A stretch of 64,000 bases of DNA from an uncultured Candidatus Poseidoniales archaeon. Its GTDB lineage: Archaea; Thermoplasmatota; Poseidoniia; Poseidoniales; Thalassarchaeaceae. Shown here one piece after another: positions 1 through 64,000 of the stretch. The stretch spans positions 19,316 through 83,315 of the forward strand of contig CACJKA010000001.1 of the NCBI GenBank assembly GCA_902593945.1, in the 5' to 3' direction. The position numbers and the translations under genes were made by a program. The notes under the pieces were generated by a model. It was not told the origin of the DNA and made no database searches. It worked only from the letters and a program-made list of their open reading frames with translations. The stretch's first letter is position 1, and every line of letters starts with the position of its first letter.

Positions 1-347
1 GGATTACAGACAATCAAATCAACTTTAGGGAAATTGGTATTGCTATCTAAATATTCATTTATTATCGAACCTGATTCACTTAGATTATTTAATACTAGAT
101 TTTGTTTTAGTATTTCACAAGCTTTCTTATCTATTTCTAAAAATATACATCTTTCCGCTCCGACCTTTAATGCCCCTATTCCAAGAATGCCATTTCCTGC
201 ACCTAAGTCACCAACTACTGAATCAGAAGATAAATCCCCAAATGATATTATGGAAGAAATAAAATTTGAGGCAACATTTCCATCTGTAGAATACTGTTCT
301 AAATCAACATCTTCACAAGGATGAGGTAGTAATTTAGAAAGAGACAT
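1..347 (-). CDS. Class I SAM-dependent methyltransferase, N6-adenine (NPPY-type, METTL5-like). The CDS is partial and its C-terminus runs off the window edge.
   Basis: My own translation of the minus strand from the ATG at 347 gives MSLSKLLPHPCEDVDLEQYSTDGNV...VVGDLGAGNGILGIGALKVGAERCIFLEIDKKACEILKQN...VDLIVCNP. It contains the GxGxG SAM-binding motif I and a CNP(P) motif IV. The ORF track does not list it because the reading frame is open to the window edge. Confidence 0.5.
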   Translation of the reverse strand, partial: MSLSKLLPHPCEDVDLEQYSTDGNVASNFISSIISFGDLSSDSVVGDLGAGNGILGIGALKVGAERCIFLEIDKKACEILKQNLVLNNLSESGSIINEYLDSNTNFPKVDLIVCN

Positions 348-394
348 TGCGAGATGACGTACTCTCATTATATTGTCCGAGAGGTTGATACATA

Positions 395-1528
395 TCAATT
401 ACTTTGATTGAAACTAACATTAATCAGATTATTTGTATCCTGAATTATTTTATCTGCAAGAAGTAACTCCGCAAGAAGAACTCCATATCCGGCGGCTCCA
501 CGGATAGTATTGTCCGATAATAATTTGAAACTTAATCTCTTATCTGAAACTTCAATTTCAGCTACAGATACTGGCATTCCAGATAAAAGATCTTGATCGG
601 GGAACTTAGGTTCTGAACCTCCCCACCTATGCTTAATTGGGTCTAACTTACCATCTATAAAGTTGATTACATTTGATGAGGAGGGAAGTCTAGAATCAAA
701 AACTTCAGATGAAAACGTTTGCCATGCTTCTATTATTTCATGAGCACTTATGTGGTTGATAAAATCTATTTCAACTGTTGCAAGATGGCCATAATCGTGA
801 TTAGATCTAGAACACCAAACTTTGATATCTAAATTTGCTTCTTGGAAAATACCTTCATTTTTTCTACCTAAAATTCTGTTCAATTCTGAAACTATACTTT
901 CAGATTCTCCTGGAATCGAAGAATCAATATGAAATCCGCTGCGCCCTCTTTCTAGCATCTTCCGTCCACCTCCTGACAGTGATTGCTCTGTCGTAATTTT
1001 TACTGCCGAAAAATCAAATTTTTTGATAAGTGGGTATAATGTTAAAGCGATTGGAACAACCATACAATTACTACAAGAGATTAATGAACCCGTGCCATAA
1101 CTTTGAGATTCTAAAATTTTCAAATGGTCTGAATTAACATCAGGTATTACCAAAGGAACTTCTCCTTTTAATCGATGAATAGAAGCGTGACTTATTACGC
1201 AAAATCCTTTTTCTGCTAGACTTTTTTCCACTTCATTAGCGATCGAATTAGGAATTGCGGAAAATATTACTGATACTCTTTTTTCTTTTAATTCTGACAC
1301 CAGTGCATCTAAATCATTTAATCCTAAAACTGTAATATTGGGCAATTGGGGCCTTTCTTCATCGAGAGACCATGGTAAATCATGAATCTTCATGCCCACT
1401 GTGGAACTTGAGCCAACGACAGATACTGGATTGAGCCAATCGTGTTTTACTAATCTCTGAAGGTACCTCTGAGCAACTAAACCTCTTGAGCCAAGAATTG
1501 CGCAATTAACAGCTTGTATAGCCACCAT
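395..1528 (-). CDS. asd: Aspartate-semialdehyde dehydrogenase
   Basis: The 377 aa product has an N-terminal Rossmann segment (AILGSRGLVAQRYLQRL) and an active-site Cys context (SCSNCMVVPIALTL), with the dimerisation domain at the C-terminus. Length and motifs are typical of Asd. Confidence 0.8.
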   Translation of the reverse strand: MVAIQAVNCAILGSRGLVAQRYLQRLVKHDWLNPVSVVGSSSTVGMKIHDLPWSLDEERPQLPNITVLGLNDLDALVSELKEKRVSVIFSAIPNSIANEVEKSLAEKGFCVISHASIHRLKGEVPLVIPDVNSDHLKILESQSYGTGSLISCSNCMVVPIALTLYPLIKKFDFSAVKITTEQSLSGGGRKMLERGRSGFHIDSSIPGESESIVSELNRILGRKNEGIFQEANLDIKVWCSRSNHDYGHLATVEIDFINHISAHEIIEAWQTFSSEVFDSRLPSSSNVINFIDGKLDPIKHRWGGSEPKFPDQDLLSGMPVSVAEIEVSDKRLSFKLLSDNTIRGAAGYGVLLAELLLADKIIQDTNNLINVSFNQSN

Positions 1529-1629
1529 ATGTCTACGTTGAAGAACACCTATCTAATAACAACTGTTTGCAGGTTTCTAACAAAAAGAAAATCTGTAAGT
1601 TCAAATACTTTCAATTTTAATAGGAAAAT

Positions 1630-2868
1630 ATGGATTCAACGGGGGTTGTTTATGTAGCCATTGGTTTAGCTCTTGGTGCTGTCATTGGTTGGTTACTTGC
1701 TAGACAGAAATTGAGTGGTGAAGTAATAAGAAATGAAGAAAGGATAAAGGCAAAAGAAGAGGCGATAGTTACCTCTGAAATAAGAGTTAAAGCAGAGATA
1801 GAAAATCTAGTTACAGATTTGGGAAGAAAGAATTCTGAAGAATTCTTGAAACTTGCTGAGGAAAGACTAGGTAAAGTACAGGTTTCTGCGGAAAAGGACC
1901 ATCTGGCAAGACAAAAAGAGATTGATGCATTATTCGGTCCAATGACTAAATCTCTAAATGATTTAGAAAAATTTTCTAAAGAGATTGAAAAAGAACGAAT
2001 AAATGCATATGCAGGAATTAAGAGACAAATTACAGATCTAGGCGCCAGAACAGAAAGTCTAGGAAAAGAAGCTTCAAATCTTTCTACAGCACTTCGAAAG
2101 AGTTCATCTGTTCGCGGAGATTGGGGCGAGATTGCACTTAGAAATTTACTAGAAATGGCGGGCATGACAAAGCATACTGATTTTCTAGAACAGAAAGGGG
2201 CATCAGGACTTATTCCTGACGTGATTGTACGTCTTCCTGGAGATGGTTCTATACCTATCGATGCAAAAACTAGTGGGAAACATTATCTGGAATCTTTAGA
2301 AATTGAAGACTTGGAAGCAAGACAAGAAAAATTGCGACAACATGCAAAATCGATGCGTGATACAATGACTAAATTAGCTGAAAAAGGATATTTAACAAAG
2401 GTCTCAGGGAGGGCTGATTTCGTAGTAATGTTTGTCCCATCAGAAGCTTTAGTATCTGCTGCCTTCGAAGTAGACCCTACACTACACTCTGATGCGATGA
2501 ATAGGGGAGTCATAATTACATCTCCTGCTTCTCTGATTGCGTTACTCAGAACTGCTGCCTTATACTGGCAACAAGTTAGATTTGCCGAAGAGGCAAAAGA
2601 AGTAGTAGATGTTGCACAATTATTCTACAAAAGAATGGCGACTTGGAGTGAACATTTTGCAGAAGTAGGCAATAGGCTAGGGAAAGCAACTGAATTCTAT
2701 AACAAGGCAGTAGGTTCTTGGGAAAAGAATGTATTGCCTCAGGGACGTAAATTAGAGAAACTAGACATTGCTACCAATTTGCCTAAAAATTTAGTAGAAC
2801 AAAAATCTATTTCCGAGTCAATTAGAACACCTACTGTAATGAATGAAGATGATGATGAAGAGGAATGA
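1630..2868 (+). CDS. rmuC: DNA recombination protein RmuC family
   Basis: It has an N-terminal TM helix and a long coiled-coil, followed by a C-terminal RmuC nuclease-like domain. The length (412 aa) is typical of RmuC. Confidence 0.75.
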   Translation: MDSTGVVYVAIGLALGAVIGWLLARQKLSGEVIRNEERIKAKEEAIVTSEIRVKAEIENLVTDLGRKNSEEFLKLAEERLGKVQVSAEKDHLARQKEIDALFGPMTKSLNDLEKFSKEIEKERINAYAGIKRQITDLGARTESLGKEASNLSTALRKSSSVRGDWGEIALRNLLEMAGMTKHTDFLEQKGASGLIPDVIVRLPGDGSIPIDAKTSGKHYLESLEIEDLEARQEKLRQHAKSMRDTMTKLAEKGYLTKVSGRADFVVMFVPSEALVSAAFEVDPTLHSDAMNRGVIITSPASLIALLRTAALYWQQVRFAEEAKEVVDVAQLFYKRMATWSEHFAEVGNRLGKATEFYNKAVGSWEKNVLPQGRKLEKLDIATNLPKNLVEQKSISESIRTPTVMNEDDDEEE

Positions 2869-2892
2869 AAACCTTGACCCTAATCCGAGTAT

Positions 2893-3474
2893 ATGATTAA
2901 GTGGCAAACCGGACGATACCATCCAGTTGTTCATCTTCCTGATGAATATGAAGTTAGAGATTTCACAACAGGAAATTACACTCCCTCAGAATATGAATTT
3001 GATATAGGAAGATATGATGAGTTAAGGCCGGGTATGTATTCTACAGAACTATTCGCAGATGGTAGGTTTTTGCATATTGGGATAGATATTGGAGCCCCTG
3101 TAGGGACTCCTTGTATGGCATTTGATGAGGGTGAGATTTCGCATTTTGGATATAATGCAGCTGATGGAGATTACGGATACGTGATTATTACGAAACATAT
3201 AGTTGGAGAAATACCAATATGGGCACTATATGGCCATTTGAGTGCTGATTCGATAAAGGGGAAGAAAATAGGCCAAAAAATTTCACGTGGAGAAGTGATT
3301 TGCTGGATGGGCGATAGACATGAAAATGGAGGATGGGAATCACACCTACATTTTCAATTATCAATTAATGAGCCTGAAACCCATGACATGCCTGGTGTTG
3401 TAAACCCAGAAAATAGGGAGATGGCATTAGAAAAATACCCTGACCCAAGACTAGTTCTTGGACCAATTTACTAA
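2893..3474 (+). CDS. Peptidase M23 (LytM-like) family protein
   Basis: The sequence contains HIGIDIGAPVGTP...GHLS...ESHLHFQL. The H-x-x-x-D and HxH motifs of M23 metallopeptidases are present. Confidence 0.65.
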   Translation: MIKWQTGRYHPVVHLPDEYEVRDFTTGNYTPSEYEFDIGRYDELRPGMYSTELFADGRFLHIGIDIGAPVGTPCMAFDEGEISHFGYNAADGDYGYVIITKHIVGEIPIWALYGHLSADSIKGKKIGQKISRGEVICWMGDRHENGGWESHLHFQLSINEPETHDMPGVVNPENREMALEKYPDPRLVLGPIY

Positions 3475-4511
3475 TTGTTGGAAAGATGAGACTTAAGGTC
3501 GACGATAGAATTTATATCTGAAGGATCAATTCCTTTTATCAATGCTAAAGCAATACTTATCCAATCAGATATATGTGAAGCATAAAGTAGACTTTCAAGA
3601 AGACTGTGCCCCTCGCAATCAATTATCCAAGAATGATTGTTATCAATATTCTCCAGCATCCAGTTCATTCTTGAATTGATTCTAGGATGAATGTTTTCAC
3701 ATGAGAAATAAATTATAGAATGTTTATCGGCATTAGAGGAAGACCATGCTATTATTTCATTATGATTCATCTCAGGCAACTCTGAGGGGCGTGCAAAAAC
3801 TTCTGAATTTTCGTTTAATTGATTAGCAAAACGACGTGCTGCGGGCATCATAATAGTAGGTGCAATTATACCTATTTCTTTGTTTAGTATTGATTCTGCG
3901 ACAGAGAGAACTAATCCATTACCACCACTTATATCAAAATCCATTGAAGATGATCGCAAACGTTCAATCATATTGGAAATCTCTTCACTATTTGGTTTCT
4001 CAATTATACCTAAAGACCAACAAACAGATATTTGGCTACCAAATAAATGGCCAAAAGCAGATCTAGGCATCTGACCTCCAGGAACAGAAATGAATAATGA
4101 TTCTTGATTTTCTGCTATGATATCCTCAAGCTCACCGCCTGAAGAGATTCCAATAACTGTACCTCCAGATTCTAAAGCCTCACGGACACCGTCGATTGTT
4201 TCCTCGGTATTTCCTGAGTAAGAAGTTGCTAATATCAACCAATCTGGCCCCCACCAAGAAGGTAGATTATAGTCCCTCCATACTACAAAAGGGATTCCTC
4301 CTGAATAATCAGCTAGAGTTGAAAGAAACATACCTCCTGCTCCAGAACCTCCCATTCCTAAACAAAGAACACCGGACCAGTCTTTATCAACATCAATATC
4401 GATATTTTTCGTGATTGCCTGTTCGAAATCATCTATAAATTTACGAGTATATCCTACCATGTCTCGGGTGTCCAATTCTTTGGCAAGTTCTTGTAACTCT
4501 TTCAATTTCAT
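3471..4511 (-). CDS. Bifunctional phosphoglucose/phosphomannose isomerase (SIS domain)
   Basis: SIS-domain signatures are present (LCLGMGGSGAGG...SYSGNTEET), and the 346-359 aa length fits archaeal PGI/PMI. I place the start at MKLKELQEL (4511), which has an upstream GGTGGA and removes the overlap with the nmd3-like gene. The longest ORF extends to 4550. Confidence 0.65.
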   Translation of the reverse strand: MKLKELQELAKELDTRDMVGYTRKFIDDFEQAITKNIDIDVDKDWSGVLCLGMGGSGAGGMFLSTLADYSGGIPFVVWRDYNLPSWWGPDWLILATSYSGNTEETIDGVREALESGGTVIGISSGGELEDIIAENQESLFISVPGGQMPRSAFGHLFGSQISVCWSLGIIEKPNSEEISNMIERLRSSSMDFDISGGNGLVLSVAESILNKEIGIIAPTIMMPAARRFANQLNENSEVFARPSELPEMNHNEIIAWSSSNADKHSIIYFSCENIHPRINSRMNWMLENIDNNHSWIIDCEGHSLLESLLYASHISDWISIALALIKGIDPSDINSIVDLKSHLSNN

Positions 4512-5575
4512 GAATCCACCTCGCCTACAAACCCAGGCAATGCTAGCCATATATCATCTATGAACCCAATACGTAATTTTTTTGATTTTGTATTATCATC
4601 GTATGGTAAAGCAACAGTCGTCATTTTGTAATCATGTGGAGTCATTATTTCTGCTGCAGAACTATCGCGATTTAATATATCAACAATATATTGTTCGGAA
4701 CGAGGGCAAATTATTCTCGCCTTCTCCATATCTCTCCATGAGGCTCCAGTCCTCTGGAAGAAATTTAATCGACGGATTATTGGGCCATCCCTTTGCCATG
4801 AATCAATTAACCATAAGTCGTTGTTTAATTTCACCACATCTCCTACTTCATAAGCAGGTTTTCTATAACTTACAGTTAATCTTGTAATTTCAATTCCATC
4901 CCTCATACCAACAACTGTAGATGTTTCTTTGACTGTTCCACCAAATTTCTTTGTCAAAATACGTGCCCAATTCCTAGCCATAGCCTTCGAACCAAGTTGT
5001 AAATCCCAACCACCAGTGACAATGCCTTCTTTGGTTATGAAAAACATTGGATCCGCTTCCATTCCTTCTAACATTTCATCTAAAGTATATCTTAATTCTT
5101 TGAGTTCTTTCTCTGATAGTTTTCTCCCTGCCGAACGAAGTTGGACAATAGCCTCAAAATATGCTCCATCTTTCCTTGTACAGGGGGTACAAATCGCATT
5201 ACTAGTCTGTAATAATACCTCGAAATTATCCTCGAAAAGGAAATTATCAATCGTTCCAGATACATCAAGATGAATCCGATTAGTTCTATCATCAATAACC
5301 TGTAAAGCAAATTCGACATTTACATCTTCGGCTCTTTCATCTAATTCTAAGTTGTCACGAAGTCTCAGATCTGCTAAAGACTCATTATCTATCTTAGACC
5401 AGCGCCCCCTAATTTCATATGATTCGCATTTTGGACAACGGAATTGTTGAATTGTATTCGAAATTTTGGATAACGTAACACGCTTACGAAAACATGACTC
5501 ACAAAGACGATTAGAAGAAAGTTTGGAGGAAGCCCCACAAACAATACAAAATGCATCCTTAGACATATGACTCAT
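4508..5575 (-). CDS. NMD3-family 60S ribosomal subunit export/biogenesis protein
   Basis: The N-terminus carries four CxxC pairs (CIVCG...CESCF...CPKCES), and the 355 aa length matches the archaeal NMD3 architecture. Confidence 0.7.
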   Translation of the reverse strand: MSHMSKDAFCIVCGASSKLSSNRLCESCFRKRVTLSKISNTIQQFRCPKCESYEIRGRWSKIDNESLADLRLRDNLELDERAEDVNVEFALQVIDDRTNRIHLDVSGTIDNFLFEDNFEVLLQTSNAICTPCTRKDGAYFEAIVQLRSAGRKLSEKELKELRYTLDEMLEGMEADPMFFITKEGIVTGGWDLQLGSKAMARNWARILTKKFGGTVKETSTVVGMRDGIEITRLTVSYRKPAYEVGDVVKLNNDLWLIDSWQRDGPIIRRLNFFQRTGASWRDMEKARIICPRSEQYIVDILNRDSSAAEIMTPHDYKMTTVALPYDDNTKSKKLRIGFIDDIWLALPGFVGEVDS

Positions 5576-5771
5576 CCCTTGCGAAAGCGTAGTGCATTAG
5601 AATGATTCGTGAGTTAAAAAAACTAAATTTCTGAGTTTTTATCGTCTAAGGTCAATTGACTCTCTCTTATTCTTATTCTAATATTATCCAATCTTTTCCC
5701 AATATATACAACATAGTAGCTCAATAAAAATCCTAATATCGAGTAAGTGACTAGATATGATTCAAAACCGT

Positions 5772-6557
5772 TCAATGTACCACCTCTTCATCTATCTTGT
5801 CCAACAACCGTTGCAACTCATCTTCCATTTTGTATGAAATATAAGTTAGAATAGAAAGGCCCGCCATTAATATCCAGAAAGATATCACTCCCAAGATTAA
5901 GACTTGAAGCATTTTAGGATCCAGTCCTGTTTCACTAGATTCTGCAATCACAACTGAAGGATGTCGCTTTTGATAGACCGTAGTTGCTACTGCTGTAATA
6001 GGCACTAAAGCAAATCCAAATAACCCTACGGTGGAAAGAGTATCTCTAGTTTCTATTCCATCAGGTTGTGCTTTTCTAGAAAGAACGATGAATAATGCAA
6101 CAGCAGTGAGTAAACCGAATGTGTTCAATCTTAGATCCCCCCAGTCCCAGGGGACGCCCCATTCTGCTGAACCCCATATTGGGCCAGATATGACAACACC
6201 TAAACCAAAAAGAAGACCTAAATCAGAACCGGTACAGAACAAATTCCAACCCCACTCTTTTCTTTTTAGAAACCAAGAAATTGCTCCAATAAATAATAAG
6301 CAGAAAGCAACAAATGATGTCCAAGCAAATGGTACGTGCCAGAACAATATTCGATATGCCTCTGGAGACCTAAATGGCGGCGATTGAACTAGCGGAGCGT
6401 ATGTGTAACCCATTACTGCAGTTAGTAAGACTCCTGCACCACCTATGCACGTTAGCCCCCAACCGTAATATTTTGTCGAGGACATAAACCTGCGAGAGGT
6501 TACTATATGATGAATGCTCGTTTTCATGCTTCCGGAAGATAAACAGAAACCATCCAA
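5772..6557 (-). CDS. ccmC: Heme exporter protein C (cytochrome c maturation, WWD-domain)
   Basis: This is a polytopic membrane protein with the tryptophan-rich WWD motif WGVPWDWGDLRLNTF. Flanking loop histidines are conserved (FWHVPFAW, QKRHPS), and the 261 aa length fits CcmC. Confidence 0.75.
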   Translation of the reverse strand: MDGFCLSSGSMKTSIHHIVTSRRFMSSTKYYGWGLTCIGGAGVLLTAVMGYTYAPLVQSPPFRSPEAYRILFWHVPFAWTSFVAFCLLFIGAISWFLKRKEWGWNLFCTGSDLGLLFGLGVVISGPIWGSAEWGVPWDWGDLRLNTFGLLTAVALFIVLSRKAQPDGIETRDTLSTVGLFGFALVPITAVATTVYQKRHPSVVIAESSETGLDPKMLQVLILGVISFWILMAGLSILTYISYKMEDELQRLLDKIDEEVVH

Positions 6558-7957
6558 ACCAAGAAGCTAATTAGACCTGCTAAAAACATCATAAAAATCG
6601 GTTCTTCTAAAGAAATACCCATACTCATACCATTGATAATTATCATTTCAAGAGAATCCACGAGCTCAATAAATGGCCATACTAGAACTAAAAGTAGTAG
6701 CGATACTACTGAAGCACCTGATCTTCTTAAATCGGAAACCAGTAAATGTAATGATGAAGCAGCAATTGCAACCAGATACATTACTAAGCATGGTAACCAT
6801 AACCAATAAACTACTGAATCATTGGCGATTGATATATTATCACTTAGAATAAACCATGAAATGTAAATTAATGGTATTGGAAGCAATATAGATGAACCGA
6901 TTATTGATGAAGAAAGACGGAATTTAGGACCTATTATTGCTGACCACCAACGACCACAATTCTCTTCTGCATATCTGCTAATTAATGCTGGAGGGATGAC
7001 TACTGAAATGAAAGGGGGTAGTAAAATAAGGGCAGAAAGGAAATCTACTCCCAATGCAGAAATATCTTCTTCGGAAACCAAAGTATGAGATAGAAATAAG
7101 GCAAGAATTGCGGGAATTAAACGGTTAATTGTGTCTACTGGGTTTCTTTTTTCCATCCTGTAGGCCCAATTAAATAAACTAGAAGTCTTTTTGACTGAAA
7201 TATTATTTGTGAACTTAGGAATAACAAAATTAGATTCTGGTTGTGATTGGGCACTAAAAATAATTTTTCTATCGTCACTAAATGTTAAAGTTCTATCAGC
7301 TACCGAAATTAAATCGGAATCATGAGTTGCTATAACAATTCCATGACCTCTTAAAATTAAAGCCCTTAACCAATTAATTAATAGTGATTTAGCAGATTCA
7401 TCTAAACCTTCTGATGGCTCATCGAGTAGAACGGCTCTAGGTTCTTGTGATAATAAAGCAGGCGCCAGTCCCGAAAGGACGGATAGGCGTCTAGCAAGTC
7501 CTCCAGATAGTTGAGAAACTCTATCAGAACTTCTATGTTTCAAACCCCAACAATCTAGTAATTCTGATATTTTGATATTATCAAACTCACAGCCAGAGAC
7601 TTGCAGTACCGTTTTTATCCTCTCTTGAACTGTTTCTTCACCTGATATTCCATTTTTTTGTAGAGTTAGCCCCATGGGTGGAAGAGAATTTCTCCTACCC
7701 TCTGAATCTCTAACTAATTTCATACCATAGGAGTCATGTTTCCAATGAATTGAACCTGAAGAAATTGTATGCATTCCTGCACTAGATTCTAACAAAGTAG
7801 TCTTCCCACAGCCATTTGGTCCAACCAAAGCAACCACCTCTCCTTCATTTAATTCAAAATTCAAATCTGAAATTATGAGACGGCTACCTCTATGAATTTT
7901 AAGACCTGAAATCTGAATCAGAGTCATATCGCCCATGTACTTCCGAGGGAGGTTCAT
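6524..7957 (-). CDS. Fused heme-exporter ABC ATPase and permease (CcmA-CcmB-like)
   Basis: The N-terminal ABC ATPase has Walker A (GPNGCGKTT), the signature LSGGLARR, and Walker B (LLDEPSEGLD). It is followed by a hydrophobic domain of about 240 aa with roughly 6 TM helices, comparable in size to CcmB. I place the start at MNLPRKYMGDM; the long N-terminal extension in the ORF track looks spurious. The gene lies immediately upstream of, and overlaps, ccmC. Confidence 0.6.
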   Translation of the reverse strand: MNLPRKYMGDMTLIQISGLKIHRGSRLIISDLNFELNEGEVVALVGPNGCGKTTLLESSAGMHTISSGSIHWKHDSYGMKLVRDSEGRRNSLPPMGLTLQKNGISGEETVQERIKTVLQVSGCEFDNIKISELLDCWGLKHRSSDRVSQLSGGLARRLSVLSGLAPALLSQEPRAVLLDEPSEGLDESAKSLLINWLRALILRGHGIVIATHDSDLISVADRTLTFSDDRKIIFSAQSQPESNFVIPKFTNNISVKKTSSLFNWAYRMEKRNPVDTINRLIPAILALFLSHTLVSEEDISALGVDFLSALILLPPFISVVIPPALISRYAEENCGRWWSAIIGPKFRLSSSIIGSSILLPIPLIYISWFILSDNISIANDSVVYWLWLPCLVMYLVAIAASSLHLLVSDLRRSGASVVSLLLLVLVWPFIELVDSLEMIIINGMSMGISLEEPIFMMFLAGLISFLVWMVSVYLPEA

Positions 7958-7992
7958 CGTTTGAGTCGTTCGACAAAGAATCGAAGGCGCTA

Positions 7993-9060
7993 TTGCTACA
8001 ATACGACCGGCCACAGTTTGTGATTGCACCCCGAGAGTATGATTTATACTGGTCACAATTAGAAAATAGTGATTTTTTCCTCCTTTCAATATACATCCTA
8101 GTTTCTGTAATCCCTTTTGTAAATGCAATAAGAGAAAAAACAAGTATTGCACTTGCCATGGTTCTATCATTACTACTAGTAATGTTTGTTAGGTTTACTT
8201 TTAGTATCCTAGAACTTGATTTTAATGAAATACATTTCTTTTCATTATATCCATTTATTGCAGATGATCCCACACAAATTCATCGTTTTTTGACTTCGGC
8301 ATGGCTTCATGCAGATTGGATTCACGTACTATCAAATATTCTTGTTATTGGCCTAGTAGGTGTCCCTCTAGAACAAAGATTGGGTGCTAAAAGATGGTTG
8401 TTAGTATATTTTCTAGGATTTATAGGAGGAAATCTGGCATGGGTTGCATCGCATCCTGATTCAATAAATCCTGCAATAGGTGCAAGTGGTGCTGCTTTCG
8501 GATTACTAGGAGCTTATATGGCATGTTGGCCAAATGATGAAATAGAATTTCCATTACTATTTTTTATAAGAGCATGGCCTATTTGGATAATTGTTTTCGT
8601 CAGGTTAGGATTGGAAATTTATCAAATTTATGTAATCCAAGAAGGCACTTCAGGAGACACTAATATTGCTCATATGGCCCACATTGGTGGATTCTTTATG
8701 GCATTTATATTGGCAAGATTTATTGCAAAAGGCGGTCCAAGTCTGTTAGATTCAGATGAATCATACAATAATACCACAAACCCAACTGAAGCTAAGAGAA
8801 TTATCGCGAAAAGAAATCTAGGAGAATTAATTGGTGACCCATGGGAAATTGCAGGAAAACCCTTGGAAGGCAACGCGAAATGGATATTATGGAATCTTAA
8901 GGAACAAGGGGATGAATTAGAGACAAGACAGGCATGGCTTGAAGAACTGGCAGAGAATACAATTTGTCCGATATGTAACGGAGAAGTGAAGCTGTTCGAA
9001 AAAGATGAAAATTATAGCTTGATTTGTTCGATAAATGATGACCACCTTTTCTGGCCATAA
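7993..9060 (+). CDS. Rhomboid family intramembrane serine protease with a C-terminal zinc-ribbon-like tail
   Basis: It has a rhomboid catalytic Ser context (GASGAAFGLLGAY) and a His context (AHIGGF) inside a polytopic membrane core. The C-terminal tail carries ICPICNG...LICS. Confidence 0.8.
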   Translation: MLQYDRPQFVIAPREYDLYWSQLENSDFFLLSIYILVSVIPFVNAIREKTSIALAMVLSLLLVMFVRFTFSILELDFNEIHFFSLYPFIADDPTQIHRFLTSAWLHADWIHVLSNILVIGLVGVPLEQRLGAKRWLLVYFLGFIGGNLAWVASHPDSINPAIGASGAAFGLLGAYMACWPNDEIEFPLLFFIRAWPIWIIVFVRLGLEIYQIYVIQEGTSGDTNIAHMAHIGGFFMAFILARFIAKGGPSLLDSDESYNNTTNPTEAKRIIAKRNLGELIGDPWEIAGKPLEGNAKWILWNLKEQGDELETRQAWLEELAENTICPICNGEVKLFEKDENYSLICSINDDHLFWP

Positions 9061-9128
9061 TTATCTAAAAATGAATTAATTATCGGTTCAAATTATACAT
9101 CTATTGATGCTGGCTCTCTAAGAGAGCC

Positions 9129-12100
9129 ATGGTACGAGCATCGAAAACAGTTGGGCCTATGTTAGTTGTGATGTTGATGTTGGTGCTAGATTTGTCAGTA
9201 GGAGTTTCGGCAATTGTACCATCAGAAGAGAACTCAGATATGAATCAAAATTATGGAAATGAAGATTTAACTACATTACTTGATAATGAAATACCAGTAC
9301 TTATCTGCGATGGCGAAATCTGTCCAGAAAAATTTCTAGGAATCGGTTTTCCACCTTGGGATGCAAGTCCTGCAGTTGAAGAACCATACTGGTGGATGAA
9401 TTTTAATACTGATCAAGATTCTAATGGGATGGAAGATAGTCTACAATATATGATAGCAGGACAAAAAGAATCACATTCTGCGACAGCAATTCTAGGTGAT
9501 GATGGCCGTATGACTACAGCGATTATTGTAGGCTATTCATGGCATCCTGGAGAAACTGATCTTCAAGGACTGAGAGATATTTTGGTTAAACATGGATGGG
9601 AAGAAGAAGGATCTTGGTTTTTCCCAGTGGAGTTTATTGATTCCGTGGTCATCGATCATGTCCCAGTTAGTTCACTGGTAGAAATTTGGCAACAGGAGGG
9701 AGTTGTAATGATAGAAGAACAAGATAAAATCGTCTCCTACTTAAGTGTAGCAACAAGAGGTTCTAAAGTTAGAACATCGGATGTTTATGATGAAACTTTG
9801 AGAGATTTTGGATATGATGGTTCGGGCGTAGTTATTGCAGTTTTAGACTCTGGAGTAGATAATGAGCATTTCTCACTAGATGATTTCTCAGACAATAATA
9901 ATGATAATGAAAATGAACCCGACGACCTTTCAGATCCAAAATGGTTAGCAGGGTGTGATGCAACTTCTTGGAATTCTCAAGAATGTAATGATGGCGAATT
10001 TGATCCGGATGATGGAAATGGTCATGGCACACACGTAGCAGGTATTGCATTGGGTACTGGTGATTCTAGAAGAGTTAACCAAGGTTATGCACCAGGTTCC
10101 TATCTTGTTGATGTAAAAGTGATGACTGATTCTGGAGGGAGTGCCGGAGGAGATGAAGGCCCGATAATTAAGGGACTACAATGGGTTCTACAAAATGTAG
10201 ATACTGACTGGGGAAATAATGACTCAAGCGAAGGGATAGATGTAATGACAATGTCGTTTGGAAGCGGTAGTTCTCCAGCGGGAGGAAATGATCAGGGAGA
10301 TGATGGGAATAATTCTGCAGCTAGACTTGTTAATAATTGTGCAGAGGCTGGAATTGTCCCTATTGCAGCGATAGGAAATGATGGGACTAATCGAGTAACA
10401 TCAGTTGGTGCCGCAGATGCATCAATTACTGTTGGAGCAATTGATGATAAAAATACAATTCAACGGAATGACGATGACATAGCTGATTATTCAAATTCAG
10501 GACCAAGAGTAGACGATAATGATGAAAATAAATGGGACGAATTGAAACCTGATGTAGTGGCTCCCGGTTCAGGTATTACATCTGCACAACATGCTACATC
10601 GAGTTCTACAATTCCTGGACAAGATTCTACATCTCTTGCTGATGATGGATATGTAGCAATGGATGGAACTAGTATGTCAACACCTGCAGTTGCAGGATTA
10701 GTTGCAATAATTTTGCAAATAGATGATGAACTAGAACCTCAAGAGGTGAAGGATTTATTGAGGAATAATTCAGAAGTCAGAGGTTCTGCCTCAATGCCAT
10801 CAGTTTCAGACAAATGGAATGAAGATTATGGATTTGGCATTATAGATGGAAACCTAATTCTCCAGGCTATGTTAGGTGATGACACTGGCGGAGGAGGAGA
10901 TCCTGGAAATGGAACCGTAGACCCTCCAGTTGGCGAAGGCACAGGAAATTGGGCAGTTATTGAAAAGCCGAGTGGGTTGTGGCTAATAGAAGGTGAAAGT
11001 TACAGCGTGAGGGGGCATATTAATGAAGCCGGAGAAGAAAATGGAACTACTGAAGAAGTTCAAGTTCGGGTTACATACAAGTACAGACCAACAGGTGGAG
11101 GACCTCTATCTACTGGTGTTTTAGTTGATTGGCATCAGGCTCTTGGAACAATAAACTGGACTACAAACTTTGACATCCCAAATTTTGAAGAAGACGTAGA
11201 TGTAGATGCAGAAACACTTCAAATTGAAGTTAAATCTAGAAATGAATTTGAACAATGGAGTAATACTACCAAGAATACTCATAACCTAGGTATTATTTCT
11301 ATAGAGGTCGAATCTCCAAGCAACCAAGATTTGGTAAGTGGTAACGTCGAAATTAGTGGAAATTTAGAAACCGTGAATGGAGCTCAACTACAGTGGAGAT
11401 TAGGGACTGATGAATGGAAAAATATGACTTACTATTCAGGATCGGGAGCAGAAGAAATACAATGGTCATTACCTTGGAATACTGAGAATACGGATGATGG
11501 GATGCAAAGATTTTCTGTTAGATTCGTTAGCGGTGTTGGTGTTGCTTCGGAAGAGATAAGAATAACCGTCGAAATTGACAACAACCCTCCCTCTCCAGAC
11601 TTGATGTTTAGAACCGGTATTTCAGTTCAGGAATACGGCATCCCAGTCAGCGAAACATACGTTAATACATTTTTAGAAGCAAAAGTTCAGATAAGAAATA
11701 TTGGCGATATTTCAGCAGATGAATTGACTATTCATCTTTTAGAAGATGGATATAGAAAAGATGAGATTATTATACAGAGCCTAGAGAGTGGAGATATAAT
11801 TGAAGTGTCTCTTTCTTGGAATCCATCTACAGTAGGAAATAAACTATTGACTGTTTCTTTGGATCCTCTAGATGACATACAAGAAAATAATGAATCTGAT
11901 AATGATATCTCAATTACGTTCCCAGTCTTGCAAAGGCCACAGGGAATTGATTTAGCTTTCAGAGATGGAGCAGTTAAGACGGAACCATCGATACCTAGGC
12001 CTCAGGAACAATTTCTGATTACAGGTAGAGTAGATAACTTGGGTTCAACTAATGCAATGGGTGTCGATGCAACTCTTTGGCTGAAAAAAGATTTGGGGTG

Positions 12101-13928
12101 GATGGAAGTATCTACCACTACAATATCTCTTGTTGTTGGACAAGGAGCCAGTCAAATTGCATTCGCCTATATCCATGAAGAGGTGGGGCCTCTAGAGATA
12201 AAAATTACAGTCCAAGGTGAAAGTGATTTAGATATGAGCAATAATGAGATAGTTTCTACTATTCTTGTCGATCAGTCTTCATTAAAGTCACCCCGTGGCC
12301 TAACATTTGATTATGGTGAAGAACCTGTGAAAGTGATAGACCTTAACGGAGAAGGTTTGGTCATCACCAGCAAGGATGGAGGATTAGCTCTATATCGATT
12401 GAATTCAAATCTTGCATTAATACCTTGTTCAAATATGCTTGAAACAAAATGGTCGGGAGATTTAACTTCTTGGAGCACCAGTGATGGTTATGCACACATT
12501 GTTTGGACGAGAAGATATATTGATAATCAAGGTTATTTCAAACAAACAATAAGTTACTCAAGAATTGATGCCACATGTGAAATAGCCCCTGTACAAGACT
12601 TGATGCAGCCAATATCACTATCTGATGGTAAATATTTTGGCATAGATATTGATGTTAAAGGAACTGAGATAATTATTGCAGGATACCATCGAGATATCTC
12701 AACAGGAGGTACTTTCAAAGATCTAACTAGCGTATTCCTACTCAGATCAAACTATCCTATCTCTTCCGATGACTGGGATTATACGCCAAACGTGATTGAT
12801 GAAATAGAAATTAGCATGTATGATTCTGATCCAGTCACAGTAGAATTAGGAGAAGAATTTACCCATATATTATATCAATCAAATAGAGATGACATTACTG
12901 GTGAAGAAAGAATAGGATTGTGGTACGCTCACGGAGACAGTCAACAAACCTCTTGGACATATAGGAAGGCTATTGGAGATGAAGCGGGTATGCAAAAGAT
13001 GTCAGTAATTACGCATGAAGATAGAGATTATATCTATTCAGTTTGGAAAGAAGGGACTGATGCTGAATCTAAACTAGTTTCAAAGGTAACTGATTCCACA
13101 ATGACCGTTTTTGAAAATCTCAGTGTCGAAATACCTTCTAAAGGAATTGGTAATATTCAAATGACTGAAACTCACTTAGGAATACAGATTTTTTATGATT
13201 TTGTTGGACCAACGGGCAGTCAAATACAATATGGCATGATAAATCCAATTTTTGGAGAAGAATGGATTGGACTTTCTGATAGAATTACAACTGGAAAAAA
13301 TCATCTTTCTTCAGTTGATAGGAGTCCTCTAAGTGACCAAACAATTATTCTAAGTTGGAATGAAATACATGGCTGGGAGATAAGATCTTTAATCGATGAC
13401 AGTGACCCAGACAGAGGTGAATTAAATTTACTTGACGAAATGAGAATTTATCTAGGACTAGATGAACAGAATTTTGGAATCCTAATGGCGGGGATATCAA
13501 TCATGGTTCTATTACTATGTTTGTTGGTACTTACTACAATGTCACTAAGTGCTGTAAAATGGGTAGGTAGAAAGAGAAGAAAAGTAGCAACTGGAAATAT
13601 TATCTTGGAAGATAATGTAGTAGATATAGTAGAACCAACAGATCTTGAGGTTAAATCCTCGGAGATTGAACTAATCGATGAAAATATAGATGAAAATTCA
13701 AATCTAAGAAGGCAACGAAGAAATAGCCGTAAAATGTCTAATCAATCAGATGAAGTAGTAATGGCGATTCCTCCACAACCTATTGCTTTACCCCCTCCAG
13801 TAGATTCGTTAGAGATGCCACAAATTAATCGGACCATTCTATGCCCTGATTGTTCTGCAAGATTTGAGGTTGCAAGCGGTTTGAAAATGATTAAATGTCC
13901 TATTTGCGAGAATAGAATTTCATTATAG
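9129..13928 (+). CDS. Giant subtilisin-like serine protease (S8), 1599 aa. It has a large extracellular region, a C-terminal TM anchor and a cytoplasmic zinc-ribbon tail.
   Basis: An N-terminal signal peptide precedes an S8 catalytic triad: D in VLDSGVDNEH, H in HGTHVAGIA, and S in GTSMSTPAVAG. More than 900 aa of acidic extracellular sequence follow. A TM helix (ILMAGISIMVLLLCLLVLTTM) is followed by a basic stretch (RKRRK) and a terminal CPDC...CPIC. Confidence 0.85.
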   Translation: MVRASKTVGPMLVVMLMLVLDLSVGVSAIVPSEENSDMNQNYGNEDLTTLLDNEIPVLICDGEICPEKFLGIGFPPWDASPAVEEPYWWMNFNTDQDSNGMEDSLQYMIAGQKESHSATAILGDDGRMTTAIIVGYSWHPGETDLQGLRDILVKHGWEEEGSWFFPVEFIDSVVIDHVPVSSLVEIWQQEGVVMIEEQDKIVSYLSVATRGSKVRTSDVYDETLRDFGYDGSGVVIAVLDSGVDNEHFSLDDFSDNNNDNENEPDDLSDPKWLAGCDATSWNSQECNDGEFDPDDGNGHGTHVAGIALGTGDSRRVNQGYAPGSYLVDVKVMTDSGGSAGGDEGPIIKGLQWVLQNVDTDWGNNDSSEGIDVMTMSFGSGSSPAGGNDQGDDGNNSAARLVNNCAEAGIVPIAAIGNDGTNRVTSVGAADASITVGAIDDKNTIQRNDDDIADYSNSGPRVDDNDENKWDELKPDVVAPGSGITSAQHATSSSTIPGQDSTSLADDGYVAMDGTSMSTPAVAGLVAIILQIDDELEPQEVKDLLRNNSEVRGSASMPSVSDKWNEDYGFGIIDGNLILQAMLGDDTGGGGDPGNGTVDPPVGEGTGNWAVIEKPSGLWLIEGESYSVRGHINEAGEENGTTEEVQVRVTYKYRPTGGGPLSTGVLVDWHQALGTINWTTNFDIPNFEEDVDVDAETLQIEVKSRNEFEQWSNTTKNTHNLGIISIEVESPSNQDLVSGNVEISGNLETVNGAQLQWRLGTDEWKNMTYYSGSGAEEIQWSLPWNTENTDDGMQRFSVRFVSGVGVASEEIRITVEIDNNPPSPDLMFRTGISVQEYGIPVSETYVNTFLEAKVQIRNIGDISADELTIHLLEDGYRKDEIIIQSLESGDIIEVSLSWNPSTVGNKLLTVSLDPLDDIQENNESDNDISITFPVLQRPQGIDLAFRDGAVKTEPSIPRPQEQFLITGRVDNLGSTNAMGVDATLWLKKDLGWMEVSTTTISLVVGQGASQIAFAYIHEEVGPLEIKITVQGESDLDMSNNEIVSTILVDQSSLKSPRGLTFDYGEEPVKVIDLNGEGLVITSKDGGLALYRLNSNLALIPCSNMLETKWSGDLTSWSTSDGYAHIVWTRRYIDNQGYFKQTISYSRIDATCEIAPVQDLMQPISLSDGKYFGIDIDVKGTEIIIAGYHRDISTGGTFKDLTSVFLLRSNYPISSDDWDYTPNVIDEIEISMYDSDPVTVELGEEFTHILYQSNRDDITGEERIGLWYAHGDSQQTSWTYRKAIGDEAGMQKMSVITHEDRDYIYSVWKEGTDAESKLVSKVTDSTMTVFENLSVEIPSKGIGNIQMTETHLGIQIFYDFVGPTGSQIQYGMINPIFGEEWIGLSDRITTGKNHLSSVDRSPLSDQTIILSWNEIHGWEIRSLIDDSDPDRGELNLLDEMRIYLGLDEQNFGILMAGISIMVLLLCLLVLTTMSLSAVKWVGRKRRKVATGNIILEDNVVDIVEPTDLEVKSSEIELIDENIDENSNLRRQRRNSRKMSNQSDEVVMAIPPQPIALPPPVDSLEMPQINRTILCPDCSARFEVASGLKMIKCPICENRISL

Positions 13929-13936
13929 GTGAGATA

Positions 13937-14566
13937 ATGCGAGTATTGCTTGCATCCGCTTCAGAAAGAAGATTGACTTGGTTGAATGATTATTTTGAAA
14001 GTATGGAAGTTGTCTGTAAACCTCTTCTAAGTGAAGAAAAAGGCATAGAAAAAGACAAAAGTGTAGAAAAACAATCAATAGAAATTTGCCTCTCAAAAGC
14101 AGAATCTGCTGCTTTAGAATGGAGTATTATGGACCCGAAAAATCTTGATACCCCTGATATAATAATTGTTTCAGATACATTAGTAGAATCTCCGGGTGAT
14201 GAAAAAATGGCTTTAGGGAAACCTGAAGATAGTTTCATGGCAACTAGTATGTTACTTAGACTGTCGGGGAAAAGGCATAGAGTCTGGTCTTCAACAGCGA
14301 TTCTGGTTCAAAATAATAAGGAATATGAAGAAATATACTCCAAATGGAGGTATAAAATCTGGACCGATTATGCAATCGTTGAATTTGATGAGCTAAGTGA
14401 AGAAGATATAATCAGTTTAGTTGAAAGTAACTCTTGGGTTGGAAAAGCAGGAGGTTATGATTTAGCTGGGCATGCTAGAAAACACACGAAAATCATCGAG
14501 GGAGATGTAGTGACAGTTCTAGGTTTTTCAAAGAAGGCTATAAACGAACTTGAAAGGATTGGCTAA
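13937..14566 (+). CDS. maf: Maf-like nucleoside triphosphate pyrophosphatase
   Basis: The N-terminus has the Maf motif LLASASERR, and the length (209 aa) and layout fit Maf. Confidence 0.75.
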   Translation: MRVLLASASERRLTWLNDYFESMEVVCKPLLSEEKGIEKDKSVEKQSIEICLSKAESAALEWSIMDPKNLDTPDIIIVSDTLVESPGDEKMALGKPEDSFMATSMLLRLSGKRHRVWSSTAILVQNNKEYEEIYSKWRYKIWTDYAIVEFDELSEEDIISLVESNSWVGKAGGYDLAGHARKHTKIIEGDVVTVLGFSKKAINELERIG

Positions 14567-15060
14567 ACGAAAACTACACCACCAAATTTTAATACAAACT
14601 CTTTTTGAATATCATCAAACCATTCCAACATAGATTTTGAAAAACGAACAGAAATAACTTCCTCATCCATCAACAAATCATCCTGAATTCCTTTGAGAGT
14701 TCCTGGAGCAGCCCCACAAGATACACAAGCTCCATCTAAGTCTAAAATTAGGGACAAAACCCTATTTCCAATATTATTCTCCTCGATTACTGCTGAACTA
14801 ACTAACAACCCCCCTCCATGTCCATCTAGTGCGGCTCGGACCACCCCCAACCTAGACATTAAAGCAGGAATCAAATCTGAATCACTCGATTCAAATAATT
14901 TGACTAGTGATAATTTACTCAATCTTTCTAATTCTTCGGGAGAATGAGCCTCTGAAATACGTCGCATTGCTTCTTCTCTCATTACCTCTTCGATCTGCTT
15001 TCTATATGAGTCTGACAAATCCTCATTAAGAGGTAATTTATTTTCGGAGTGGTCGCTCAT
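14563..15060 (-). CDS. Nfu/NifU-C-terminal-like Fe-S cluster scaffold protein
   Basis: The CxxC motif in GACVSCGAAPGTLKGIQ matches the NifU C-terminal domain. The gene sits next to sufCBD. Confidence 0.6.
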   Translation of the reverse strand: MSDHSENKLPLNEDLSDSYRKQIEEVMREEAMRRISEAHSPEELERLSKLSLVKLFESSDSDLIPALMSRLGVVRAALDGHGGGLLVSSAVIEENNIGNRVLSLILDLDGACVSCGAAPGTLKGIQDDLLMDEEVISVRFSKSMLEWFDDIQKEFVLKFGGVVFV

Positions 15061-15183
15061 CAGTTATTGCGAGAATGCTACTTCATTTTAGGGTGACCAA
15101 TGATGACTTTAATCAAATATTGGTATTCAGGTAAGAAGCATTTATTGAAAAGGGGCGACTTACACGAAAGACTAGGGTAGAAT

Positions 15184-15948
15184 ATGTCGGATACTTCTGA
15201 ATTACTAAAAATCCAAGATTTATATGCCTGCATAGGCGAAATTTCTATATTAAAGGGGATTAATTTAGAAATTAAACCTGGAGAAATTCATGCCATCATG
15301 GGAAGAAATGGTAGTGGGAAAACTACAACTGCGAATATCATAATGGGCCATCCTGACTATGAAGTAGAAAAGGGGATTGTTGAACTAAATGGTAAAGACT
15401 TGCTGGAAATGGAAACATGGGAAAGAGCAAGAGAAGGTGTTTTCTTGTCTTTCCAATACCCACAATCAGTTCCTGGGCTTCAAGTTGGCAACTTTCTAAG
15501 AAAATCCGTAGCAGCCATCCTTGGAGAAGAAGCCGCGAAAGGCAAGGAATTTAGGAACAAACTGAAAGAATCTATGAAAGAATTAGACATTCCCTCCTCA
15601 TTTCTTGGAAGATATGTGAATGATGGATTTAGTGGTGGCGAAAAAAAGAGATTTGAGATATTGCAACTCATGCTGATGAAACCAAAATTAGCAATTCTAG
15701 ATGAAACAGATTCGGGATTAGATATTGACGGAATTAGGACTGTAGCTAAAGGGATAAATGCTGCCATTAGAGGTACAGATTCCGGGGCGTTGATAATTAC
15801 ACATTACTCAAGGATTCTTGAACATGTGAAGCCCGACAAAATACATGTCTTAATTTCAGGAAAGATTGTAAAAACTGGAGGTCCTGAGTTGGCCCTAGAA
15901 TTAGAAGAAAAGGGATATGATTGGCTTGAAGAAGATTCAGAAAATTAG
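15184..15948 (+). CDS. sufC: Fe-S cluster assembly ATPase SufC
   Basis: Walker A (GRNGSGKTT), the ABC signature (FSGGEKKR) and Walker B ([10 protein letters not shown]) are present. The gene lies immediately upstream of sufB/sufD. Confidence 0.9.
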
Positions 15949-15960
15949 GGAGGATTAGAA

Positions 15961-17370
15961 ATGGTAGATGATGATGCAAGAGAAGCAGTAGGAGATTACA
16001 AGGCAGGATGGCATGACCCAGAAAATTCAACTATTCGTTTCGATGCTGGGCTATCAGAGAAAGTTGTTAGAGACATCTCAGAACTAAAAAATGAGCCGGA
16101 ATGGATGACTGATATTAGAGTAAAGGCGTTCAAGCATTTTGATGAAAGACCGATGCCCACTTGGGGTAATATGTCTATGTTAGAAGAGATTGACTTCGAA
16201 TCTATTTGCTATTACCTCAGGTCATCCAAGGCTACAGAAAATGATTGGGAAGATGTCCCAGAAGATATTAGAAACACATTTGATAGATTGGGCATTCCTG
16301 ATGCTGAACAAAAATGGCTCAGTGGAGTCACAGCTCAATATGAGTCAGAAGCAGTTTATCATTCAATAAGAGAAGACCTAGAAAAACAAGGAGTTATTTT
16401 CTTAGATATGGACAGTGGTTTGAGAGAACATGAAGAACTAGTAAAAAAATGGTTTTGCAGTGTAGTTCCTTATTCAGATAATAAGTTTAGTGCGCTAAAT
16501 ACCGCAGTTTGGTCAGGTGGATCTTTCATATATGTTCCAAAAGGAGTTCACGTAGAATTACCAGTACAAGCATATTTCAGGATTAATGCAAAAAATATGG
16601 GTCAATTTGAAAGAACCTTGATTATTGCTGATGAAGGAAGTAGCATACACTATGTTGAAGGTTGTACTGCACCAACCTACTCTACTGACTCATTACACTC
16701 TGCCGTAGTAGAGCTCATAGCATTGCCAGGTGCACACATCAGATACAGTACTGTTCAGAATTGGAGTGCAAACGTGTACAACCTTGTTACAAAAAGAGGT
16801 GTTGCTCATGAAAAGGCAAAAATCGAATGGGTTGATGGAAATATTGGAAGTAAATTAACCATGAAATATCCATCTGTAATTCTCAAAGGAGAAGGATCTC
16901 ATGCAGAAGTAATTTCTGTAGCATATTCCGGTGCTGGACAACATCAAGATGCAGGAGCAAAGATTCATCATTTAGCAAGTAATACAACGAGTAAAATATT
17001 ATCAAAATCAATTAGTAAGGATGGAGGTAGAGGTTCCTACAGAGGACAAGTTACGGTCTCTAAGAAAGCTGAAAATTGTAAACTAAATGTGGTCTGTGAT
17101 GCTCTAATTCTAGATGAAAATAGTAGAAGTGACACATATCCTACAATGGAAGTTGCAAATCCTACTGCTCGTTGTGAACATGAAGCAAGTGTTTCTAAAG
17201 TTAGTGACAATCAATTATTTTATCTTATGAGTAGAGGACATTCGGAAGAAGAAGCATTAGCCCTTATTGTAAATGGATTCTTTGAGCCTTTCACAAGAGA
17301 ACTTCCTATGGAATATGCTGTTGAGTTGAATAAACTAATGGCATTAGAAATGGAAGGAAGTATCGGTTAA
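15961..17370 (+). CDS. sufB: Fe-S cluster assembly protein SufB
   Basis: The 469 aa product has the SufB/SufD beta-helix core, and the position between sufC and sufD fits. Confidence 0.9.
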
Positions 17371-18492
17371 TTGGGGTCTATTAGTATGAAATCTGAAGAT
17401 TTGTACCTATCTATGTGTGAACCAGATAATGCAAATCATCTATGGAGATATTCCCCTTGGAAAAAGGTACATCCTACTGGAAAGGTTAGAGAAATACCAA
17501 CTAATTATTTACATCCTGAGATGAAATTATCACTTCTAGATGGAAGTGAGGCCCCGGATAATTTTAGCGTCATTAAAGAAGACTCTCCAAGTAAAACAAA
17601 TAACTTCAGCGACCCGGTTTCAATGAGTTTCATAGAGTCTGTTTGTCGTGACTCTGAATTTACTTTAAGAGTGAAGAATAATACTGTACTAGAACAACCA
17701 ATTATTTTGAGAATTGATTCAGGTTTATCAAAATCAGCAGTAAATCTGAGTATAGAAGTTGGAAGGCATTGTGAGTTTGAATTAATCACATTGATTGAAG
17801 GAGAGCCAGACTGGTTTGGATTATTACGTAAAGGAAATATTGGAGAAGGTTCGATAATTAATGATGTAGTAGTTGGTCAAATGAAACGTGGGACATTACT
17901 CAGAGTTGATGCAATTAATATTGGTAAAGATTCCCAAGTAAGAGCAGGAAGCATAAGTTCTGGTTCAGATAGAACTAAGGCCGATTTAAGATATATGATG
18001 GATAAAGATGGGAGTAATCTTAGAGTTCTTGGGTCAATATTATCTGCAGAAAAAATGTATATTGATCATCACATTGAGATATATCATGATGCGCCTGAAA
18101 CTTACAGTAGATTAGATTGGCACTCGGCCTGTGGAGGAAAAAGCAGAACTATAGGCACTGGGATGCTAAGAGTATCGAATGGGTCTAAAGGTGCCGATGC
18201 AGGTCAGTTATTTCACAATCTATTACTATCAGATAAGGCCGAAGCTGATAGTATTCCAGAACTAGAGGTTAGTGAGAATGATGTGGTCGGTTGTGGACAT
18301 GGAACTGCTAATGGCCCTATTGATGAAGAACAACTATTCTACTTAGAAGCTAGAGGATTTAGCCCTGACGAGGCAAAAGACTCACTCATAGCGGCTTTTC
18401 TAAATTCTACTCTTTCAGAGATGGGGAGTGATGCCTTACATCATTGGTTAGCAGAAAATTTACAAGATGAATTAAAAACTCTTACAACATAG
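17371..18492 (+). CDS. sufD: Fe-S cluster assembly protein SufD
   Basis: This 373 aa SufB/D-family paralog lies immediately downstream of sufB and has conserved C-terminal helices. Confidence 0.8.
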   Translation: MGSISMKSEDLYLSMCEPDNANHLWRYSPWKKVHPTGKVREIPTNYLHPEMKLSLLDGSEAPDNFSVIKEDSPSKTNNFSDPVSMSFIESVCRDSEFTLRVKNNTVLEQPIILRIDSGLSKSAVNLSIEVGRHCEFELITLIEGEPDWFGLLRKGNIGEGSIINDVVVGQMKRGTLLRVDAINIGKDSQVRAGSISSGSDRTKADLRYMMDKDGSNLRVLGSILSAEKMYIDHHIEIYHDAPETYSRLDWHSACGGKSRTIGTGMLRVSNGSKGADAGQLFHNLLLSDKAEADSIPELEVSENDVVGCGHGTANGPIDEEQLFYLEARGFSPDEAKDSLIAAFLNSTLSEMGSDALHHWLAENLQDELKTLTT

Positions 18493-18704
18493 AAACAAAT
18501 TAGAACCTACTTGCTCTAGGAATCTTGTGGATTACGACCATTGTAAAGAAATTACTTGCGTCTGTGGTTTCAGAGGATCTGCAATACCAGTTAGGCAGCA
18601 CATGGAATGCCCTAATTGTAGAAGGGTTGTAGAAGCATGCTGTGAGGGGGTTCCAATTTACTCATGAACTTTGATTTCAAATGATTTATATCTAAAAATC
18701 ACCT

Positions 18705-19466
18705 GTGTCGTTCTACATGTTACCTAATGGACGGAGTGAAAGGACTCGGGAAGAAAGAGTTGGGAAACTTGTTGCATCAATTACTGGAATATATCTAGTC
18801 CTTTTATTTCTTATTCCAATTTTCTTAGTCTCAAATTCGGTACCTGAACTTTCTGGAAGAGCAAACAGGATAGATTATGCTACCGTGGACGGATGGGGGT
18901 CCTGGGGAAATCAAAATAATGGTTTGAATGATGACATTGGACAGAATCAAGAAGAATTTGGTTACTTTAGTTGGACTGAACTAAATCCTGTGGCGGCATT
19001 TGTTTACTCCTTTGGCGATCTAAATTGTCATCAAAAAAGTGAAAGGTCTTGGGAAATAAATGGTAATCAATTAGCAATTTGTGTTAGGGATGTAGGATTA
19101 TTCCTAGGCTTATTTATTGGAGCTCTGTTTTGGAGATCTAAAGGATTGAATAGATGGACGGTTAGAGATTCTTTTCTATCTGTATTCAAAGATGAGCAAA
19201 TTCATTCATTATACATTAAAGATAAGAGGATGTTTGCTATGATATTATTTCTTTCAATTGGTGCATTACCAATAGGTTTTGACGGTTTTTATCAACTATT
19301 AACTGACTATGAATCGACAAATACTATCAGATTGATTACTGGAACTTTAGCTGGATTTGTGCTATCTTGGTGGTTCTGTGCTGCAATAAGCTCAAAAACA
19401 CAAGATTTTACTGATTCAAGTCAAGTCAAACTTCCTGCGAATGCTAGATTAGTATTCAAGGACTAA
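18705..19466 (+). CDS. DUF2085-like polytopic membrane protein
   Basis: Several TM helices are present, and the motif NCHQKSERSW resembles the CHQ.PeRSF signature of DUF2085. Confidence 0.45.
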   Translation: MSFYMLPNGRSERTREERVGKLVASITGIYLVLLFLIPIFLVSNSVPELSGRANRIDYATVDGWGSWGNQNNGLNDDIGQNQEEFGYFSWTELNPVAAFVYSFGDLNCHQKSERSWEINGNQLAICVRDVGLFLGLFIGALFWRSKGLNRWTVRDSFLSVFKDEQIHSLYIKDKRMFAMILFLSIGALPIGFDGFYQLLTDYESTNTIRLITGTLAGFVLSWWFCAAISSKTQDFTDSSQVKLPANARLVFKD

Positions 19467-20806
19467 TTTTTCCCTTGCCACCATCTAATTAATTCCTGTT
19501 CATCAAAAGGAGACTTGATTGATGAATTGCCCGAACCTAATATCTTTATTCTCTGAATACAATTATTTACTGCTACGGAGTTTTTTCCTGAACGAATTAT
19601 TTGCCCAACACAAAAACGAATATGGGTGTTAGGATTTTTTCCAATCCAAGATTTTATTTCTTTTCTGAGAGGCCAGATTGCAAGAGCAAGATAACCAAAT
19701 GATAGAAACTGTTCTTTAATCTGGTTTCTAGCCGTGTCCCTTCCAATTAACGAACGATGTTGATGTAACCAATCTAAATCATCATTTAGATATTTGATTA
19801 TTTTATGGCAATGGCTTTCAGAGACGGCTCGAATTGGCCCCTGAGCAGAACGTAACTCTCCAACATCAGCGTTAGCCATTATTGACAATGTTCCAACTAT
19901 TGATGAAATTGAGTGAGAAAGAACGCTTTTTGGAACATAGGGGGAGACATTGCCTTCGAAACTCGATAAAACATCATCATGTTGTTTTTGCGCGTGTTTT
20001 AGGACTTGCCATGGTTTCTTACCATTGAGCCAATCATCGCGAGTATTATTCGGTTCAACACCAAGCCCAACAAGAGTTGTCTGCCCTTTACTTTTAACTA
20101 ATAATTTTCTTATCAAATTTTGTTCCACAATTTCTAATTTGACATTAATTGGATTAGGGCGAGAGTTCAAAAATCTTCTAATCCTTAATCTCAACTGATT
20201 TTTGAAATCTTCTTCACTGCCTTCATTGAGAACTGGACCTATAATAGCTCCCATGTCGAATGGAGTTGGCATTTCTAGTTCTCCCGAAAGTAAACTATGA
20301 TATCCTGATCTAATTTCTTTCTGTAAAGTGCTAGTTTCGAAATATTCTTCCTTTTCAGAATGAGCTCGGAGAGTTCCGGTCCTAATTCTGTTTAATGCAA
20401 GATCTGGGTCGCAATCTACCCAAACACACAGGTCAGGGACTAAGGCTGCAGAATTCATATGAGAAACTTTTTCTAATCCTAACCCACCCACTATTCCTTG
20501 ATAAACAAGTGAAGAATGGACATTTCTCTCGCTAACAACTACTTTTCCATCCTCCAAACGAGGCAATATCCAGCCATGAGAATGGTCTACTCTATCGGCA
20601 GCAAATAGGCCTGCCTCTCCTTCAGGGGTCATTGTTTTTGTACGTACTGAATTAATAGCAAGACGGCCAAGTGGGTGATCTCTCCGGGGCTCTCCTGTTA
20701 CTTCCACTGAAGTGAAAGTAAACTCTTTCTCAAGAATTTCTGCTATTACTTTAGTAGCAAGACCTTTGCCACTACCATCCCCTCCCTCAATACTAATTAG
20801 ATACAT
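19463..20806 (-). CDS. tmk: Thymidylate kinase fused to an uncharacterised C-terminal domain of about 250 aa
   Basis: The N-terminal roughly 200 aa are a dTMP kinase: P-loop ISIEGGDGSGKG, a DRV/DRY-like motif, and a lid region (SERNVHSSLVYQG). The C-terminal roughly 250 aa have no recognisable motif. Confidence 0.75.
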   Translation of the reverse strand: MYLISIEGGDGSGKGLATKVIAEILEKEFTFTSVEVTGEPRRDHPLGRLAINSVRTKTMTPEGEAGLFAADRVDHSHGWILPRLEDGKVVVSERNVHSSLVYQGIVGGLGLEKVSHMNSAALVPDLCVWVDCDPDLALNRIRTGTLRAHSEKEEYFETSTLQKEIRSGYHSLLSGELEMPTPFDMGAIIGPVLNEGSEEDFKNQLRLRIRRFLNSRPNPINVKLEIVEQNLIRKLLVKSKGQTTLVGLGVEPNNTRDDWLNGKKPWQVLKHAQKQHDDVLSSFEGNVSPYVPKSVLSHSISSIVGTLSIMANADVGELRSAQGPIRAVSESHCHKIIKYLNDDLDWLHQHRSLIGRDTARNQIKEQFLSFGYLALAIWPLRKEIKSWIGKNPNTHIRFCVGQIIRSGKNSVAVNNCIQRIKILGSGNSSIKSPFDEQELIRWWQGKN

Positions 20807-20811
20807 CTAAA

Positions 20812-21549
20812 TCATTGGCCCTCTGAAGAATAATCAGTAAATTGATCTCTAGTCAGATACATTAATCCAATTCCAATTAATATAAGTAAAGGCCCTATGA
20901 AAATCATTCCTCTACTGAATAAACCGAAGAAAGAAAACCACCAAGATCTATTATATTTATTTCCATTATATACTTCTAAGCCTCCAACAATTCCTGCTAA
21001 ACCAGTAAGTAAAGTAATTCCCGCGATAAAGAATCCAACGAAGACTGAATCTGCAAGGTTACTATCTCCTCTCATATCAATAGGTCCGATAAATCCATCT
21101 CCAGGCTCTAAAGTAACAACAATTTGTGAATGGTCGCCTGGAACCAGTAATATCTCTACAGTATTATTATCCGGATGTTGGACATATAATATAGAAGACT
21201 GCCTAGGAACATCGACTATTGAAAAACGACCTCCTGAATCAGTAATATCGCTATCAATCGTAGTTCGATCTTCATTCAATAATTGAACTAATACACCCTC
21301 AATTGGGTCGCCTCCACTATTATTTTCTAATGAAGAAATGACTAACCCATTAACAGTATCAGAAGATTGGTCTTCACCAATCTGGCCCATGATGTCAGCT
21401 GGATCAGCTGCCATTAGTAAAACTCCAAGCATCGCTCCTAAAGCGCCTCCAAGAATTATCAGAATTGCTCCCGCGACCCTAGTGGCTGGGTCAATTGAAA
21501 GATCATGTAACCATAATTCAAATCCTGAATCACTTTCATCGTCGCTCAT
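20812..21549 (-). CDS. Membrane protein with a carboxypeptidase-regulatory-like beta-sandwich domain
   Basis: The protein has TM helices at both the N- and C-termini. The central segment (ITDSGGRFSIVDVP) resembles a CarboxypepD_reg fold. Confidence 0.35.
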   Translation of the reverse strand: MSDDESDSGFELWLHDLSIDPATRVAGAILIILGGALGAMLGVLLMAADPADIMGQIGEDQSSDTVNGLVISSLENNSGGDPIEGVLVQLLNEDRTTIDSDITDSGGRFSIVDVPRQSSILYVQHPDNNTVEILLVPGDHSQIVVTLEPGDGFIGPIDMRGDSNLADSVFVGFFIAGITLLTGLAGIVGGLEVYNGNKYNRSWWFSFFGLFSRGMIFIGPLLILIGIGLMYLTRDQFTDYSSEGQ

Positions 21550-21552
21550 CTC

Positions 21553-22581
21553 TCATTCCTCCGATAATTCCTCTATGTTGCGAGGAGGGGGGGGCTGTTG
21601 AGTTTGTCGCCTAAATATCTTGTAAAATATCATTCCAAAAATAGGCCATGAAAAAGGCATAAGAAATATTCCGACAATAATTACTAACAGAAGTCTTAAT
21701 GGAGAAAAAGTATCTTTGGTACAACAATTATCTAATTCTTCCGAAATTTGACAGTCTTTAGAATGTGCTTGTAAATCAACTAAGTAGTAGTTAGACCAAT
21801 TTTTCCCAGTTATCCAAAAAAGAGATTTGTCATTATCATAAGCAATACCGTTCAATTCTCTGGATTCATTATTTTCAAATTGCTGACGAATTTCTGAAAA
21901 GTCATATTCTGAACAAACATACCCAGATGATGGACTTATTGCTATTATTTTATCTTCAAGCCAAACATTTGAGTAAATTAATCCAGAGTCGAATGGGCAT
22001 TCAAGTTCATTTAATCTGTTAATAGGTAAGTTATCGTAATAGATTGTTAAAGTGTCAATACTTGATGAAAGATTGCCTTGATCGATTTGTGATAATTGGA
22101 AAGAACCATCTGAAAGCCAAATATTACCACTTTGAGTAGTACAAATACCCCAACCTTCACCATTGATAGAAAAATTTCCAATATTTTCTAATGTAGAAAT
22201 ATTATAAATAAATCCAATATTCTCCCTCCAAGTCAATTGGATTATACTATTATTAGAAATTGAAATTCCCTCGGCAAAGTATGTTTCTGATAAATTAATT
22301 TTCTGCTCAATTTCTCCTGTAGTGATATTAACAATCCTAAGACTTGATTCACCGTATAAACCTGTACTCTCGTACAATTTTCCGTCTAAAAATGCCAAAC
22401 CCTGAGTAAAAGCTGAAGAATCATGAGGTAGAATTTCTATTACTTCAGGGAAGATTATTTCTACATAATTTGACTCGGAATCCGTTGTTGAATCAGATGA
22501 AACTATGCCTGAAAATGATGAAAAGAGAAACACGAAAAATAATAACAAAACAGATTTGTGACCTCGCCCCTGACCTCTCAT
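21553..22581 (-). CDS. Glutaminyl-peptide cyclotransferase (beta-propeller type), with a signal peptide and a C-terminal membrane anchor
   Basis: Propeller-type QC motifs (HDSSAFTQGL, GLYGESSLR, WRENIGFIY) are followed by a C-terminal TM helix and a proline-rich cytoplasmic tail. I place the start at MRGQGRGHK. This gene is divergent to the large metalloprotease gene. Confidence 0.6.
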   Translation of the reverse strand: MRGQGRGHKSVLLLFFVFLFSSFSGIVSSDSTTDSESNYVEIIFPEVIEILPHDSSAFTQGLAFLDGKLYESTGLYGESSLRIVNITTGEIEQKINLSETYFAEGISISNNSIIQLTWRENIGFIYNISTLENIGNFSINGEGWGICTTQSGNIWLSDGSFQLSQIDQGNLSSSIDTLTIYYDNLPINRLNELECPFDSGLIYSNVWLEDKIIAISPSSGYVCSEYDFSEIRQQFENNESRELNGIAYDNDKSLFWITGKNWSNYYLVDLQAHSKDCQISEELDNCCTKDTFSPLRLLLVIIVGIFLMPFSWPIFGMIFYKIFRRQTQQPPPPRNIEELSEE

Positions 22582-22663
22582 GTACGAACGATGCTCCATC
22601 GATGTTAAAATAGGTCTCAAACGGGCATTAACTAGTAATAAACAGGTTGTGACGCTATTGGTG

Positions 22664-25600
22664 ATGAATTATAAACAAAACAATCTAACTACTCCTTTGT
22701 TTATTGTAGTAGTTATGATAGTTGCAAGTTTATCGCCACTTGCATTAGCAAGTTCCGATATTGATGCCGAAACATCAGAATTCTCATACGGAAGTTTAGA
22801 CGATTTCGATCCTTCGATAGAAGGGAAAAAATATATGTTCACAAATGAAACGAAACCTGCATTTTCGGCCACTGGGCATTTAAAAAAACAATGGATAGAG
22901 GACGGTTATCCGAATTTAGTACTCCCATTTTCTCAGACATATATGAACTCTAAATCATCAGCACGAAACTGTACCGACGCATGGAGTCAAGGAGATACGG
23001 ATACAGTTCCCTCAGCAAATGGGAATGTTGATGCAACCGTACAAAAAATTTCTTCTAATGCTGCAATATTTGTAGAAGACGGCCAAATATTATCTGCAAC
23101 TACTCTAAATGATATTGCTTCAACATTTGAATCCACAATTTTCCCAACCGATACTACTTATTTTGGTTCTATGCCAGATGTAGATAATAATTGTCAACTA
23201 GAAATTATGATACTAGCCATAGATGGAGGAGGCGGAATAGGTGGATACTTCTCACCAGGTATTTCTTCACAAAGAGAAGCTATATTCATTGATGTGGATG
23301 ATATGAGTTGGAGAAATACAATAATAGCACACGAATTTCAACATTTATTACATAATGCCAGAGACCCGTTTGAAAATTTATGGATTGATGAAGGTGCTGC
23401 AGATATGGCGGCTTACCTATGCTTCGGAGTCACTTCTGCTCTGACTGGACACGCCAACGAATGGTCTCAAAATTCTAATATGAGCGTTAGATGGTGGAAT
23501 CAAAGAATAGCAGATTATGGTGCAGGTTTTATGTTTTTAATGTATTTAGCAGATAAATTAGGAGGAGGTAGCGCAATTCAAAGTCTGGTAGCGGATACTG
23601 CAACAGGAGGGGCAGGAATTGAAAATTTAGCGGCAAATCCACAACCTGGTTCGATATCAATTGGGACTACAATGAGTCAAATTTATGCTAATTTCAGTGC
23701 TGCTGTAACTTTAGATAGTGCGCAAGGTGCATTTGGTTTTTCTAACTTAGATCTATCCGAAGCCTGTACAGCCGCTTTCATCTGTAAGGTACAAAAAAGT
23801 GGTTATAATGACCAATGGGTCAATGATTGGACAAGTAATAGTGATTCCGTAGAAGGATGGGGTATGAGATCTTATAAATTCTCACAAGGTTCTGGAGCAC
23901 CTTTGAATCTGATGGTTTCTCCTACTCAGTTTGGTTTTGAAGGAATCATTATGTCTAAAGAATCTGCAACTGGAACTTGGTCAATGGATAGATTAAGAAT
24001 TGATCCATCAACCGGAGCAGGAACCGGTTTGGTTTATGGATTCGGCAATGTTAGTGATGAAGTTTGGCTAATTACTTGGTATGAATCCATTGTTGACGAT
24101 TGTGATTATAATTATGCTAGTTGCGGTATTACAACGGGATCCTACCCTGAAGCGGCTATTACTGTCCAAGCTGGACTAATTACTGATCCTGCAGAAGTTG
24201 AAATTGTAACCATTGAAAATTTCGATAGAGACGGTGACAACCTAGATGATAGCAGTAGAATTGATTTAGAAGTGACATCTAATGCATTCTTTGAGATACT
24301 TGAGGTTGAAGTAAATGCATATCTTAACAATAGCATCCAAGATACTTTAATTTTTGATATGACCGCTGGGAATAGTATCGCTACTGAAAAAAGCATATGG
24401 TTCACACCACCGGAAACTGGGGATTGGACTTACGGAGTTAAAATTACAGATTTTACTGGAGCAATGGTTGACCAAGCATTTGCATTACCAGTTAATATTG
24501 CAAATATGGAGCCGGTTACATCCGGCACCTTAACGACAAATGTGACTCAAACATGGCTCCCTGTAGCAATGTTTGGTTCAGGTTATGATGAATGGGGGTT
24601 CAGTCAAGTAAATGGAAGTTTTAGCCACAATGAGACACCTATTGCATATTACTGGGATTTAGGAGATAATACTTCATCAGGCTTGAAGAACCCTGTACAT
24701 TCATATCTAGATATAGGAATTTATACAATTGTGTTGACAGTTAAAGACAAGGGAGGATATTTCTCAGAACCTCAATCTTGGACGATAACCGTTACAGATA
24801 CATCAGTCCCTACACCAATAATTACGGTAGATGGTATAGTTCAAGATTCGGAACTAACCTTAATGACAAACCAAAGAGTACAGTTTTCAGCATTATCAAG
24901 CCAAGATAATGTGCCAATTGAGGAGATGACGTTTACTTGGAATTGGGGAGATGGACAAATTGAACAAGGCCAAGGATTAGCAGAATTAGGGCACGCATGG
25001 GTTGATGGAAGTGCCGATGGAATAATTTATACTCTAACTCTAACAATAGACGATGGAAATCAATTTGTAGATTATTCAATTTATATTAGAATTTTGAACA
25101 GAGTTCCTGAGCAAATATTTGATGACACGTTACAAACATTTACCCTGACACCAATAGAGATGCCATTGATTTTCGAAGATCAAGATGGTTTTATCGTAGA
25201 ATATCGATGGACATTTGAAGAGGGAGTAAATATTGAAGGTTCAGGGATGACATTGACCTCTGATTTCTCAGTCACTGAATCCTTGGAAAGAAATCCAATC
25301 ATTGGATGGAAAGAACCGGGAATGAAAAACGTCAGCTTAGAAGTTACGGATGATGATGGAAATACTTCAACTACAAATATACAGATACTAGTAGTTAATC
25401 AACGCCCAGTAGCGGTATTTGCTAGACCTAGTGACGGATTCGTCGATACCGAATATATATTTGAAAGCCTATCATTTGATCCTGATGGAAATAGTTCTGC
25501 GCTAGAAATTATATGGAATATCTCCGCATTTGATGAAGAGATATACAATGTTTCAACAGTATACCATACATTTACTTCGCCGGGATTATACAGCATTAGT

Positions 25601-26773
25601 TTGTCTGTAATTGATGAAAGAGGGATGAATTCAGCTACGAAGTCATATACTATTAGAATAGATAATCCATTACCAGTTCCTGAAATAAAATTCAGACAAC
25701 CAAGCATTAATGGTAGTAATTTAGATTTTATACCTACAGATTATTCTCAAATATCATGGCAAATACCTTTCACCGAAAATGGAGGAGGTTTTGTTGCACC
25801 AAATATGCCATTACTATTTGATGGATCAAATAGCTATGATTCTGACCCAATATTTGAAGGTATGACTTCAACAAATCAAGAAGACCCTGAATGGAATGGA
25901 ATTACAAGATGGATATGGGATTTCGGAGATTCATCACCTGTAAAAGAGGGATTCGAAGTATGGCATTATTATCAGATTCCTGGAACCTATGTTGTAAAAT
26001 TGACAGTCGTGGATGGTTTTGAAGCCGGAGAAACTAATACTACATCGATGATGATTTATGTTTCTAGGACTCCTGAGATAGTCACAAATGACCCTACGGG
26101 ACTAGAATATGTAATTGTAGGAGAGATTGTCGATTTAAATGTTGAAGTAATTGATAGAGATGTTGTCGACGGAATTGAAGCATGGTTAGATATTGATATT
26201 AATGAAGATTCAGATGGAGATGGTGATTTTGAGAATGATAAAGATAGGTATCTCTCTAGTGAACCAGAAATAAAATGGGATTTGAACATAGCAATTGATG
26301 GAATAGACAATGATGGAGACACGAGAAATGATTTCGTTTGGGGTGAACAAGTGTGGACATTACCAGAATACCAACCATTGGTAATTCTTCTTGAAACATG
26401 TGATGGAGTAAATGTTTGTTCCAGTAAACAATTTGAAATTACAGTCCTAAGTATTGAAGATGATGATGGACCATTATCTATCTCAGATTTGACTTGGGAA
26501 GATTTTGTTCCGGATGCAGGAAGTGCTGGTCTTCTAGCATTAGTAGCCACAGTACTTTTGTTAGGATGGTTAATAATGAGACAAAAAGATGAAGAAGAAT
26601 TAGATGCAAAGAATAGTACTGAGACATACGATGTACAGGAAGTTGAAGCAGAAGGAGGGTTACCGGGAATGGATCAACACAATCCGCCGCCACAGCCAAA
26701 ATATCTGACAGTTGAAGAACGAAGGAACAAAGAATCAGGATACATACGGCCTATTAGGACTAGAAGGAAATGA
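22664..26773 (+). CDS. Large secreted zinc metallopeptidase (gluzincin-like, HExxH...E) with multiple PKD/Ig-like repeats. It has a C-terminal TM anchor and a cytoplasmic tail.
   Basis: A signal peptide (MNYKQNNLTTPLFIVVVMIVASLSPLALA) precedes the HExxH motif in IAHEFQHLLH and a downstream E in WIDEGAAD. Repeated segments of about 90 aa with WDFGD/WNWGDG-like PKD signatures follow. The C-terminus has a TM helix (LLALVATVLLLGWLIM) and a charged tail. Confidence 0.6.
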   Translation: MNYKQNNLTTPLFIVVVMIVASLSPLALASSDIDAETSEFSYGSLDDFDPSIEGKKYMFTNETKPAFSATGHLKKQWIEDGYPNLVLPFSQTYMNSKSSARNCTDAWSQGDTDTVPSANGNVDATVQKISSNAAIFVEDGQILSATTLNDIASTFESTIFPTDTTYFGSMPDVDNNCQLEIMILAIDGGGGIGGYFSPGISSQREAIFIDVDDMSWRNTIIAHEFQHLLHNARDPFENLWIDEGAADMAAYLCFGVTSALTGHANEWSQNSNMSVRWWNQRIADYGAGFMFLMYLADKLGGGSAIQSLVADTATGGAGIENLAANPQPGSISIGTTMSQIYANFSAAVTLDSAQGAFGFSNLDLSEACTAAFICKVQKSGYNDQWVNDWTSNSDSVEGWGMRSYKFSQGSGAPLNLMVSPTQFGFEGIIMSKESATGTWSMDRLRIDPSTGAGTGLVYGFGNVSDEVWLITWYESIVDDCDYNYASCGITTGSYPEAAITVQAGLITDPAEVEIVTIENFDRDGDNLDDSSRIDLEVTSNAFFEILEVEVNAYLNNSIQDTLIFDMTAGNSIATEKSIWFTPPETGDWTYGVKITDFTGAMVDQAFALPVNIANMEPVTSGTLTTNVTQTWLPVAMFGSGYDEWGFSQVNGSFSHNETPIAYYWDLGDNTSSGLKNPVHSYLDIGIYTIVLTVKDKGGYFSEPQSWTITVTDTSVPTPIITVDGIVQDSELTLMTNQRVQFSALSSQDNVPIEEMTFTWNWGDGQIEQGQGLAELGHAWVDGSADGIIYTLTLTIDDGNQFVDYSIYIRILNRVPEQIFDDTLQTFTLTPIEMPLIFEDQDGFIVEYRWTFEEGVNIEGSGMTLTSDFSVTESLERNPIIGWKEPGMKNVSLEVTDDDGNTSTTNIQILVVNQRPVAVFARPSDGFVDTEYIFESLSFDPDGNSSALEIIWNISAFDEEIYNVSTVYHTFTSPGLYSISLSVIDERGMNSATKSYTIRIDNPLPVPEIKFRQPSINGSNLDFIPTDYSQISWQIPFTENGGGFVAPNMPLLFDGSNSYDSDPIFEGMTSTNQEDPEWNGITRWIWDFGDSSPVKEGFEVWHYYQIPGTYVVKLTVVDGFEAGETNTTSMMIYVSRTPEIVTNDPTGLEYVIVGEIVDLNVEVIDRDVVDGIEAWLDIDINEDSDGDGDFENDKDRYLSSEPEIKWDLNIAIDGIDNDGDTRNDFVWGEQVWTLPEYQPLVILLETCDGVNVCSSKQFEITVLSIEDDDGPLSISDLTWEDFVPDAGSAGLLALVATVLLLGWLIMRQKDEEELDAKNSTETYDVQEVEAEGGLPGMDQHNPPPQPKYLTVEERRNKESGYIRPIRTRRK

Positions 26774-27642
26774 TTGGTTTGACTTTGAAAAAAAAAGTAA
26801 GTGCGCTTTTTCTTAATTCTTGTTTTCTTATGCCTATGTTTTTGATCACGATAGTCGTGAGTATTGCTCCTACAGTTCAAGCAGACAGTGTTTGTGATGT
26901 CCCTGCAAGTAATAGTTGGGACGTAGATAATAAAATAAATTATTATTATAAAACGCCCTCGAATAATTTTTTCACCGATATAGATAATGAACCTATATAT
27001 GAACAAATTTCTACAGATTTTAGTATAGAAATAAGTGTAAGTAATGATTCTGCAACTGCAATTAGTATGGCTCTATCTCCTGGTAAATCATACACTTTCT
27101 GCTACACATATTCAGGACATCCAGATTCTCCACCTACTAATGGAGTAAAGGCAGACGTGTACTTAATGAGTGAAGGAAATTGGGAGTATTATGGCTGGAA
27201 TTATGAGATTAGAACTGAAAATTGGTTAGATGAGATAGGCTTTATACCAGTTGAATATAGAGATACTGTTACTTGGATGCCATTTAGAGATGTACATTCA
27301 TATGAAAAAACAAAATCGGACTACTTTTCGATAGCAGTAGATACAGAAGTATCATCATCTTTCTGGGGAGGTAATTCGTTGATAGAATACTACTTAGTTT
27401 TTGATAATTGGGACAATAATAGAAATACGGATCAGAAGGCTGCTGGAGGTTCATTGAATGTTGAGCTATTAGTAGATGTCGAAGATAGGCTTATTCTACC
27501 GAAATTTACAGCATACATGTTATTAGCAGTCCTACCTTTATCTTGCCTAATTGTTCCATTAATTATTAACAGTAAATATCATTCATATGGTCTTGGTGAA
27601 GAACAAATTGAAGAAACAGAAATTCCGATTCTAGAAAATTAA
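26770..27642 (+). CDS. Hypothetical secreted protein with a C-terminal membrane anchor
   Basis: A signal peptide and a C-terminal TM helix (MLLAVLPLSCLIVPLII) are present, with no recognisable catalytic motif. Overlapping the upstream gene by 4 bp suggests co-transcription. Confidence 0.35.
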   Translation: MIGLTLKKKVSALFLNSCFLMPMFLITIVVSIAPTVQADSVCDVPASNSWDVDNKINYYYKTPSNNFFTDIDNEPIYEQISTDFSIEISVSNDSATAISMALSPGKSYTFCYTYSGHPDSPPTNGVKADVYLMSEGNWEYYGWNYEIRTENWLDEIGFIPVEYRDTVTWMPFRDVHSYEKTKSDYFSIAVDTEVSSSFWGGNSLIEYYLVFDNWDNNRNTDQKAAGGSLNVELLVDVEDRLILPKFTAYMLLAVLPLSCLIVPLIINSKYHSYGLGEEQIEETEIPILEN

Positions 27643-28445
27643 TTGTATTCAAGTAATTTCCAAGCAGTTTTTAAATCGCTGGTGTTTATTCTACCTTGTT
27701 GCGCTAGATACCACCCATTCTCCATTGTAGTATAAACTAAACTTTGATTCAATAAAGGTGCATGGATTCTTGTCCAATCTCCTCCTGCTCCGAGCCCCAT
27801 TATTGATAATTTATTATCTGAATCTCGAGTTCTCCAAGCAACATCAAATAACTTCAAGGCATCTTTTTTACCTCCAGTATTAAATACAATTTTAATTATA
27901 TTACCTGAATCTGAAATTTCATCTATTTCTTCAATAATCTCATCGGGAGAGCCCGGTGACTGTTCATAGTGGATAGACGAAATTATCTTTGTACTATCGC
28001 CGGCGAGTTTTATCAATTTTTCTCTTTGCTTTGATTCTATATCTGTCTCAAGATCAATCCAACTTACTCCACTCTTAATTGCCTTTGTCAATACTTCAAT
28101 CCTTTCCTTTTCAGAACCAGGAAAGTACCCTCCTTGTCTTTCGGGCCTACAAGTCAAAATTACAGGTAATTCTATTCCAGTTCTAAAGGAAATTAATGAA
28201 GATTCTAAGTCTACGGAATCCATTGATTGAGGGAGAAATTGAGGAGGGGTATAAACTGATTTACGATTTTCGTCGTGACCTGGTTTTGTATCCTCAGTAA
28301 CTTCAAATTCTTGTTCCACCACCCATAATTTATCTAAACGAACCTCGACAATGTCTGCACCTACAGCAGTTGCTCTTGCTGCATCTTTTACCATCTCATC
28401 AACAGTACAACCTGTGAGAGTGACGCATATCAAAGGCAAACTCAT
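27639..28445 (-). CDS. aroD: 3-dehydroquinate dehydratase, type I
   Basis: The N-terminus has the type-I DHQase signature ICVTLTG...GADIVEVRLD, and the length fits. Confidence 0.65.
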   Translation of the reverse strand: MSLPLICVTLTGCTVDEMVKDAARATAVGADIVEVRLDKLWVVEQEFEVTEDTKPGHDENRKSVYTPPQFLPQSMDSVDLESSLISFRTGIELPVILTCRPERQGGYFPGSEKERIEVLTKAIKSGVSWIDLETDIESKQREKLIKLAGDSTKIISSIHYEQSPGSPDEIIEEIDEISDSGNIIKIVFNTGGKKDALKLFDVAWRTRDSDNKLSIMGLGAGGDWTRIHAPLLNQSLVYTTMENGWYLAQQGRINTSDLKTAWKLLEYN

Positions 28446-28601
28446 TGGGGCTGCGAGAAATGGAACCCGTTTAATCGTGCCGAGGGTTTTCTCAGAGAAA
28501 ATAATCTAGATTGTCTGTTTTTAGCCTTGTTTAGCCATATTTCGTGAAAGATATCGAAAGCATTCAATAACCCCCTGACGCACCAATTATACAGTTAGAT
28601 T

Positions 28602-28624
28602 GAGGGTTCCTTTAGGGAACCCTC
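28602..28624. promoter_or_regulatory. Perfect 9-bp inverted repeat (GAGGGTTCC-TTTAG-GGAACCCTC), 22 bp upstream of the gyrB start
   Basis: The palindrome is seen directly in the sequence. It lies in the divergent aroD/gyrB intergenic region, just 5' of the gyrB Shine-Dalgarno-like AGGACG. Confidence 0.35.
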
Positions 28625-28645
28625 AGAAACAGGACGATGAATTAG

Positions 28646-33329
<4,684 letters not shown>

Positions 33330-33375
33330 GATAGACCGTTCCGCTTAAGCCATAATCAAAACTCGGATGGACACT

Positions 33376-33462
33376 GCGGCAGTCGCATAGCCTGGCCATT
33401 GCGCTGGATTGCTAATCCAGTGGTGTTTCACCTCGGGAGTTCGAATCTCCCCTGCCGCGCCA
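33376..33462 (+). tRNA. tRNA-Ser (anticodon GCU), class II with a long variable arm, 3' CCA encoded
   Basis: I folded it by hand. The acceptor stem GCGGCAG pairs with CTGCCGC. The anticodon stem CTGGA/TCCAG carries the loop TTGCTAA, giving anticodon GCT. A variable-arm hairpin (GGTG-TTT-CACC) is present, and the T-arm is GGGAG-TTCGAAT-CTCCC. Confidence 0.8.
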
Positions 33463-33492
33463 TTAAATGATAGGAGGTTTCTTGTTAGCATC

Positions 33493-34353
33493 ATGCCCAG
33501 CATGGCCATGAATTACCTGGCTGTAATCGCTTTAGTCCTGCTATCAGCAGCCATAATTCTGATATTCTGGGTGTGGTCTAGAATAAGGCACTTAACTCCA
33601 TCTAATGATTTATCTTGGGTAAATGAAAACAAATTTACGGCATATGCAGAAATAGAAGGAGATGATGTATTATTAAAAAATGTCAGAGATTTTAACTGGA
33701 GAACGACAAAAGATTATGACGAAAGTTGGGTTGAAAAGAAATTTAAGATATCTGAATGTACTAAGATCTGGTTAGTATTGGAATATTTTTATCCAACCAG
33801 AAGACCCGTTGCACATACTTTACTAAGTTTTGAGTTTGAAAATGGAGAAAGAATATCATGTTCAATAGAAGTCAGAAGAGAACCCGGAGAAAAGTTTAGT
33901 CCTGTAAAAGGACTACTGAGAGAGTTTGAAATAATGTATGTATGGGCTACTGAGGAAGATGTAATCGGCGTAAGAAGTAGATGCAGAAAATCAGAAACAC
34001 ATCTTTTTGAAGCAGTTATTTTAGGTGAAGGAAATCAGTGTAGAATGCTGGAATCATATTTGATGAGAACCAACGATCTACATAAAAAACCTGAATTCTA
34101 TAACAGCATATTTAACAATTGCACTACAAATATTGCATCACATGTTAATGATGTATATCCTGGAAGAATACCACGTGCAATTGGAGTGATATTGCCTGGT
34201 TTAAGTCCAAAATTACTCAGTAGAAATAATTTGGTAAAATTAAGAGGTGGGAGTATTAAAGAAGAAATGAAAATTAATCAAATTGAAGAAAGGGCTAGGT
34301 CTTGGAATGGGGAAAGTGACTTTGGAGAAACTATCAGAAATGTGGAGTCTTGA
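33493..34353 (+). CDS. Membrane-anchored DUF4105-like protein
   Basis: The start is placed at MPSMAMNY, downstream of the tRNA. There is a single N-terminal TM helix, and the NNCTTN motif is reminiscent of DUF4105. Confidence 0.4.
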   Translation: MPSMAMNYLAVIALVLLSAAIILIFWVWSRIRHLTPSNDLSWVNENKFTAYAEIEGDDVLLKNVRDFNWRTTKDYDESWVEKKFKISECTKIWLVLEYFYPTRRPVAHTLLSFEFENGERISCSIEVRREPGEKFSPVKGLLREFEIMYVWATEEDVIGVRSRCRKSETHLFEAVILGEGNQCRMLESYLMRTNDLHKKPEFYNSIFNNCTTNIASHVNDVYPGRIPRAIGVILPGLSPKLLSRNNLVKLRGGSIKEEMKINQIEERARSWNGESDFGETIRNVES

Positions 34354-34389
34354 CAAAAGTATTCAACAACTACCCAACTATCGAAGAAT

Positions 34390-35583
34390 GTGGAACGGAT
34401 TGAACCTATGACTCCAAGAGGAGTTTTTGAATATAGATTACCTCCTTCTAAGAGTCATATGATTAGAGAATTGATGCTTGCATCTAAATCGACAACAAAT
34501 ACGGAGATAATTTTTAATGGAACTCCCGGAGATGACATAATTTCAATGAAAGATTGTTTGGAATTGATGGGTGTCGAAATTATAAAAGAGGAAGGGAAAT
34601 GGACAATAATACCTCCAAAGAACGGTTTAATTGCGCCTAAAGAGAATATTAATTGTGGAAATTCAGGTACAGTTGCTAAAATAATGAGTGTGATAGCCGC
34701 AACTTTTGAATCTGAAATTACAATAGACGGAGACCGATCACTACGGAAAAGAAGTAATGTTGAATTATCTAAATGTCTAAGAGAAATGGGGTGTGAAGTT
34801 TCAGGAGATAGTTTTCCCTGTAAAATTAAAGGGCCGATGAAATTTCGGAATAATTTAGAAATAGATGTTTCAAAATCAAGTCAACCAATCACTGCTCTGA
34901 TACTATCTTCGTCTGACTTTAAAGATAAAATGTGTGTGAAACTATTAGGTAAGGGAGTTAGTAAAGGATACCTAGAATTAACTATCGATTTGGCTAGAAA
35001 GTGGGGTTTAAAAACCGAATTAAAAAATAGTTCTATTGAATTATATAATTGGAATGTGAAGTCACCCGGCGTCGTGAGAATTCCAAGTGAGATAAGCCTC
35101 TACCCAATGGCTATATTATTGGATAAACTACATTGCAATCTACAAGTTAAAGTACAGAAAGATGATCCTGATAATCTACTATCATCGACCCTTGATGATT
35201 TAGAAATACCTGAACTAGAAATATTAAACCTTGTAAATGCAAGCGATATCATTACCCCAGCGGCAGTATTAATGGCTATTTCAAATGGGGGAGAGATAGT
35301 TGGAGTTGAGCATAGTAAAGGCAAAGAATCTGATAGAATTATTAAGACATGTGAATTATTAAGTGAATTTTCTATGAAATGTGAATCAAAAAAAGATGGA
35401 GTGAAATTGATAGGAAGAGATGTTCCAAAAAGGCCTGAAAGAATTGTAAAAACACATATGGATCATAGATTAGCTATGACAGCTGTAATTCTAGCAACAT
35501 ACTGTGGGGCAGAAATAGATGATGTAGAAATAATAAATGTAACACATCCTGAATTTATGAGTATGATAGCAAAACTAAGATAA
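34390..35583 (+). CDS. aroA: 3-phosphoshikimate 1-carboxyvinyltransferase (EPSP synthase)
   Basis: PPSKSHMIR matches the EPSPS N-terminal PxSKS motif, and CGNSGT fits the G-N-(A/S)-GT loop. The length is 397 aa. The true start may be at MTPRG (34408). Confidence 0.7.
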   Translation: MERIEPMTPRGVFEYRLPPSKSHMIRELMLASKSTTNTEIIFNGTPGDDIISMKDCLELMGVEIIKEEGKWTIIPPKNGLIAPKENINCGNSGTVAKIMSVIAATFESEITIDGDRSLRKRSNVELSKCLREMGCEVSGDSFPCKIKGPMKFRNNLEIDVSKSSQPITALILSSSDFKDKMCVKLLGKGVSKGYLELTIDLARKWGLKTELKNSSIELYNWNVKSPGVVRIPSEISLYPMAILLDKLHCNLQVKVQKDDPDNLLSSTLDDLEIPELEILNLVNASDIITPAAVLMAISNGGEIVGVEHSKGKESDRIIKTCELLSEFSMKCESKKDGVKLIGRDVPKRPERIVKTHMDHRLAMTAVILATYCGAEIDDVEIINVTHPEFMSMIAKLR

Positions 35584-35584
35584 T

Positions 35585-37534
35585 TTAACCATGTCTTCCA
35601 AAATGCTTGTCAAGATGATTTTGAGATAACTTGAGAATTGTTGGACGACCATGAACGCAGGCCCATGGATTTGGGACTGTTCTCATGTCGAGTAATAAAC
35701 GTCTCATTTCAGCTAAATTTAATTCCTGATTTGCCTTAACTGAACCACGGCAAGACTTCATGAAAGCAACTTTGTCACGTAATTTTTCAACCGTATCAAT
35801 TCCTCTAGATTCTGGCTGAGAAGAGATATCAATCAATATATCATGAATAAAATCAACTAATCCCAAATCGCCAATCAGAACGTCAGGTACAGATTCTATA
35901 ACTATCTGTCCATTCGATTCATTAAATCGGATACCTAATTCAAGTAATCTATCAGAATTGGAACGTGCAGCAGATAGTTCTCTTGCACCTAGAGAAATGA
36001 CTACAGGATTAATTAACTCCTGAGGAGACCAGTTTACCATTGATGAACGCAGTCTTTCATATCTGATTCTTTCGTGTAATGCATGCTGATCAACTATGAA
36101 TAATTCACCGTCGCCTTCAGCTAATATGTATGAATCTGAGAATTGCGAAAGAACATTCATTTTAGGCAAATCAGGTATTATTGCAGCATTAGATGGAGGT
36201 TCATCAATAGGAGAAACTGATTCTCCGCCTACTGAAAAACGATGTAATTTCCGTTCTTCAGATGATAGAGACTTAGAAATGGGTTCGGAATCTAATCCCG
36301 GTAAAGTTTGCTGTTCTAAATCATTAGATTCAGACGTAGGTTTTGATACTGTAACCTTGTCATTAGAAGTTCTTATGCTACTAAAGTGTGTTTGTATTTT
36401 TTCTTTTTTACTTACTTGCGCCCAAGATGGCACGAATTGTTCGGAATCTTTCTCATCTTCATTTACATCAATATTTATTCCTTCTAAAATTGTCAAATCC
36501 TTAAATTCGGGTTGTGTTGAAATCTTACTTAATGTATATTTTATACTCCTCTCTAATCTCTCTAAGACTCTCCATGAATTTTGTAATCTAACTTCCCTCT
36601 TGGTTGGGTGTACATTTACATCTACCTCATCGGTGGGAAGATTCAGAGATAATACTCCGATAGGATGCCTCCCTACCATTAACCTAGTATGATATCCACG
36701 TCTGATTGACTGTAAAAATGGGCCAGGATTTACAGGCCTACCATTTACTAATACATGAATATCATCAGAACGGGACCGAGATATCCCCGGTGGAGATATC
36801 CAACCATCCCAATTTTCTCTACCAGGAGCATCTTTATCAACTTCCGAAGATTCAAGAGGGATTAATTTGGAAGAAGTAGTTCCAAATAAATCGTATAATC
36901 TGTCTTCCATACTATCACAAGGCGGACAATCTAATACCGTACGGCCATCTATCTCAACTAAGATACCTACTTTTGATTCACTTAGAGCCAGAGAAATTGC
37001 TATATCTACTATTGCAGAATTTTCAGTAGAGGGCCTTCTTTGGAAAGATAAGCGAGCTGGTATTTTTTGAAACAAATGTTGAACATCAACTTTCGTCCCT
37101 GGGGGGACACTTGTCAATTCAATATCCTCTACCAATCCATTGTCAACTGTTATAGAAAAACCTTCAGAACCTCTAACCTTACTTGAAAGGGTCATTTTAC
37201 TAACTGCAGCAATTGAAGCCAAGGCTTCACCACGAAATCCTTTGGTAACAATTGTTCTCAAATCTTCTGATGAAGAAATTTTGCTAGTTGCATGTCTCTT
37301 GATAGCAAGTTTTAGCTCTTCTTTAGGTATACCATGGCCATCATCAATTACTGAAATTCGGGAGAATCCTCCATTCACAATTTCAATTCTTATCTTCTTA
37401 CTACCAGAATCGATAGAGTTTTCAACTAATTCTTTGACAACCTGTGCTGGCCTCTCAACAACCTCTCCTGCTGCAATTTGATCAATAGTTAATTCATCAA
37501 GTTGTTGAATTGGAAGACGGGAAGAATCAGACAT
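35585..37534 (-). CDS. mutL: DNA mismatch repair protein MutL
   Basis: An N-terminal GHKL ATPase (ELVENSIDSG, DDGHGI) is followed by a C-terminal dimerisation/endonuclease region with a DQHALHERI-like motif. Confidence 0.9.
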   Translation of the reverse strand: MSDSSRLPIQQLDELTIDQIAAGEVVERPAQVVKELVENSIDSGSKKIRIEIVNGGFSRISVIDDGHGIPKEELKLAIKRHATSKISSSEDLRTIVTKGFRGEALASIAAVSKMTLSSKVRGSEGFSITVDNGLVEDIELTSVPPGTKVDVQHLFQKIPARLSFQRRPSTENSAIVDIAISLALSESKVGILVEIDGRTVLDCPPCDSMEDRLYDLFGTTSSKLIPLESSEVDKDAPGRENWDGWISPPGISRSRSDDIHVLVNGRPVNPGPFLQSIRRGYHTRLMVGRHPIGVLSLNLPTDEVDVNVHPTKREVRLQNSWRVLERLERSIKYTLSKISTQPEFKDLTILEGINIDVNEDEKDSEQFVPSWAQVSKKEKIQTHFSSIRTSNDKVTVSKPTSESNDLEQQTLPGLDSEPISKSLSSEERKLHRFSVGGESVSPIDEPPSNAAIIPDLPKMNVLSQFSDSYILAEGDGELFIVDQHALHERIRYERLRSSMVNWSPQELINPVVISLGARELSAARSNSDRLLELGIRFNESNGQIVIESVPDVLIGDLGLVDFIHDILIDISSQPESRGIDTVEKLRDKVAFMKSCRGSVKANQELNLAEMRRLLLDMRTVPNPWACVHGRPTILKLSQNHLDKHFGRHG

Positions 37535-37538
37535 TTGA

Positions 37539-40247
37539 TTACTCCATTAAGTCATAGTATTGAGAATTCTTCAGAGAATCAATCATCGCATAAAGTACTT
37601 CTTGAGACTCTCTAGGGCTAAGATTATCTGGGTCAATTGATCTTAATCTTTCTGCAATTTCTTTTAACATAGGGTCAATAATTACCTCTTCTTTGATTAT
37701 AGGTAAATTAGATTCAGAAATCTCTTCATTTACAATCACATTAGGATTTGAGTTAAGCATCCACCCGTAAATACTTGATTGCCCATCGGGCCTAGAATCG
37801 GGAGATTTGTTAGAACCTGCTTTGGCGCCCTGAGCCTGACTCTCAAGAAAAATCAGTAAATCTCTAGCTCTTTCAACTACTGAAATTGGAAGACCCGCTA
37901 ATGCTGCAACTTGTACACCGTAAGATTGATCACATGAACCCTCAGAAATAGTATGTAGGAAGCGTATTTCGCCATTAATATCTGCTACCTGAACATGGAT
38001 ATTTCTCAAATTTTCAAACTCATTTTCTAAGCCTATTAATTGGTGATAATGAGTTGCAAATAAGGTTCTTGCACCTAACCTACGACAAATATCTTCTGTA
38101 ACAGACCAAGCAATTGCCAGACCATCAAAGGTTGATGTACCTCTACCAATTTCGTCAAGGAGAATCAGACTTTTTCCAGTTGCACGCCTCAGTATATGGG
38201 CTACCTCTATCATCTCCATCATGAAAGTTGAACGCCCGCGACGTAAATCGTCGTGTGCTCCAACTCTTGTGAAAACTCTATCAATAATACCAATTTTTGC
38301 TTTTTCAGCAGGTACAAAAGAACCAGCCTGAGCTAGTATCGAAATTAATGCTGTTTGACGAAGATAGGTTGACTTCCCTCCCATATTTGGGCCAGTCAAT
38401 AACAAAAAACTTCTTTTTTCATCGATTCTAACATCATTTGGTACAAATCTGCCATCAGACTCTAGAACCGGATGCCTTCCTGAAACAATCTCAATCTTAT
38501 TTCCTGCAGTGATTTCGGGTTTACACCAAGAATTTTTCCTTCCATGAATGGCAAAGGAACAAATTACATCAGCAACTGCAATCTTTCTAGCAATCGTTGC
38601 AAGTTCTGAAGAATAATTGGATACAATGTTGCGTAAATCAATAAATAATTCTCTTTCGAGGGCTTTAGCTCTGTCATCAGCGGTCAAAATTATTTCTTCC
38701 CAAGATGCTAAATTATCAGTAGTATATCTCTCTGCATTCGTCATAGTTTGTCGGCGACGATAATGCTCTGGCACTTTATCTACATGGGATTTAGTAATCT
38801 CAATAAAGAACCCAAATTGCCTATTGTGTTTGATTTTTAAATTTGGAATGTCTAATTTCTCCCTCTCTTGAGATTCAAATTTCTTCAACCAATCGGTTCC
38901 TTCACCTGCTTTTTCTCTAAGATCGTCTAATTTCTTATCAACTCCAAATCTAAATATCCCTCCGTCCCTAATTGTTGCGGGTGGCTCATCTACTATCTTT
39001 TCAGAGATTAAATCATTAATTTCGGATAAATTATCTAATCCTATAGATGATTGATGTAAAAGTTCTGAATTACCTTCACTAAGAAGTGATTGTATTTTTT
39101 TCATACGGCCGAGGCATTCTGAAATTGCAACTAAATCTCTAGCATTAGCTCTACCATATGCCAAACGGGTTGAGAGTCTTTCTAAATCTCTCATAGATTT
39201 TAGTGACTCACGAATTGAATCAAGCCTTCTAGGGGCTTTGAATAAACTACTTACTGCTGAGTGCCTTAAACTAATTTCCTCTTTATTTGTCAATGGCCTC
39301 ATAATCCACTCTTTGAGTAACCTTCTACCCATCCAAGTCCTTGTCGAATCAATGGATTGTAATAGCGAACCTTGTTTTTCGCCGACTAAAGTATGGCTTA
39401 ACTCTAAATTTCTCAGCGTAGTTTGATCGAGAACTAAATGCCCATCGTCCGCATCAAAGTGAAGTTCACGAAGAGGAACTGTGTCAATTAAATGTAAATT
39501 TGATATGTATCTAGCAGCGAGTCCGCATGCTTGTAATGCTAAAGGTTTAGAGTCTAAATCGACACTTCCAAGATCTGAAACTTTCAAATGTTCACGCAGC
39601 GCCTGTAACATTTGTTTAGGATTTGCATCATGAACGCTAAGAATTACATCATCTAGATTAGAAATAAGCGATAAAATAGAGTCTGAAGATGCATCCTTCT
39701 TTGATACAACTAATTCACTTGGAGACCACCTCTGAATCTCATCTTTAATCCTCTCCCATCGCCCTGCTCCTGATTGCTCCTGAATCCAGGAACGACCCGT
39801 GGATGAATCTAAAATAGCCATGCCAACTATATCGTCTTTAACAGATAATGATGCTAAAATACTTGAGCCATCTTCTCCAATTAGATTCTCTTCATATAAT
39901 GAGCCAGGAGTGTACACTCTAGTAACTACTCTTTCAAGAATTTTAGAACCAGGACGTAATTCTTCTTCTTGTTCACACATTGTAACTTTGTGGCCAGCCC
40001 GTAACATTGACTGTAGATATGACTCTACAGAATGCCAAGGAACACCCGCCATTGGCACTGGATTTTCAGAATTCTTATCACGGCTTGTCAAAGTTATACC
40101 AAGAACTTCTGATGCTAAAACAGCATCATCATAGAACATCTCATAAAAATCGCCCATTCTAAAAAATAGCACGGTATCAGGGTGCTGAGCCTTTATTTCT
40201 GCAAATTGATCTAACATTGACCTCTTCGCCATATCTAATACATCCAA
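37539..40247 (-). CDS. mutS: DNA mismatch repair protein MutS
   Basis: The N-terminal mismatch-binding region (FYEMFYDDA) and the ABC ATPase motifs (GPNMGGKST, DEIGRGTSTFDG) are present. The product is 902 aa and lies directly upstream of mutL. Confidence 0.95.
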   Translation of the reverse strand: MDVLDMAKRSMLDQFAEIKAQHPDTVLFFRMGDFYEMFYDDAVLASEVLGITLTSRDKNSENPVPMAGVPWHSVESYLQSMLRAGHKVTMCEQEEELRPGSKILERVVTRVYTPGSLYEENLIGEDGSSILASLSVKDDIVGMAILDSSTGRSWIQEQSGAGRWERIKDEIQRWSPSELVVSKKDASSDSILSLISNLDDVILSVHDANPKQMLQALREHLKVSDLGSVDLDSKPLALQACGLAARYISNLHLIDTVPLRELHFDADDGHLVLDQTTLRNLELSHTLVGEKQGSLLQSIDSTRTWMGRRLLKEWIMRPLTNKEEISLRHSAVSSLFKAPRRLDSIRESLKSMRDLERLSTRLAYGRANARDLVAISECLGRMKKIQSLLSEGNSELLHQSSIGLDNLSEINDLISEKIVDEPPATIRDGGIFRFGVDKKLDDLREKAGEGTDWLKKFESQEREKLDIPNLKIKHNRQFGFFIEITKSHVDKVPEHYRRRQTMTNAERYTTDNLASWEEIILTADDRAKALERELFIDLRNIVSNYSSELATIARKIAVADVICSFAIHGRKNSWCKPEITAGNKIEIVSGRHPVLESDGRFVPNDVRIDEKRSFLLLTGPNMGGKSTYLRQTALISILAQAGSFVPAEKAKIGIIDRVFTRVGAHDDLRRGRSTFMMEMIEVAHILRRATGKSLILLDEIGRGTSTFDGLAIAWSVTEDICRRLGARTLFATHYHQLIGLENEFENLRNIHVQVADINGEIRFLHTISEGSCDQSYGVQVAALAGLPISVVERARDLLIFLESQAQGAKAGSNKSPDSRPDGQSSIYGWMLNSNPNVIVNEEISESNLPIIKEEVIIDPMLKEIAERLRSIDPDNLSPRESQEVLYAMIDSLKNSQYYDLME

Positions 40248-40380
40248 TGCTCACACCCGAGCGTGGGTTTGTCCACAAAGCGGGGGGTGCATAAGCAAAT
40301 CGCCTGTAATCTCAAGGAAGATACCAAATGTCGATAGGACTACAGATAAATTAGTTGAAGTTCTCGGACACCATAGAAGA

Positions 40381-41331
40381 GTGTTTTTTATGTTAAAAGA
40401 AAATAACATTAAGACTCACTTTTTGATGATTTTAGTAGCAGTAATTTGGGGTTTATCGTGGGCAATTGGTAGAATTCTCTCATTAGAGATTCCTCCTATG
40501 ACGGGAGCTTGGCTTAGATATATCTTAACAATTATAATATTCTACATCTGGTTTCTAATGCTAAAGATCAAAGGAGATAAAGTAAGATGGCTTCCTGATA
40601 GTAGAAATACATTCAGAAGTTTAGTAATTATAGGATTTACTGGTGTTTTATGCTATCAATTTTTCTTTATGTATGGAATGTATTACACCGCTGCAGGAGA
40701 TGCTTCTCTCATCATTACATTCAATCCCATTTTTACTGTAATCTTAGCCGCACCATTACTTGGACAGGAGATTTCTAGAAAGATGTTTCTAGGCTTATTT
40801 TGTGGATTAATAGGTGTCGGAATTGTTACAGGATGGAGCCCAAATACACAGATTGATTTTGAAGATAGAATTTTAGGAGATTTTTTAATCCTGTGTGCTT
40901 CATTCTCTTGGGCAACTACGACTAATATGACAAAAAGATTGATGGATGGAAGAGATGGCGTCAATAATTATACCTCATTAGAAATTGTTGTTTGGTATTC
41001 ATTAATTGGAACAATAATGATGACTCCTTTTGTAGTATATGATATATGGATAAATGGGCTAATTCTACCGACTAGAGAGGGGTGGTTGGCAATTGTATAC
41101 TTAGGTGCCTTCTCAACTGTTCTAGCATATTACTGGTTTACAATTGGAATCGAGAAATTAGGGGCTACCGCTGCTTCTTCATATATTTTCTTAGTGCCTC
41201 TATTTGGGATTCTTGGAGGATGGTGGTTACTAGAAGAAAATCTAGGATACTCAATAATTATTGGTTTTATAATGATTCTAATGGGGGTAAGAATTGTTCA
41301 AATTGAGAGTATGAGATTAAAGACTTCTTGA
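40381..41331 (+). CDS. EamA/DMT-family transporter
   Basis: It has about 10 TM helices arranged as two EamA-like halves, and is 316 aa. Confidence 0.65.
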   Translation: MFFMLKENNIKTHFLMILVAVIWGLSWAIGRILSLEIPPMTGAWLRYILTIIIFYIWFLMLKIKGDKVRWLPDSRNTFRSLVIIGFTGVLCYQFFFMYGMYYTAAGDASLIITFNPIFTVILAAPLLGQEISRKMFLGLFCGLIGVGIVTGWSPNTQIDFEDRILGDFLILCASFSWATTTNMTKRLMDGRDGVNNYTSLEIVVWYSLIGTIMMTPFVVYDIWINGLILPTREGWLAIVYLGAFSTVLAYYWFTIGIEKLGATAASSYIFLVPLFGILGGWWLLEENLGYSIIIGFIMILMGVRIVQIESMRLKTS

Positions 41332-41415
41332 TTTCATAATTAAGAAAAGATAATTTCTCCTGCTCACTTATCATTAAATACGGTAGGCCAGTCGGCCGAA
41401 GTCGAGGTTGTTCAA

Positions 41416-41952
41416 ATGGCACGTAAGCCCGCATCCATGTACCGCCGACTTAAGGGTCAGGCATTTACTAGACGCCAGTACACTGGAGGTGTACCTAATA
41501 ATCGAATTCTGCGTTATTTCATGGGCAACAGAAAGAAAGCTGAAGCAGGAGGTTTTCCTGTAAAAGTATCTTTGTTAGCAGATAATTCATGCCAAATACA
41601 AGATAAAGCATTAGAAGCAGCTCGTCAAGTTGCAAATGCTAGAATTAGAGGTGCTGCTGGAGAAAACTATGCTCTAAGAATGCATACTTATCCACATCAA
41701 ATTCTTCGTGAAAATAAACAAGCAACTGGTGCGGGAGCAGATCGTGTATCTCAAGGAATGAGACAAGCTTTTGGGAAGAATGTAGGTACTGCTGCAAGAG
41801 TTCAAAGAGGCCAAACTGTCATTTCCATAGTAACTACTCCAGAACATTACATTGTTGCAAGAGATGCATTGCGTAAGGCAAACTGTAAATTTCCAACACC
41901 TTGTACAATCAAGGTTGTTGAAGGTTCCGAGCATTTGAAAGGACTCGTCTGA
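41416..41952 (+). CDS. rpl10e: 50S ribosomal protein L10e (uL16)
   Basis: MARKPASMYRR...YTGGVP is the canonical L10e N-terminus. Confidence 0.9.
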   Translation: MARKPASMYRRLKGQAFTRRQYTGGVPNNRILRYFMGNRKKAEAGGFPVKVSLLADNSCQIQDKALEAARQVANARIRGAAGENYALRMHTYPHQILRENKQATGAGADRVSQGMRQAFGKNVGTAARVQRGQTVISIVTTPEHYIVARDALRKANCKFPTPCTIKVVEGSEHLKGLV

Positions 41953-41964
41953 GTGTGGTGGGGC

Positions 41965-42543
41965 ATGATGCCCGAAGATTCTCTATCAATCTTACACGAA
42001 TCGCTACGTGGTTCACCAATTATTTGGAAGGGCGAATACCCTTACTTCATTCATCCAATTTCAGATGGTATCCCAAGAATGAATGCTGAAGTATTACGCG
42101 CTACAAGAGATTTAATTGTTGAAAGTGTAGATTGGACAAAAATTGATTTGATCGTAACTGTAGAAGCTATGGGGCTCCCGCTTTTGGCAGCAGTAGGAGA
42201 GGCGACCGGCATACCTACGGTAGTAATTCGTAAACGTTCTTATGGAATGGAAGGCGAAACAAGAGTTGATGTAGCAACTGGGTATTCTCAATCTACCGTA
42301 TATATTAATGATATTAAACCGGGTGAAAGAATTCTGATAGTAGATGATGTGATTTCAACTGGTGGGACATTAGAGCCACTACTAGAAACTCTAGAAAATA
42401 TGGGAGTAATTCTCCAAGATATAGTGATAGCAATTGAAAAAGGAAATGGTCGTGAAAGACTGAATAAAGAAAGACCTGAGTGGCCAATAAGGTCTCTCGC
42501 AAGAATTGATATTATTGACGGAAAAGTAGAGATTGTAGATTAA
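41965..42543 (+). CDS. Purine phosphoribosyltransferase (archaeal Hpt/Apt-like, type I PRTase)
   Basis: The PRPP-binding motif ILIVDDVISTGGTL is present. The start is placed at the ATG encoding MMPEDS; the ORF track begins at a GTG at 41953. Confidence 0.6.
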   Translation: MMPEDSLSILHESLRGSPIIWKGEYPYFIHPISDGIPRMNAEVLRATRDLIVESVDWTKIDLIVTVEAMGLPLLAAVGEATGIPTVVIRKRSYGMEGETRVDVATGYSQSTVYINDIKPGERILIVDDVISTGGTLEPLLETLENMGVILQDIVIAIEKGNGRERLNKERPEWPIRSLARIDIIDGKVEIVD

Positions 42544-42555
42544 TGTGGTGAGAAA

Positions 42556-43662
42556 TTGGATTTGGAAAAACATAATTTCGAGTTAGATGATTTAATCAAT
42601 CGCATTAAACAAAATGACCATCGTCTTGTAGCGTTACAAGTCCCTGAGGGATTAAAAATGCAGGCTTTGGATATGATAGACCAAATAGAAACAGAGACTT
42701 CAGCTAGAGTTGTCCTTTCAGCTGACCCTTGCTATGGAGCATGCGACTTAGTTCACGACAAAATGCAAAATATTGGAGCAGAGTTAGTAGCACACATGGG
42801 ACATTCTCAAATGAATATTGACTCAGGTATGCCTACACAGTTCATACCAGTTACATATGATGGAAGTCCAGAAATCGCACCAGTTCTACCTTATCTACAT
42901 GCTCATCGGGAAATTGCCATTAGTAGATTAAATGATTCATCAGGACCAGTATTATCTGAACTTGAGGCCTTAGATCGATTTGAGGATATGGTTGGTAGAG
43001 TAGCACCCCTGACAGATACAAAACTTGGTTTGGTAGGCAGTATACAACACTTACACTTACTTCCTACTTTTAAGAAGCATTTTGAAGATGCTGGATTTGA
43101 TGTTACAATCCCAGTTGGAGGAGCAAGGTTATCCTTACCCGGTCAAGTCTTAGGATGTAATTATTCAGGAGATGACCCGACCGTTGGGCACTACATATTC
43201 TTAGGAAGCGGAGATTTTCACCCTATTGGATTAGTCTTACACACTGGAAAACCTCTCGCAATGTTGGATCCTTACAGCGGAGATGCAAAGGAAATGGGTA
43301 GAGAGAGAATTGAGAGAATTCTAAGGCAACGTTCAGGATTAATAATGTCTTCAATGGACAAAAATAGATTTGGGATACTAATAGGTTCTAAGCCGGGTCA
43401 AATGAGAAGAAATTTAGCACTAAGGATGAAAAGAAAGCTTGAGAAACATGGGAAAAAAGGTTTTTTACTATCACTGGAGCATGTTGGACCAGAATTAATT
43501 GATTTTTATCCAGTTGATGTTTTTGTCAATACCGCCTGTCCGCGAATAGCAATAGATGATGCTGTGAAATATTCTAAACCAATGATAACCCCTTATGAAC
43601 TAGAAGTTGCTCTTGGGGAAAAGAAATGGGAAAATGGTTATCAATTTGATGAAATACCGTGA
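42556..43662 (+). CDS. dph2: Diphthamide biosynthesis protein Dph2 (2-(3-amino-3-carboxypropyl)histidine synthase)
   Basis: VALQVPEGL...DPCYGACD matches the Dph2 N-terminal signature, and the length fits. The start codon is TTG. Confidence 0.8.
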   Translation: MDLEKHNFELDDLINRIKQNDHRLVALQVPEGLKMQALDMIDQIETETSARVVLSADPCYGACDLVHDKMQNIGAELVAHMGHSQMNIDSGMPTQFIPVTYDGSPEIAPVLPYLHAHREIAISRLNDSSGPVLSELEALDRFEDMVGRVAPLTDTKLGLVGSIQHLHLLPTFKKHFEDAGFDVTIPVGGARLSLPGQVLGCNYSGDDPTVGHYIFLGSGDFHPIGLVLHTGKPLAMLDPYSGDAKEMGRERIERILRQRSGLIMSSMDKNRFGILIGSKPGQMRRNLALRMKRKLEKHGKKGFLLSLEHVGPELIDFYPVDVFVNTACPRIAIDDAVKYSKPMITPYELEVALGEKKWENGYQFDEIP

Positions 43663-43742
43663 GAATATCATTATTTAAAAATTAAAAAAAACTGATAAAG
43701 TTTCAGGATAGGTCTAAGAACGACCGAATAAAGAACGTACTG

Positions 43743-44915
43743 ATGTCAGGATACCTCGACCGCATAGGCGCCGGGAAAGTCTTGGTAAATAGAGAACCTT
43801 TTTCTTTTGATTGGACACCAGATCACCTAGTAGGAAGAGATAGAGAACTTACTGAATTAGCCAGTTTATTCACTCATGTAGAAAACCATAACTCAAGTTG
43901 TAGAGCTGTAATTACTGGACCAGTTGGCTCAGGTAAGACAGTTCTAACAAGACGTTTCGGACATGATTTGTTAAGCCACCTTGAAGGGAAAAGGAAGGTT
44001 GTCTTAGCACATGTAAATTGTAGAAATCATCCCTCTACATCACAAGTATTGCAGCGAATTGCTTTAACCTTGGACTCTGGCCATCCTGAAAGAGGACTTA
44101 GTTCAGGAGAAATAATACAGTCAATTAGAAGGAATCTACTTTCACACAACAGTCATCTTTTATTAGTTCTTGACGAAGTTGATTTGTTAATTAGAAGAGA
44201 TAATTCGGATTTGATATACAAACTCCTCAGAATCGATGAAGGACAAGAAAAACAAGGATCTATATCATTAATCTTAGTTAGTCAAGATTCTATGCTATTG
44301 AAATTATTCGAGCCAGCCATAATATCTAGATTAGGGGCAAGTAACATTCTAAAAATGAGCCCTTATGATAAAAAAGGACTAACGGATATTGCAAGGCAAA
44401 GAGCAGATATAGCCTGCAGAAATGGTTCAATAAGTGAGAAAGTTCTAGAAAAAATAGGATTTATGGCTGCAGAATCCGGAGATGCTAGATTAGCAATTGA
44501 ACTACTTGATTCATCAATAAGAAGAGCTGAATCAGCAGGCAGAGGTGAAGTTCTGATTGAAGATATCGAACAAAGTTCGGAAAGAGTTGCTGCAATAGAG
44601 CCTAGTCAAGTGGATGTGCTATCAAAAGATCAGAAATTGATAATGCTTGGACTTTGTAGAAGATTGAAAAAGGAAGCAGAAATAAATACTGGAGATGCTG
44701 AAAAACTTTACAAAATTGTTTGTGAAGAATATGAAACTAAACCAAGAAGTTATACTACGTTTTGGAAGCATTTGAAATTTCTAGAAAATCAGGGGTTAAT
44801 TGAAACTAGAAGTAGTAAATCAAATGTCGGAAGAGGAAGAACCCAATATATAACAATGAACAAAGTAGCACCCGCAAATTTAGCAAATAGAATTGAGAAA
44901 GAATTACAAAGATGA
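43743..44915 (+). CDS. orc1: Orc1/Cdc6 replication initiator
   Basis: An AAA+ domain carries Walker A (ITGPVGSGKTV), Walker B (LLVLDEVD) and a sensor-2-like motif (GDARLAIELL). A C-terminal winged helix follows (GRGRTQYI). Confidence 0.85.
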   Translation: MSGYLDRIGAGKVLVNREPFSFDWTPDHLVGRDRELTELASLFTHVENHNSSCRAVITGPVGSGKTVLTRRFGHDLLSHLEGKRKVVLAHVNCRNHPSTSQVLQRIALTLDSGHPERGLSSGEIIQSIRRNLLSHNSHLLLVLDEVDLLIRRDNSDLIYKLLRIDEGQEKQGSISLILVSQDSMLLKLFEPAIISRLGASNILKMSPYDKKGLTDIARQRADIACRNGSISEKVLEKIGFMAAESGDARLAIELLDSSIRRAESAGRGEVLIEDIEQSSERVAAIEPSQVDVLSKDQKLIMLGLCRRLKKEAEINTGDAEKLYKIVCEEYETKPRSYTTFWKHLKFLENQGLIETRSSKSNVGRGRTQYITMNKVAPANLANRIEKELQR

Positions 44916-44981
44916 TTATTCAATTTGAAATCGTCTTCCGAACCGCTCTTATAGGGGTCGTATGTCGGCAAGTCGTCTAAG

Positions 44982-45452
44982 GTGAGTAAAATGGCAGGTG
45001 AGCAATCTTTCAAGGCTGTAATCAATGATACTAAGCCGAGTGCCAAAGGCCGTTCATTCTCGGTAGAAATTACTGGATCTAACTTCAATCATTTCTTAGG
45101 GAAAAAAATTGGAGACTCAGTAGAAGGTATGTTTGTAGGAGAAGGTGACCAAACATTGAATGGATACAAACTTCAAATTACAGGTGGATCTGATAAAACA
45201 GGCCGACCTATGCGTTCTGAGTTAGAAGGTGGTAATGTTAAATCAGTACTTATTACTGCAGGAACTGGTTACAAAGGTAAGCGCTATGTTAAGAAAAACT
45301 CTAAAATTTATCGTTACAAATATGATGGTTTGCGTCGACGTAGAAACCTAAGAGGAAATACCATTAGCACAGATACTCGACAACTTAATCTTAAGGTTCT
45401 AGAATATGGTAAGAAATCTCTAGGTTCTATCCTTGGCGATGAAGAGGAGTGA
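44982..45452 (+). CDS. rps6e: 30S ribosomal protein S6e
   Basis: The S6e signature GGSDKTGRPMR is present. The likely start is MAGEQ at 44991. Confidence 0.9.
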   Translation: MSKMAGEQSFKAVINDTKPSAKGRSFSVEITGSNFNHFLGKKIGDSVEGMFVGEGDQTLNGYKLQITGGSDKTGRPMRSELEGGNVKSVLITAGTGYKGKRYVKKNSKIYRYKYDGLRRRRNLRGNTISTDTRQLNLKVLEYGKKSLGSILGDEEE

Positions 45453-45462
45453 ATCGTAGGGG

Positions 45463-46707
45463 ATGATGCTTCTGGCTGAAAGTAAAAGACAGCCGGAGGT
45501 AAATATTGGGATGGTCGGACACGTCGACCATGGTAAGACAACTTTGACTAAAGCCCTCTCTGGAACTTGGACAGATACCCATTCTGAAGAAAGAAAAAGA
45601 GGAATAAGTATCAAACTTGGATACGCAGATACTACATTCTATTGTACTGAAGAAGGAAATTATTACGCTAAGGGAAAACATCCTGAAGGGAAAAAGGACG
45701 TAAAAAAAGAATTATTGAGAGTTGTTTCTTTCGTTGATGCACCTGGTCACGAAACTCTGATGGCTGTTATGATTTCAGGTGCATCGATAATGGATGGGGC
45801 ATTATTACTAATTTCTGCAACTGAAAAATGCCCTCAACCACAAACAAGGGAACACTTAGCAGCTTTACAGATTGCTGGAATAAAAAATATCGTTATTGTA
45901 CAAAATAAAATCGATTTAGTTTCTAAAGAAAGAGCTATAGAATCTTTCAATGAAATCAAACAATTTGTGGAGGGAACACTAGCAGAAAATGCACCGATAA
46001 TACCTATTTCTGCACAGCAGGACGTAAATCTTGATGTTTTAATTCAAGCAATCGAACATACAATCCCCACTCCAGATAGAACAAAAGAAGATGCAGGACT
46101 AATGTATGTTGCAAGATCTTTTGATACAAACAGACCTGGTGCTCGTCCAAAAGATCTTTCGGGTGGAATAATTGGTGGCAGCATCGTTGAAGGATCTTTT
46201 TCAGTTGGCGATAAAATTACCATTGCACCAGGAAGAAGAATTCAAGTAGGCAATAAAACTCGTTGGGAGCCCTTAGATACACATATCGAGAGTATTAAGG
46301 GTGGAGGATTGAATCTAGAAACCGCTCATGCGGGCGGTTTATGTGGCATTGCTACTCCATTAGATCCAGTTACAACTAAGGCGGATGAGTTATCTGGACA
46401 AGTGATGGCAAAACAAGGTGAACTACCTCCAATTTGGGATACTCTAGAACTAGATTTGGAACTATTAGAGAAAATGGTGGCGGGAGCAGAGGGGGATTCT
46501 GATCCTGTTCGTCCACTGTCGATGAATGAGATGTTAATGATTAATTCAGCCACGGCTACTTCAGTCGGAACTGTAACCAAAAAAGGTAAAATTTCGAAAA
46601 TTGCTCTCAGGCTACCAATTTGTGCTAAAGTTGGTAGTAGAATTACACTATCGAGAAGAGTTGGTTCCAGATGGCGTTTGATAGGCCATGGGACAATTGT
46701 GGGGTGA
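45463..46707 (+). CDS. eif2g: Translation initiation factor 2 subunit gamma
   Basis: It has a GTPase G1 motif (GHVDHGKTT), DAPGH, NKID, and a zinc-knuckle Cys pair, followed by beta-barrel domains II and III. The product is 414 aa. Confidence 0.95.
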   Translation: MMLLAESKRQPEVNIGMVGHVDHGKTTLTKALSGTWTDTHSEERKRGISIKLGYADTTFYCTEEGNYYAKGKHPEGKKDVKKELLRVVSFVDAPGHETLMAVMISGASIMDGALLLISATEKCPQPQTREHLAALQIAGIKNIVIVQNKIDLVSKERAIESFNEIKQFVEGTLAENAPIIPISAQQDVNLDVLIQAIEHTIPTPDRTKEDAGLMYVARSFDTNRPGARPKDLSGGIIGGSIVEGSFSVGDKITIAPGRRIQVGNKTRWEPLDTHIESIKGGGLNLETAHAGGLCGIATPLDPVTTKADELSGQVMAKQGELPPIWDTLELDLELLEKMVAGAEGDSDPVRPLSMNEMLMINSATATSVGTVTKKGKISKIALRLPICAKVGSRITLSRRVGSRWRLIGHGTIVG

Positions 46708-46713
46708 ATCAAC

Positions 46714-47082
46714 TTGGACTGCGTCCTAATAGACGCTTGTGGATGGGCAGCGTTAATTGATGCTGAACTAAACATAGATATCTCTATGAGTAAAATTATA
46801 GGGAAACCTAGATACCTATTATTAGAAAAGGTCAAACAAGAATTAGAATCATTATCGAAACAAAGAAAAGGACTTTTATTGAATTTATTAGATAAGAAGT
46901 CGGAATTAATCAAAGCACCTATGGGATTAAGGCATACAGACCAGATGTTACTAGAATTATCTCGAGAAAACGGATGGCCGGTATTAACAGTAGATAGAAG
47001 ATTAAAAGAGAGATTGATTAATACTGGTGGATCGTATATTGAAGTAACTTCAAAAAATGTATTAAGATTGATACAGAATTAA
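46714..47082 (+). CDS. PIN-domain-like protein (from the conserved archaeal S6e-eIF2gamma-PIN neighbourhood)
   Basis: The N-terminus (CVLIDACGW) has an acidic residue in a PIN-like strand. The conserved gene-order context is established knowledge. Confidence 0.4.
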   Translation: MDCVLIDACGWAALIDAELNIDISMSKIIGKPRYLLLEKVKQELESLSKQRKGLLLNLLDKKSELIKAPMGLRHTDQMLLELSRENGWPVLTVDRRLKERLINTGGSYIEVTSKNVLRLIQN

Positions 47083-47375
47083 GGTAAAGTAAACAATCTG
47101 TCATCTCCATGGCCATCGAGTAAACCAATTCTAACAGCAGCATCAATCCATGCATGGGCATAATTAATTGCGCCAAATGCACGTACTAGATCCCCATTAT
47201 TCATGAAGTAAAGTGCATCTTTCTGATAATCATCACACATTCTAAGCATTGCTTTAAGCCTGTTTTCATCTTCTGTATTTTTAGTAATAGAAGTTGCTTT
47301 CATTCTTGCTTCAGCGGTTAAATCGAGATATTTTTGGACTTTTTCCTTAGACACGATGTTTCCATTATCAGACAT
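47079..47375 (-). CDS. Small conserved hypothetical protein
   Basis: This 98 aa ORF has clean boundaries against its neighbours and no recognisable motif. Confidence 0.3.
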   Translation of the reverse strand: MSDNGNIVSKEKVQKYLDLTAEARMKATSITKNTEDENRLKAMLRMCDDYQKDALYFMNNGDLVRAFGAINYAHAWIDAAVRIGLLDGHGDDRLFTLP

Positions 47376-47384
47376 AATTACTCC

Positions 47385-49319
47385 TCAAAATTCATTTGCG
47401 GCCGCCTCGCTTAATTTGAATAAGCGAGTCCTGCCTTGTTTTCTAACTGATAACATGCCTGATTTCTGAAGACTGTTATATAATTGAGAAAGGCGAGGAC
47501 GGCCGACTTCTAATCTAGCCTGTAGTTCATCATCAGAGGGAGAAATTTCTCTAATTGAAGCTACTTCTAGAATCATTCTCTCAGCATCAGAGAGTGAGTA
47601 AAATCTATTCACATCCAATTCCCTATCATCTTCCCAAATTGGAGAAAATCTTGATTTTTTAGTAGGGAAATCATTAATCATAGAGGTGTCTTTCTCTTTT
47701 GGGAAGATTGGAACAGATTCTACTAATTCAACTGTATCCTGAATTTCTGGTTCTTCGAAAATAATTTCTTCAATTTCTGATTCTTGAGACATGGGTTCCT
47801 CTATAAAAGATTCATTATTTGGAAGAGAATCATTTGACGCTGATGGATTTTTTGTCATTTTTGGTACAGTAGACTGGTACGAAGGTTCAACTGACCATTC
47901 GGCTCCTTCGATGCTATCTACTATTTCATAATCAATTGACTGGATATTTTGATCCATTCTCGCTTCGGAAACTATTGGTTCATCGATTTCATTTTTATTT
48001 TTAATTTTGAACGTCTCACGGCCGACATAATTGTCTAAAGTTGATTGTGAAGGTTCTTCATCTGCATAAGTAATTGGAACATGAGGAGAAATGTCATCTT
48101 CCATACCATAAGTGGCTTTTTGTGACCTCTTTCTAAGGGATCCAAATTTCTTACTTATTGTAACGGGAGATGGTTGTGGCATTCTCTCAGGGGGTTCGGT
48201 ACCAGGTGACATGAACAATTCTGTCTCATCAGGGATATTGTCTTCTTCTATTGTATTAGTTTCTTCATCAATTAAGTCATTTTTAATTTCGGAGAAATTA
48301 TCTTGCCATATTGGCTTTTCCTCATCGGTTATTTCATCATCTTCTTCAGAGAAGTTATCAATTAATAAAGGGGTTTCTTCGTCATCAAAATCCCGCAAAT
48401 CTGATGGTTCCTCATCAATCAATTCGTCGTTCTCAAGTTCGTTATCAATAATTTCGGAGACAGGAATATTAGGTTCATAATTATCATTACTAATATTGTT
48501 TTCAGCATAGACTTTTTCATCAATAACAGGCGTCTTTAGCGCTTGGAAAGACATGAGATTTTCCAGCGTTCCTTGATATCCAAGATCTCTCTTTTCATCC
48601 ACTAAACACTTCAGAATTCTTATAGTATCTCTAGGATTACCTCCTGTTCTTTCGTGTATTGAATTAAGAATCATTGGATTAATAATCCACTTCTCCTTAG
48701 ATTTGAGCCTCATCCGGTTATTCACCATTTCTTGTATCTCAATTTTTGTGAAATTATCTAACCTATCTGGTTCATCAAAAAGGTTTCTCATTTCTTCGTT
48801 AAGTTCTAAATACTGAGATTCGGTCAAACTTACAATTACCATTGTTCGAAGTCTAGAGAGAATTGGGCAGATTCTAGATAAGAAAGAATTTATTTCGATT
48901 ATTTGAGGAGGGTAATCTAAAGCTATAATTGGTAAAGGCCCTTTATCTTCATCGAACAAAGAAATTAGTTTCTGAGATAATTGATTCATTGTACTTATTG
49001 ATTGGAATGTTCCGAAATGGGTTAATATTTCATGTAGTACTAACTTTGCTTGATCGCCCTCTTCAGATAAAAACTGACCAATATATTTTTTTGGAGTTTG
49101 GGAAGAAATCGCATTGATCATTGAAGTCCTACCTGAGCCGGATTCGCCAACTAATAGAATCATCCTAGGTGAGCCAGAAAGAATATGTTCTCTCCATCGA
49201 TGGAGTATTTCTTTTCGTCCGACTAAATCATGAGCTCTTGATGATTCAATGGGGCGGTTGTCAAAAGGATTTCCTCGTAAAGCAGGTAAGTCGATCAAAC
49301 TGGCCCCACCACCGTACAT
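47385..49319 (-). CDS. Divergent Orc1/Cdc6-like AAA+ protein with an acidic disordered insert of about 300 aa and a C-terminal winged helix
   Basis: The N-terminal AAA+ domain has a variant P-loop (LLVGESGSGRTS), Walker B (IIALDYP) and a sensor-2-like motif (ERTGGNPRDTIRILK). Residues about 290-560 are extremely D/E-rich low-complexity sequence. The C-terminal wH-like segment is LSQLYNSLQKSGMLSVRKQGRTRLFKL. Confidence 0.55.
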   Translation of the reverse strand: MYGGGASLIDLPALRGNPFDNRPIESSRAHDLVGRKEILHRWREHILSGSPRMILLVGESGSGRTSMINAISSQTPKKYIGQFLSEEGDQAKLVLHEILTHFGTFQSISTMNQLSQKLISLFDEDKGPLPIIALDYPPQIIEINSFLSRICPILSRLRTMVIVSLTESQYLELNEEMRNLFDEPDRLDNFTKIEIQEMVNNRMRLKSKEKWIINPMILNSIHERTGGNPRDTIRILKCLVDEKRDLGYQGTLENLMSFQALKTPVIDEKVYAENNISNDNYEPNIPVSEIIDNELENDELIDEEPSDLRDFDDEETPLLIDNFSEEDDEITDEEKPIWQDNFSEIKNDLIDEETNTIEEDNIPDETELFMSPGTEPPERMPQPSPVTISKKFGSLRKRSQKATYGMEDDISPHVPITYADEEPSQSTLDNYVGRETFKIKNKNEIDEPIVSEARMDQNIQSIDYEIVDSIEGAEWSVEPSYQSTVPKMTKNPSASNDSLPNNESFIEEPMSQESEIEEIIFEEPEIQDTVELVESVPIFPKEKDTSMINDFPTKKSRFSPIWEDDRELDVNRFYSLSDAERMILEVASIREISPSDDELQARLEVGRPRLSQLYNSLQKSGMLSVRKQGRTRLFKLSEAAANEF

Positions 49320-49381
49320 ATGTGCCGGTAAGTATACTAGTTCATAATATTCACGCTTAATTACGCATGAAAAACGTTTTG

Positions 49382-49515
49382 TTAACGCTTTTTATCGACT
49401 ACTGAATTAAAAAACACAATTAAAATGCCAAAAATAGTACTTTAAGCCTATTTTATTAACGCTTTATTAACGCTTATTTAATGCGTTAACGATGCGTTAA
49501 CGACATAATTAACGC
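49382..49515. repeat. Array of TTAACGC/GCGTTAA repeats with 11-bp phased tandem units in an AT-rich intergenic region
   Basis: TTAACGC occurs at 49382-88, 49456-62, 49467-73 and 49509-15. GCGTTAA occurs at 49483-89 and 49494-00. There are 11-bp tandem units TTTATTAACGC x2 (49452-49473) and ATGCGTTAACG x2 (49481-49502). The 8-bp palindrome CGTTAACG is embedded, and degenerate copies lie at 49354-49368. Confidence 0.7.
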
Positions 49516-49667
49516 ATAAATTAGAGATAAAAATACTAAAATCCACATTATAGTAGAGAGAATATCTTAAGAAATCAAATCATAGAAGGTCATCTAATAA
49601 TATCAAGAAACATAAATAATCAGCAGATTCAGGAATTTTAAAGCAAAGACATTACAAACGATATGTC

Positions 49668-50981
49668 TTGGCAAAGAATGGTGAAGACATGCCAGTAGAC
49701 AACAGTCGATTGAAAGGATTTTACAAACTATCAGTACCAGAAAGAAGAGAGCATTTAGCACAACTTGCTGGGTTAACGCCCGAACAAGTAAATGCTTGGG
49801 CCGATGCAGAGTTATCAGAAGATGCTGCAGATAGAATGATTGAGAACGTTGTTGGTAGGTATTCGTTGCCAATTGGAGTGGCTACGAACTTCATAATTGA
49901 TGGAGAACATTACTTGATTCCTTTCGTAGTAGAAGAAGCAAGTGTAGTAGCTGCTGCATCAAACATGGCCAAAAGATGTCAATCGAAAGGAGGATTCACA
50001 TCAGACAATACTGATCCGATTATGATAGGGCAGATACAAATTGTAAATTGTGCTGACCCTGAAGCTTCAAAGAAATCTATCTTATCTTCTAAAGATGAAT
50101 TGATACAGTTGTGCAATGATGTCGACCCCATATTAGTTAAATTTGGAGGAGGGTGTAAAGATGTCGAAGTTAGGATTATCGAAACTATGTCAGGGCCGAT
50201 GGTGATTGTCCACATATTAGTAGACTGTAGAGATGCGATGGGTGCTAATGCTGTCAATACTATGGCAGAAACTATTGCCCCGAAAATAGAGTCATTATCG
50301 GGAGGTACTGTTATTCTCAGAATAATTAGTAATCTTGCAGTCCATAGGCTGGCTAGAGTTAGTGCAACATTTACTCCAGAAGAGATGTCCGACAATGGAG
50401 ATGCAAAACAAGGCTCTGAAGTAATAGATGGAGTGATACAAGCATACCATTTTGCTGCTGCAGATCCTTTCAGAGCGACTACACACAACAAAGGGATCAT
50501 GAATGCTATTTCACCTATAGCAATAGCATGTGGACAAGATTGGAGAGCTATTGAGTCCGGTGCACATTCATACTGCGCTCACGAAAAACAATACACATCA
50601 ATGACTCATTGGGAAAAAGATGAACAAGGAAACCTAGTAGGCAGTATAGAATGCCCGATGGCGGTCGGATTAGTTGGTGGAGCTGTAAGGATACATCCAG
50701 GAGCCCAAACTAATGTTGCACTCTTGGGAATAAAAAGTGCTGACGATTTAGCTAAAGTAATGGCGGCTGCAGGTATGGCGCAAAATCTAGGCGCGTTAAG
50801 AGCATTAGCAACTGTTGGAATACAGGCAGGACATATGAAACTACATTTGAAGAATATGATTAGTTCCGCTGGTGCAAAAGATAATGAAATTGATTTAGTA
50901 GCTAACATGGTGAAAGAAAGTGGTGAAAGAATTACAATGGCAGCTGTAGAAGATGCCCTGAAAACTATCAGAAATGAATAA
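49668..50981 (+). CDS. hmgA: Hydroxymethylglutaryl-CoA reductase (class I, NADPH)
   Basis: The motifs ENVVG, DAMGANAVNTM and GTVGG-like (GLVGGAV) are present, and the length is 437 aa. The ORF track start is a TTG at 49668; an in-frame ATG at 49689 (MPVDNS) is the more probable start. Confidence 0.9.
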   Translation: MAKNGEDMPVDNSRLKGFYKLSVPERREHLAQLAGLTPEQVNAWADAELSEDAADRMIENVVGRYSLPIGVATNFIIDGEHYLIPFVVEEASVVAAASNMAKRCQSKGGFTSDNTDPIMIGQIQIVNCADPEASKKSILSSKDELIQLCNDVDPILVKFGGGCKDVEVRIIETMSGPMVIVHILVDCRDAMGANAVNTMAETIAPKIESLSGGTVILRIISNLAVHRLARVSATFTPEEMSDNGDAKQGSEVIDGVIQAYHFAAADPFRATTHNKGIMNAISPIAIACGQDWRAIESGAHSYCAHEKQYTSMTHWEKDEQGNLVGSIECPMAVGLVGGAVRIHPGAQTNVALLGIKSADDLAKVMAAAGMAQNLGALRALATVGIQAGHMKLHLKNMISSAGAKDNEIDLVANMVKESGERITMAAVEDALKTIRNE

Positions 50982-50985
50982 AATT

Positions 50986-51597
50986 TTATTCATCTAAGTT
51001 ATTTATTTCATCTTCTCCGGTGAATTCAGTTATCGACATCTGTTCATCCGGGGCTAAAGAGGCTGCTAATTGGGCGCTTGTTAGACCTGCCTTTGCTGCT
51101 TCGGAACGAAACCATGTACGTACTGCACGGTAATCCACTTCTGGACAACCAAAATACTCAGCGAATCTTCTCGTAGTGGTAAGACGCCTTGTTAAACCAT
51201 CCCTACGCCGGTCAATTAAGCCTAAGTTTGCTAAATCTCTGACATGATCATAGGCTCTCTGACCTAACATTTCAACTAATTGAGACTGAGCCATTGGTTG
51301 ATGGTAAGCAATTAATGCAGCTGCTGGAAGAAGTCTTTGAGGAGTGTCTGGACGGAATGATTCGGGCAAAAATGGAGAAAGATTTGGGCGTACTTCGAAA
51401 ATCCAACGTCCAGAAACTTCTGTTAATTGTAATGCTGAATCTTGTCTTCTCTTTATTCTAGATTGTAATTCTTCTAAAGAAGATTGTACCTCTTCAATCG
51501 ATTTATCGACTGTCTGAGAAAGTTCATCAGTAGACATTGAACGACCCGAAGTAAACATTATTGCTTCAAGAATTACCGAAAGACTTGCCTCATTCAT
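50986..51597 (-). CDS. scpB: Segregation and condensation protein B
   Basis: Two winged-helix repeats are present (LEAIMFTSGRSMSTDELS, LIAYHQPMAQSQLVEMLG). The gene is adjacent to scpA. Confidence 0.8.
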   Translation of the reverse strand: MNEASLSVILEAIMFTSGRSMSTDELSQTVDKSIEEVQSSLEELQSRIKRRQDSALQLTEVSGRWIFEVRPNLSPFLPESFRPDTPQRLLPAAALIAYHQPMAQSQLVEMLGQRAYDHVRDLANLGLIDRRRDGLTRRLTTTRRFAEYFGCPEVDYRAVRTWFRSEAAKAGLTSAQLAASLAPDEQMSITEFTGEDEINNLDE

Positions 51598-52594
51598 TGA
51601 ATAATAAGCCCCCTGGAATTTTAGACTTAGGATTTATTCTGTTTGTTAAAGTAGAGAAATCATCGTCATCTAAGTGGAGATTTTTTAGAGATATATTTCC
51701 TTCATTGTCCTGAGATACCTCTGCATAACCTCTGTGTGTGAGGAACAAAGAAGAAACTAATGCTGTAACTTGCGCTTCTGATTCTGCCTCTTCCCGACTT
51801 ATTCCTGACCTGACCGAATTTTCTCTGAGAATATCCACTATTTCACTAAGATCTGTCGATTCTTTAGAAATTGTGCGGCTACGTAAAGCATCCCATGTTC
51901 TTTTGAGATCATCTTCGAGATTCTCAATATGCAAACTCCCTCCAAATCTCGCTCTTGCTTTCTCATTCGCCTCTCGCCGTTCTTTAGCGATTTGTTCCCT
52001 CATTCTTTGCTCTTCTGAGAGTCTACCTGCTGCTTGGAGACCCATTAAAAGTTCGCCTAAAGTAACTGGCCTCCCTTCTTCACGATGAATTCTGCCTTCA
52101 AACATACTGGGAAGTACTTCATCAGCTGCGCCAGTAAGTACTCCTACTGAGAAATTATAGTCCTCATCGGAAAACTCACTCTCCCATGTTTCTTCAAACT
52201 CCCATGTGTCGTTAATTTCTTCTTCGATGAGAGATCTTTCTTGCCTCTCAATAAGTGAACTTGCCTGGCCTCTGAGTATTGACCAGGCCATACGTACCAA
52301 ACGCCCACATGTTGGCAAATCAATATTTTCTGAATTATTTATTCTCTCTGTAAATAAATCTAAGAATACGGATAAATCAACATCCCATGGGTCTAAATCA
52401 CTATTTTGAAATAATTGAAAAACCAGTGCCACTGAACGATCGAATGGATCAATAAGAAATTGATGTTCTGCTTCTTCTACTCTCGATAATTCTACTAATC
52501 TATCGAGATAACGATTTGTTTCGAGATCTGTGTCACCTCCAAGCAATCGAGAAACTATATCATCCCTCATTGTAGAACCATCAAAAACAGACAA
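51590..52594 (-). CDS. scpA: Segregation and condensation protein A (kleisin)
   Basis: The N-terminal ScpA motif pattern is present (FDRSVALVFQLFQNSDLDPWDVDLS), and a C-terminal winged helix follows. The gene sits between smc and scpB. Confidence 0.75.
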   Translation of the reverse strand: MSVFDGSTMRDDIVSRLLGGDTDLETNRYLDRLVELSRVEEAEHQFLIDPFDRSVALVFQLFQNSDLDPWDVDLSVFLDLFTERINNSENIDLPTCGRLVRMAWSILRGQASSLIERQERSLIEEEINDTWEFEETWESEFSDEDYNFSVGVLTGAADEVLPSMFEGRIHREEGRPVTLGELLMGLQAAGRLSEEQRMREQIAKERREANEKARARFGGSLHIENLEDDLKRTWDALRSRTISKESTDLSEIVDILRENSVRSGISREEAESEAQVTALVSSLFLTHRGYAEVSQDNEGNISLKNLHLDDDDFSTLTNRINPKSKIPGGLLFNE

Positions 52595-52603
52595 TTAATT
52601 CCC

Positions 52604-55600
52604 TCACTCTACTTCTACTTCAGATGATTCAGACTCTTCTAAATCCTCGATAACATTCTCATCAGTGATAACTTTCTGAACGATGTTTGCCTCTCCTATA
52701 TCTTCACTCCAGTCTTCGGTCCTTTCTCTTAATGCTTCTAAATTCTTATTCTCAAGAGTCGGAGATAAATCCTCGGATTCTTCCAATTCCTCTTCAATAT
52801 CTACACCGGCTCTTTCGGCAAGTCCCCCAAGAGATTTTGGAGTTCCGAGTGGCTCGGGAACTCTGGGCATTTGGTTTGGATCGGGTAAGACTAATTCTGA
52901 ACGTTCCTCATCCGACTGTTTTCTAGCAGCTTCTTCTTTTTCTATTTCTTCACTCATTTGTAATGCAGCCGCACGATCGAAATCTGTGATTCTACGGCTA
53001 CAACCATCTCCTGCATGAGTAATCCCAATATGGTGATTCGCTAGATTTAAACTAACTTTTCTGAGAGTTACCATAATGAATTGAGCTCTTTGTGAGCGCG
53101 TTAAACAAAGGCTAGCAATTAATTCTGAATTAAACGGATCTAAATTCTGATCTACTTCGTCGAAATAATAGAATGGGCTAGGCTCATAATCTTGGATAGC
53201 AAATATCAATGCTAGAGCGGCCATAGACTTTTCTCCACCTGAAAGAAGATTTCTTCTAGTTTTACTATTCTTCCCAGGGGGAACACAATCCATCTCTAAA
53301 CCACCATCGAAAGGATTCTTCTTATTTTCCAATCTTAAACTGCCAATCCCACCGGGTTGTAATCTCTCGTAGACTCTACTGAAATTTTTATTTACATGAT
53401 CGAATACTAACAACAATCTCTTCTTCCTCTCAGATTCTAGTTTCTCTGCAATTCCAACAAGGTCATCTCGTCGCTGCCGTAGAATTTTTCCATCTTCTAC
53501 AAGTCCTGCTATACGTTCAACTGCGATATCATATTGTTCTATTGCTAACATATTGACATCACCGAGATGACCGAGGCGCCTTTCAAGTCCCTGCACAACT
53601 TTTTGCGCCTCGGCCACAGTGGGTAATTGGATATCTGCTGATGGAAGTTCAATATTCTCAGCTGCTAATTCGGCAACAATCTCATTCACTGCAGCCCTTT
53701 TCTGATTTATCTGTATGTTCAAATCCTCAATTCGTGAATTAAAGGTTTGGCGTTTTTGAGATTGAGTCTCTAAGGATGCCCTTAAACTGGCTCGTTCCTC
53801 TACTATAGTATCTCTTCTTTGACTTAAAATCTGTTGTTCTTCATTAAATTGTGAAGCCTGACTCTTTAAGTCTACTAGTAAATCTCTAGATTTCTGAATT
53901 GAGGTTTCAAGTTTTGTGATTTCTATTTTTGCTTCTTCTATCGATTTTTCTTTGGAATTTATCTGCCTTTCTAGTTCGGATATTCTATCTGAAAGAATCT
54001 TTAATCTAGCATTAGTACTGATTATAGAAGATTCAGAATGTAACTTAATCCTCTCGGCTTCTGTCCTAGTTTTTTCTGCGTTACGAAGAATCTGAGAAAG
54101 ATGGTCGGGAGTGTGATTTTGTAATGCCTCCGCAGCATTTGTTCTGGACTCCAAAGCTTCGAGATATTTTTTATTTACTTCGTCCGCATTAGATTTAGCT
54201 GAGTTGAATAAAGTATCAGAATCTGAAAGCTCTTTTCGCGCTGCTAATACTTTCTTTCCAATATCATCTACATCTTTCTGTGCTCTGGAAAAATCGGATT
54301 TCCATTCTCTTATTTTTACCGATTGATCGCTGTCGTCTAATCCATGAATTTGGTCTCTTAATTCTTGTTGATTAGTTCTCAATTCTCTTAATGCTGCTTC
54401 AACTGTAGAATAAATCAGATTTGCTTCTTCCAATGACCTCTCTAATTTTTCAGTACCTAACTGCCCATGATTCCCTCCACCAAAACTTGGTCTCGATGAA
54501 CCTACAGGAGAGCCTCCGGTCATTGCCCCTGAACCTTCTATGACATCTCCTTTCAGAGTAACCATTCTTGCACCGCCCATATTCTTTCTAGCTATATCCA
54601 TTGATTGAACAATCAAAGTATTCCTTGATGCGTATCTTACTGCAATATCAATCTCAGAATCATATTCTAACAAGTCATGAGCAAAACCCAAAACTCCTGA
54701 ATTCTGAGAAACAATTAGAGTTCTACCCTGAGGTCTTGAAACGCTTAATTTGTTCAAAGGAAGGAAGGTGGCACGGCCTCCGCCATTGAGTCTTAGCCAT
54801 TTTATACATTCTGCCGCAACCTCATCATTAGTTACAACTATACTCCTAAGGCCATTTCCTAATGCTATGGCTAATGCATCTTCATGAATTGATTCTTTAG
54901 GTGAACATAACTCACCCAAGGTCCCAAGAATTCCTTTGATTTCGCCACTTTGTCTCAACTTGGAAAGGGCGGCGATTGTTATTGCAGATCCCGGCCGGTT
55001 TGCTTTTGCTTCTTGGCGCGCTCTGGCCTTGGCCAATGCGACTTCGGCATCTCTAGCCTTAATCTCACACCTATCTCTGTCTTCTCTTAACTCAATTTCT
55101 TGCTTAGTTAATCTTTGCAACTCATTAGCTAAATGTGTTCGATCAATGGTCTCGCCACCATTCTGGATATCTTCGCCCAATAACTCTAAATCATCTCTAG
55201 TAAGAGTTGCCTGTTCATATTCTTCTTCTAGATCTGCTAATTTCTCAGAAGAAATCTGAGCGTTTTGTTCTGCCCTATCTGATTCTAACTTAGCATCAGA
55301 ATAATCTTGATGAGTTTTTGTCACTAATTCTGTGGCTTGACCCAATGCACGATTCAAATCACGGCCAAGTCGATCACCCGATTGTATCGCTTCTCTGGCT
55401 TGAGTCTCATCGATTGCTGCTTTTTCTAAATCTTCTTCGGATTTAGATAAATTTATTTCGGCACTCTCGAGTTCTTGAAGCGCACTATCGTGAGCATCTT
55501 TAACTCCAAGATGATCTTCCCTTATTATCTCAATATCTTGAGTGGTTGATTCGATAATTTTAGATTGGTCGCCGATTCTATCAGTGTTGGTTTCGACATC

Positions 55601-56536
55601 AATTTCGTGCTTACGAATCGTTTCAAGTAATTCTTTAGCATCACCACTCATTATATCATCCAAATCATCTCCAATTTGGACAAGTTCCTCGTCATATTTC
55701 CCTAATTCAATATTTCCATCTCTTATTTGCCCCGTCAAATCATTAACTTGACGGCTATAATTAGAACGCTCCTCACCGAGTAAACGGACTTCATCTATTC
55801 TGTTCCTATGCCTTGACTGGTGTAAAATAATTTTATTAGCATCTAATTCTTCTTTGATATCTTTGAACTTCAAAGCTTGCTGTCTTTCTTTTTCAAGGCC
55901 TTTGAGGCGTTTTTTCTGTTCGTCTTCAAAAAGATCGATAGTTTCTATATTATTTTCAACAACTTTTCTCTGATTATTGGCACGACGAATCTCATCATCA
56001 TATGCAGTAACTCCTGCAACTTCTTCTAAAACGCCTCTCCTTTTATGCGGCGTCATAGTAGCTAGGGTAGTTACATCACCTTGCAAAACAATATTGTATC
56101 CGTCACCATGTAAACCTGCTTCTGCCAGAACTCTTCTCATTTCTGTAGCAGTAGAAGGATTGCCGTTAATGTAATATGAAGAAATAGTGTCATTCTTTCG
56201 ATTCAATCGAACTGAACGTGTAAATGAGACTTCTTCAGTTTCGATTCTTAATCTGCGGCGACCATCGACTTCAGGTTCATTTTTGAAAACAAGTGTAGCT
56301 GACATATTTCTAGCTGCTTTACCTCTACCGCCACCATTGTAGATTAACTCAGAGACATTCGAAGCTCTTAATGACCTAGTGGATTTAGGGCCAAGAACAA
56401 ATTGTATTGCATCACCGCAATTAGATTTACCTGAACCATTGGGGCCGGTGATTGCGGTGAATCCTTCTTCGAAAGGAATCACTATTTCTCCACCGAAAGA
56501 TTTGAAATTTTCAAGTTCAATTCTTACTAGATGCAT
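52604..56536 (-). CDS. smc: Chromosome segregation protein SMC, with an acidic C-terminal extension
   Basis: The N-terminus has the canonical MHLVRIELENFKSF...GPNGSGKSN. The C-terminus has the signature LSGGEKSMAALAL, Walker B (YYFDEVDQNLD) and a hinge (GTLGELCSP). Long coiled coils are present. I place the start at MHLVRI (56536); the longest ORF reaches 56593. About 120 aa of acidic tail follow the H-loop. Confidence 0.9.
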   Translation of the reverse strand: MHLVRIELENFKSFGGEIVIPFEEGFTAITGPNGSGKSNCGDAIQFVLGPKSTRSLRASNVSELIYNGGGRGKAARNMSATLVFKNEPEVDGRRRLRIETEEVSFTRSVRLNRKNDTISSYYINGNPSTATEMRRVLAEAGLHGDGYNIVLQGDVTTLATMTPHKRRGVLEEVAGVTAYDDEIRRANNQRKVVENNIETIDLFEDEQKKRLKGLEKERQQALKFKDIKEELDANKIILHQSRHRNRIDEVRLLGEERSNYSRQVNDLTGQIRDGNIELGKYDEELVQIGDDLDDIMSGDAKELLETIRKHEIDVETNTDRIGDQSKIIESTTQDIEIIREDHLGVKDAHDSALQELESAEINLSKSEEDLEKAAIDETQAREAIQSGDRLGRDLNRALGQATELVTKTHQDYSDAKLESDRAEQNAQISSEKLADLEEEYEQATLTRDDLELLGEDIQNGGETIDRTHLANELQRLTKQEIELREDRDRCEIKARDAEVALAKARARQEAKANRPGSAITIAALSKLRQSGEIKGILGTLGELCSPKESIHEDALAIALGNGLRSIVVTNDEVAAECIKWLRLNGGGRATFLPLNKLSVSRPQGRTLIVSQNSGVLGFAHDLLEYDSEIDIAVRYASRNTLIVQSMDIARKNMGGARMVTLKGDVIEGSGAMTGGSPVGSSRPSFGGGNHGQLGTEKLERSLEEANLIYSTVEAALRELRTNQQELRDQIHGLDDSDQSVKIREWKSDFSRAQKDVDDIGKKVLAARKELSDSDTLFNSAKSNADEVNKKYLEALESRTNAAEALQNHTPDHLSQILRNAEKTRTEAERIKLHSESSIISTNARLKILSDRISELERQINSKEKSIEEAKIEITKLETSIQKSRDLLVDLKSQASQFNEEQQILSQRRDTIVEERASLRASLETQSQKRQTFNSRIEDLNIQINQKRAAVNEIVAELAAENIELPSADIQLPTVAEAQKVVQGLERRLGHLGDVNMLAIEQYDIAVERIAGLVEDGKILRQRRDDLVGIAEKLESERKKRLLLVFDHVNKNFSRVYERLQPGGIGSLRLENKKNPFDGGLEMDCVPPGKNSKTRRNLLSGGEKSMAALALIFAIQDYEPSPFYYFDEVDQNLDPFNSELIASLCLTRSQRAQFIMVTLRKVSLNLANHHIGITHAGDGCSRRITDFDRAAALQMSEEIEKEEAARKQSDEERSELVLPDPNQMPRVPEPLGTPKSLGGLAERAGVDIEEELEESEDLSPTLENKNLEALRERTEDWSEDIGEANIVQKVITDENVIEDLEESESSEVEVE

Positions 56537-56715
56537 CCCATCACCGTGTAATATCAGCAATTTATCGCCGACATCATTAATCGGCTGCTGCATTTTACTC
56601 TATGAACCTTGAGGAGGACTGGGGCGCTATACCACGAAAAAACAACCTATTTTTCAAAGCCAAAAATGATTTCCAATAAGCGAAGATTCATTGACAACTA
56701 GGTCATGGAAGTAAC

Positions 56716-58353
56716 ATGAGCAACCAAGCGCATGAGGAATTAATGCCGACTGTCGACATAGCAGTAATAGGTTCGGGTATTGCAGGATTATTTTTGGCAA
56801 ATCGTTGTGCAGAAAATGGCTTGAGAGTTGCTTTGATTACAAAAAAAAGTATATCCACATCAAATACAAATTGGGCCCAAGGAGGAATCGCAGGAGTTCT
56901 AGATTCGAATGATAGAGATGCTATAGAGGCGCATGTACAAGACACATTATCATCGGGTGCAGGTTTGTGCGATGAAAAAGTAGTCAGATCAGTGGTCTTA
57001 GAAGCCTCAGATAGGATTAGAGATCTAGAAAATCATGGAGTTCGTTTCGATAAAAATCAGAAAGGAGAATATGATACAGTGAGAGAAGGCGGGCATTCGA
57101 ATCGAAGAATCTTGCATTCGAAAGATGCAACAGGAGCAGAAATCGAGAGGGCTTTGACAAAATCCACATCAGGTGAAATTGATGAGGATTTTAAGATATA
57201 TGAGAATTGGATGGCTGTAGATTTAATCCAGAGAGAATACGGCAATCCGAAAAAGGGGGTGATTGGATTGTGGTGTTTATCACCTTCTGGTAAAGTTCAC
57301 ACCATGCCTGCAAAAGCAATAATTCTAGCAACAGGAGGAGTGGGGTTTCTACATTCTTCAACTACCAATCCATCAATTGCAACTGGCGATGGAGTAGCAA
57401 TGGCATTCCGCTCTGGCGCAGATATTGAAGATATTGAATTCATCCAGTTCCATCCGACTTCGCTAGCAAGTGATGGAGAAAAACCGTTCTTGATTACTGA
57501 AGCAATGAGAGGGAAAGGAGCGGTCCTAATGATGAATGATGATTACCAAAAATGGAAAACATCAAAGAATAAATCTCCCGAAGAATTTTCATTTATGTGG
57601 AAATATTGTGATGAGGGTTCCTTAGGGACAAGAGATGTTGTAGCTAGAGCAATAGATTCAGAACTTAAGAAAACAGGAGATAAGAATGCTCTACTAATTA
57701 CTGAGCATCTAAACAGAAATGAATTGTTAGAAGAGTTTCCCAATATAGATAAGAAATTATCATCTCATGGCATAAAACTGGGAATTGACCCGATACCGGT
57801 AATTCCTGCCGCACATTATATGGTTGGCGGAGTCGATGTGGATTATTCAGGTAGAGTGAAATTAGACGGAGGAGTGATGCCCGGCTTGTATGCCATTGGA
57901 GAGGTTGCTAGAACAGGTTTGCATGGTGCGAATCGTCTCGCATCAAATAGTCTGCTTGAGGCAGTGGTTTATTCAGAAAGAGCCGCCAGAGACTTAATTG
58001 ATTTGGCTTCAAAAGATGATTTGCAAAAATTGCCAAATAATTTGCCATTTTGGCGTGCTGATGAATTGCAAGTATTAGTCGAACATGCTCCACTCCGTGC
58101 AGATTTACATGCCTTAAGAACGACTATGACGATGGACGTAGGGATAGTAAAGAATAATCATAGATTGAAGAGAGCAAAGAGAAGAATAGCACATTTGGAA
58201 GGAGAAGTAAAGAGGATTTGGGAATCTTGTAAACCGACTCAAGATTTGGTTGAGTTGAGAAATCTCATAGAAGTTGCAAAACTCGTAGTTGAAAGATCAA
58301 TAAATAGAAAGCAAAATGTAGGACTTCACTATAACCAAGATTTGGAAAATTAA
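56716..58353 (+). CDS. nadB: L-aspartate oxidase
   Basis: An FAD Rossmann motif (VDIAVIGSGIAGL) is present. WAQGGIA has no preceding His, so the FAD is non-covalent, which fits NadB rather than SdhA. RLASNSLLE is present, and the product is 545 aa. Confidence 0.8.
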   Translation: MSNQAHEELMPTVDIAVIGSGIAGLFLANRCAENGLRVALITKKSISTSNTNWAQGGIAGVLDSNDRDAIEAHVQDTLSSGAGLCDEKVVRSVVLEASDRIRDLENHGVRFDKNQKGEYDTVREGGHSNRRILHSKDATGAEIERALTKSTSGEIDEDFKIYENWMAVDLIQREYGNPKKGVIGLWCLSPSGKVHTMPAKAIILATGGVGFLHSSTTNPSIATGDGVAMAFRSGADIEDIEFIQFHPTSLASDGEKPFLITEAMRGKGAVLMMNDDYQKWKTSKNKSPEEFSFMWKYCDEGSLGTRDVVARAIDSELKKTGDKNALLITEHLNRNELLEEFPNIDKKLSSHGIKLGIDPIPVIPAAHYMVGGVDVDYSGRVKLDGGVMPGLYAIGEVARTGLHGANRLASNSLLEAVVYSERAARDLIDLASKDDLQKLPNNLPFWRADELQVLVEHAPLRADLHALRTTMTMDVGIVKNNHRLKRAKRRIAHLEGEVKRIWESCKPTQDLVELRNLIEVAKLVVERSINRKQNVGLHYNQDLEN

Positions 58354-59324
58354 TCAAAACTTGATGATTTTTCTATACCTTTTACCAAACCATGCAAGAT
58401 AGCATTGCAAGGAGTTGGAATTCCTTCTGCCTCCCCCCGCATAACTACCGCTCCACATAAAGAATCAATCTCCGTTTTCCTACCCGCCATGATATCTTGA
58501 AGCATTGAACATCGATTATCGGGAGATATTGAAACAACTTCTCTTAGATAACTTTCCAATTCAATATCTCCTAAATCAACTCCACTGGCACGAGCAACAA
58601 TTGCTGCTTCCCTCATAGCTTGAATCGCCTGTTGCCAGAGTGATTTTACCTCCAAAAGTGCACCATTCCTCACACCTGCAATAGAACAAACAGGATTAAT
58701 TGCAACATTAATTAGTAATTTTTTCCACAATATCTGTCTAATGTTATCCGATTTGGAAGCATTTAATTCCGCTTCATTCAGAATCTGTAAAATAGAATCT
58801 GTATATATTTCACCCCTCTTATCTAATGGTCCAAGGATAATCTCTCCTCTACCAACCCAATTCACTTCACCTTCACCATTACGCCAAGCCGCATGTGTAA
58901 TTGAACCAACAATTACTCTATCGCTACCAACTTTATGAGCTAATAATTCTGCATTACCAAGACCATTCTGGATAGTTAAAACACAACCATTTTCACTGAT
59001 TAATTCTGATGCTAGTTCTGATAAAGTGTGATTATCAACTGTTTTACCGCAAACTATTGCGATATCACAAGTATTTCGAATCTGCCCTGGAATAGGTCCT
59101 GAATTGCTATCCACTAGCAAGTATCTTTCACTAGGGACTACCTCGATACTACCCTCAGGAGTGTGTAATACCAATCCTAAATCTGAGAGATTCGTCGAAG
59201 TTTTACCCCTAGAAATACAGACAATATCGGCAGCGGTGTCGGCTAATGCTCCAAGAATAATGCCCCCAATTGAGCCAACGCCAATAATGGCTATTCTCAA
59301 TTTAAGCAACCTCCAATAGGACAT
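58350..59324 (-). CDS. panE: 2-dehydropantoate 2-reductase (ApbA/PanE family)
   Basis: A Rossmann motif (IAIIGVGSIGG) and an ApbA C-terminal helical domain are present. The true start may be an internal TTG just upstream of LRIAIIG. Confidence 0.65.
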   Translation of the reverse strand: MSYWRLLKLRIAIIGVGSIGGIILGALADTAADIVCISRGKTSTNLSDLGLVLHTPEGSIEVVPSERYLLVDSNSGPIPGQIRNTCDIAIVCGKTVDNHTLSELASELISENGCVLTIQNGLGNAELLAHKVGSDRVIVGSITHAAWRNGEGEVNWVGRGEIILGPLDKRGEIYTDSILQILNEAELNASKSDNIRQILWKKLLINVAINPVCSIAGVRNGALLEVKSLWQQAIQAMREAAIVARASGVDLGDIELESYLREVVSISPDNRCSMLQDIMAGRKTEIDSLCGAVVMRGEAEGIPTPCNAILHGLVKGIEKSSSFD

Positions 59325-61726
59325 TTAGAAACAAAATTTAATACTAAACCATTAGATTCTTGAGAAATCCAAAATACTCTCCAAGTTTCATTACTTTCAT
59401 CGTTAAGAGAAATACTGATATTTGCACTGCCATTGGCAGGAATTTGATTTGGAATTGAGAGATTCAAGGAATTATCGCTCTGTAAATTAGTAGATATATC
59501 AACAGTCAGAGATAGATTTTCTGATTCTTTTGAATGAATAGTAAAATCCGAGAACGGTAAACTAGAATCATTAAGGGCAGAACCATCGATAGATACCCCT
59601 AACCCTTGGTTTAACATTACAGCCTTAGATGCTCCATCCGCACAATTCACTAACCACCCCTCTCCTGAAACTAAGATGTTTTTATCGCTAAAGTTTCCAT
59701 CGAAAATTAATGGAGAGCCGTGGATCAATGATAAGTTATCTTCGGAATCCAAGTCAATTTTAGGGAATTCGGCATTAAATGGACATATCGGTGAAATCTT
59801 GTTCTCAGAGTAAAGTACTCCGTCGAACATCATGTTCAGACTAATTCCATAACTTGAATTTGAGAATATATTAGTAAATGAGTTATTGATAGGTAAATAC
59901 CAATTAACGGTATTGCCATTATCCTGTTGGAAAACTAATTCCGGAGCCATTCTATAACCCAAAATTCCATTTTCTCCCATTGCCAAAGATTCCCACCCTC
60001 CTCTTTCAGCAATTAAACAAATTTCATTTGGGCCTTCTTCAGACAAATGGCCTGAATTTTCTAAAGACCAAAAGGGATTCACTTTTACAGATAAATTTCC
60101 AGTTTGGTTACCTGCGACCTCTACTGTATTGCATATCTTATTTTTACTAGAAATATTTTCTCTCTCCCACGTTGGGCTAGGAGAGGTGATGTCGCTATAA
60201 CTAATTGAAAGAATATGTTGTAATAATTCCCCCTCAGATTCTATAATAAATCGCAACTGAACCGGAGTTTTTCTTTCAGGGAAAGTATCTTGAATTGAAA
60301 ACTTAAAAACACCCTCATTATTCTGATTAATATCTTCAAAGGTACAAATCATTTCATCATTGAAACACTCAGAATTAATTATCCATCTATCTGTTTCTCC
60401 ATCAATTAGAAGCTTAATCTTACCAGAAATTGACATTATCCCTGACGCCTTTAGTTCAAATGAATGGTTCATGCCCTCCCAAGATTCACTTGAAAATTCA
60501 TTTTCCCATTCAGAAATATCCAAACCTCCATCCCAATCATTAATATTTTCTACAGGAATTAATCCGGGAAATCCTAGTAAGATTATTACAATTGATATAG
60601 TAACCAAAAAATTTCTAGATTTATTGTCTAATTCTGAGGCTTCATCTACAATTAAAGCAACTGGGATATGCTCGCCACTAAACCTTCTCCATGATGCTAG
60701 TGAAGCTAAAATTAGCCAAGGCCAAAATGTTGTTGAAAGAAATACTAAACACATAAAAGTGAGAGTCAATAAGAAAATCGAGGTTGCATTTGAACTTTTA
60801 TCGAGATTCTTAGATCCGACAATTGAATGTAAGATTCTGTCTCCAGGAAATCCAGGAATCGGCAAAATCAGAATCCATCCGATTATTGATAGACCAAAAC
60901 CTGCCAAAGCAATAGGATGAAGCCATTGAAGTTTGATTTGAACATCATCACCTATGAATATTCCAGATAATAAATCGACAAAGAAGTTAGCTTGCAATAG
61001 CAGTGGATCGGATATAGAATCAGGAGGATTTGCAGAAGTCATAAACAATCCAATTAAAGAGAATATTGAACCGAAAAGAAGAAGCACAACTATTGAAGAT
61101 AGTTCTATAATACCTAAAGAACGTCTATTGGGATAAGTAATAGTATCTACTCTTTTCTGACCGAAAACGCCGACAATACCAAATGGCCAAAAAGGAGAAA
61201 TCAAAGGGAAGGCTATGGGTACAAGATTTCCTACATCGACTCTGAATAGAGAAGCAATATACTTCCTAATTAAGTGAGCAGAAAACATTGTTAAGAAAAT
61301 TGGGAGGCTGAAGAATGTCAGTGATTCTAAGAATAATTCATAATTGAAAATTGATGCATGATTTTCAAATTGCGATATCCAGTAACATCCAGCAAGTGTT
61401 GTAAAAATGAACATTGTTAACCAAATTAATGATTGTTGCCAAGGAGGAACATTTACTGGATCTACAGGGTACCTAATTATTGAGAGGATTGGAGGATTTC
61501 CTTCATCCAACAATCCTATCAAACTTAGTGGTTTAAGGTGCACATTTAACTCTTCAAGAACAGTACTAACATCGGATTCATCACGAGAATTTATTTCCCA
61601 AGATATTTCACTTAATCCTGATTGATTACCTATTATGAAATAACGACTACAAATTTCTTCCAGAAGCTCTCTTTGCCCCCAAGTCTCAGCATCAATAAGT
61701 ATTGATTCAACTTTTGACATAGTCAC
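59297..61726 (-). CDS. Site-2-protease (M50)-like polytopic membrane protein with a degenerate zinc site and an extracytoplasmic domain of about 450 aa
   Basis: An S2P-like LDG-type motif is present (ILPIPGFPGDRILHS). Where HExxH is expected, the sequence is MFSAHLIRKY. The N-terminal roughly 100 aa are cytosolic, multiple TM helices follow, and the C-terminal domain is large and Asn/Ser-rich. Confidence 0.5.
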   Translation of the reverse strand: MTMSKVESILIDAETWGQRELLEEICSRYFIIGNQSGLSEISWEINSRDESDVSTVLEELNVHLKPLSLIGLLDEGNPPILSIIRYPVDPVNVPPWQQSLIWLTMFIFTTLAGCYWISQFENHASIFNYELFLESLTFFSLPIFLTMFSAHLIRKYIASLFRVDVGNLVPIAFPLISPFWPFGIVGVFGQKRVDTITYPNRRSLGIIELSSIVVLLLFGSIFSLIGLFMTSANPPDSISDPLLLQANFFVDLLSGIFIGDDVQIKLQWLHPIALAGFGLSIIGWILILPIPGFPGDRILHSIVGSKNLDKSSNATSIFLLTLTFMCLVFLSTTFWPWLILASLASWRRFSGEHIPVALIVDEASELDNKSRNFLVTISIVIILLGFPGLIPVENINDWDGGLDISEWENEFSSESWEGMNHSFELKASGIMSISGKIKLLIDGETDRWIINSECFNDEMICTFEDINQNNEGVFKFSIQDTFPERKTPVQLRFIIESEGELLQHILSISYSDITSPSPTWERENISSKNKICNTVEVAGNQTGNLSVKVNPFWSLENSGHLSEEGPNEICLIAERGGWESLAMGENGILGYRMAPELVFQQDNGNTVNWYLPINNSFTNIFSNSSYGISLNMMFDGVLYSENKISPICPFNAEFPKIDLDSEDNLSLIHGSPLIFDGNFSDKNILVSGEGWLVNCADGASKAVMLNQGLGVSIDGSALNDSSLPFSDFTIHSKESENLSLTVDISTNLQSDNSLNLSIPNQIPANGSANISISLNDESNETWRVFWISQESNGLVLNFVSKCPIGGCLN

Positions 61727-61809
61727 ACCTCCATCTCAATATACACTGAACATAGAGCATCCCCTATCAAACCGTGTGTAAGACAATGAAGAAAATAAGA
61801 ATAACAAAA

Positions 61810-62427
61810 TCATTTATTCTTGAATCTCTTAAGACGGAAAGTTTCCTCCCTTTCCATTTCTTCAAGTCTAAGCTGAATAAATGACTGAGCCTCTTTCATT
61901 TCAGGTATTACAACGAATTCGAGCGCGTTCACCCTTCTCTTAGTAGCTTCAATTTCTTCTAGTAGTTTCTTCAATGTAGCTTCCATTTCGGCTGCCTTGA
62001 CGATTTTGGCAATTAAGACAGAATATGAATCTGCAGACTCATCAATGTAAGGAGAACCTCCAATAATACCTGTTGGCCTAGTTTCAACAGTAGTTGTAAG
62101 ATTGGTGCCATCCACTTTAGGTACAACTACTCCCATTATGTTTCTTCTTGAAACTGTTACTTCAGGCCCAGATGTTGCTGCTATTGCTGCACTCTTAACC
62201 GCTAAACCACCTTCTATTGAAGATGCTAATGCAATAGATTTCAAAGCATCTCGATATGTACCAACAAGTTCCTCCCTAGCTGCTATCATTTCAGCGAGTA
62301 ATGTACGGAACTCAAAAAATAATCCATCTCTTTTCATCTTAAGTAGATTGTATCCACTAGAAGTCTGCTTGATTCTACGTTTCAAATTGATTAATTCAGA
62401 ACGAGTTGGTTTGATGTCTAATGCCAT
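61810..62427 (-). CDS. atpD: V/A-type ATP synthase subunit D
   Basis: MALDIKPTRSELINLKRR is the canonical subunit-D N-terminus. The protein is 205 aa and coiled-coil. Confidence 0.85.
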   Translation of the reverse strand: MALDIKPTRSELINLKRRIKQTSSGYNLLKMKRDGLFFEFRTLLAEMIAAREELVGTYRDALKSIALASSIEGGLAVKSAAIAATSGPEVTVSRRNIMGVVVPKVDGTNLTTTVETRPTGIIGGSPYIDESADSYSVLIAKIVKAAEMEATLKKLLEEIEATKRRVNALEFVVIPEMKEAQSFIQLRLEEMEREETFRLKRFKNK

Positions 62428-62454
62428 CTATTTCTCCTCCTTAATTTACTATAA

Positions 62455-63840
62455 TTATTCTTTCTTTTCTGTAGGATGATATTTATCAATCCATTTCTGA
62501 TCAAGACGTACCAGATATTTAGTATCAATATTAGAAAGAAGTTCCCAAGCATAATCTAAAGTCCCTTCACCTATAGATCGGTCTTCATCTCGACTTTGTC
62601 GTAAGAATTGGTTTTCAAAAATATCTGCAAACTTAAGTAATTGTAAGTCCCTCTCATTCAAAGCATCTTCTCCAACAATTGCAACTAACCCTCTCAACTC
62701 TCGACCTTGAGCATAAGCAGCATACAATTGATCGGATACAGATTTGTGGTCTTCACGGGTCTTTCCATCACCTATTCCAGCGTTCATTAATCTGGATAGA
62801 GACGGCAGAACATTAATTGGAGGATAAATTCCTTTCTGGTGAAGTTCACGGGAAATAACAATCTGACCTTCAGTAATATATCCAGATAGATCAGGTATTG
62901 GATGAGTAATATCGTCACCAGGCATAGTTAGAATTGGGAACTGGGTGATTGACCCTTTCTTACCCTTAACTAATCCTGCACGCTCATACAACATAGCCAA
63001 ATCAGTGTACATATAACCAGGATAACCTCTACGTCCAGGAACCTCTTCACGAGCTGCTCCAATTTGACGTAGCGATTCACAATAGTTTGTCATATCTGTG
63101 TATATAACAAGTACGTGATAATCGTGTTCGAAAGCAAGATATTCTGCTGCAGTCAAAGCCAATCTAGGAGTAATTAATCTTTCAACAGCGGGGTCATCAG
63201 CAAGATTAACGAAAAGGCAGGCATTCTCAAGAGCACCTGTTCTTTCTAAATCATGCACGAAGAAATTATATTCTTCAGCAGTGATACCCATTGCACAGAA
63301 AACTACCACGAAATCGTCGTCACTACCAACTAACTTTGCTTGTCGAGCTATTTGCAAAGCAATATCATTGTGAGGTAAACCCGATGCGCTGAAAATTGGT
63401 AATTTTTGCCCTCTAACCAAAGAGGTACAAGCATCAATTGCAGAGATTCCTGTCTGAATAAAGGAAGATGGGCTCTGTCTCGAATATGGATTAATTGCGG
63501 CACCAATAATATCTGCCATTTCATCGGCAACAATAGCAGGTCCGCCATCTCTTGGACGCCCCGCACCATCAAGAATTCTACCTATCATATCAGTACTTAC
63601 TGGTAACTTGAAAACATCTCCAAGGAACTTAATTCCTGTTTGCTTATCAATAGATGCAGTGCCTTCGAAAACTTGTACAATGACTTGATCATCAGATGTA
63701 TCAAGAACTTGTCCATTCTTTAATGTTCCATCTGTAAGCCTTAATTCTACAATTTCTCCAAAAGCCACTGGTTCGGTCTTATTTAGGAACACAAGAGGTC
63801 CCTTTACGTCTGTAATTGTTCTATATTCTTTTCCAGTCAT
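62455..63840 (-). CDS. atpB: V/A-type ATP synthase subunit B
   Basis: The V/A-ATPase B regulatory-subunit core is present (a degenerate P-loop region and [11 protein letters not shown]), and the product is 461 aa. The RBS GGAGGTGAT lies upstream. Confidence 0.95.
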
Positions 63841-63850
63841 TTATATCACC

Positions 63851-64000
63851 TCTAATTAGCCTCCATAGTATCAGCAATTTGTTTATTCATTGCCTCTAAC
63901 ATCTCATCAATCTTATCTTCATAACCTGATTCGAACCTTCCTCTCATTAGGTCTGTACGAGCAGGGATATTGACTACATCCTCTAATGCAGCACCTCCTG
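63851..64000 (-). CDS. atpA: V/A-type ATP synthase subunit A. The CDS is partial: only the C-terminal end is in the window.
   Basis: The minus-strand frame is open to the window edge and ends with ...DEMLEAMNKQIADTMEAN-stop (stop at 63851-63853). It lies 10 nt upstream of atpB in the canonical A-B-D order. Confidence 0.6.

What the first reader, a model, noticed from the sequence alone, without database searches (positions are those of the whole stretch)
47385..49319. Highly divergent Orc1/Cdc6-like protein with a Walker-A K-to-R change and an acidic insert of about 300 aa
This protein has an Orc1/Cdc6-like AAA+ module (sensor-2-like ERTGGNPRDTIRILK) and a C-terminal winged helix (RKQGRTRLFKL), but its P-loop reads GESGSGRTS rather than GxxxxGK[ST]. 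An arginine in place of the catalytic lysine usually marks impaired ATP hydrolysis, or a switch-like, ATP-binding-only protein. Between the two domains are about 270 residues of extreme D/E-rich, low-complexity sequence. This is unlike canonical Orc1/Cdc6 and unlike the bona fide orc1 at 43743-44915 in the same window. The gene is divergently adjacent to the repeat array. It could be a novel origin-associated regulator, an inactivated initiator paralog, or a DNA-mimic/chaperone-like acidic protein tethered to DNA by the wH.
Basis: partly seen in the sequence, partly recalled or inferred. Interest (0 to 1): 0.7.

Follow-up and report, generated by a model that had tools for sequence, protein, structure and literature searches.

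The report
Degenerate Orc-like DNA-binding protein of MGII archaea
Marine Group II archaea all carry an undescribed protein, a replication-initiator-like ATPase module with its catalytic residues lost, a long acidic disordered tether and a DNA-binding winged helix, encoded next to a deeply conserved array of GCGTTAA boxes that it probably binds.

Summary
The ORF at 47385-49319 (-) encodes 644 aa: an AAA+ module with lid (1-262), a 293-aa acidic disordered linker (net charge -57) and a C-terminal winged helix.

The P-loop reads GESGSGRTS. All 118 close homologs have Arg there. Across the wider family 44 of 51 representatives have Arg and 7 have Lys. None has a Walker-B Glu.

The gene always sits in the block SMC-ScpAB | HMG-CoA reductase <-> this gene-DUF357 | ... 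Orc1. It is always preceded by 5-8 GCGTTAA boxes at fixed positions, about 650-fold enriched over the flanking DNA.

My best reading is a nucleotide-gated, non-hydrolysing oligomer that binds these boxes, represses its own promoter and probably regulates the divergent gene. An origin-associated role or an SMC-related role remains possible.

Novelty: new variant of a known kind. Interest 0.55.

The parts
47385..49319 (-). Whole CDS, 644 aa: AAA+ with lid, acidic IDR, then wHTH
   Evidence: ORF. More than 400 full-length homologs. Motif coordinates checked.
48534..49319 (-). N-terminal AAA+ ATPase-like domain plus lid (residues 1-262), with two helices between beta2 and beta3 (ISM-like)
49215..49280 (-). 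Invariant N-terminal motif LRGNPFDNRPIE...DLVGR (residues 14-35). The PF...LVGR pattern is shared with the window's Orc1; the NPF motif also occurs in ExeA-like proteins.
   Evidence: Invariant columns P12-R28 and V33 in A2. Compare the window's Orc1 'REPFSFDWTPDHLVGR' and P0236/P0239/P0261.
49122..49148 (-). Walker A GESGSGRTS, with Arg64 in place of Lys
   Evidence: Arg in 118 of 118 close homologs. Among 51 representatives at 50% identity, 44 have Arg and 7 have Lys.
48909..48929 (-). Walker B IIALDYP: Asp135 is invariant but is followed by Tyr, so there is no catalytic Glu
   Evidence: The residue after the Asp is never D or E in the family members where the motif could be located (45 of 51 representatives, 215 of 221 held members).
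48609..48647 (-). Lid motif TGGNPRDTIRILK. Arg230 aligns with the Orc1 sensor-2 Arg; the GxPR signature occurs in the ExeA-like and short AAA-wH hits.
   Evidence: hhalign alignment. R230 is invariant in MGIIb but not in the wider family. The same motif occurs in P0220, P0236 and P0239.
47655..48533 (-). Acidic intrinsically disordered linker (residues 263-555)
   Evidence: 27% D+E, net charge -57. pLDDT below 50. The linker is net negative in all 51 family representatives, with length 137-659 aa.
48387..48416 (-). Conserved island DEEPSDLRDF (family consensus DEEPxDLWD; acidic-aromatic motif)
   Evidence: D302, E304, P305 and D307 are invariant or nearly invariant. Island detection.
48126..48224 (-). 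Conserved islands TELFMSPGTEPP and FGSLRKR (family-wide motif Phi-G-G-L-x-x-R after a Pro-rich stretch)
   Evidence: L395 and R398 are invariant even with the distant clade included. The motif is present in 38 of 51 representatives. AF2 predicts a short helix at 396-400.
47862..47909 (-). Conserved island EGAEWSVEPSYQSTVP
   Evidence: W475, V477 and P486 are invariant. AF2 predicts a small hairpin and helix at low confidence.
47388..47654 (-). C-terminal ArsR/SmtB-like winged helix-turn-helix (residues 556-644). Recognition helix PRLSQLYNSLQKS (607-619); wing RKQGRTRLFKL.
   Evidence: NCBIfam BigR/ArsR E 1e-4. Profile against PDB: BigR 6e-5, HlyU 2e-4. AF2 pLDDT 83-90 with H-H-H-beta-beta topology. 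Nearly invariant across the family.
49382..49515 (.). Array of six exact GCGTTAA/TTAACGC boxes (49382+, 49456+, 49467+, 49483-, 49494-, 49509+; strand is that of TTAACGC), with pairs 11 bp apart. This is the presumed binding-site array.
   Evidence: The window holds 10 matches against 3.1 expected, and 6 of them lie here. Density is 9.6/kb upstream against 0.015/kb in the rest of 76 loci. Positions relative to the ATG are fixed at -200, -185, -174, -158, -147 and -70. The array is conserved in the K-type clade and in the clade tentatively assigned to MGIIa.
49343..49366 (-). Proximal degenerate boxes GCGTAAT and GCGTGAA abutting an AATATTAT TATA-like element about 27 nt upstream of the ATG. 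This is the presumed autoregulatory operator and the promoter of a leaderless mRNA.
   Evidence: Conserved block GCGT(A/G)A..GCGTGAACATTATGAAC in alignment A3. Coordinates.
47079..47375 (-). DUF357 gene, 9 nt downstream and co-directional; the conserved operon partner
   Evidence: PF04010, E 4e-18. Same position in all loci inspected.
49689..50981 (+). HMG-CoA reductase, the divergently transcribed neighbour. The likely start is the ATG at 49689, not the TTG at 49668.
   Evidence: It is the divergent neighbour in 67 of 67 loci, with a spacer of 255-405 bp.

Best explanation
This is the founding member of an undescribed protein family, found here only in Poseidoniales (Marine Group II) and unclassified Thermoplasmatota/Euryarchaeota MAGs.

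It derives from the Orc/Cdc6-ExeA branch of AAA+ ATPases and has lost catalysis: Walker A has K/R (mostly R), Walker B has Asp but no Glu, and there is no conserved arginine finger. It has kept an intact P-loop.

Proposed mechanism:
1. The nearly invariant ArsR-like winged helix reads the 7-bp GCGTTAA boxes upstream of its own gene. This step is inferred.
2. The degenerate AAA+ module binds nucleotide but hardly hydrolyses it, much as the RecA K72R mutant does. It acts as a switch that lets protomers oligomerise along boxes phased 11 bp apart. This step is inferred.
3. Occupation of the weaker proximal boxes, which abut the TATA-like element, represses its own, probably leaderless, promoter. 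The upstream cluster probably also controls the divergent HMG-CoA reductase gene.
4. The acidic disordered linker, about 290 aa, carries conserved short motifs that recruit partner proteins to this single locus.

Functionally it works like Orc1-2 of Sulfolobales, an initiator-type AAA+-wH protein used as a site-specific regulator rather than as a helicase loader.

Shown: the architecture, the fold, the loss of catalytic residues, purifying selection, and the synteny and co-conservation of gene and boxes. Inferred: who binds the boxes, nucleotide binding, oligomerisation and the regulatory output.
For: Architecture and fold.

Degenerate but constrained ATP site: the Walker A position is always basic (44 R and 7 K among 51 representatives), the P-loop glycines and the T/S are invariant, Asp135 is invariant, and no family member has a Walker-B Glu.

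wHTH: it resembles ArsR-type repressors and is the best-conserved part of the protein, with mean column identity 0.75 against 0.39 for the linker.

Boxes: they are 9.6/kb upstream against 0.015/kb elsewhere in 76 loci. They lie at fixed distances from the ATG, with extended consensus aAtaA(A/T)GCGTTAAT. They are kept upstream of the orthologs in two further clades; the K-type-clade proteins are only 22-24% identical overall to the window protein.

Operator: conserved weaker variants GCGTAAT and GCGTGAA abut a TATA-like element about 27 nt before the ATG. This is the classic layout of an autorepressor.

Target: HMG-CoA reductase is the divergent neighbour in 67 of 67 loci. From established knowledge (Korbel et al. 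2004), conserved divergent gene pairs usually pair a regulator with its target.

Precedent: Orc1-2 is an Orc1-type protein acting as a transcription regulator (PMC9738581, found).

Against an origin: there is no polarity switch in GC3 skew at the locus. GC-rich relatives have no strongly AT-rich unwinding element.
Against: - No binding data exist. Orc1, 4.4 kb away and equally syntenic, or another protein could be what reads the boxes.
- The distance from the box cluster to the HMG-CoA reductase start varies from 55 to 205 bp, so there is no fixed operator geometry for that gene.
- The box array was seen at only one place within +-7-10 kb of 76 loci and in the 64-kb window. A regulator with a single target locus, a 290-aa linker rich in short motifs and an oligomerising module looks over-built for simple autoregulation.
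- The ArsR matches lie below the curated cut-offs (about 20 bits against 55).
- Nucleotide binding by an Arg P-loop is assumed from mutant studies in other ATPases.
Confidence: 0.45

Rival explanations
1. Origin-associated factor. On this reading the box array is the MGII replication origin or part of it: iteron-like or ORB-like sites next to an initiator-type gene. The protein would be a non-hydrolysing Orc-like accessory or regulator that marks or remodels the origin for Orc1/MCM, and it would autoregulate through the promoter-proximal boxes as DnaA and plasmid Rep proteins do.
For: - The fold is of the initiator clade.
- The gene lies next to phased repeated boxes in both orientations.
- This is the largest intergenic region in the 64-kb window.
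- It lies 4.4 kb from orc1 in a conserved block.
- The intergenic flanks of orc1 are only 67-80 bp and hold no repeats.
- No canonical ORB (TTCCAsTGGAAA) occurs anywhere in the window, whereas related Methanomassiliicoccales have ORBs flanking orc1 (PMC4153887).
Against: - GC3 and AT3 skew keep the same sign on both sides of the locus (weak, because only two + strand genes lie on the right).
- Genes converge on the locus rather than diverge from it.
- In relatives with 48-60% GC, the region is only 62-65% AT and has no marked unwinding element.
- The boxes are anchored to the start codon and promoter of the gene.
- The ISM loop lacks basic residues, there is no Arg finger, and the winged helix is ArsR-like rather than Cdc6-like.
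Confidence: 0.2
2. Chromosome-organisation factor. On this reading the protein bound to its box array is a ParB/parS-like landmark that recruits SMC-ScpAB, or a partition machinery, through short motifs in its acidic linker.
For: - The smc-scpA-scpB operon is one gene away in every clade examined.
- Poseidoniales SMC carries an unusual conserved acidic C-terminal tail of about 120 aa, with the motifs PEPLxxPxSLGGLA(E/D)RAG and ERTEDW(S/T)EDIEE. These resemble the linker motifs GTEPP...FGGLRxR and DEEPxDLWD.
- The pattern [FLIM][GSA][GS]L..R occurs only in these two proteins among the 46 proteins of the window.
- The array looks like a single locus.
Against: - The motif similarity is short and was noticed post hoc.
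- Acidic-aromatic stretches are common in this lineage, for example in ScpA.
- No ParA-like gene lies nearby.
- Synteny with smc cannot be separated from the general conservation of the whole block.
Confidence: 0.13
3. The boxes belong to another protein, such as Orc1 or an unrelated regulator of HMG-CoA reductase. This protein would act elsewhere, for example as an acidic DNA mimic or as a chaperone for basic chromatin proteins, tethered by a winged helix of low specificity.
For: - The linker has net charge -57.
- MGII lacks histones and HTa (PMC4153887), so unusual chromatin factors are plausible.
- Nothing directly assigns the boxes to this winged helix.
Against: - The gene and the boxes stay together across every clade examined, down to 22-24% overall protein identity. 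The box positions are fixed relative to this gene's start, not to the HMG-CoA reductase start.
- The recognition helix and the wing are nearly invariant, as expected for a fixed specific target.
- The linker contains specific conserved islands rather than pure charge.
Confidence: 0.12
4. A decaying, non-functional initiator paralog.
For: Catalytic residues have been lost.
Against: - The gene is full-length and intact in more than 400 homologs and 102 GTDB species genomes.
- The P-loop, the N-terminal motif and the winged helix are invariant or nearly invariant across the MGIIb homologs aligned, and the core motifs persist across the wider family.
Confidence: 0.02

Closest known systems
Archaeal Orc1/Cdc6 initiators (TIGR02928; Cdc6_lid PF22703 and Cdc6_C PF09079), e.g. 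S. solfataricus Orc1-1/Orc1-3 (2qby) and A. pernix ORC2 (1w5s)
   Same: Same order of AAA+ base, lid and winged helix. Same PF...LVGR N-terminal motif. Two helices lie between beta2 and beta3 (ISM-like). A sensor-2-like Arg is present in MGIIb. These proteins are the best solved structural matches. The gene is encoded next to repeated DNA boxes.
   Different: No match to any Orc1/Cdc6 HMM. Walker A has Arg, there is no Walker-B Glu and no conserved Arg finger. The ISM loop has no basic residues. A 293-aa acidic IDR separates the lid from the winged helix. The winged helix is ArsR-like by sequence. The boxes (GCGTTAA) are unrelated to the ORB consensus. Profile comparison places it nearer to ExeA-like proteins.
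Orc1-2 of Sulfolobales (non-initiator Orc1 paralog; global DNA-damage-response transcription regulator; PMC9738581, PMC12490963)
   Same: An initiator-type AAA+-wH protein used as a sequence-specific regulator binding a short promoter motif. This is the working analogy for the best explanation.
   Different: Orc1-2 is a bona fide Orc1/Cdc6 family member with the canonical domain order, as described in the abstracts returned. It has no long IDR and regulates a large regulon. The present protein seems to have a single site array.
ExeA-like / AAA_22 (PF13401, COG3267) ATPases and short archaeal 'NPF'-AAA-wH proteins (P0236, P0239, P0243; ATPase_2 PF01637)
   Same: These are the closest sequence relatives by profile-profile comparison (E 7e-19 and 3e-16). 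They share the N-terminal NPF motif and the lid signature GG-x-PR. The short archaeal forms also end in a winged helix. JGI names P0236 'ExeA'.
   Different: These relatives keep the Walker A Lys, and most keep an acidic residue after the Walker-B Asp (DE or DD). The short archaeal forms lack the IDR (340-400 aa). Their function in archaea is unknown. The present family scores below the AAA_16 and AAA_22 gathering thresholds.
ArsR/SmtB winged-helix repressors (BigR 3pqj, HlyU 4k2e)
   Same: The sequence-level match covers the HTH, recognition helix and wing (E 6e-5 to 2e-4). The sites lie in the protein's own promoter, which suggests autoregulation.
   Different: The score is below the curated family cut-offs. 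ArsR proteins are about 100-aa dimers that sense metals or redox state. Here the domain is the C-terminal module of a 644-aa protein, and the sites form a multi-box array rather than a single 12-2-12 operator.
Initiator-iteron systems (DnaA with DnaA boxes; plasmid RepA/RepE/pi iterons with an operator in the rep promoter) - from my own knowledge
   Same: A cluster of phased high-affinity repeats plus weaker or inverted sites overlapping the promoter of the gene for the binding protein, with nucleotide-state-dependent oligomerisation in DnaA.
   Different: There is no evidence that the locus is an origin, and the protein lacks the catalytic residues of DnaA or Orc.

Membership tests
Orc1/Cdc6 (archaeal initiator) | Initiator-clade AAA+ fold with an extra helix (ISM) between beta2 and beta3, plus a lid | tested here: met
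Orc1/Cdc6 (archaeal initiator) | Scores above the family HMM thresholds (TIGR02928, NF001623-6, Cdc6_lid, Cdc6_C) | tested here: not met
   No hit to TIGR02928, NF0016xx or PF09079. Cdc6-ORC lid E 0.1 (13 bits against 27). The neighbouring true Orc1 scores 229 bits.
Orc1/Cdc6 (archaeal initiator) | Walker A GxxGxGK[ST] and Walker B hhhhDE | tested here: not met
   The motifs read GESGSGRTS and IIALDYP. Arg is present in 44 of 51 representatives. The residue after the Asp is never D or E.
Orc1/Cdc6 (archaeal initiator) | Conserved arginine finger (box VII, the SRL motif) and sensor-2 Arg | tested here: not met
   The column aligned to the Arg of Orc1 'SRL' is Leu, and the nearby R177 varies (R/K/I/L/V). 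A sensor-2-like R230 is invariant only within MGIIb and is lost in the wider family.
Orc1/Cdc6 (archaeal initiator) | Cdc6-type WHD directly after the lid | tested here: not met
   A 293-aa IDR intervenes. The C-terminal profile matches ArsR/SmtB (6e-5), while the Cdc6 WHD scores only E 0.94.
Orc1/Cdc6 (archaeal initiator) | Binds ORB elements at an origin and recruits MCM | not testable with these tools
   No canonical ORB in the window. Origin status of the locus is not supported by skew or AT content, but those tests are weak.
ExeA-like / AAA_22-AAA_16 P-loop ATPases | Match to PF13401 or PF13191 above the gathering score | tested here: inconclusive
   AAA_16 E 4e-6 with 27.7 bits, below the 32.6 cut-off. 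AAA_22 scores 19.7 bits against 27. AAA_16 is matched at E below 0.01 by 31 of 32 diverse members, and AAA_22 by 14 of 32. hhalign to ExeA-like proteins gives E 3e-16 and to short AAA-wH relatives 7e-19.
ExeA-like / AAA_22-AAA_16 P-loop ATPases | Catalytically competent Walker A Lys and Walker B acidic pair | tested here: not met
   Same evidence as for Orc1.
ArsR/SmtB wHTH transcription factors | Winged helix-turn-helix with an ArsR-type recognition helix and wing | tested here: met
   AF2 gives H-H-H-beta-beta topology with pLDDT 83-90. Profile against PDB: BigR 6e-5 and HlyU 2e-4.
ArsR/SmtB wHTH transcription factors | Score above the curated family cut-off; small homodimeric sensor protein with an inducer site | tested here: not met
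   NF033788 scores 20 bits against a cut-off of 55. The domain is the C-terminal module of a 644-aa multidomain protein, and no sensing site was examined.

The most novel reading that the evidence does not exclude
The protein and its GCGTTAA array may form a previously unknown landmark system on the chromosomes of the histone-less Marine Group II archaea. An Orc/ExeA-derived pseudo-ATPase would oligomerise on one unique site next to orc1 and smc. Through short motifs in its acidic tether (Phi-GGLxxR, acidic-Trp, and a PIP-like QSTLDNYV) it would recruit SMC-ScpAB and/or replication proteins. In function this would be an archaeal counterpart of ParB/parS or DnaA/oriC, built from different parts.
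Probability: 0.17. Interest if true: 0.85.

Novelty: new variant of a known kind. Interest (0 to 1): 0.55.

Why it matters
Poseidoniales are among the most abundant archaea in the surface ocean, they are uncultured, and nothing is known about how their chromosomes are replicated, organised or regulated.

This gene is present in at least 102 GTDB species genomes and sits in an invariant block between orc1 and smc. It comes with a cis-element conserved more strictly than most proteins. Sources annotate it only as 'hypothetical' or 'ArsR regulator'.

It offers a concrete protein-DNA pair that can be tested by recombinant work alone. It is also a natural example of an AAA+ P-loop that toggles between Lys and Arg while lacking the catalytic Glu, that is, a presumptive binding-only switch. 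If the array proves to be an origin or an SMC-loading site, it would be the first such element defined for this lineage.

Tried and rejected
1. Canonical ORB search. TTCCAsTGGAAA and TCCAnTGGAAA gave fewer matches than chance and none near orc1.
2. Structured-RNA reading of the inverted boxes. Rfam gives nothing at E up to 1, and the boxes are sequence-invariant with no covariation. Rejected.
3. Strand-resolved GC3/AT3 skew in the window. No polarity switch at 49.5 kb, but only two + strand genes lie to the right, so the test is weak.
4. AT-richness profile in 37 relatives with 48-60% GC. Only 62-65% AT, and no DUE-like island.
5. Metagenome-wide scan for the box doublet TTAACGC-N4-TTAACGC. 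Most arrays found belong to unrelated elements ending in 'AGAGCTGTCGAA', which look like transposon ends. Only 3 of 120 loci were this gene. So the uniqueness of the array in MGII genomes remains untested.
6. Sequence search of the N-domain profile against PDB. It found only P-loop-local matches such as midasin, Rpt3 and RFC. Fold search was needed.
7. Profile search with full-length distant members. Only 34 hits, all from the one clade containing the first query sequence, passed E <= 1e-10 (the acidic linkers may have crowded the candidate list). The N-domain-only repeat returned mostly fragmented gene calls.
8. DUF357 partner and the extra ~345-aa ORF in other clades. No informative family or PDB match. 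The literature search for DUF357 returned only unrelated DUF357x families.
10. Literature. No paper on Poseidoniales origins or on this protein.
Full report
**1. Observation**

The ORF at 47385-49319 on the minus strand exists and encodes 644 aa. A bona fide Orc1 lies at 43743-44915 (TIGR02928, E 9e-68).

The region between the two folded domains (residues 263-555) has 27% D+E, net charge -57 and pI 4.05. Its most acidic 100-aa window (40% D+E) is the highest among the 46 proteins of the window, where the background is 14.4%. AlphaFold2 with a 36-sequence alignment predicts residues 262-556 as disordered (pLDDT below 50). It predicts the flanking domains with confidence.

The insert is not featureless. 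It holds conserved islands at about 298-311, 364-380, 389-402, 414-421 and 469-486.

The Walker B motif reads IIALDYP, so the catalytic Glu is replaced by Tyr.

**2. Family and distribution**

More than 400 homologs were found, all environmental. They are full-length down to 36% identity, and sources call them 'hypothetical' or 'ArsR family regulator'.

A scan of one genome per GTDB species found 102 loci. Nearly all are labelled Poseidoniales, Thalassarchaeaceae or MGII, or generically Euryarchaeota, Methanobacteriota or Thermoplasmatota; one bin is labelled Acidimicrobiaceae (L036), probably a mis-binned contig.

A profile search of 1.84 billion representatives found 87 representatives at E below 1e-10. 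This is a wider family of 500-1000-aa proteins with the same plan: NPF motif, AAA+ module, acidic IDR, then a winged helix with 'SPSD...RLSQI.N.L...GIL'. One of the more distant clades includes a protein that NCBI labels Candidatus Poseidoniaceae (MGIIa). Others are labelled only Thermoplasmatota.

No Pfam or NCBIfam family is matched above threshold. AAA_16 is the commonest weak hit, in 31 of 32 diverse members.

**3. The ATPase-like domain**

The N-domain model has pLDDT 85 and pTM 0.81. Its best solved matches are Cdc6, ORC1 and archaeal Orc1/Cdc6:
- Foldseek E 2e-8 to 1e-7.

The model has two helices between beta2 and beta3, the position of the initiator-specific motif. hhalign against an Orc1 alignment gives 97.9% probability and E 6.6e-13 over 209 columns, pairing Walker A, Walker B and GGNPR with GDAR.

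The same profile aligns better to two other groups:
- Short archaeal AAA-wH proteins with an N-terminal NPF motif (P0236, P0239, P0243): E 7e-19 over 239 columns.
- ExeA-like AAA_22 proteins: E 3e-16.

These relatives share the NPF motif and the lid signature GG-x-PR, and they keep Lys; most keep an acidic residue after the Walker-B Asp. JGI names P0236 'ExeA'. To my knowledge the PDB holds no ExeA AAA+ domain; if so, the fold result and the profile result do not conflict.

My conclusion is that this is a separate family in the Orc/Cdc6-ExeA branch. It is Orc1/Cdc6-like in fold and domain order, but it is not an Orc1 paralog.

**4. The K-to-R change**

All 118 close homologs have Arg. Among 51 representatives at 50% identity, 44 have Arg and 7 have Lys. 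In a neighbour-joining tree, Lys sits in the basal clades (P0179/P0181 and P0175/P0191) and also in three representatives inside the MGIIb clade.

The position is therefore always basic and toggles between K and R. The P-loop glycines and the T/S, and the Walker-B Asp, are invariant. The residue after that Asp is never acidic (Y, F, H, V, A, L and others). No arginine-finger column is conserved.

This pattern fits a site kept for binding nucleotide or phosphate, not for turnover. From my own knowledge, RecA K72R binds ATP and forms filaments but hydrolyses very slowly.

**5. The winged helix**

The C-terminal approximately 90 residues are the best-conserved part of the protein (mean column identity 0.75). 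They fold as H-H-H-beta-beta. A profile of this region matches ArsR/SmtB repressors (BigR 6e-5, HlyU 2e-4) and the Cdc6 WHD only at E 0.94.

**6. Context and the cis-element**

The 369-bp spacer to the divergent HMG-CoA reductase gene is the largest intergenic region in the window. It contains six exact TTAACGC/GCGTTAA boxes within 134 bp. The whole window has 10 against 3.1 expected. Two pairs are spaced 11 bp apart.

Across 76 related loci:
- The boxes occur at 9.6/kb in the 450 bp upstream of the gene and at 0.015/kb elsewhere.
- Their positions relative to the start codon are nearly fixed: -200>, -185<, -174<, -158>, -147>, -70>.
- The extended consensus is aAtaA(A/T)GCGTTAAT.

Two conserved weaker variants, GCGTAAT and GCGTGAA, abut a TATA-like AATATTAT about 27 nt before the ATG. 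This suggests a leaderless mRNA and an operator that overlaps the promoter.

The same layout (two inverted boxes plus two or three direct boxes 11 bp apart, and in the K-type loci also proximal sites) precedes the orthologs in the Lys-type clade (L086, L087). It also precedes those in the clade I tentatively assign to MGIIa (L208, L209). The K-type-clade proteins are only 22-24% identical overall to the window protein.

Synteny is the same everywhere: SMC-ScpA-ScpB | HMG-CoA reductase <-> this gene-(extra ORF in some clades)-DUF357 | PIN-aIF2gamma-S6e-Orc1-Dph2. HMG-CoA reductase is the divergent neighbour in 67 of 67 loci, with spacer lengths in discrete classes from 255 to 405 bp.

**7. Is it an origin?**

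For:
- The fold is of the initiator type.
- The boxes are phased and occur in both orientations.
- orc1 is nearby.
- Canonical ORBs are absent near orc1, although related Methanomassiliicoccales have them (PMC4153887).

Against:
- Third-position GC and AT skews, resolved by strand, have the same sign on both sides of the locus (weak).
- Genes converge on the locus.
- GC-rich relatives show only 62-65% AT and no pronounced unwinding element.
- The array is anchored to the gene's own promoter.

I put the origin reading at about 0.2.

**8. Best explanation and rivals**

The most economical reading has four steps:
1. The invariant winged helix binds the invariant boxes.
2. The degenerate AAA+ module provides nucleotide-gated oligomerisation on the phased sites.
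3. The proximal weak boxes give autorepression, and the shared spacer gives control of the divergent HMG-CoA reductase.
4. The acidic IDR recruits partners.

The closest working analogue is Orc1-2 of Sulfolobales, an Orc1-type protein that acts as a transcription regulator (PMC9738581).

The rivals are an origin-associated accessory factor, a ParB-like landmark for SMC, and the possibility that another protein reads the boxes. Decay is excluded by the conservation pattern.

The SMC idea rests on a post hoc observation. Poseidoniales SMC carries a conserved acidic C-terminal tail with the motifs PEPLxxPxSLGGLA(E/D)RAG and ERTEDW(S/T)EDIEE, which resemble the linker motifs. The pattern [FLIM][GSA][GS]L..R occurs in only these two of the 46 proteins in the window.

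**9. Novelty and score**

No paper or curated family describes this protein. It is a new variant of the AAA+-winged-helix DNA-binding theme: pseudo-ATPase, long motif-bearing IDR, ArsR-like winged helix and a dedicated conserved site array. It is conserved across an ecologically dominant archaeal lineage. The function remains inferred, so I score interest at 0.55.

Noticed in passing
window 49343-49515 (intergenic 49320-49688); also L001 7800-7990, L003 7820-8000, L005 7800-7980, L086 9820-9935, L087 9815-9935, L208 9835-9895, L209 9868-9925: An array of GCGTTAA/TTAACGC boxes lies at fixed positions upstream of the gene. It is conserved in every clade examined, including orthologs only 22-24% identical overall, and is about 650-fold enriched over the flanking DNA. 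Weaker conserved variants abut the TATA-like element.
   Followed up: yes
window 52604-52966 (- strand; SMC residues ~1210-1329); motifs at 52805-52834 and 52691-52729: SMC of Poseidoniales has an unusual conserved acidic C-terminal tail of about 120 aa, with the motifs PEPLxxPxSLGGLA(E/D)RAG and ERTEDW(S/T)EDIEE. The first motif resembles the linker motif GTEPP...FGGLRxR. The pattern [FLIM][GSA][GS]L..R occurs in only these two of the 46 proteins in the window.
   Followed up: partly
window 48024-48047 (- strand; residues 425-432): A PIP-box-like motif QSTLDNYV, conserved as Q[SP]TLDx[YF][VIT], occurs only in the window's sub-clade of MGIIb. It could be a PCNA-binding peptide inside the disordered linker.
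   Followed up: no
window 43663-43742 and 44916-44981; whole window: The bona fide orc1 has intergenic flanks of only 67-80 bp with no repeats. No canonical archaeal ORB (TTCCAsTGGAAA) occurs anywhere in the 64 kb, unlike the orc1 regions of related Methanomassiliicoccales.
   Followed up: partly
L086 11830-12861, L087 11821-12852, L208 11761-12810, L209 11869-12918: In the Lys-type clade and in the clade tentatively assigned to MGIIa, an extra ORF of 343-349 aa sits between this gene and DUF357. It has no Pfam or PDB match and is absent from the window's clade at this position.
   Followed up: partly
L119 3800-3870 and 4200-4260, L120 2444-2515, L186 2061-2120, L139 737-805, L159 1910-1960, L167 644-715: Unrelated metagenome contigs carry dense TTAACGC/GCGTTAA arrays next to a shared 'AGAGCTGTCGAA'-type end sequence. 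They look like terminal or subterminal repeats of a transposon family and have no link to the MGII gene.
   Followed up: no
window 49668-49691: The mechanical ORF for HMG-CoA reductase starts at the TTG at 49668. Homologs start at MPVDN, so the real start is probably the ATG at 49689, preceded by a GGTGA Shine-Dalgarno-like sequence.
   Followed up: partly
window 9129-13928 and 22580-26773 (+ strand): Two very large proteins (1599 and 1397 aa) are acidic (pI 4.1-4.2) and poor in K and R, with acidic stretches of 27-30% D+E. Their nature was not examined.
   Followed up: no
L208 10001-11764, L209 10001-11869: In two contigs of the clade tentatively assigned to MGIIa, the ortholog is called as two ORFs (291+244 aa and 174+434 aa). 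These are probably frameshifts or assembly errors, but a real split was not excluded.
   Followed up: no

What the first reader, a model, noticed from the sequence alone, without database searches (positions are those of the whole stretch)
49320..49667. Candidate replication origin or operator: phased TTAACGC repeats in an AT-rich 350-bp gap
The 348-bp gap between the divergent Orc1/Cdc6-like gene and hmgA is very AT-rich. It carries at least six exact copies of TTAACGC in both orientations. These are organised as two back-to-back 11-bp tandem duplications (TTTATTAACGC x2, ATGCGTTAACG x2), so that is about one helical turn per unit. The embedded palindrome CGTTAACG and degenerate copies near 49354-49368 add to the pattern. 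An A-rich, potentially easily melted stretch (49400-49450) flanks the repeats. This arrangement of repeated initiator-box-like elements plus a DUE beside an Orc1/Cdc6-family gene is the classic archaeal oriC layout, although these boxes are shorter than characterised ORBs. The alternative reading is an operator array for a repeat-binding regulator controlling hmgA or the divergent AAA+ gene.
Basis: partly seen in the sequence, partly recalled or inferred. Interest (0 to 1): 0.8.

Follow-up and report, generated by a model that had tools for sequence, protein, structure and literature searches.

The report
Conserved box array upstream of Orc-like regulator
The repeats are real: they form a fixed eight-box DNA platform found in about 80 species of the marine archaeal order Poseidoniales, in front of a lineage-specific Orc/Cdc6-shaped DNA-binding protein, and it looks more like that gene's own control region than a replication origin, although an origin is not excluded.

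Summary
Six exact TTAACGC boxes lie within 134 bp, against about 3 expected in the whole 64 kb. Two degenerate boxes lie next to the gene start.

The array is not local noise. In 78 of 80 Poseidoniales species (locus GC 34-63%) the same boxes sit upstream of the orthologous 644-aa gene. Their order, orientation and spacing are nearly invariant: 15, 11, 16, 11, then about 77 bp. The array ends 37-39 nt before the start codon, at a TATA-like element. The distance to hmgA varies from 70 to 230 bp.

No canonical ORB is present. Strand asymmetry at fourfold-degenerate codon sites keeps the same polarity on both sides of the array across about 74 kb.

My best reading, at about 0.5, is a cooperative autoregulatory operator platform for this protein. 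An origin gets about 0.2 and a chromosome-organisation site about 0.1. I found no description of the element in the literature I searched.

The parts
49509..49515 (-). Box 1 (GCGTTAA read on the strand of the 644-aa gene); outermost box, on the hmgA side
   Evidence: Exact match. Found at about -162 from the promoter element in most of 79 loci. Spacing from box 1 to box 2 is 15 bp in 70 of 71 loci.
49494..49500 (-). Box 2 (TTAACGC on the gene strand); opposite orientation to box 1; part of the ATGCGTTAACG tandem
   Evidence: Spacing from box 2 to box 3 is 11 bp in 66 of 71 loci.
49483..49489 (-). Box 3 (TTAACGC on the gene strand)
   Evidence: Forms the inverted pair TTAACGC-N9-GCGTTAA with box 4. 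Spacing from box 3 to box 4 is 16 bp in 58 of 72 loci.
49467..49473 (-). Box 4 (GCGTTAA on the gene strand; GCGTTAG in many relatives)
49456..49462 (-). Box 5 (GCGTTAA on the gene strand), followed by TAAT
   Evidence: Spacing from box 4 to box 5 is 11 bp in 54 of 54 loci.
49389..49455 (.). Spacer between box 5 and box 6. Its length is constrained and it is AT-rich, but its sequence varies. It holds a semi-conserved yACTG (AGTAC on the plus strand at 49436-49440).
   Evidence: GC is 0.22 here. The spacer averages 17 points below locus GC and about 10 below the other intergenic flank across the loci analysed (79 at most). Start-to-start distance from box 5 to box 6 is 72-78 bp in most loci, most often 77-78.
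49382..49388 (-). Box 6 (GCGTTAA on the gene strand), promoter-proximal
   Evidence: Found at -32 +/- 1 from the promoter element in most loci.
49360..49366 (-). Box 7, degenerate (GCGTAAT on the gene strand)
   Evidence: Consensus AagCGT.Ag in 77 species.
49350..49356 (-). Box 8, degenerate (GCGTGAA on the gene strand); sits where a BRE would be, directly against the TATA-like element
   Evidence: gCGTGAAtaTTA is at least 90% conserved per column in 77 species. It lies 37-39 nt before the ATG in 69 of 69 loci.
49343..49349 (-). TATA-like element (TATTATG on the gene strand), -31 to -24 from the ATG. This implies a leaderless or very short-leader mRNA. Inferred, not shown.
   Evidence: Position and conservation. 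No Shine-Dalgarno-like sequence lies before the ATG.
47385..49319 (-). 644-aa protein: initiator-clade AAA+ domain (aa 25-260; Walker A GSGRT, Walker B DY), disordered acidic linker (aa 263-556), C-terminal ArsR-like winged helix (aa 565-644). It is the presumed binder of the boxes.
47079..47375 (-). DUF357 gene, 9 nt downstream of the 644-aa gene; probably co-transcribed with it
   Evidence: Synteny is conserved in nearly all loci.
49689..50981 (+). hmgA (class II HMG-CoA reductase), divergent neighbour; start corrected to ATG 49689
49640..49659 (+). hmgA's own conserved promoter-like element (AAAGCAAAGACATTACAAAC); not in register with the box array
   Evidence: It sits at a fixed distance from the hmgA ATG in all loci. 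The distance from the hmgA ATG to box 1 varies from 70 to 230 bp.

Best explanation
The gap holds a single, order-wide conserved nucleoprotein platform of about 175 bp. It belongs to the 644-aa gene rather than to hmgA.

Layout. Eight TTAACGC-type boxes are arranged as follows, read on the gene strand: one box, then two boxes in the opposite orientation, then two in the first orientation, with spacings of 15, 11, 16 and 11 bp. Next comes an AT-rich spacer of about seven helical turns. Then come one box and two degenerate boxes; the last of these abuts the TATA-like element of a leaderless promoter.

Proposed mechanism. The gene's own product recognises the boxes one monomer per box, through its invariant C-terminal winged helix. 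Monomers on boxes 11 bp apart lie on one face of the DNA and bind cooperatively. The degenerate initiator-type AAA+ domains, tethered by the long acidic linker, hold the upstream cluster and the promoter-proximal boxes together across the bendable AT-rich spacer. Occupancy of boxes 7 and 8 at the BRE/TATA position then sets transcription of the gene itself, and probably of DUF357: an autoregulatory switch.

Shown: the boxes, their conservation, their geometry and register to the start codon, the protein's domain folds, and the co-conservation of recognition helix and box.

Inferred: that this protein is the binder, the promoter assignment, the cooperativity and looping, and the sign of regulation.
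For: - Box sequence, orientation and spacing are nearly invariant in 78 species spanning both families of the order, at locus GC 34-63%. The neighbouring protein has diverged to about 35% identity over the same range.
- The array is in fixed register with the gene. The promoter element lies 37-39 nt from the ATG in 69 of 69 loci, and the boxes sit at -162, -147, -136, -120, -109 and -32, each +/- 3. The distance to hmgA varies from 70 to 230 bp, and hmgA has its own conserved promoter-like element.
- Degenerate box 8 (always GCGTGAA, never GCGTTAA) sits exactly where a BRE would be, next to a TATA-like TATTATG.
- The winged helix is the most conserved part of the protein. Its R-x-R-L-S-Q-x-x-N core is invariant even in distant members (about 30-39% identity over the C-terminal ~90 residues compared), whose upstream regions still carry TTAACGC boxes in a different layout.
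- Sequence models place the C-terminus with ArsR/BigR/HlyU-type autoregulators.
- There is precedent for an Orc1/Cdc6-type AAA+ winged-helix protein acting as a transcription regulator: Sulfolobus Orc1-2 (PMC6061795, PMC9738581).
- The origin-specific tests failed. There is no ORB and no strand-asymmetry switch. Walker A reads GRT and Walker B reads DY.
Against: - There are no binding or expression data, and the organism is uncultured.
- Eight boxes plus a length-constrained AT-rich spacer is more elaborate than most autoregulatory operators and resembles initiator platforms.
- The AAA+ fold is closest to DNA-loading or initiator ATPases (MuB, Cdc6/Orc1, TnsC).
- The locus lies in a chromosome-maintenance neighbourhood: orc1, smc-scpAB, gyrAB, mutSL.
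- I found no other target sites in 64 kb plus about 1 Mb of syntenic DNA. A protein this conserved would then regulate only itself, unless its real role lies elsewhere.
- The promoter assignment rests on position and conservation only.
Confidence: 0.5

Rival explanations
1. Replication origin, main or accessory. The boxes would be lineage-specific origin recognition elements bound by the 644-aa Orc-like protein, alone or with the canonical Orc1 4.4 kb away. The AT-rich spacer would be the unwinding element. The promoter-proximal boxes would give initiator autoregulation, as at dnaA and at many orc1 genes.
For: - The protein has an initiator-clade AAA+ fold plus a winged helix.
- Boxes are phased at 11 bp in opposed orientations, as in DnaA-box arrays (established knowledge).
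- The spacer is AT-rich and its length is fixed; GC is 0.19-0.21 even in genomes of 50% GC.
- The array is the only conserved repeated non-coding element near orc1, which is always 4-8 kb away.
- No canonical ORB is found anywhere in the region, so a non-canonical element would be needed if the origin is nearby.
- In related Methanomassiliicoccales the origin lies in a region with orc1 and the ATP synthase operon (PMC4153887).
Against: - The orientation-independent strand asymmetry at fourfold-degenerate sites has the same sign on both sides. AT4: left r = +0.090 +/- 0.015, right r = +0.168 +/- 0.025. GC4: +0.099 and +0.116. A model with a switch at 49.5 kb fits no better than the null, residual sum of squares 143 against 145, while the no-switch model gives 58.5.
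- Most genes on both sides point towards the array, so they would be head-on to forks leaving it.
- The inverted pairs are only 9 bp apart and do not flank the AT-rich spacer, which is bounded by same-orientation boxes.
- In GC-rich genomes the spacer is 43-51% GC.
- Walker A lysine is replaced by arginine and Walker B lacks the catalytic glutamate.
- The protein matches no Orc1/Cdc6 sequence model.
Confidence: 0.2
2. Chromosome-organisation site: a centromere-like site or an SMC-loading site. The protein would nucleate on the box array and spread or bridge DNA, like ParB at parS or the filament-forming MuB and TnsC. It would serve the adjacent SMC-ScpAB condensin or segregation.
For: - The order smc-scpA-scpB-hmgA-array-gene is conserved in nearly all loci.
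- The long acidic disordered linker carries conserved short motifs.
- A single array is seen in all the DNA examined.
Against: - Synteny is high across the whole region in this order, so adjacency to smc carries little information.
- There is no similarity to ParB, SegB or any known loader.
- The register to the promoter is not explained by this role.
- There is nothing that could be tested in silico.
Confidence: 0.1
3. Operator through which the winged-helix protein, or another factor, controls hmgA, the rate-limiting step of isoprenoid lipid synthesis. This would be the classical divergent regulator-target pair.
For: - The divergent arrangement hmgA / 644-aa gene is conserved across the order.
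- In the lineages with the shortest gap, box 1 lies about 25 nt upstream of the hmgA promoter-like element.
Against: - The distance from the array to the hmgA ATG and to its promoter-like element varies from 70 to 230 bp (sd 44). The distance to the other gene is fixed.
- No box overlaps the hmgA promoter-like element.
Confidence: 0.1

Closest known systems
Archaeal oriC with ORB / mini-ORB elements bound by Orc1/Cdc6 (Sulfolobus oriC1, Pyrococcus oriC, Aeropyrum ori1; consensus CTTCCAGTGGAAACGAAAGGGGT, quoted in PMC4153887)
   Same: - Repeated polar boxes in both orientations.
- An AT-rich stretch.
- Position beside a gene for an AAA+ winged-helix protein of the initiator fold.
- Boxes reaching into that gene's promoter.
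   Different: - The box sequence is unrelated to ORB and much shorter, with a 7-bp core.
- The inverted pairs do not flank the AT-rich stretch.
- The canonical orc1 is 4.4 kb away with 66-80 bp flanks.
- There is no strand-asymmetry switch.
- The adjacent protein fails the Orc1/Cdc6 sequence models and has degenerate Walker motifs.
Sulfolobus/Saccharolobus Orc1-2, an Orc1/Cdc6 paralogue that acts as a transcription regulator of the DNA damage response (PMC6061795, PMC9738581)
   Same: It is a protein with an AAA+ domain, initiator-specific motif and winged helix that is used for promoter binding rather than for initiation. This is the best functional analogy for the favoured reading.
   Different: - Orc1-2 is a bona fide Orc1/Cdc6 family member.
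- It binds a short motif in many promoters, that is, a regulon.
- Here the protein is outside the family by sequence, carries a 300-aa disordered insert, and only one site cluster is known.
Bacterial DnaA-box arrays at oriC and at the dnaA promoter (established knowledge)
   Same: - An AAA+ initiator-clade protein with a C-terminal helix-turn-helix domain.
- Arrays of short polar boxes at 11-bp phasing in two opposed orientations.
- Autoregulation through boxes at its own promoter.
   Different: - Different domain of life, with no sequence relationship.
- The DnaA ATPase is active.
- In DnaA the DNA-binding domain is rigidly coupled to the AAA+ domain; here it is tethered by a long disordered linker.
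ArsR/SmtB-type winged-helix autoregulators (BigR, HlyU)
   Same: - They are the best sequence matches of the C-terminal domain.
- Autoregulation from an operator in a divergent intergenic region is typical of them.
   Different: - Those are proteins of about 100 aa that bind as dimers to one or two imperfect palindromes.
- Here the domain is the tail of a 644-aa AAA+ protein and faces eight polar boxes.
- All the matches are far below the family cut-offs.
Iterons of plasmids and phages with their Rep proteins
   Same: Directly repeated short boxes about one helical turn apart, next to the gene of the binding protein, serve both replication and autorepression. Phage and metagenome contigs with TTAACGC at 11-bp spacing exist (L289, L086).
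   Different: - The locus here is chromosomal, in conserved synteny in every species, and shows no mobile-element or defence signature.
- There is no Rep-type protein.

Membership tests
Orc1/Cdc6 family (for the 644-aa protein) | Match to the family sequence models (TIGR02928, PRK00411, Pfam Cdc6_C / AAA_22-type Orc1 signatures) | tested here: not met
   - Pfam gives only AAA_16 at 27.7 bits, below the 32.6 cut-off.
- NCBIfam gives no Orc1 model, whereas the gene at 43743-44915 scores 228.8 bits on TIGR02928.
- A family profile against PDB hits Sso Cdc6-1 at E = 0.39, over the P-loop only.
- The profile against 1.84 billion proteins gives only 195 hits.
- hhalign against the Poseidoniales Orc1 alignment gives 49.7% probability over 45 columns.
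Orc1/Cdc6 family (for the 644-aa protein) | Initiator-clade AAA+ fold with an extra helix between beta2 and beta3 (initiator-specific motif), plus a lid domain | tested here: met
   - The AF2 model is confident for aa 25-260 and has two helices (90-102, 111-123) between beta2 and beta3.
- The top Foldseek hits are Cdc6 and ORC.
- The fold is shared with MuB, TnsC and STAND ATPases, so it does not establish family membership.
Orc1/Cdc6 family (for the 644-aa protein) | Functional Walker A (GxxGxGKT) and Walker B (hhhhDE) | tested here: not met
   G58, G61, G63, R64, T65 and S66 are invariant, so Arg replaces Lys. D135-Y136 is invariant (D-V in distant members).
Orc1/Cdc6 family (for the 644-aa protein) | Winged-helix domain of Cdc6_C type directly following the lid | tested here: not met
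   The winged helix is separated from the lid by about 300 disordered residues. By sequence it resembles ArsR/BigR/HlyU. hhalign against the Orc1 winged-helix region gives 0.2% probability.
Archaeal oriC | ORB / mini-ORB consensus elements | tested here: not met
   TCCANNGGAAA with up to 1 mismatch gives 17 hits against 24 expected. TTCCAGTGGAAA with up to 2 mismatches gives 107 hits in 1.03 Mb against about 77 expected, with no intergenic pairs.
Archaeal oriC | Inverted recognition elements flanking an AT-rich unwinding element | tested here: inconclusive
   An AT-rich spacer of fixed length exists. It is bounded by boxes of the same orientation, and the inverted pairs are 9 bp apart.
Archaeal oriC | Switch of strand compositional asymmetry at the site | tested here: not met
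   Skew at fourfold-degenerate sites, corrected for gene orientation, has the same polarity on both sides over about 74 kb. This holds only if the asymmetry is replicative, and I could not read whole genomes.
Archaeal oriC | Initiation of replication shown by marker frequency, 2D gels or autonomous replication | not testable with these tools
   The order is uncultured and no such data turned up in the literature.
Autoregulatory operator of a winged-helix regulator | Binding sites overlap, or lie in fixed register with, the regulator gene's core promoter | tested here: met
   Boxes 7 and 8 abut the TATA-like element, which lies 37-39 nt from the ATG in 69 of 69 loci. The promoter itself is inferred.
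Autoregulatory operator of a winged-helix regulator | The regulator binds the sites and changes transcription | not testable with these tools
   The only evidence is indirect: the recognition helix and the box core are co-conserved, including in distant members with a rearranged layout.

The most novel reading that the evidence does not exclude
Poseidoniales may have replaced the canonical ORB/Orc1-1 origin module with a lineage-specific one. In that case the TTAACGC array would be the chromosomal origin, or a centromere-like loading site. It would be recognised by a degenerate Orc-shaped AAA+ protein whose DNA-binding domain hangs on a 300-residue acidic tether. The skew signal I measured would then have a non-replicative cause.
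Probability: 0.2. Interest if true: 0.85.

Novelty: new variant of a known kind. Interest (0 to 1): 0.6.

Why it matters
Poseidoniales (Marine Group II) are among the most abundant archaea in the surface ocean and have never been cultured. Almost nothing is known about their gene regulation or chromosome biology.

This element is a rare case of non-coding DNA conserved base for base, and turn for turn, across a whole order despite a GC range of about 30 points. It is paired with an undescribed, universally present protein that combines an initiator-type AAA+ fold, a long acidic disordered tether and a winged helix.

It gives a concrete, cloneable protein-DNA pair for biochemistry: EMSA, footprinting and cryo-EM. 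That work would settle whether this is a new kind of origin or centromere module, or another example of an Orc-like protein repurposed as a transcription switch.

The analysis also suggests that the canonical orc1 of this genome is not next to a strand-asymmetry switch. That bears on how origins are predicted in uncultured archaea.

Tried and rejected
- Chance or simple repeat: rejected by shuffles and by conservation.
- Canonical ORB near orc1 or anywhere in the window or loci: none found.
- Raw GC skew follows the coding strand, so I replaced it with orientation-corrected skew at fourfold-degenerate sites. My first two runs had hmgA two bases out of frame.
- The same contrast across 47 genomes, using only the flanking syntenic genes, was dominated by gene-specific effects and is inconclusive.
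Only 3 of 120 hits were Poseidoniales arrays. It therefore could not test whether the array is unique in the genome. The same scan of viral contigs found no Poseidoniales virus arrays.
- Dense TTAACGC arrays on other contigs look like transposon ends or phage iterons and are unrelated.
- Rfam found nothing in the gap.
- Defence-system and phage libraries gave only generic P-loop hits.
- Literature searches for a Poseidoniales origin, for the motif and for the protein found nothing relevant.
- A general leaderless-promoter pattern could not be established from the window's other genes; some have Shine-Dalgarno-like leaders.
Full report
**1. What is in the sequence**

The gap lies between the 644-aa gene (47385-49319, minus strand) and hmgA. 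It contains six exact TTAACGC heptamers within 134 bp: plus strand at 49382, 49456, 49467 and 49509; minus strand at 49483 and 49494. The whole 64-kb window holds ten, against 3.1 expected from shuffles, and no shuffle reached ten.

Two degenerate boxes, TTCACGC at 49350-49356 and ATTACGC at 49360-49366, lie next to the gene start. The gap has GC 0.29 against 0.376 for the window, and the stretch 49389-49455 has GC 0.22. Paired boxes allowing up to three mismatches occur only in this gap, apart from two three-mismatch hits (16583 and 53082) at the level expected by chance.

Two details need correcting. First, hmgA starts at ATG 49689, so the gap is 369 bp. Second, the canonical Orc1/Cdc6 is a different gene at 43743-44915 (TIGR02928, 228.8 bits).

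**2. Conservation**

The 644-aa protein defines a family whose named members are all Poseidoniales. A pattern scan of one genome per species returned 80 loci from both families of the order, with locus GC from 34 to 63%.

In 78 of them, 2-6 exact boxes lie within 500 bp upstream of the orthologue, and almost none lie elsewhere in the roughly 14-kb locus. The layout is the same everywhere. Read on the gene strand it is: aaaaaGCGTTAAtt - N - TTAACGC - N4 - TTAACGCat - N - aaaGCGTTA(A/G) - N4 - GCGTTAAt - about 70 nt - GCGTTAAtt - N - aaGCGTaAg.atGCGTGAAtaTTAtGaAct - about 25 nt - ATG.

Measured from the promoter-proximal element, the boxes sit at -162, -147, -136, -120, -109 and -32, each +/- 3, in 79 sequences. 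The start-to-start spacings are:

| Interval | Spacing | Loci |
|---|---|---|
| box 1 to 2 | 15 bp | 70 of 71 |
| box 2 to 3 | 11 bp | 66 of 71 |
| box 3 to 4 | 16 bp | 58 of 72 |
| box 4 to 5 | 11 bp | 54 of 54 |
| box 5 to 6 | 72-78 bp, most often 77-78 | most loci |

A low-GC subgroup carries four tandem boxes on the same 11-bp lattice.

The promoter-proximal element lies 37-39 nt before the start codon in 69 of 69 loci. The distance from box 1 to the hmgA ATG ranges from 70 to 230 bp. hmgA also has its own conserved promoter-like element at a fixed distance from its ATG. The array therefore belongs, geometrically, to the 644-aa gene.

The spacer between boxes 5 and 6 varies in sequence, but its length is constrained and it is AT-rich. 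It averages 17 points below locus GC and about 10 points below the other intergenic flank. It reaches GC 0.19-0.21 in genomes of 50% GC, but 0.43-0.51 in genomes of 57-60% GC.

**3. The neighbouring protein**

Sequence models see only a sub-threshold AAA_16 match and weak ArsR/BigR/HlyU-type matches at the C-terminus.

An AlphaFold2 model built from 36 family members is confident for residues 25-260 and 565-644. It is disordered for residues 263-556, which are acidic.

- Foldseek puts Cdc6, ORC and archaeal Orc1 first, but NB-ARC, RFC and RuvB are close behind.
- Two helices lie between beta2 and beta3, as in the initiator-specific motif.

The N-terminal domain is thus an initiator-clade AAA+ module. 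Membership of the Orc1/Cdc6 family is not supported:

- A family profile finds only 195 proteins among 1.84 billion representatives, and no flood of Orc1 hits.
- hhalign against the Poseidoniales Orc1 alignment gives 49.7% probability over 45 columns.
- Walker A reads GSGRT, with Arg in place of Lys, invariant across the family.
- Walker B reads D-Y, or D-V in distant members.

The winged helix is the most conserved part of the protein. Two distant members lie in the same synteny, and their upstream regions again carry TTAACGC boxes, in a different arrangement. The recognition-helix core R-x-R-L-S-Q-x-x-N is unchanged in them. This co-conservation is the best, though still indirect, evidence that this protein reads these boxes.

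**4. Tests of the origin reading**

(a) Canonical ORB elements are absent from the window and from about 1 Mb of syntenic DNA. The consensus I searched for is quoted in PMC4153887.

(b) The canonical orc1 lies 4.4 kb away, with flanking gaps of 80 and 66 bp that hold no repeats. It is closest to P. aerophilum Cdc6. This agrees with the placement of Marine Group II in the Orc1-2 cluster by Raymann et al. (PMC3914693).

(c) Raw GC skew simply follows the coding strand. I therefore modelled the skew at fourfold-degenerate third codon positions as a gene term plus a term for the absolute strand. The data were 46 genes of the window plus 11 genes from a 10-kb extension beyond its right end.

| Measure | Whole region, r | Left of array, r | Right of array, r |
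|---|---|---|---|
| AT4 | +0.107 +/- 0.012 | +0.090 +/- 0.015 | +0.168 +/- 0.025 (permutation p = 0.002) |
| GC4 | +0.103 +/- 0.024 | +0.099 +/- 0.029 | +0.116 +/- 0.062 |

There is a strong orientation-independent asymmetry, and its sign is the same on both sides of the array. A model with a polarity switch at 49.5 kb fits no better than the null (residual sum of squares 143 against 145). The no-switch model gives 58.5. Gene by gene, the plus strand is A-rich in 30 of 37 genes on the left and 8 of 9 on the right. If this asymmetry is replicative, which is the usual cause, the whole 74 kb lies in one replichore, and neither the array nor orc1 sits at an origin.

(d) Most genes on both sides point towards the array.

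(e) The inverted box pairs are 9 bp apart and do not flank the AT-rich spacer.

Points in favour of an origin are the protein fold, the AT-rich fixed spacer, the 11-bp phased opposed arrays, and the neighbourhood of gyrB/gyrA, mutL/mutS, orc1 and smc-scpAB. In related Methanomassiliicoccales the predicted origin lies in a region with orc1 and the ATP synthase operon, which is about 13 kb away here. I could not read whole genomes, so the origin reading is weakened but not refuted.

**5. Most likely mechanism**

I favour a cooperative operator platform for the gene's own product. Monomers would dock one per polar box through the winged helix, and 11-bp pairs would put neighbours on one face of the DNA. 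The AAA+ domains may bind nucleotide but are probably not active ATPases. Hanging on the long acidic tethers, they would join the upstream five-box cluster to the promoter-proximal boxes across about seven helical turns of bendable AT-rich DNA.

The last box is always GCGTGAA. It occupies the BRE position directly next to the TATA-like TATTATG, 31-24 nt before the ATG. Occupancy there would compete with, or recruit, TFB and TBP at a leaderless promoter.

Shown: the anatomy, the geometry, the conservation and the folds. Inferred: the identity of the binder, the promoter, the looping and the direction of control. The precedent is Sulfolobus Orc1-2, an Orc1/Cdc6 protein that works as a transcription regulator (PMC6061795, PMC9738581).

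I put this reading at about 0.5, an origin at about 0.2, a centromere-like or SMC-loading site at about 0.1, and control of hmgA at about 0.1.

**6. Novelty**

The full-text searches I ran returned no paper describing a Poseidoniales origin, this motif or this protein. Source annotations call the protein only an 'ArsR family' or 'winged helix-turn-helix' regulator. I class the finding as a new variant of a known kind: an initiator-shaped AAA+ winged-helix protein with a phased box array at its own promoter. The unusual features are the 300-residue tether, the degenerate Walker motifs, and order-wide invariance of an eight-box geometry.

Noticed in passing
window 1-64000 plus L201:1-10000: An orientation-independent strand asymmetry at fourfold-degenerate codon positions (plus strand richer in A and G, r about 0.10) runs unbroken over about 74 kb. 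The region includes the canonical orc1 at 43743-44915, so orc1 is apparently not next to a polarity switch in this genome.
   Followed up: partly
window 49640-49659 (and the equivalent position in L001-L080): hmgA has its own conserved upstream element at a fixed distance from its ATG. It reads AAAGCAAAGACATTACAAAC here and cgCAAAnaGTTAGAAGCC in Thalassarchaeaceae, about -48 to -30 from the ATG. It is probably the hmgA BRE/TATA. It shares an rTTAnrA core with the TATA-like element of the 644-aa gene.
   Followed up: partly
window 47385-49319 (aa 263-556 of the protein): The disordered acidic linker carries short motifs that are conserved in many or most members of the order (DEEPxDLWD, ETELFMxPGTEPP, FGGLRKR, EGAEWxVEPS, FxPxWExD). 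One motif, Q[SP]TLDx[YF]V, is found only in Poseidoniaceae and resembles a PCNA-interacting peptide.
   Followed up: no
L324:3600-3670 and L325:1030-1095: Distant family members (about 30-39% identity over the C-terminal ~90 residues compared) keep the same synteny and have an extra gene of about 350 aa between the AAA+ gene and DUF357. They also keep TTAACGC boxes upstream, but in a compact, different layout.
   Followed up: partly
window 28646-40247, 43743-44915, 50986-56593: The window is a chromosome-maintenance neighbourhood: gyrB, gyrA, mutL, mutS, orc1, scpB, a probable scpA, and smc. RmuC (1630-2868) and thymidylate kinase (19463-20806) lie further left.
   Followed up: no
L112, L113, L132, L152, L160, L179, L087 (metagenome contigs); L289, L086: Unrelated contigs carry dense TTAACGC arrays. 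One set is always next to 'agagctgtcgaa' and looks like subterminal repeats of a DNA transposon. A phage contig (L289) has TTAACGCattt x3, and a metagenome contig (L086) has an iteron-like array. The same heptamer has apparently been adopted independently as a protein-binding repeat.
   Followed up: no
window 46714-47082 and 47079-47375: A PIN_9-domain gene and a DUF357 gene converge tail to tail with a 4-bp overlap directly downstream of the 644-aa gene. This arrangement is conserved across the order.
   Followed up: no
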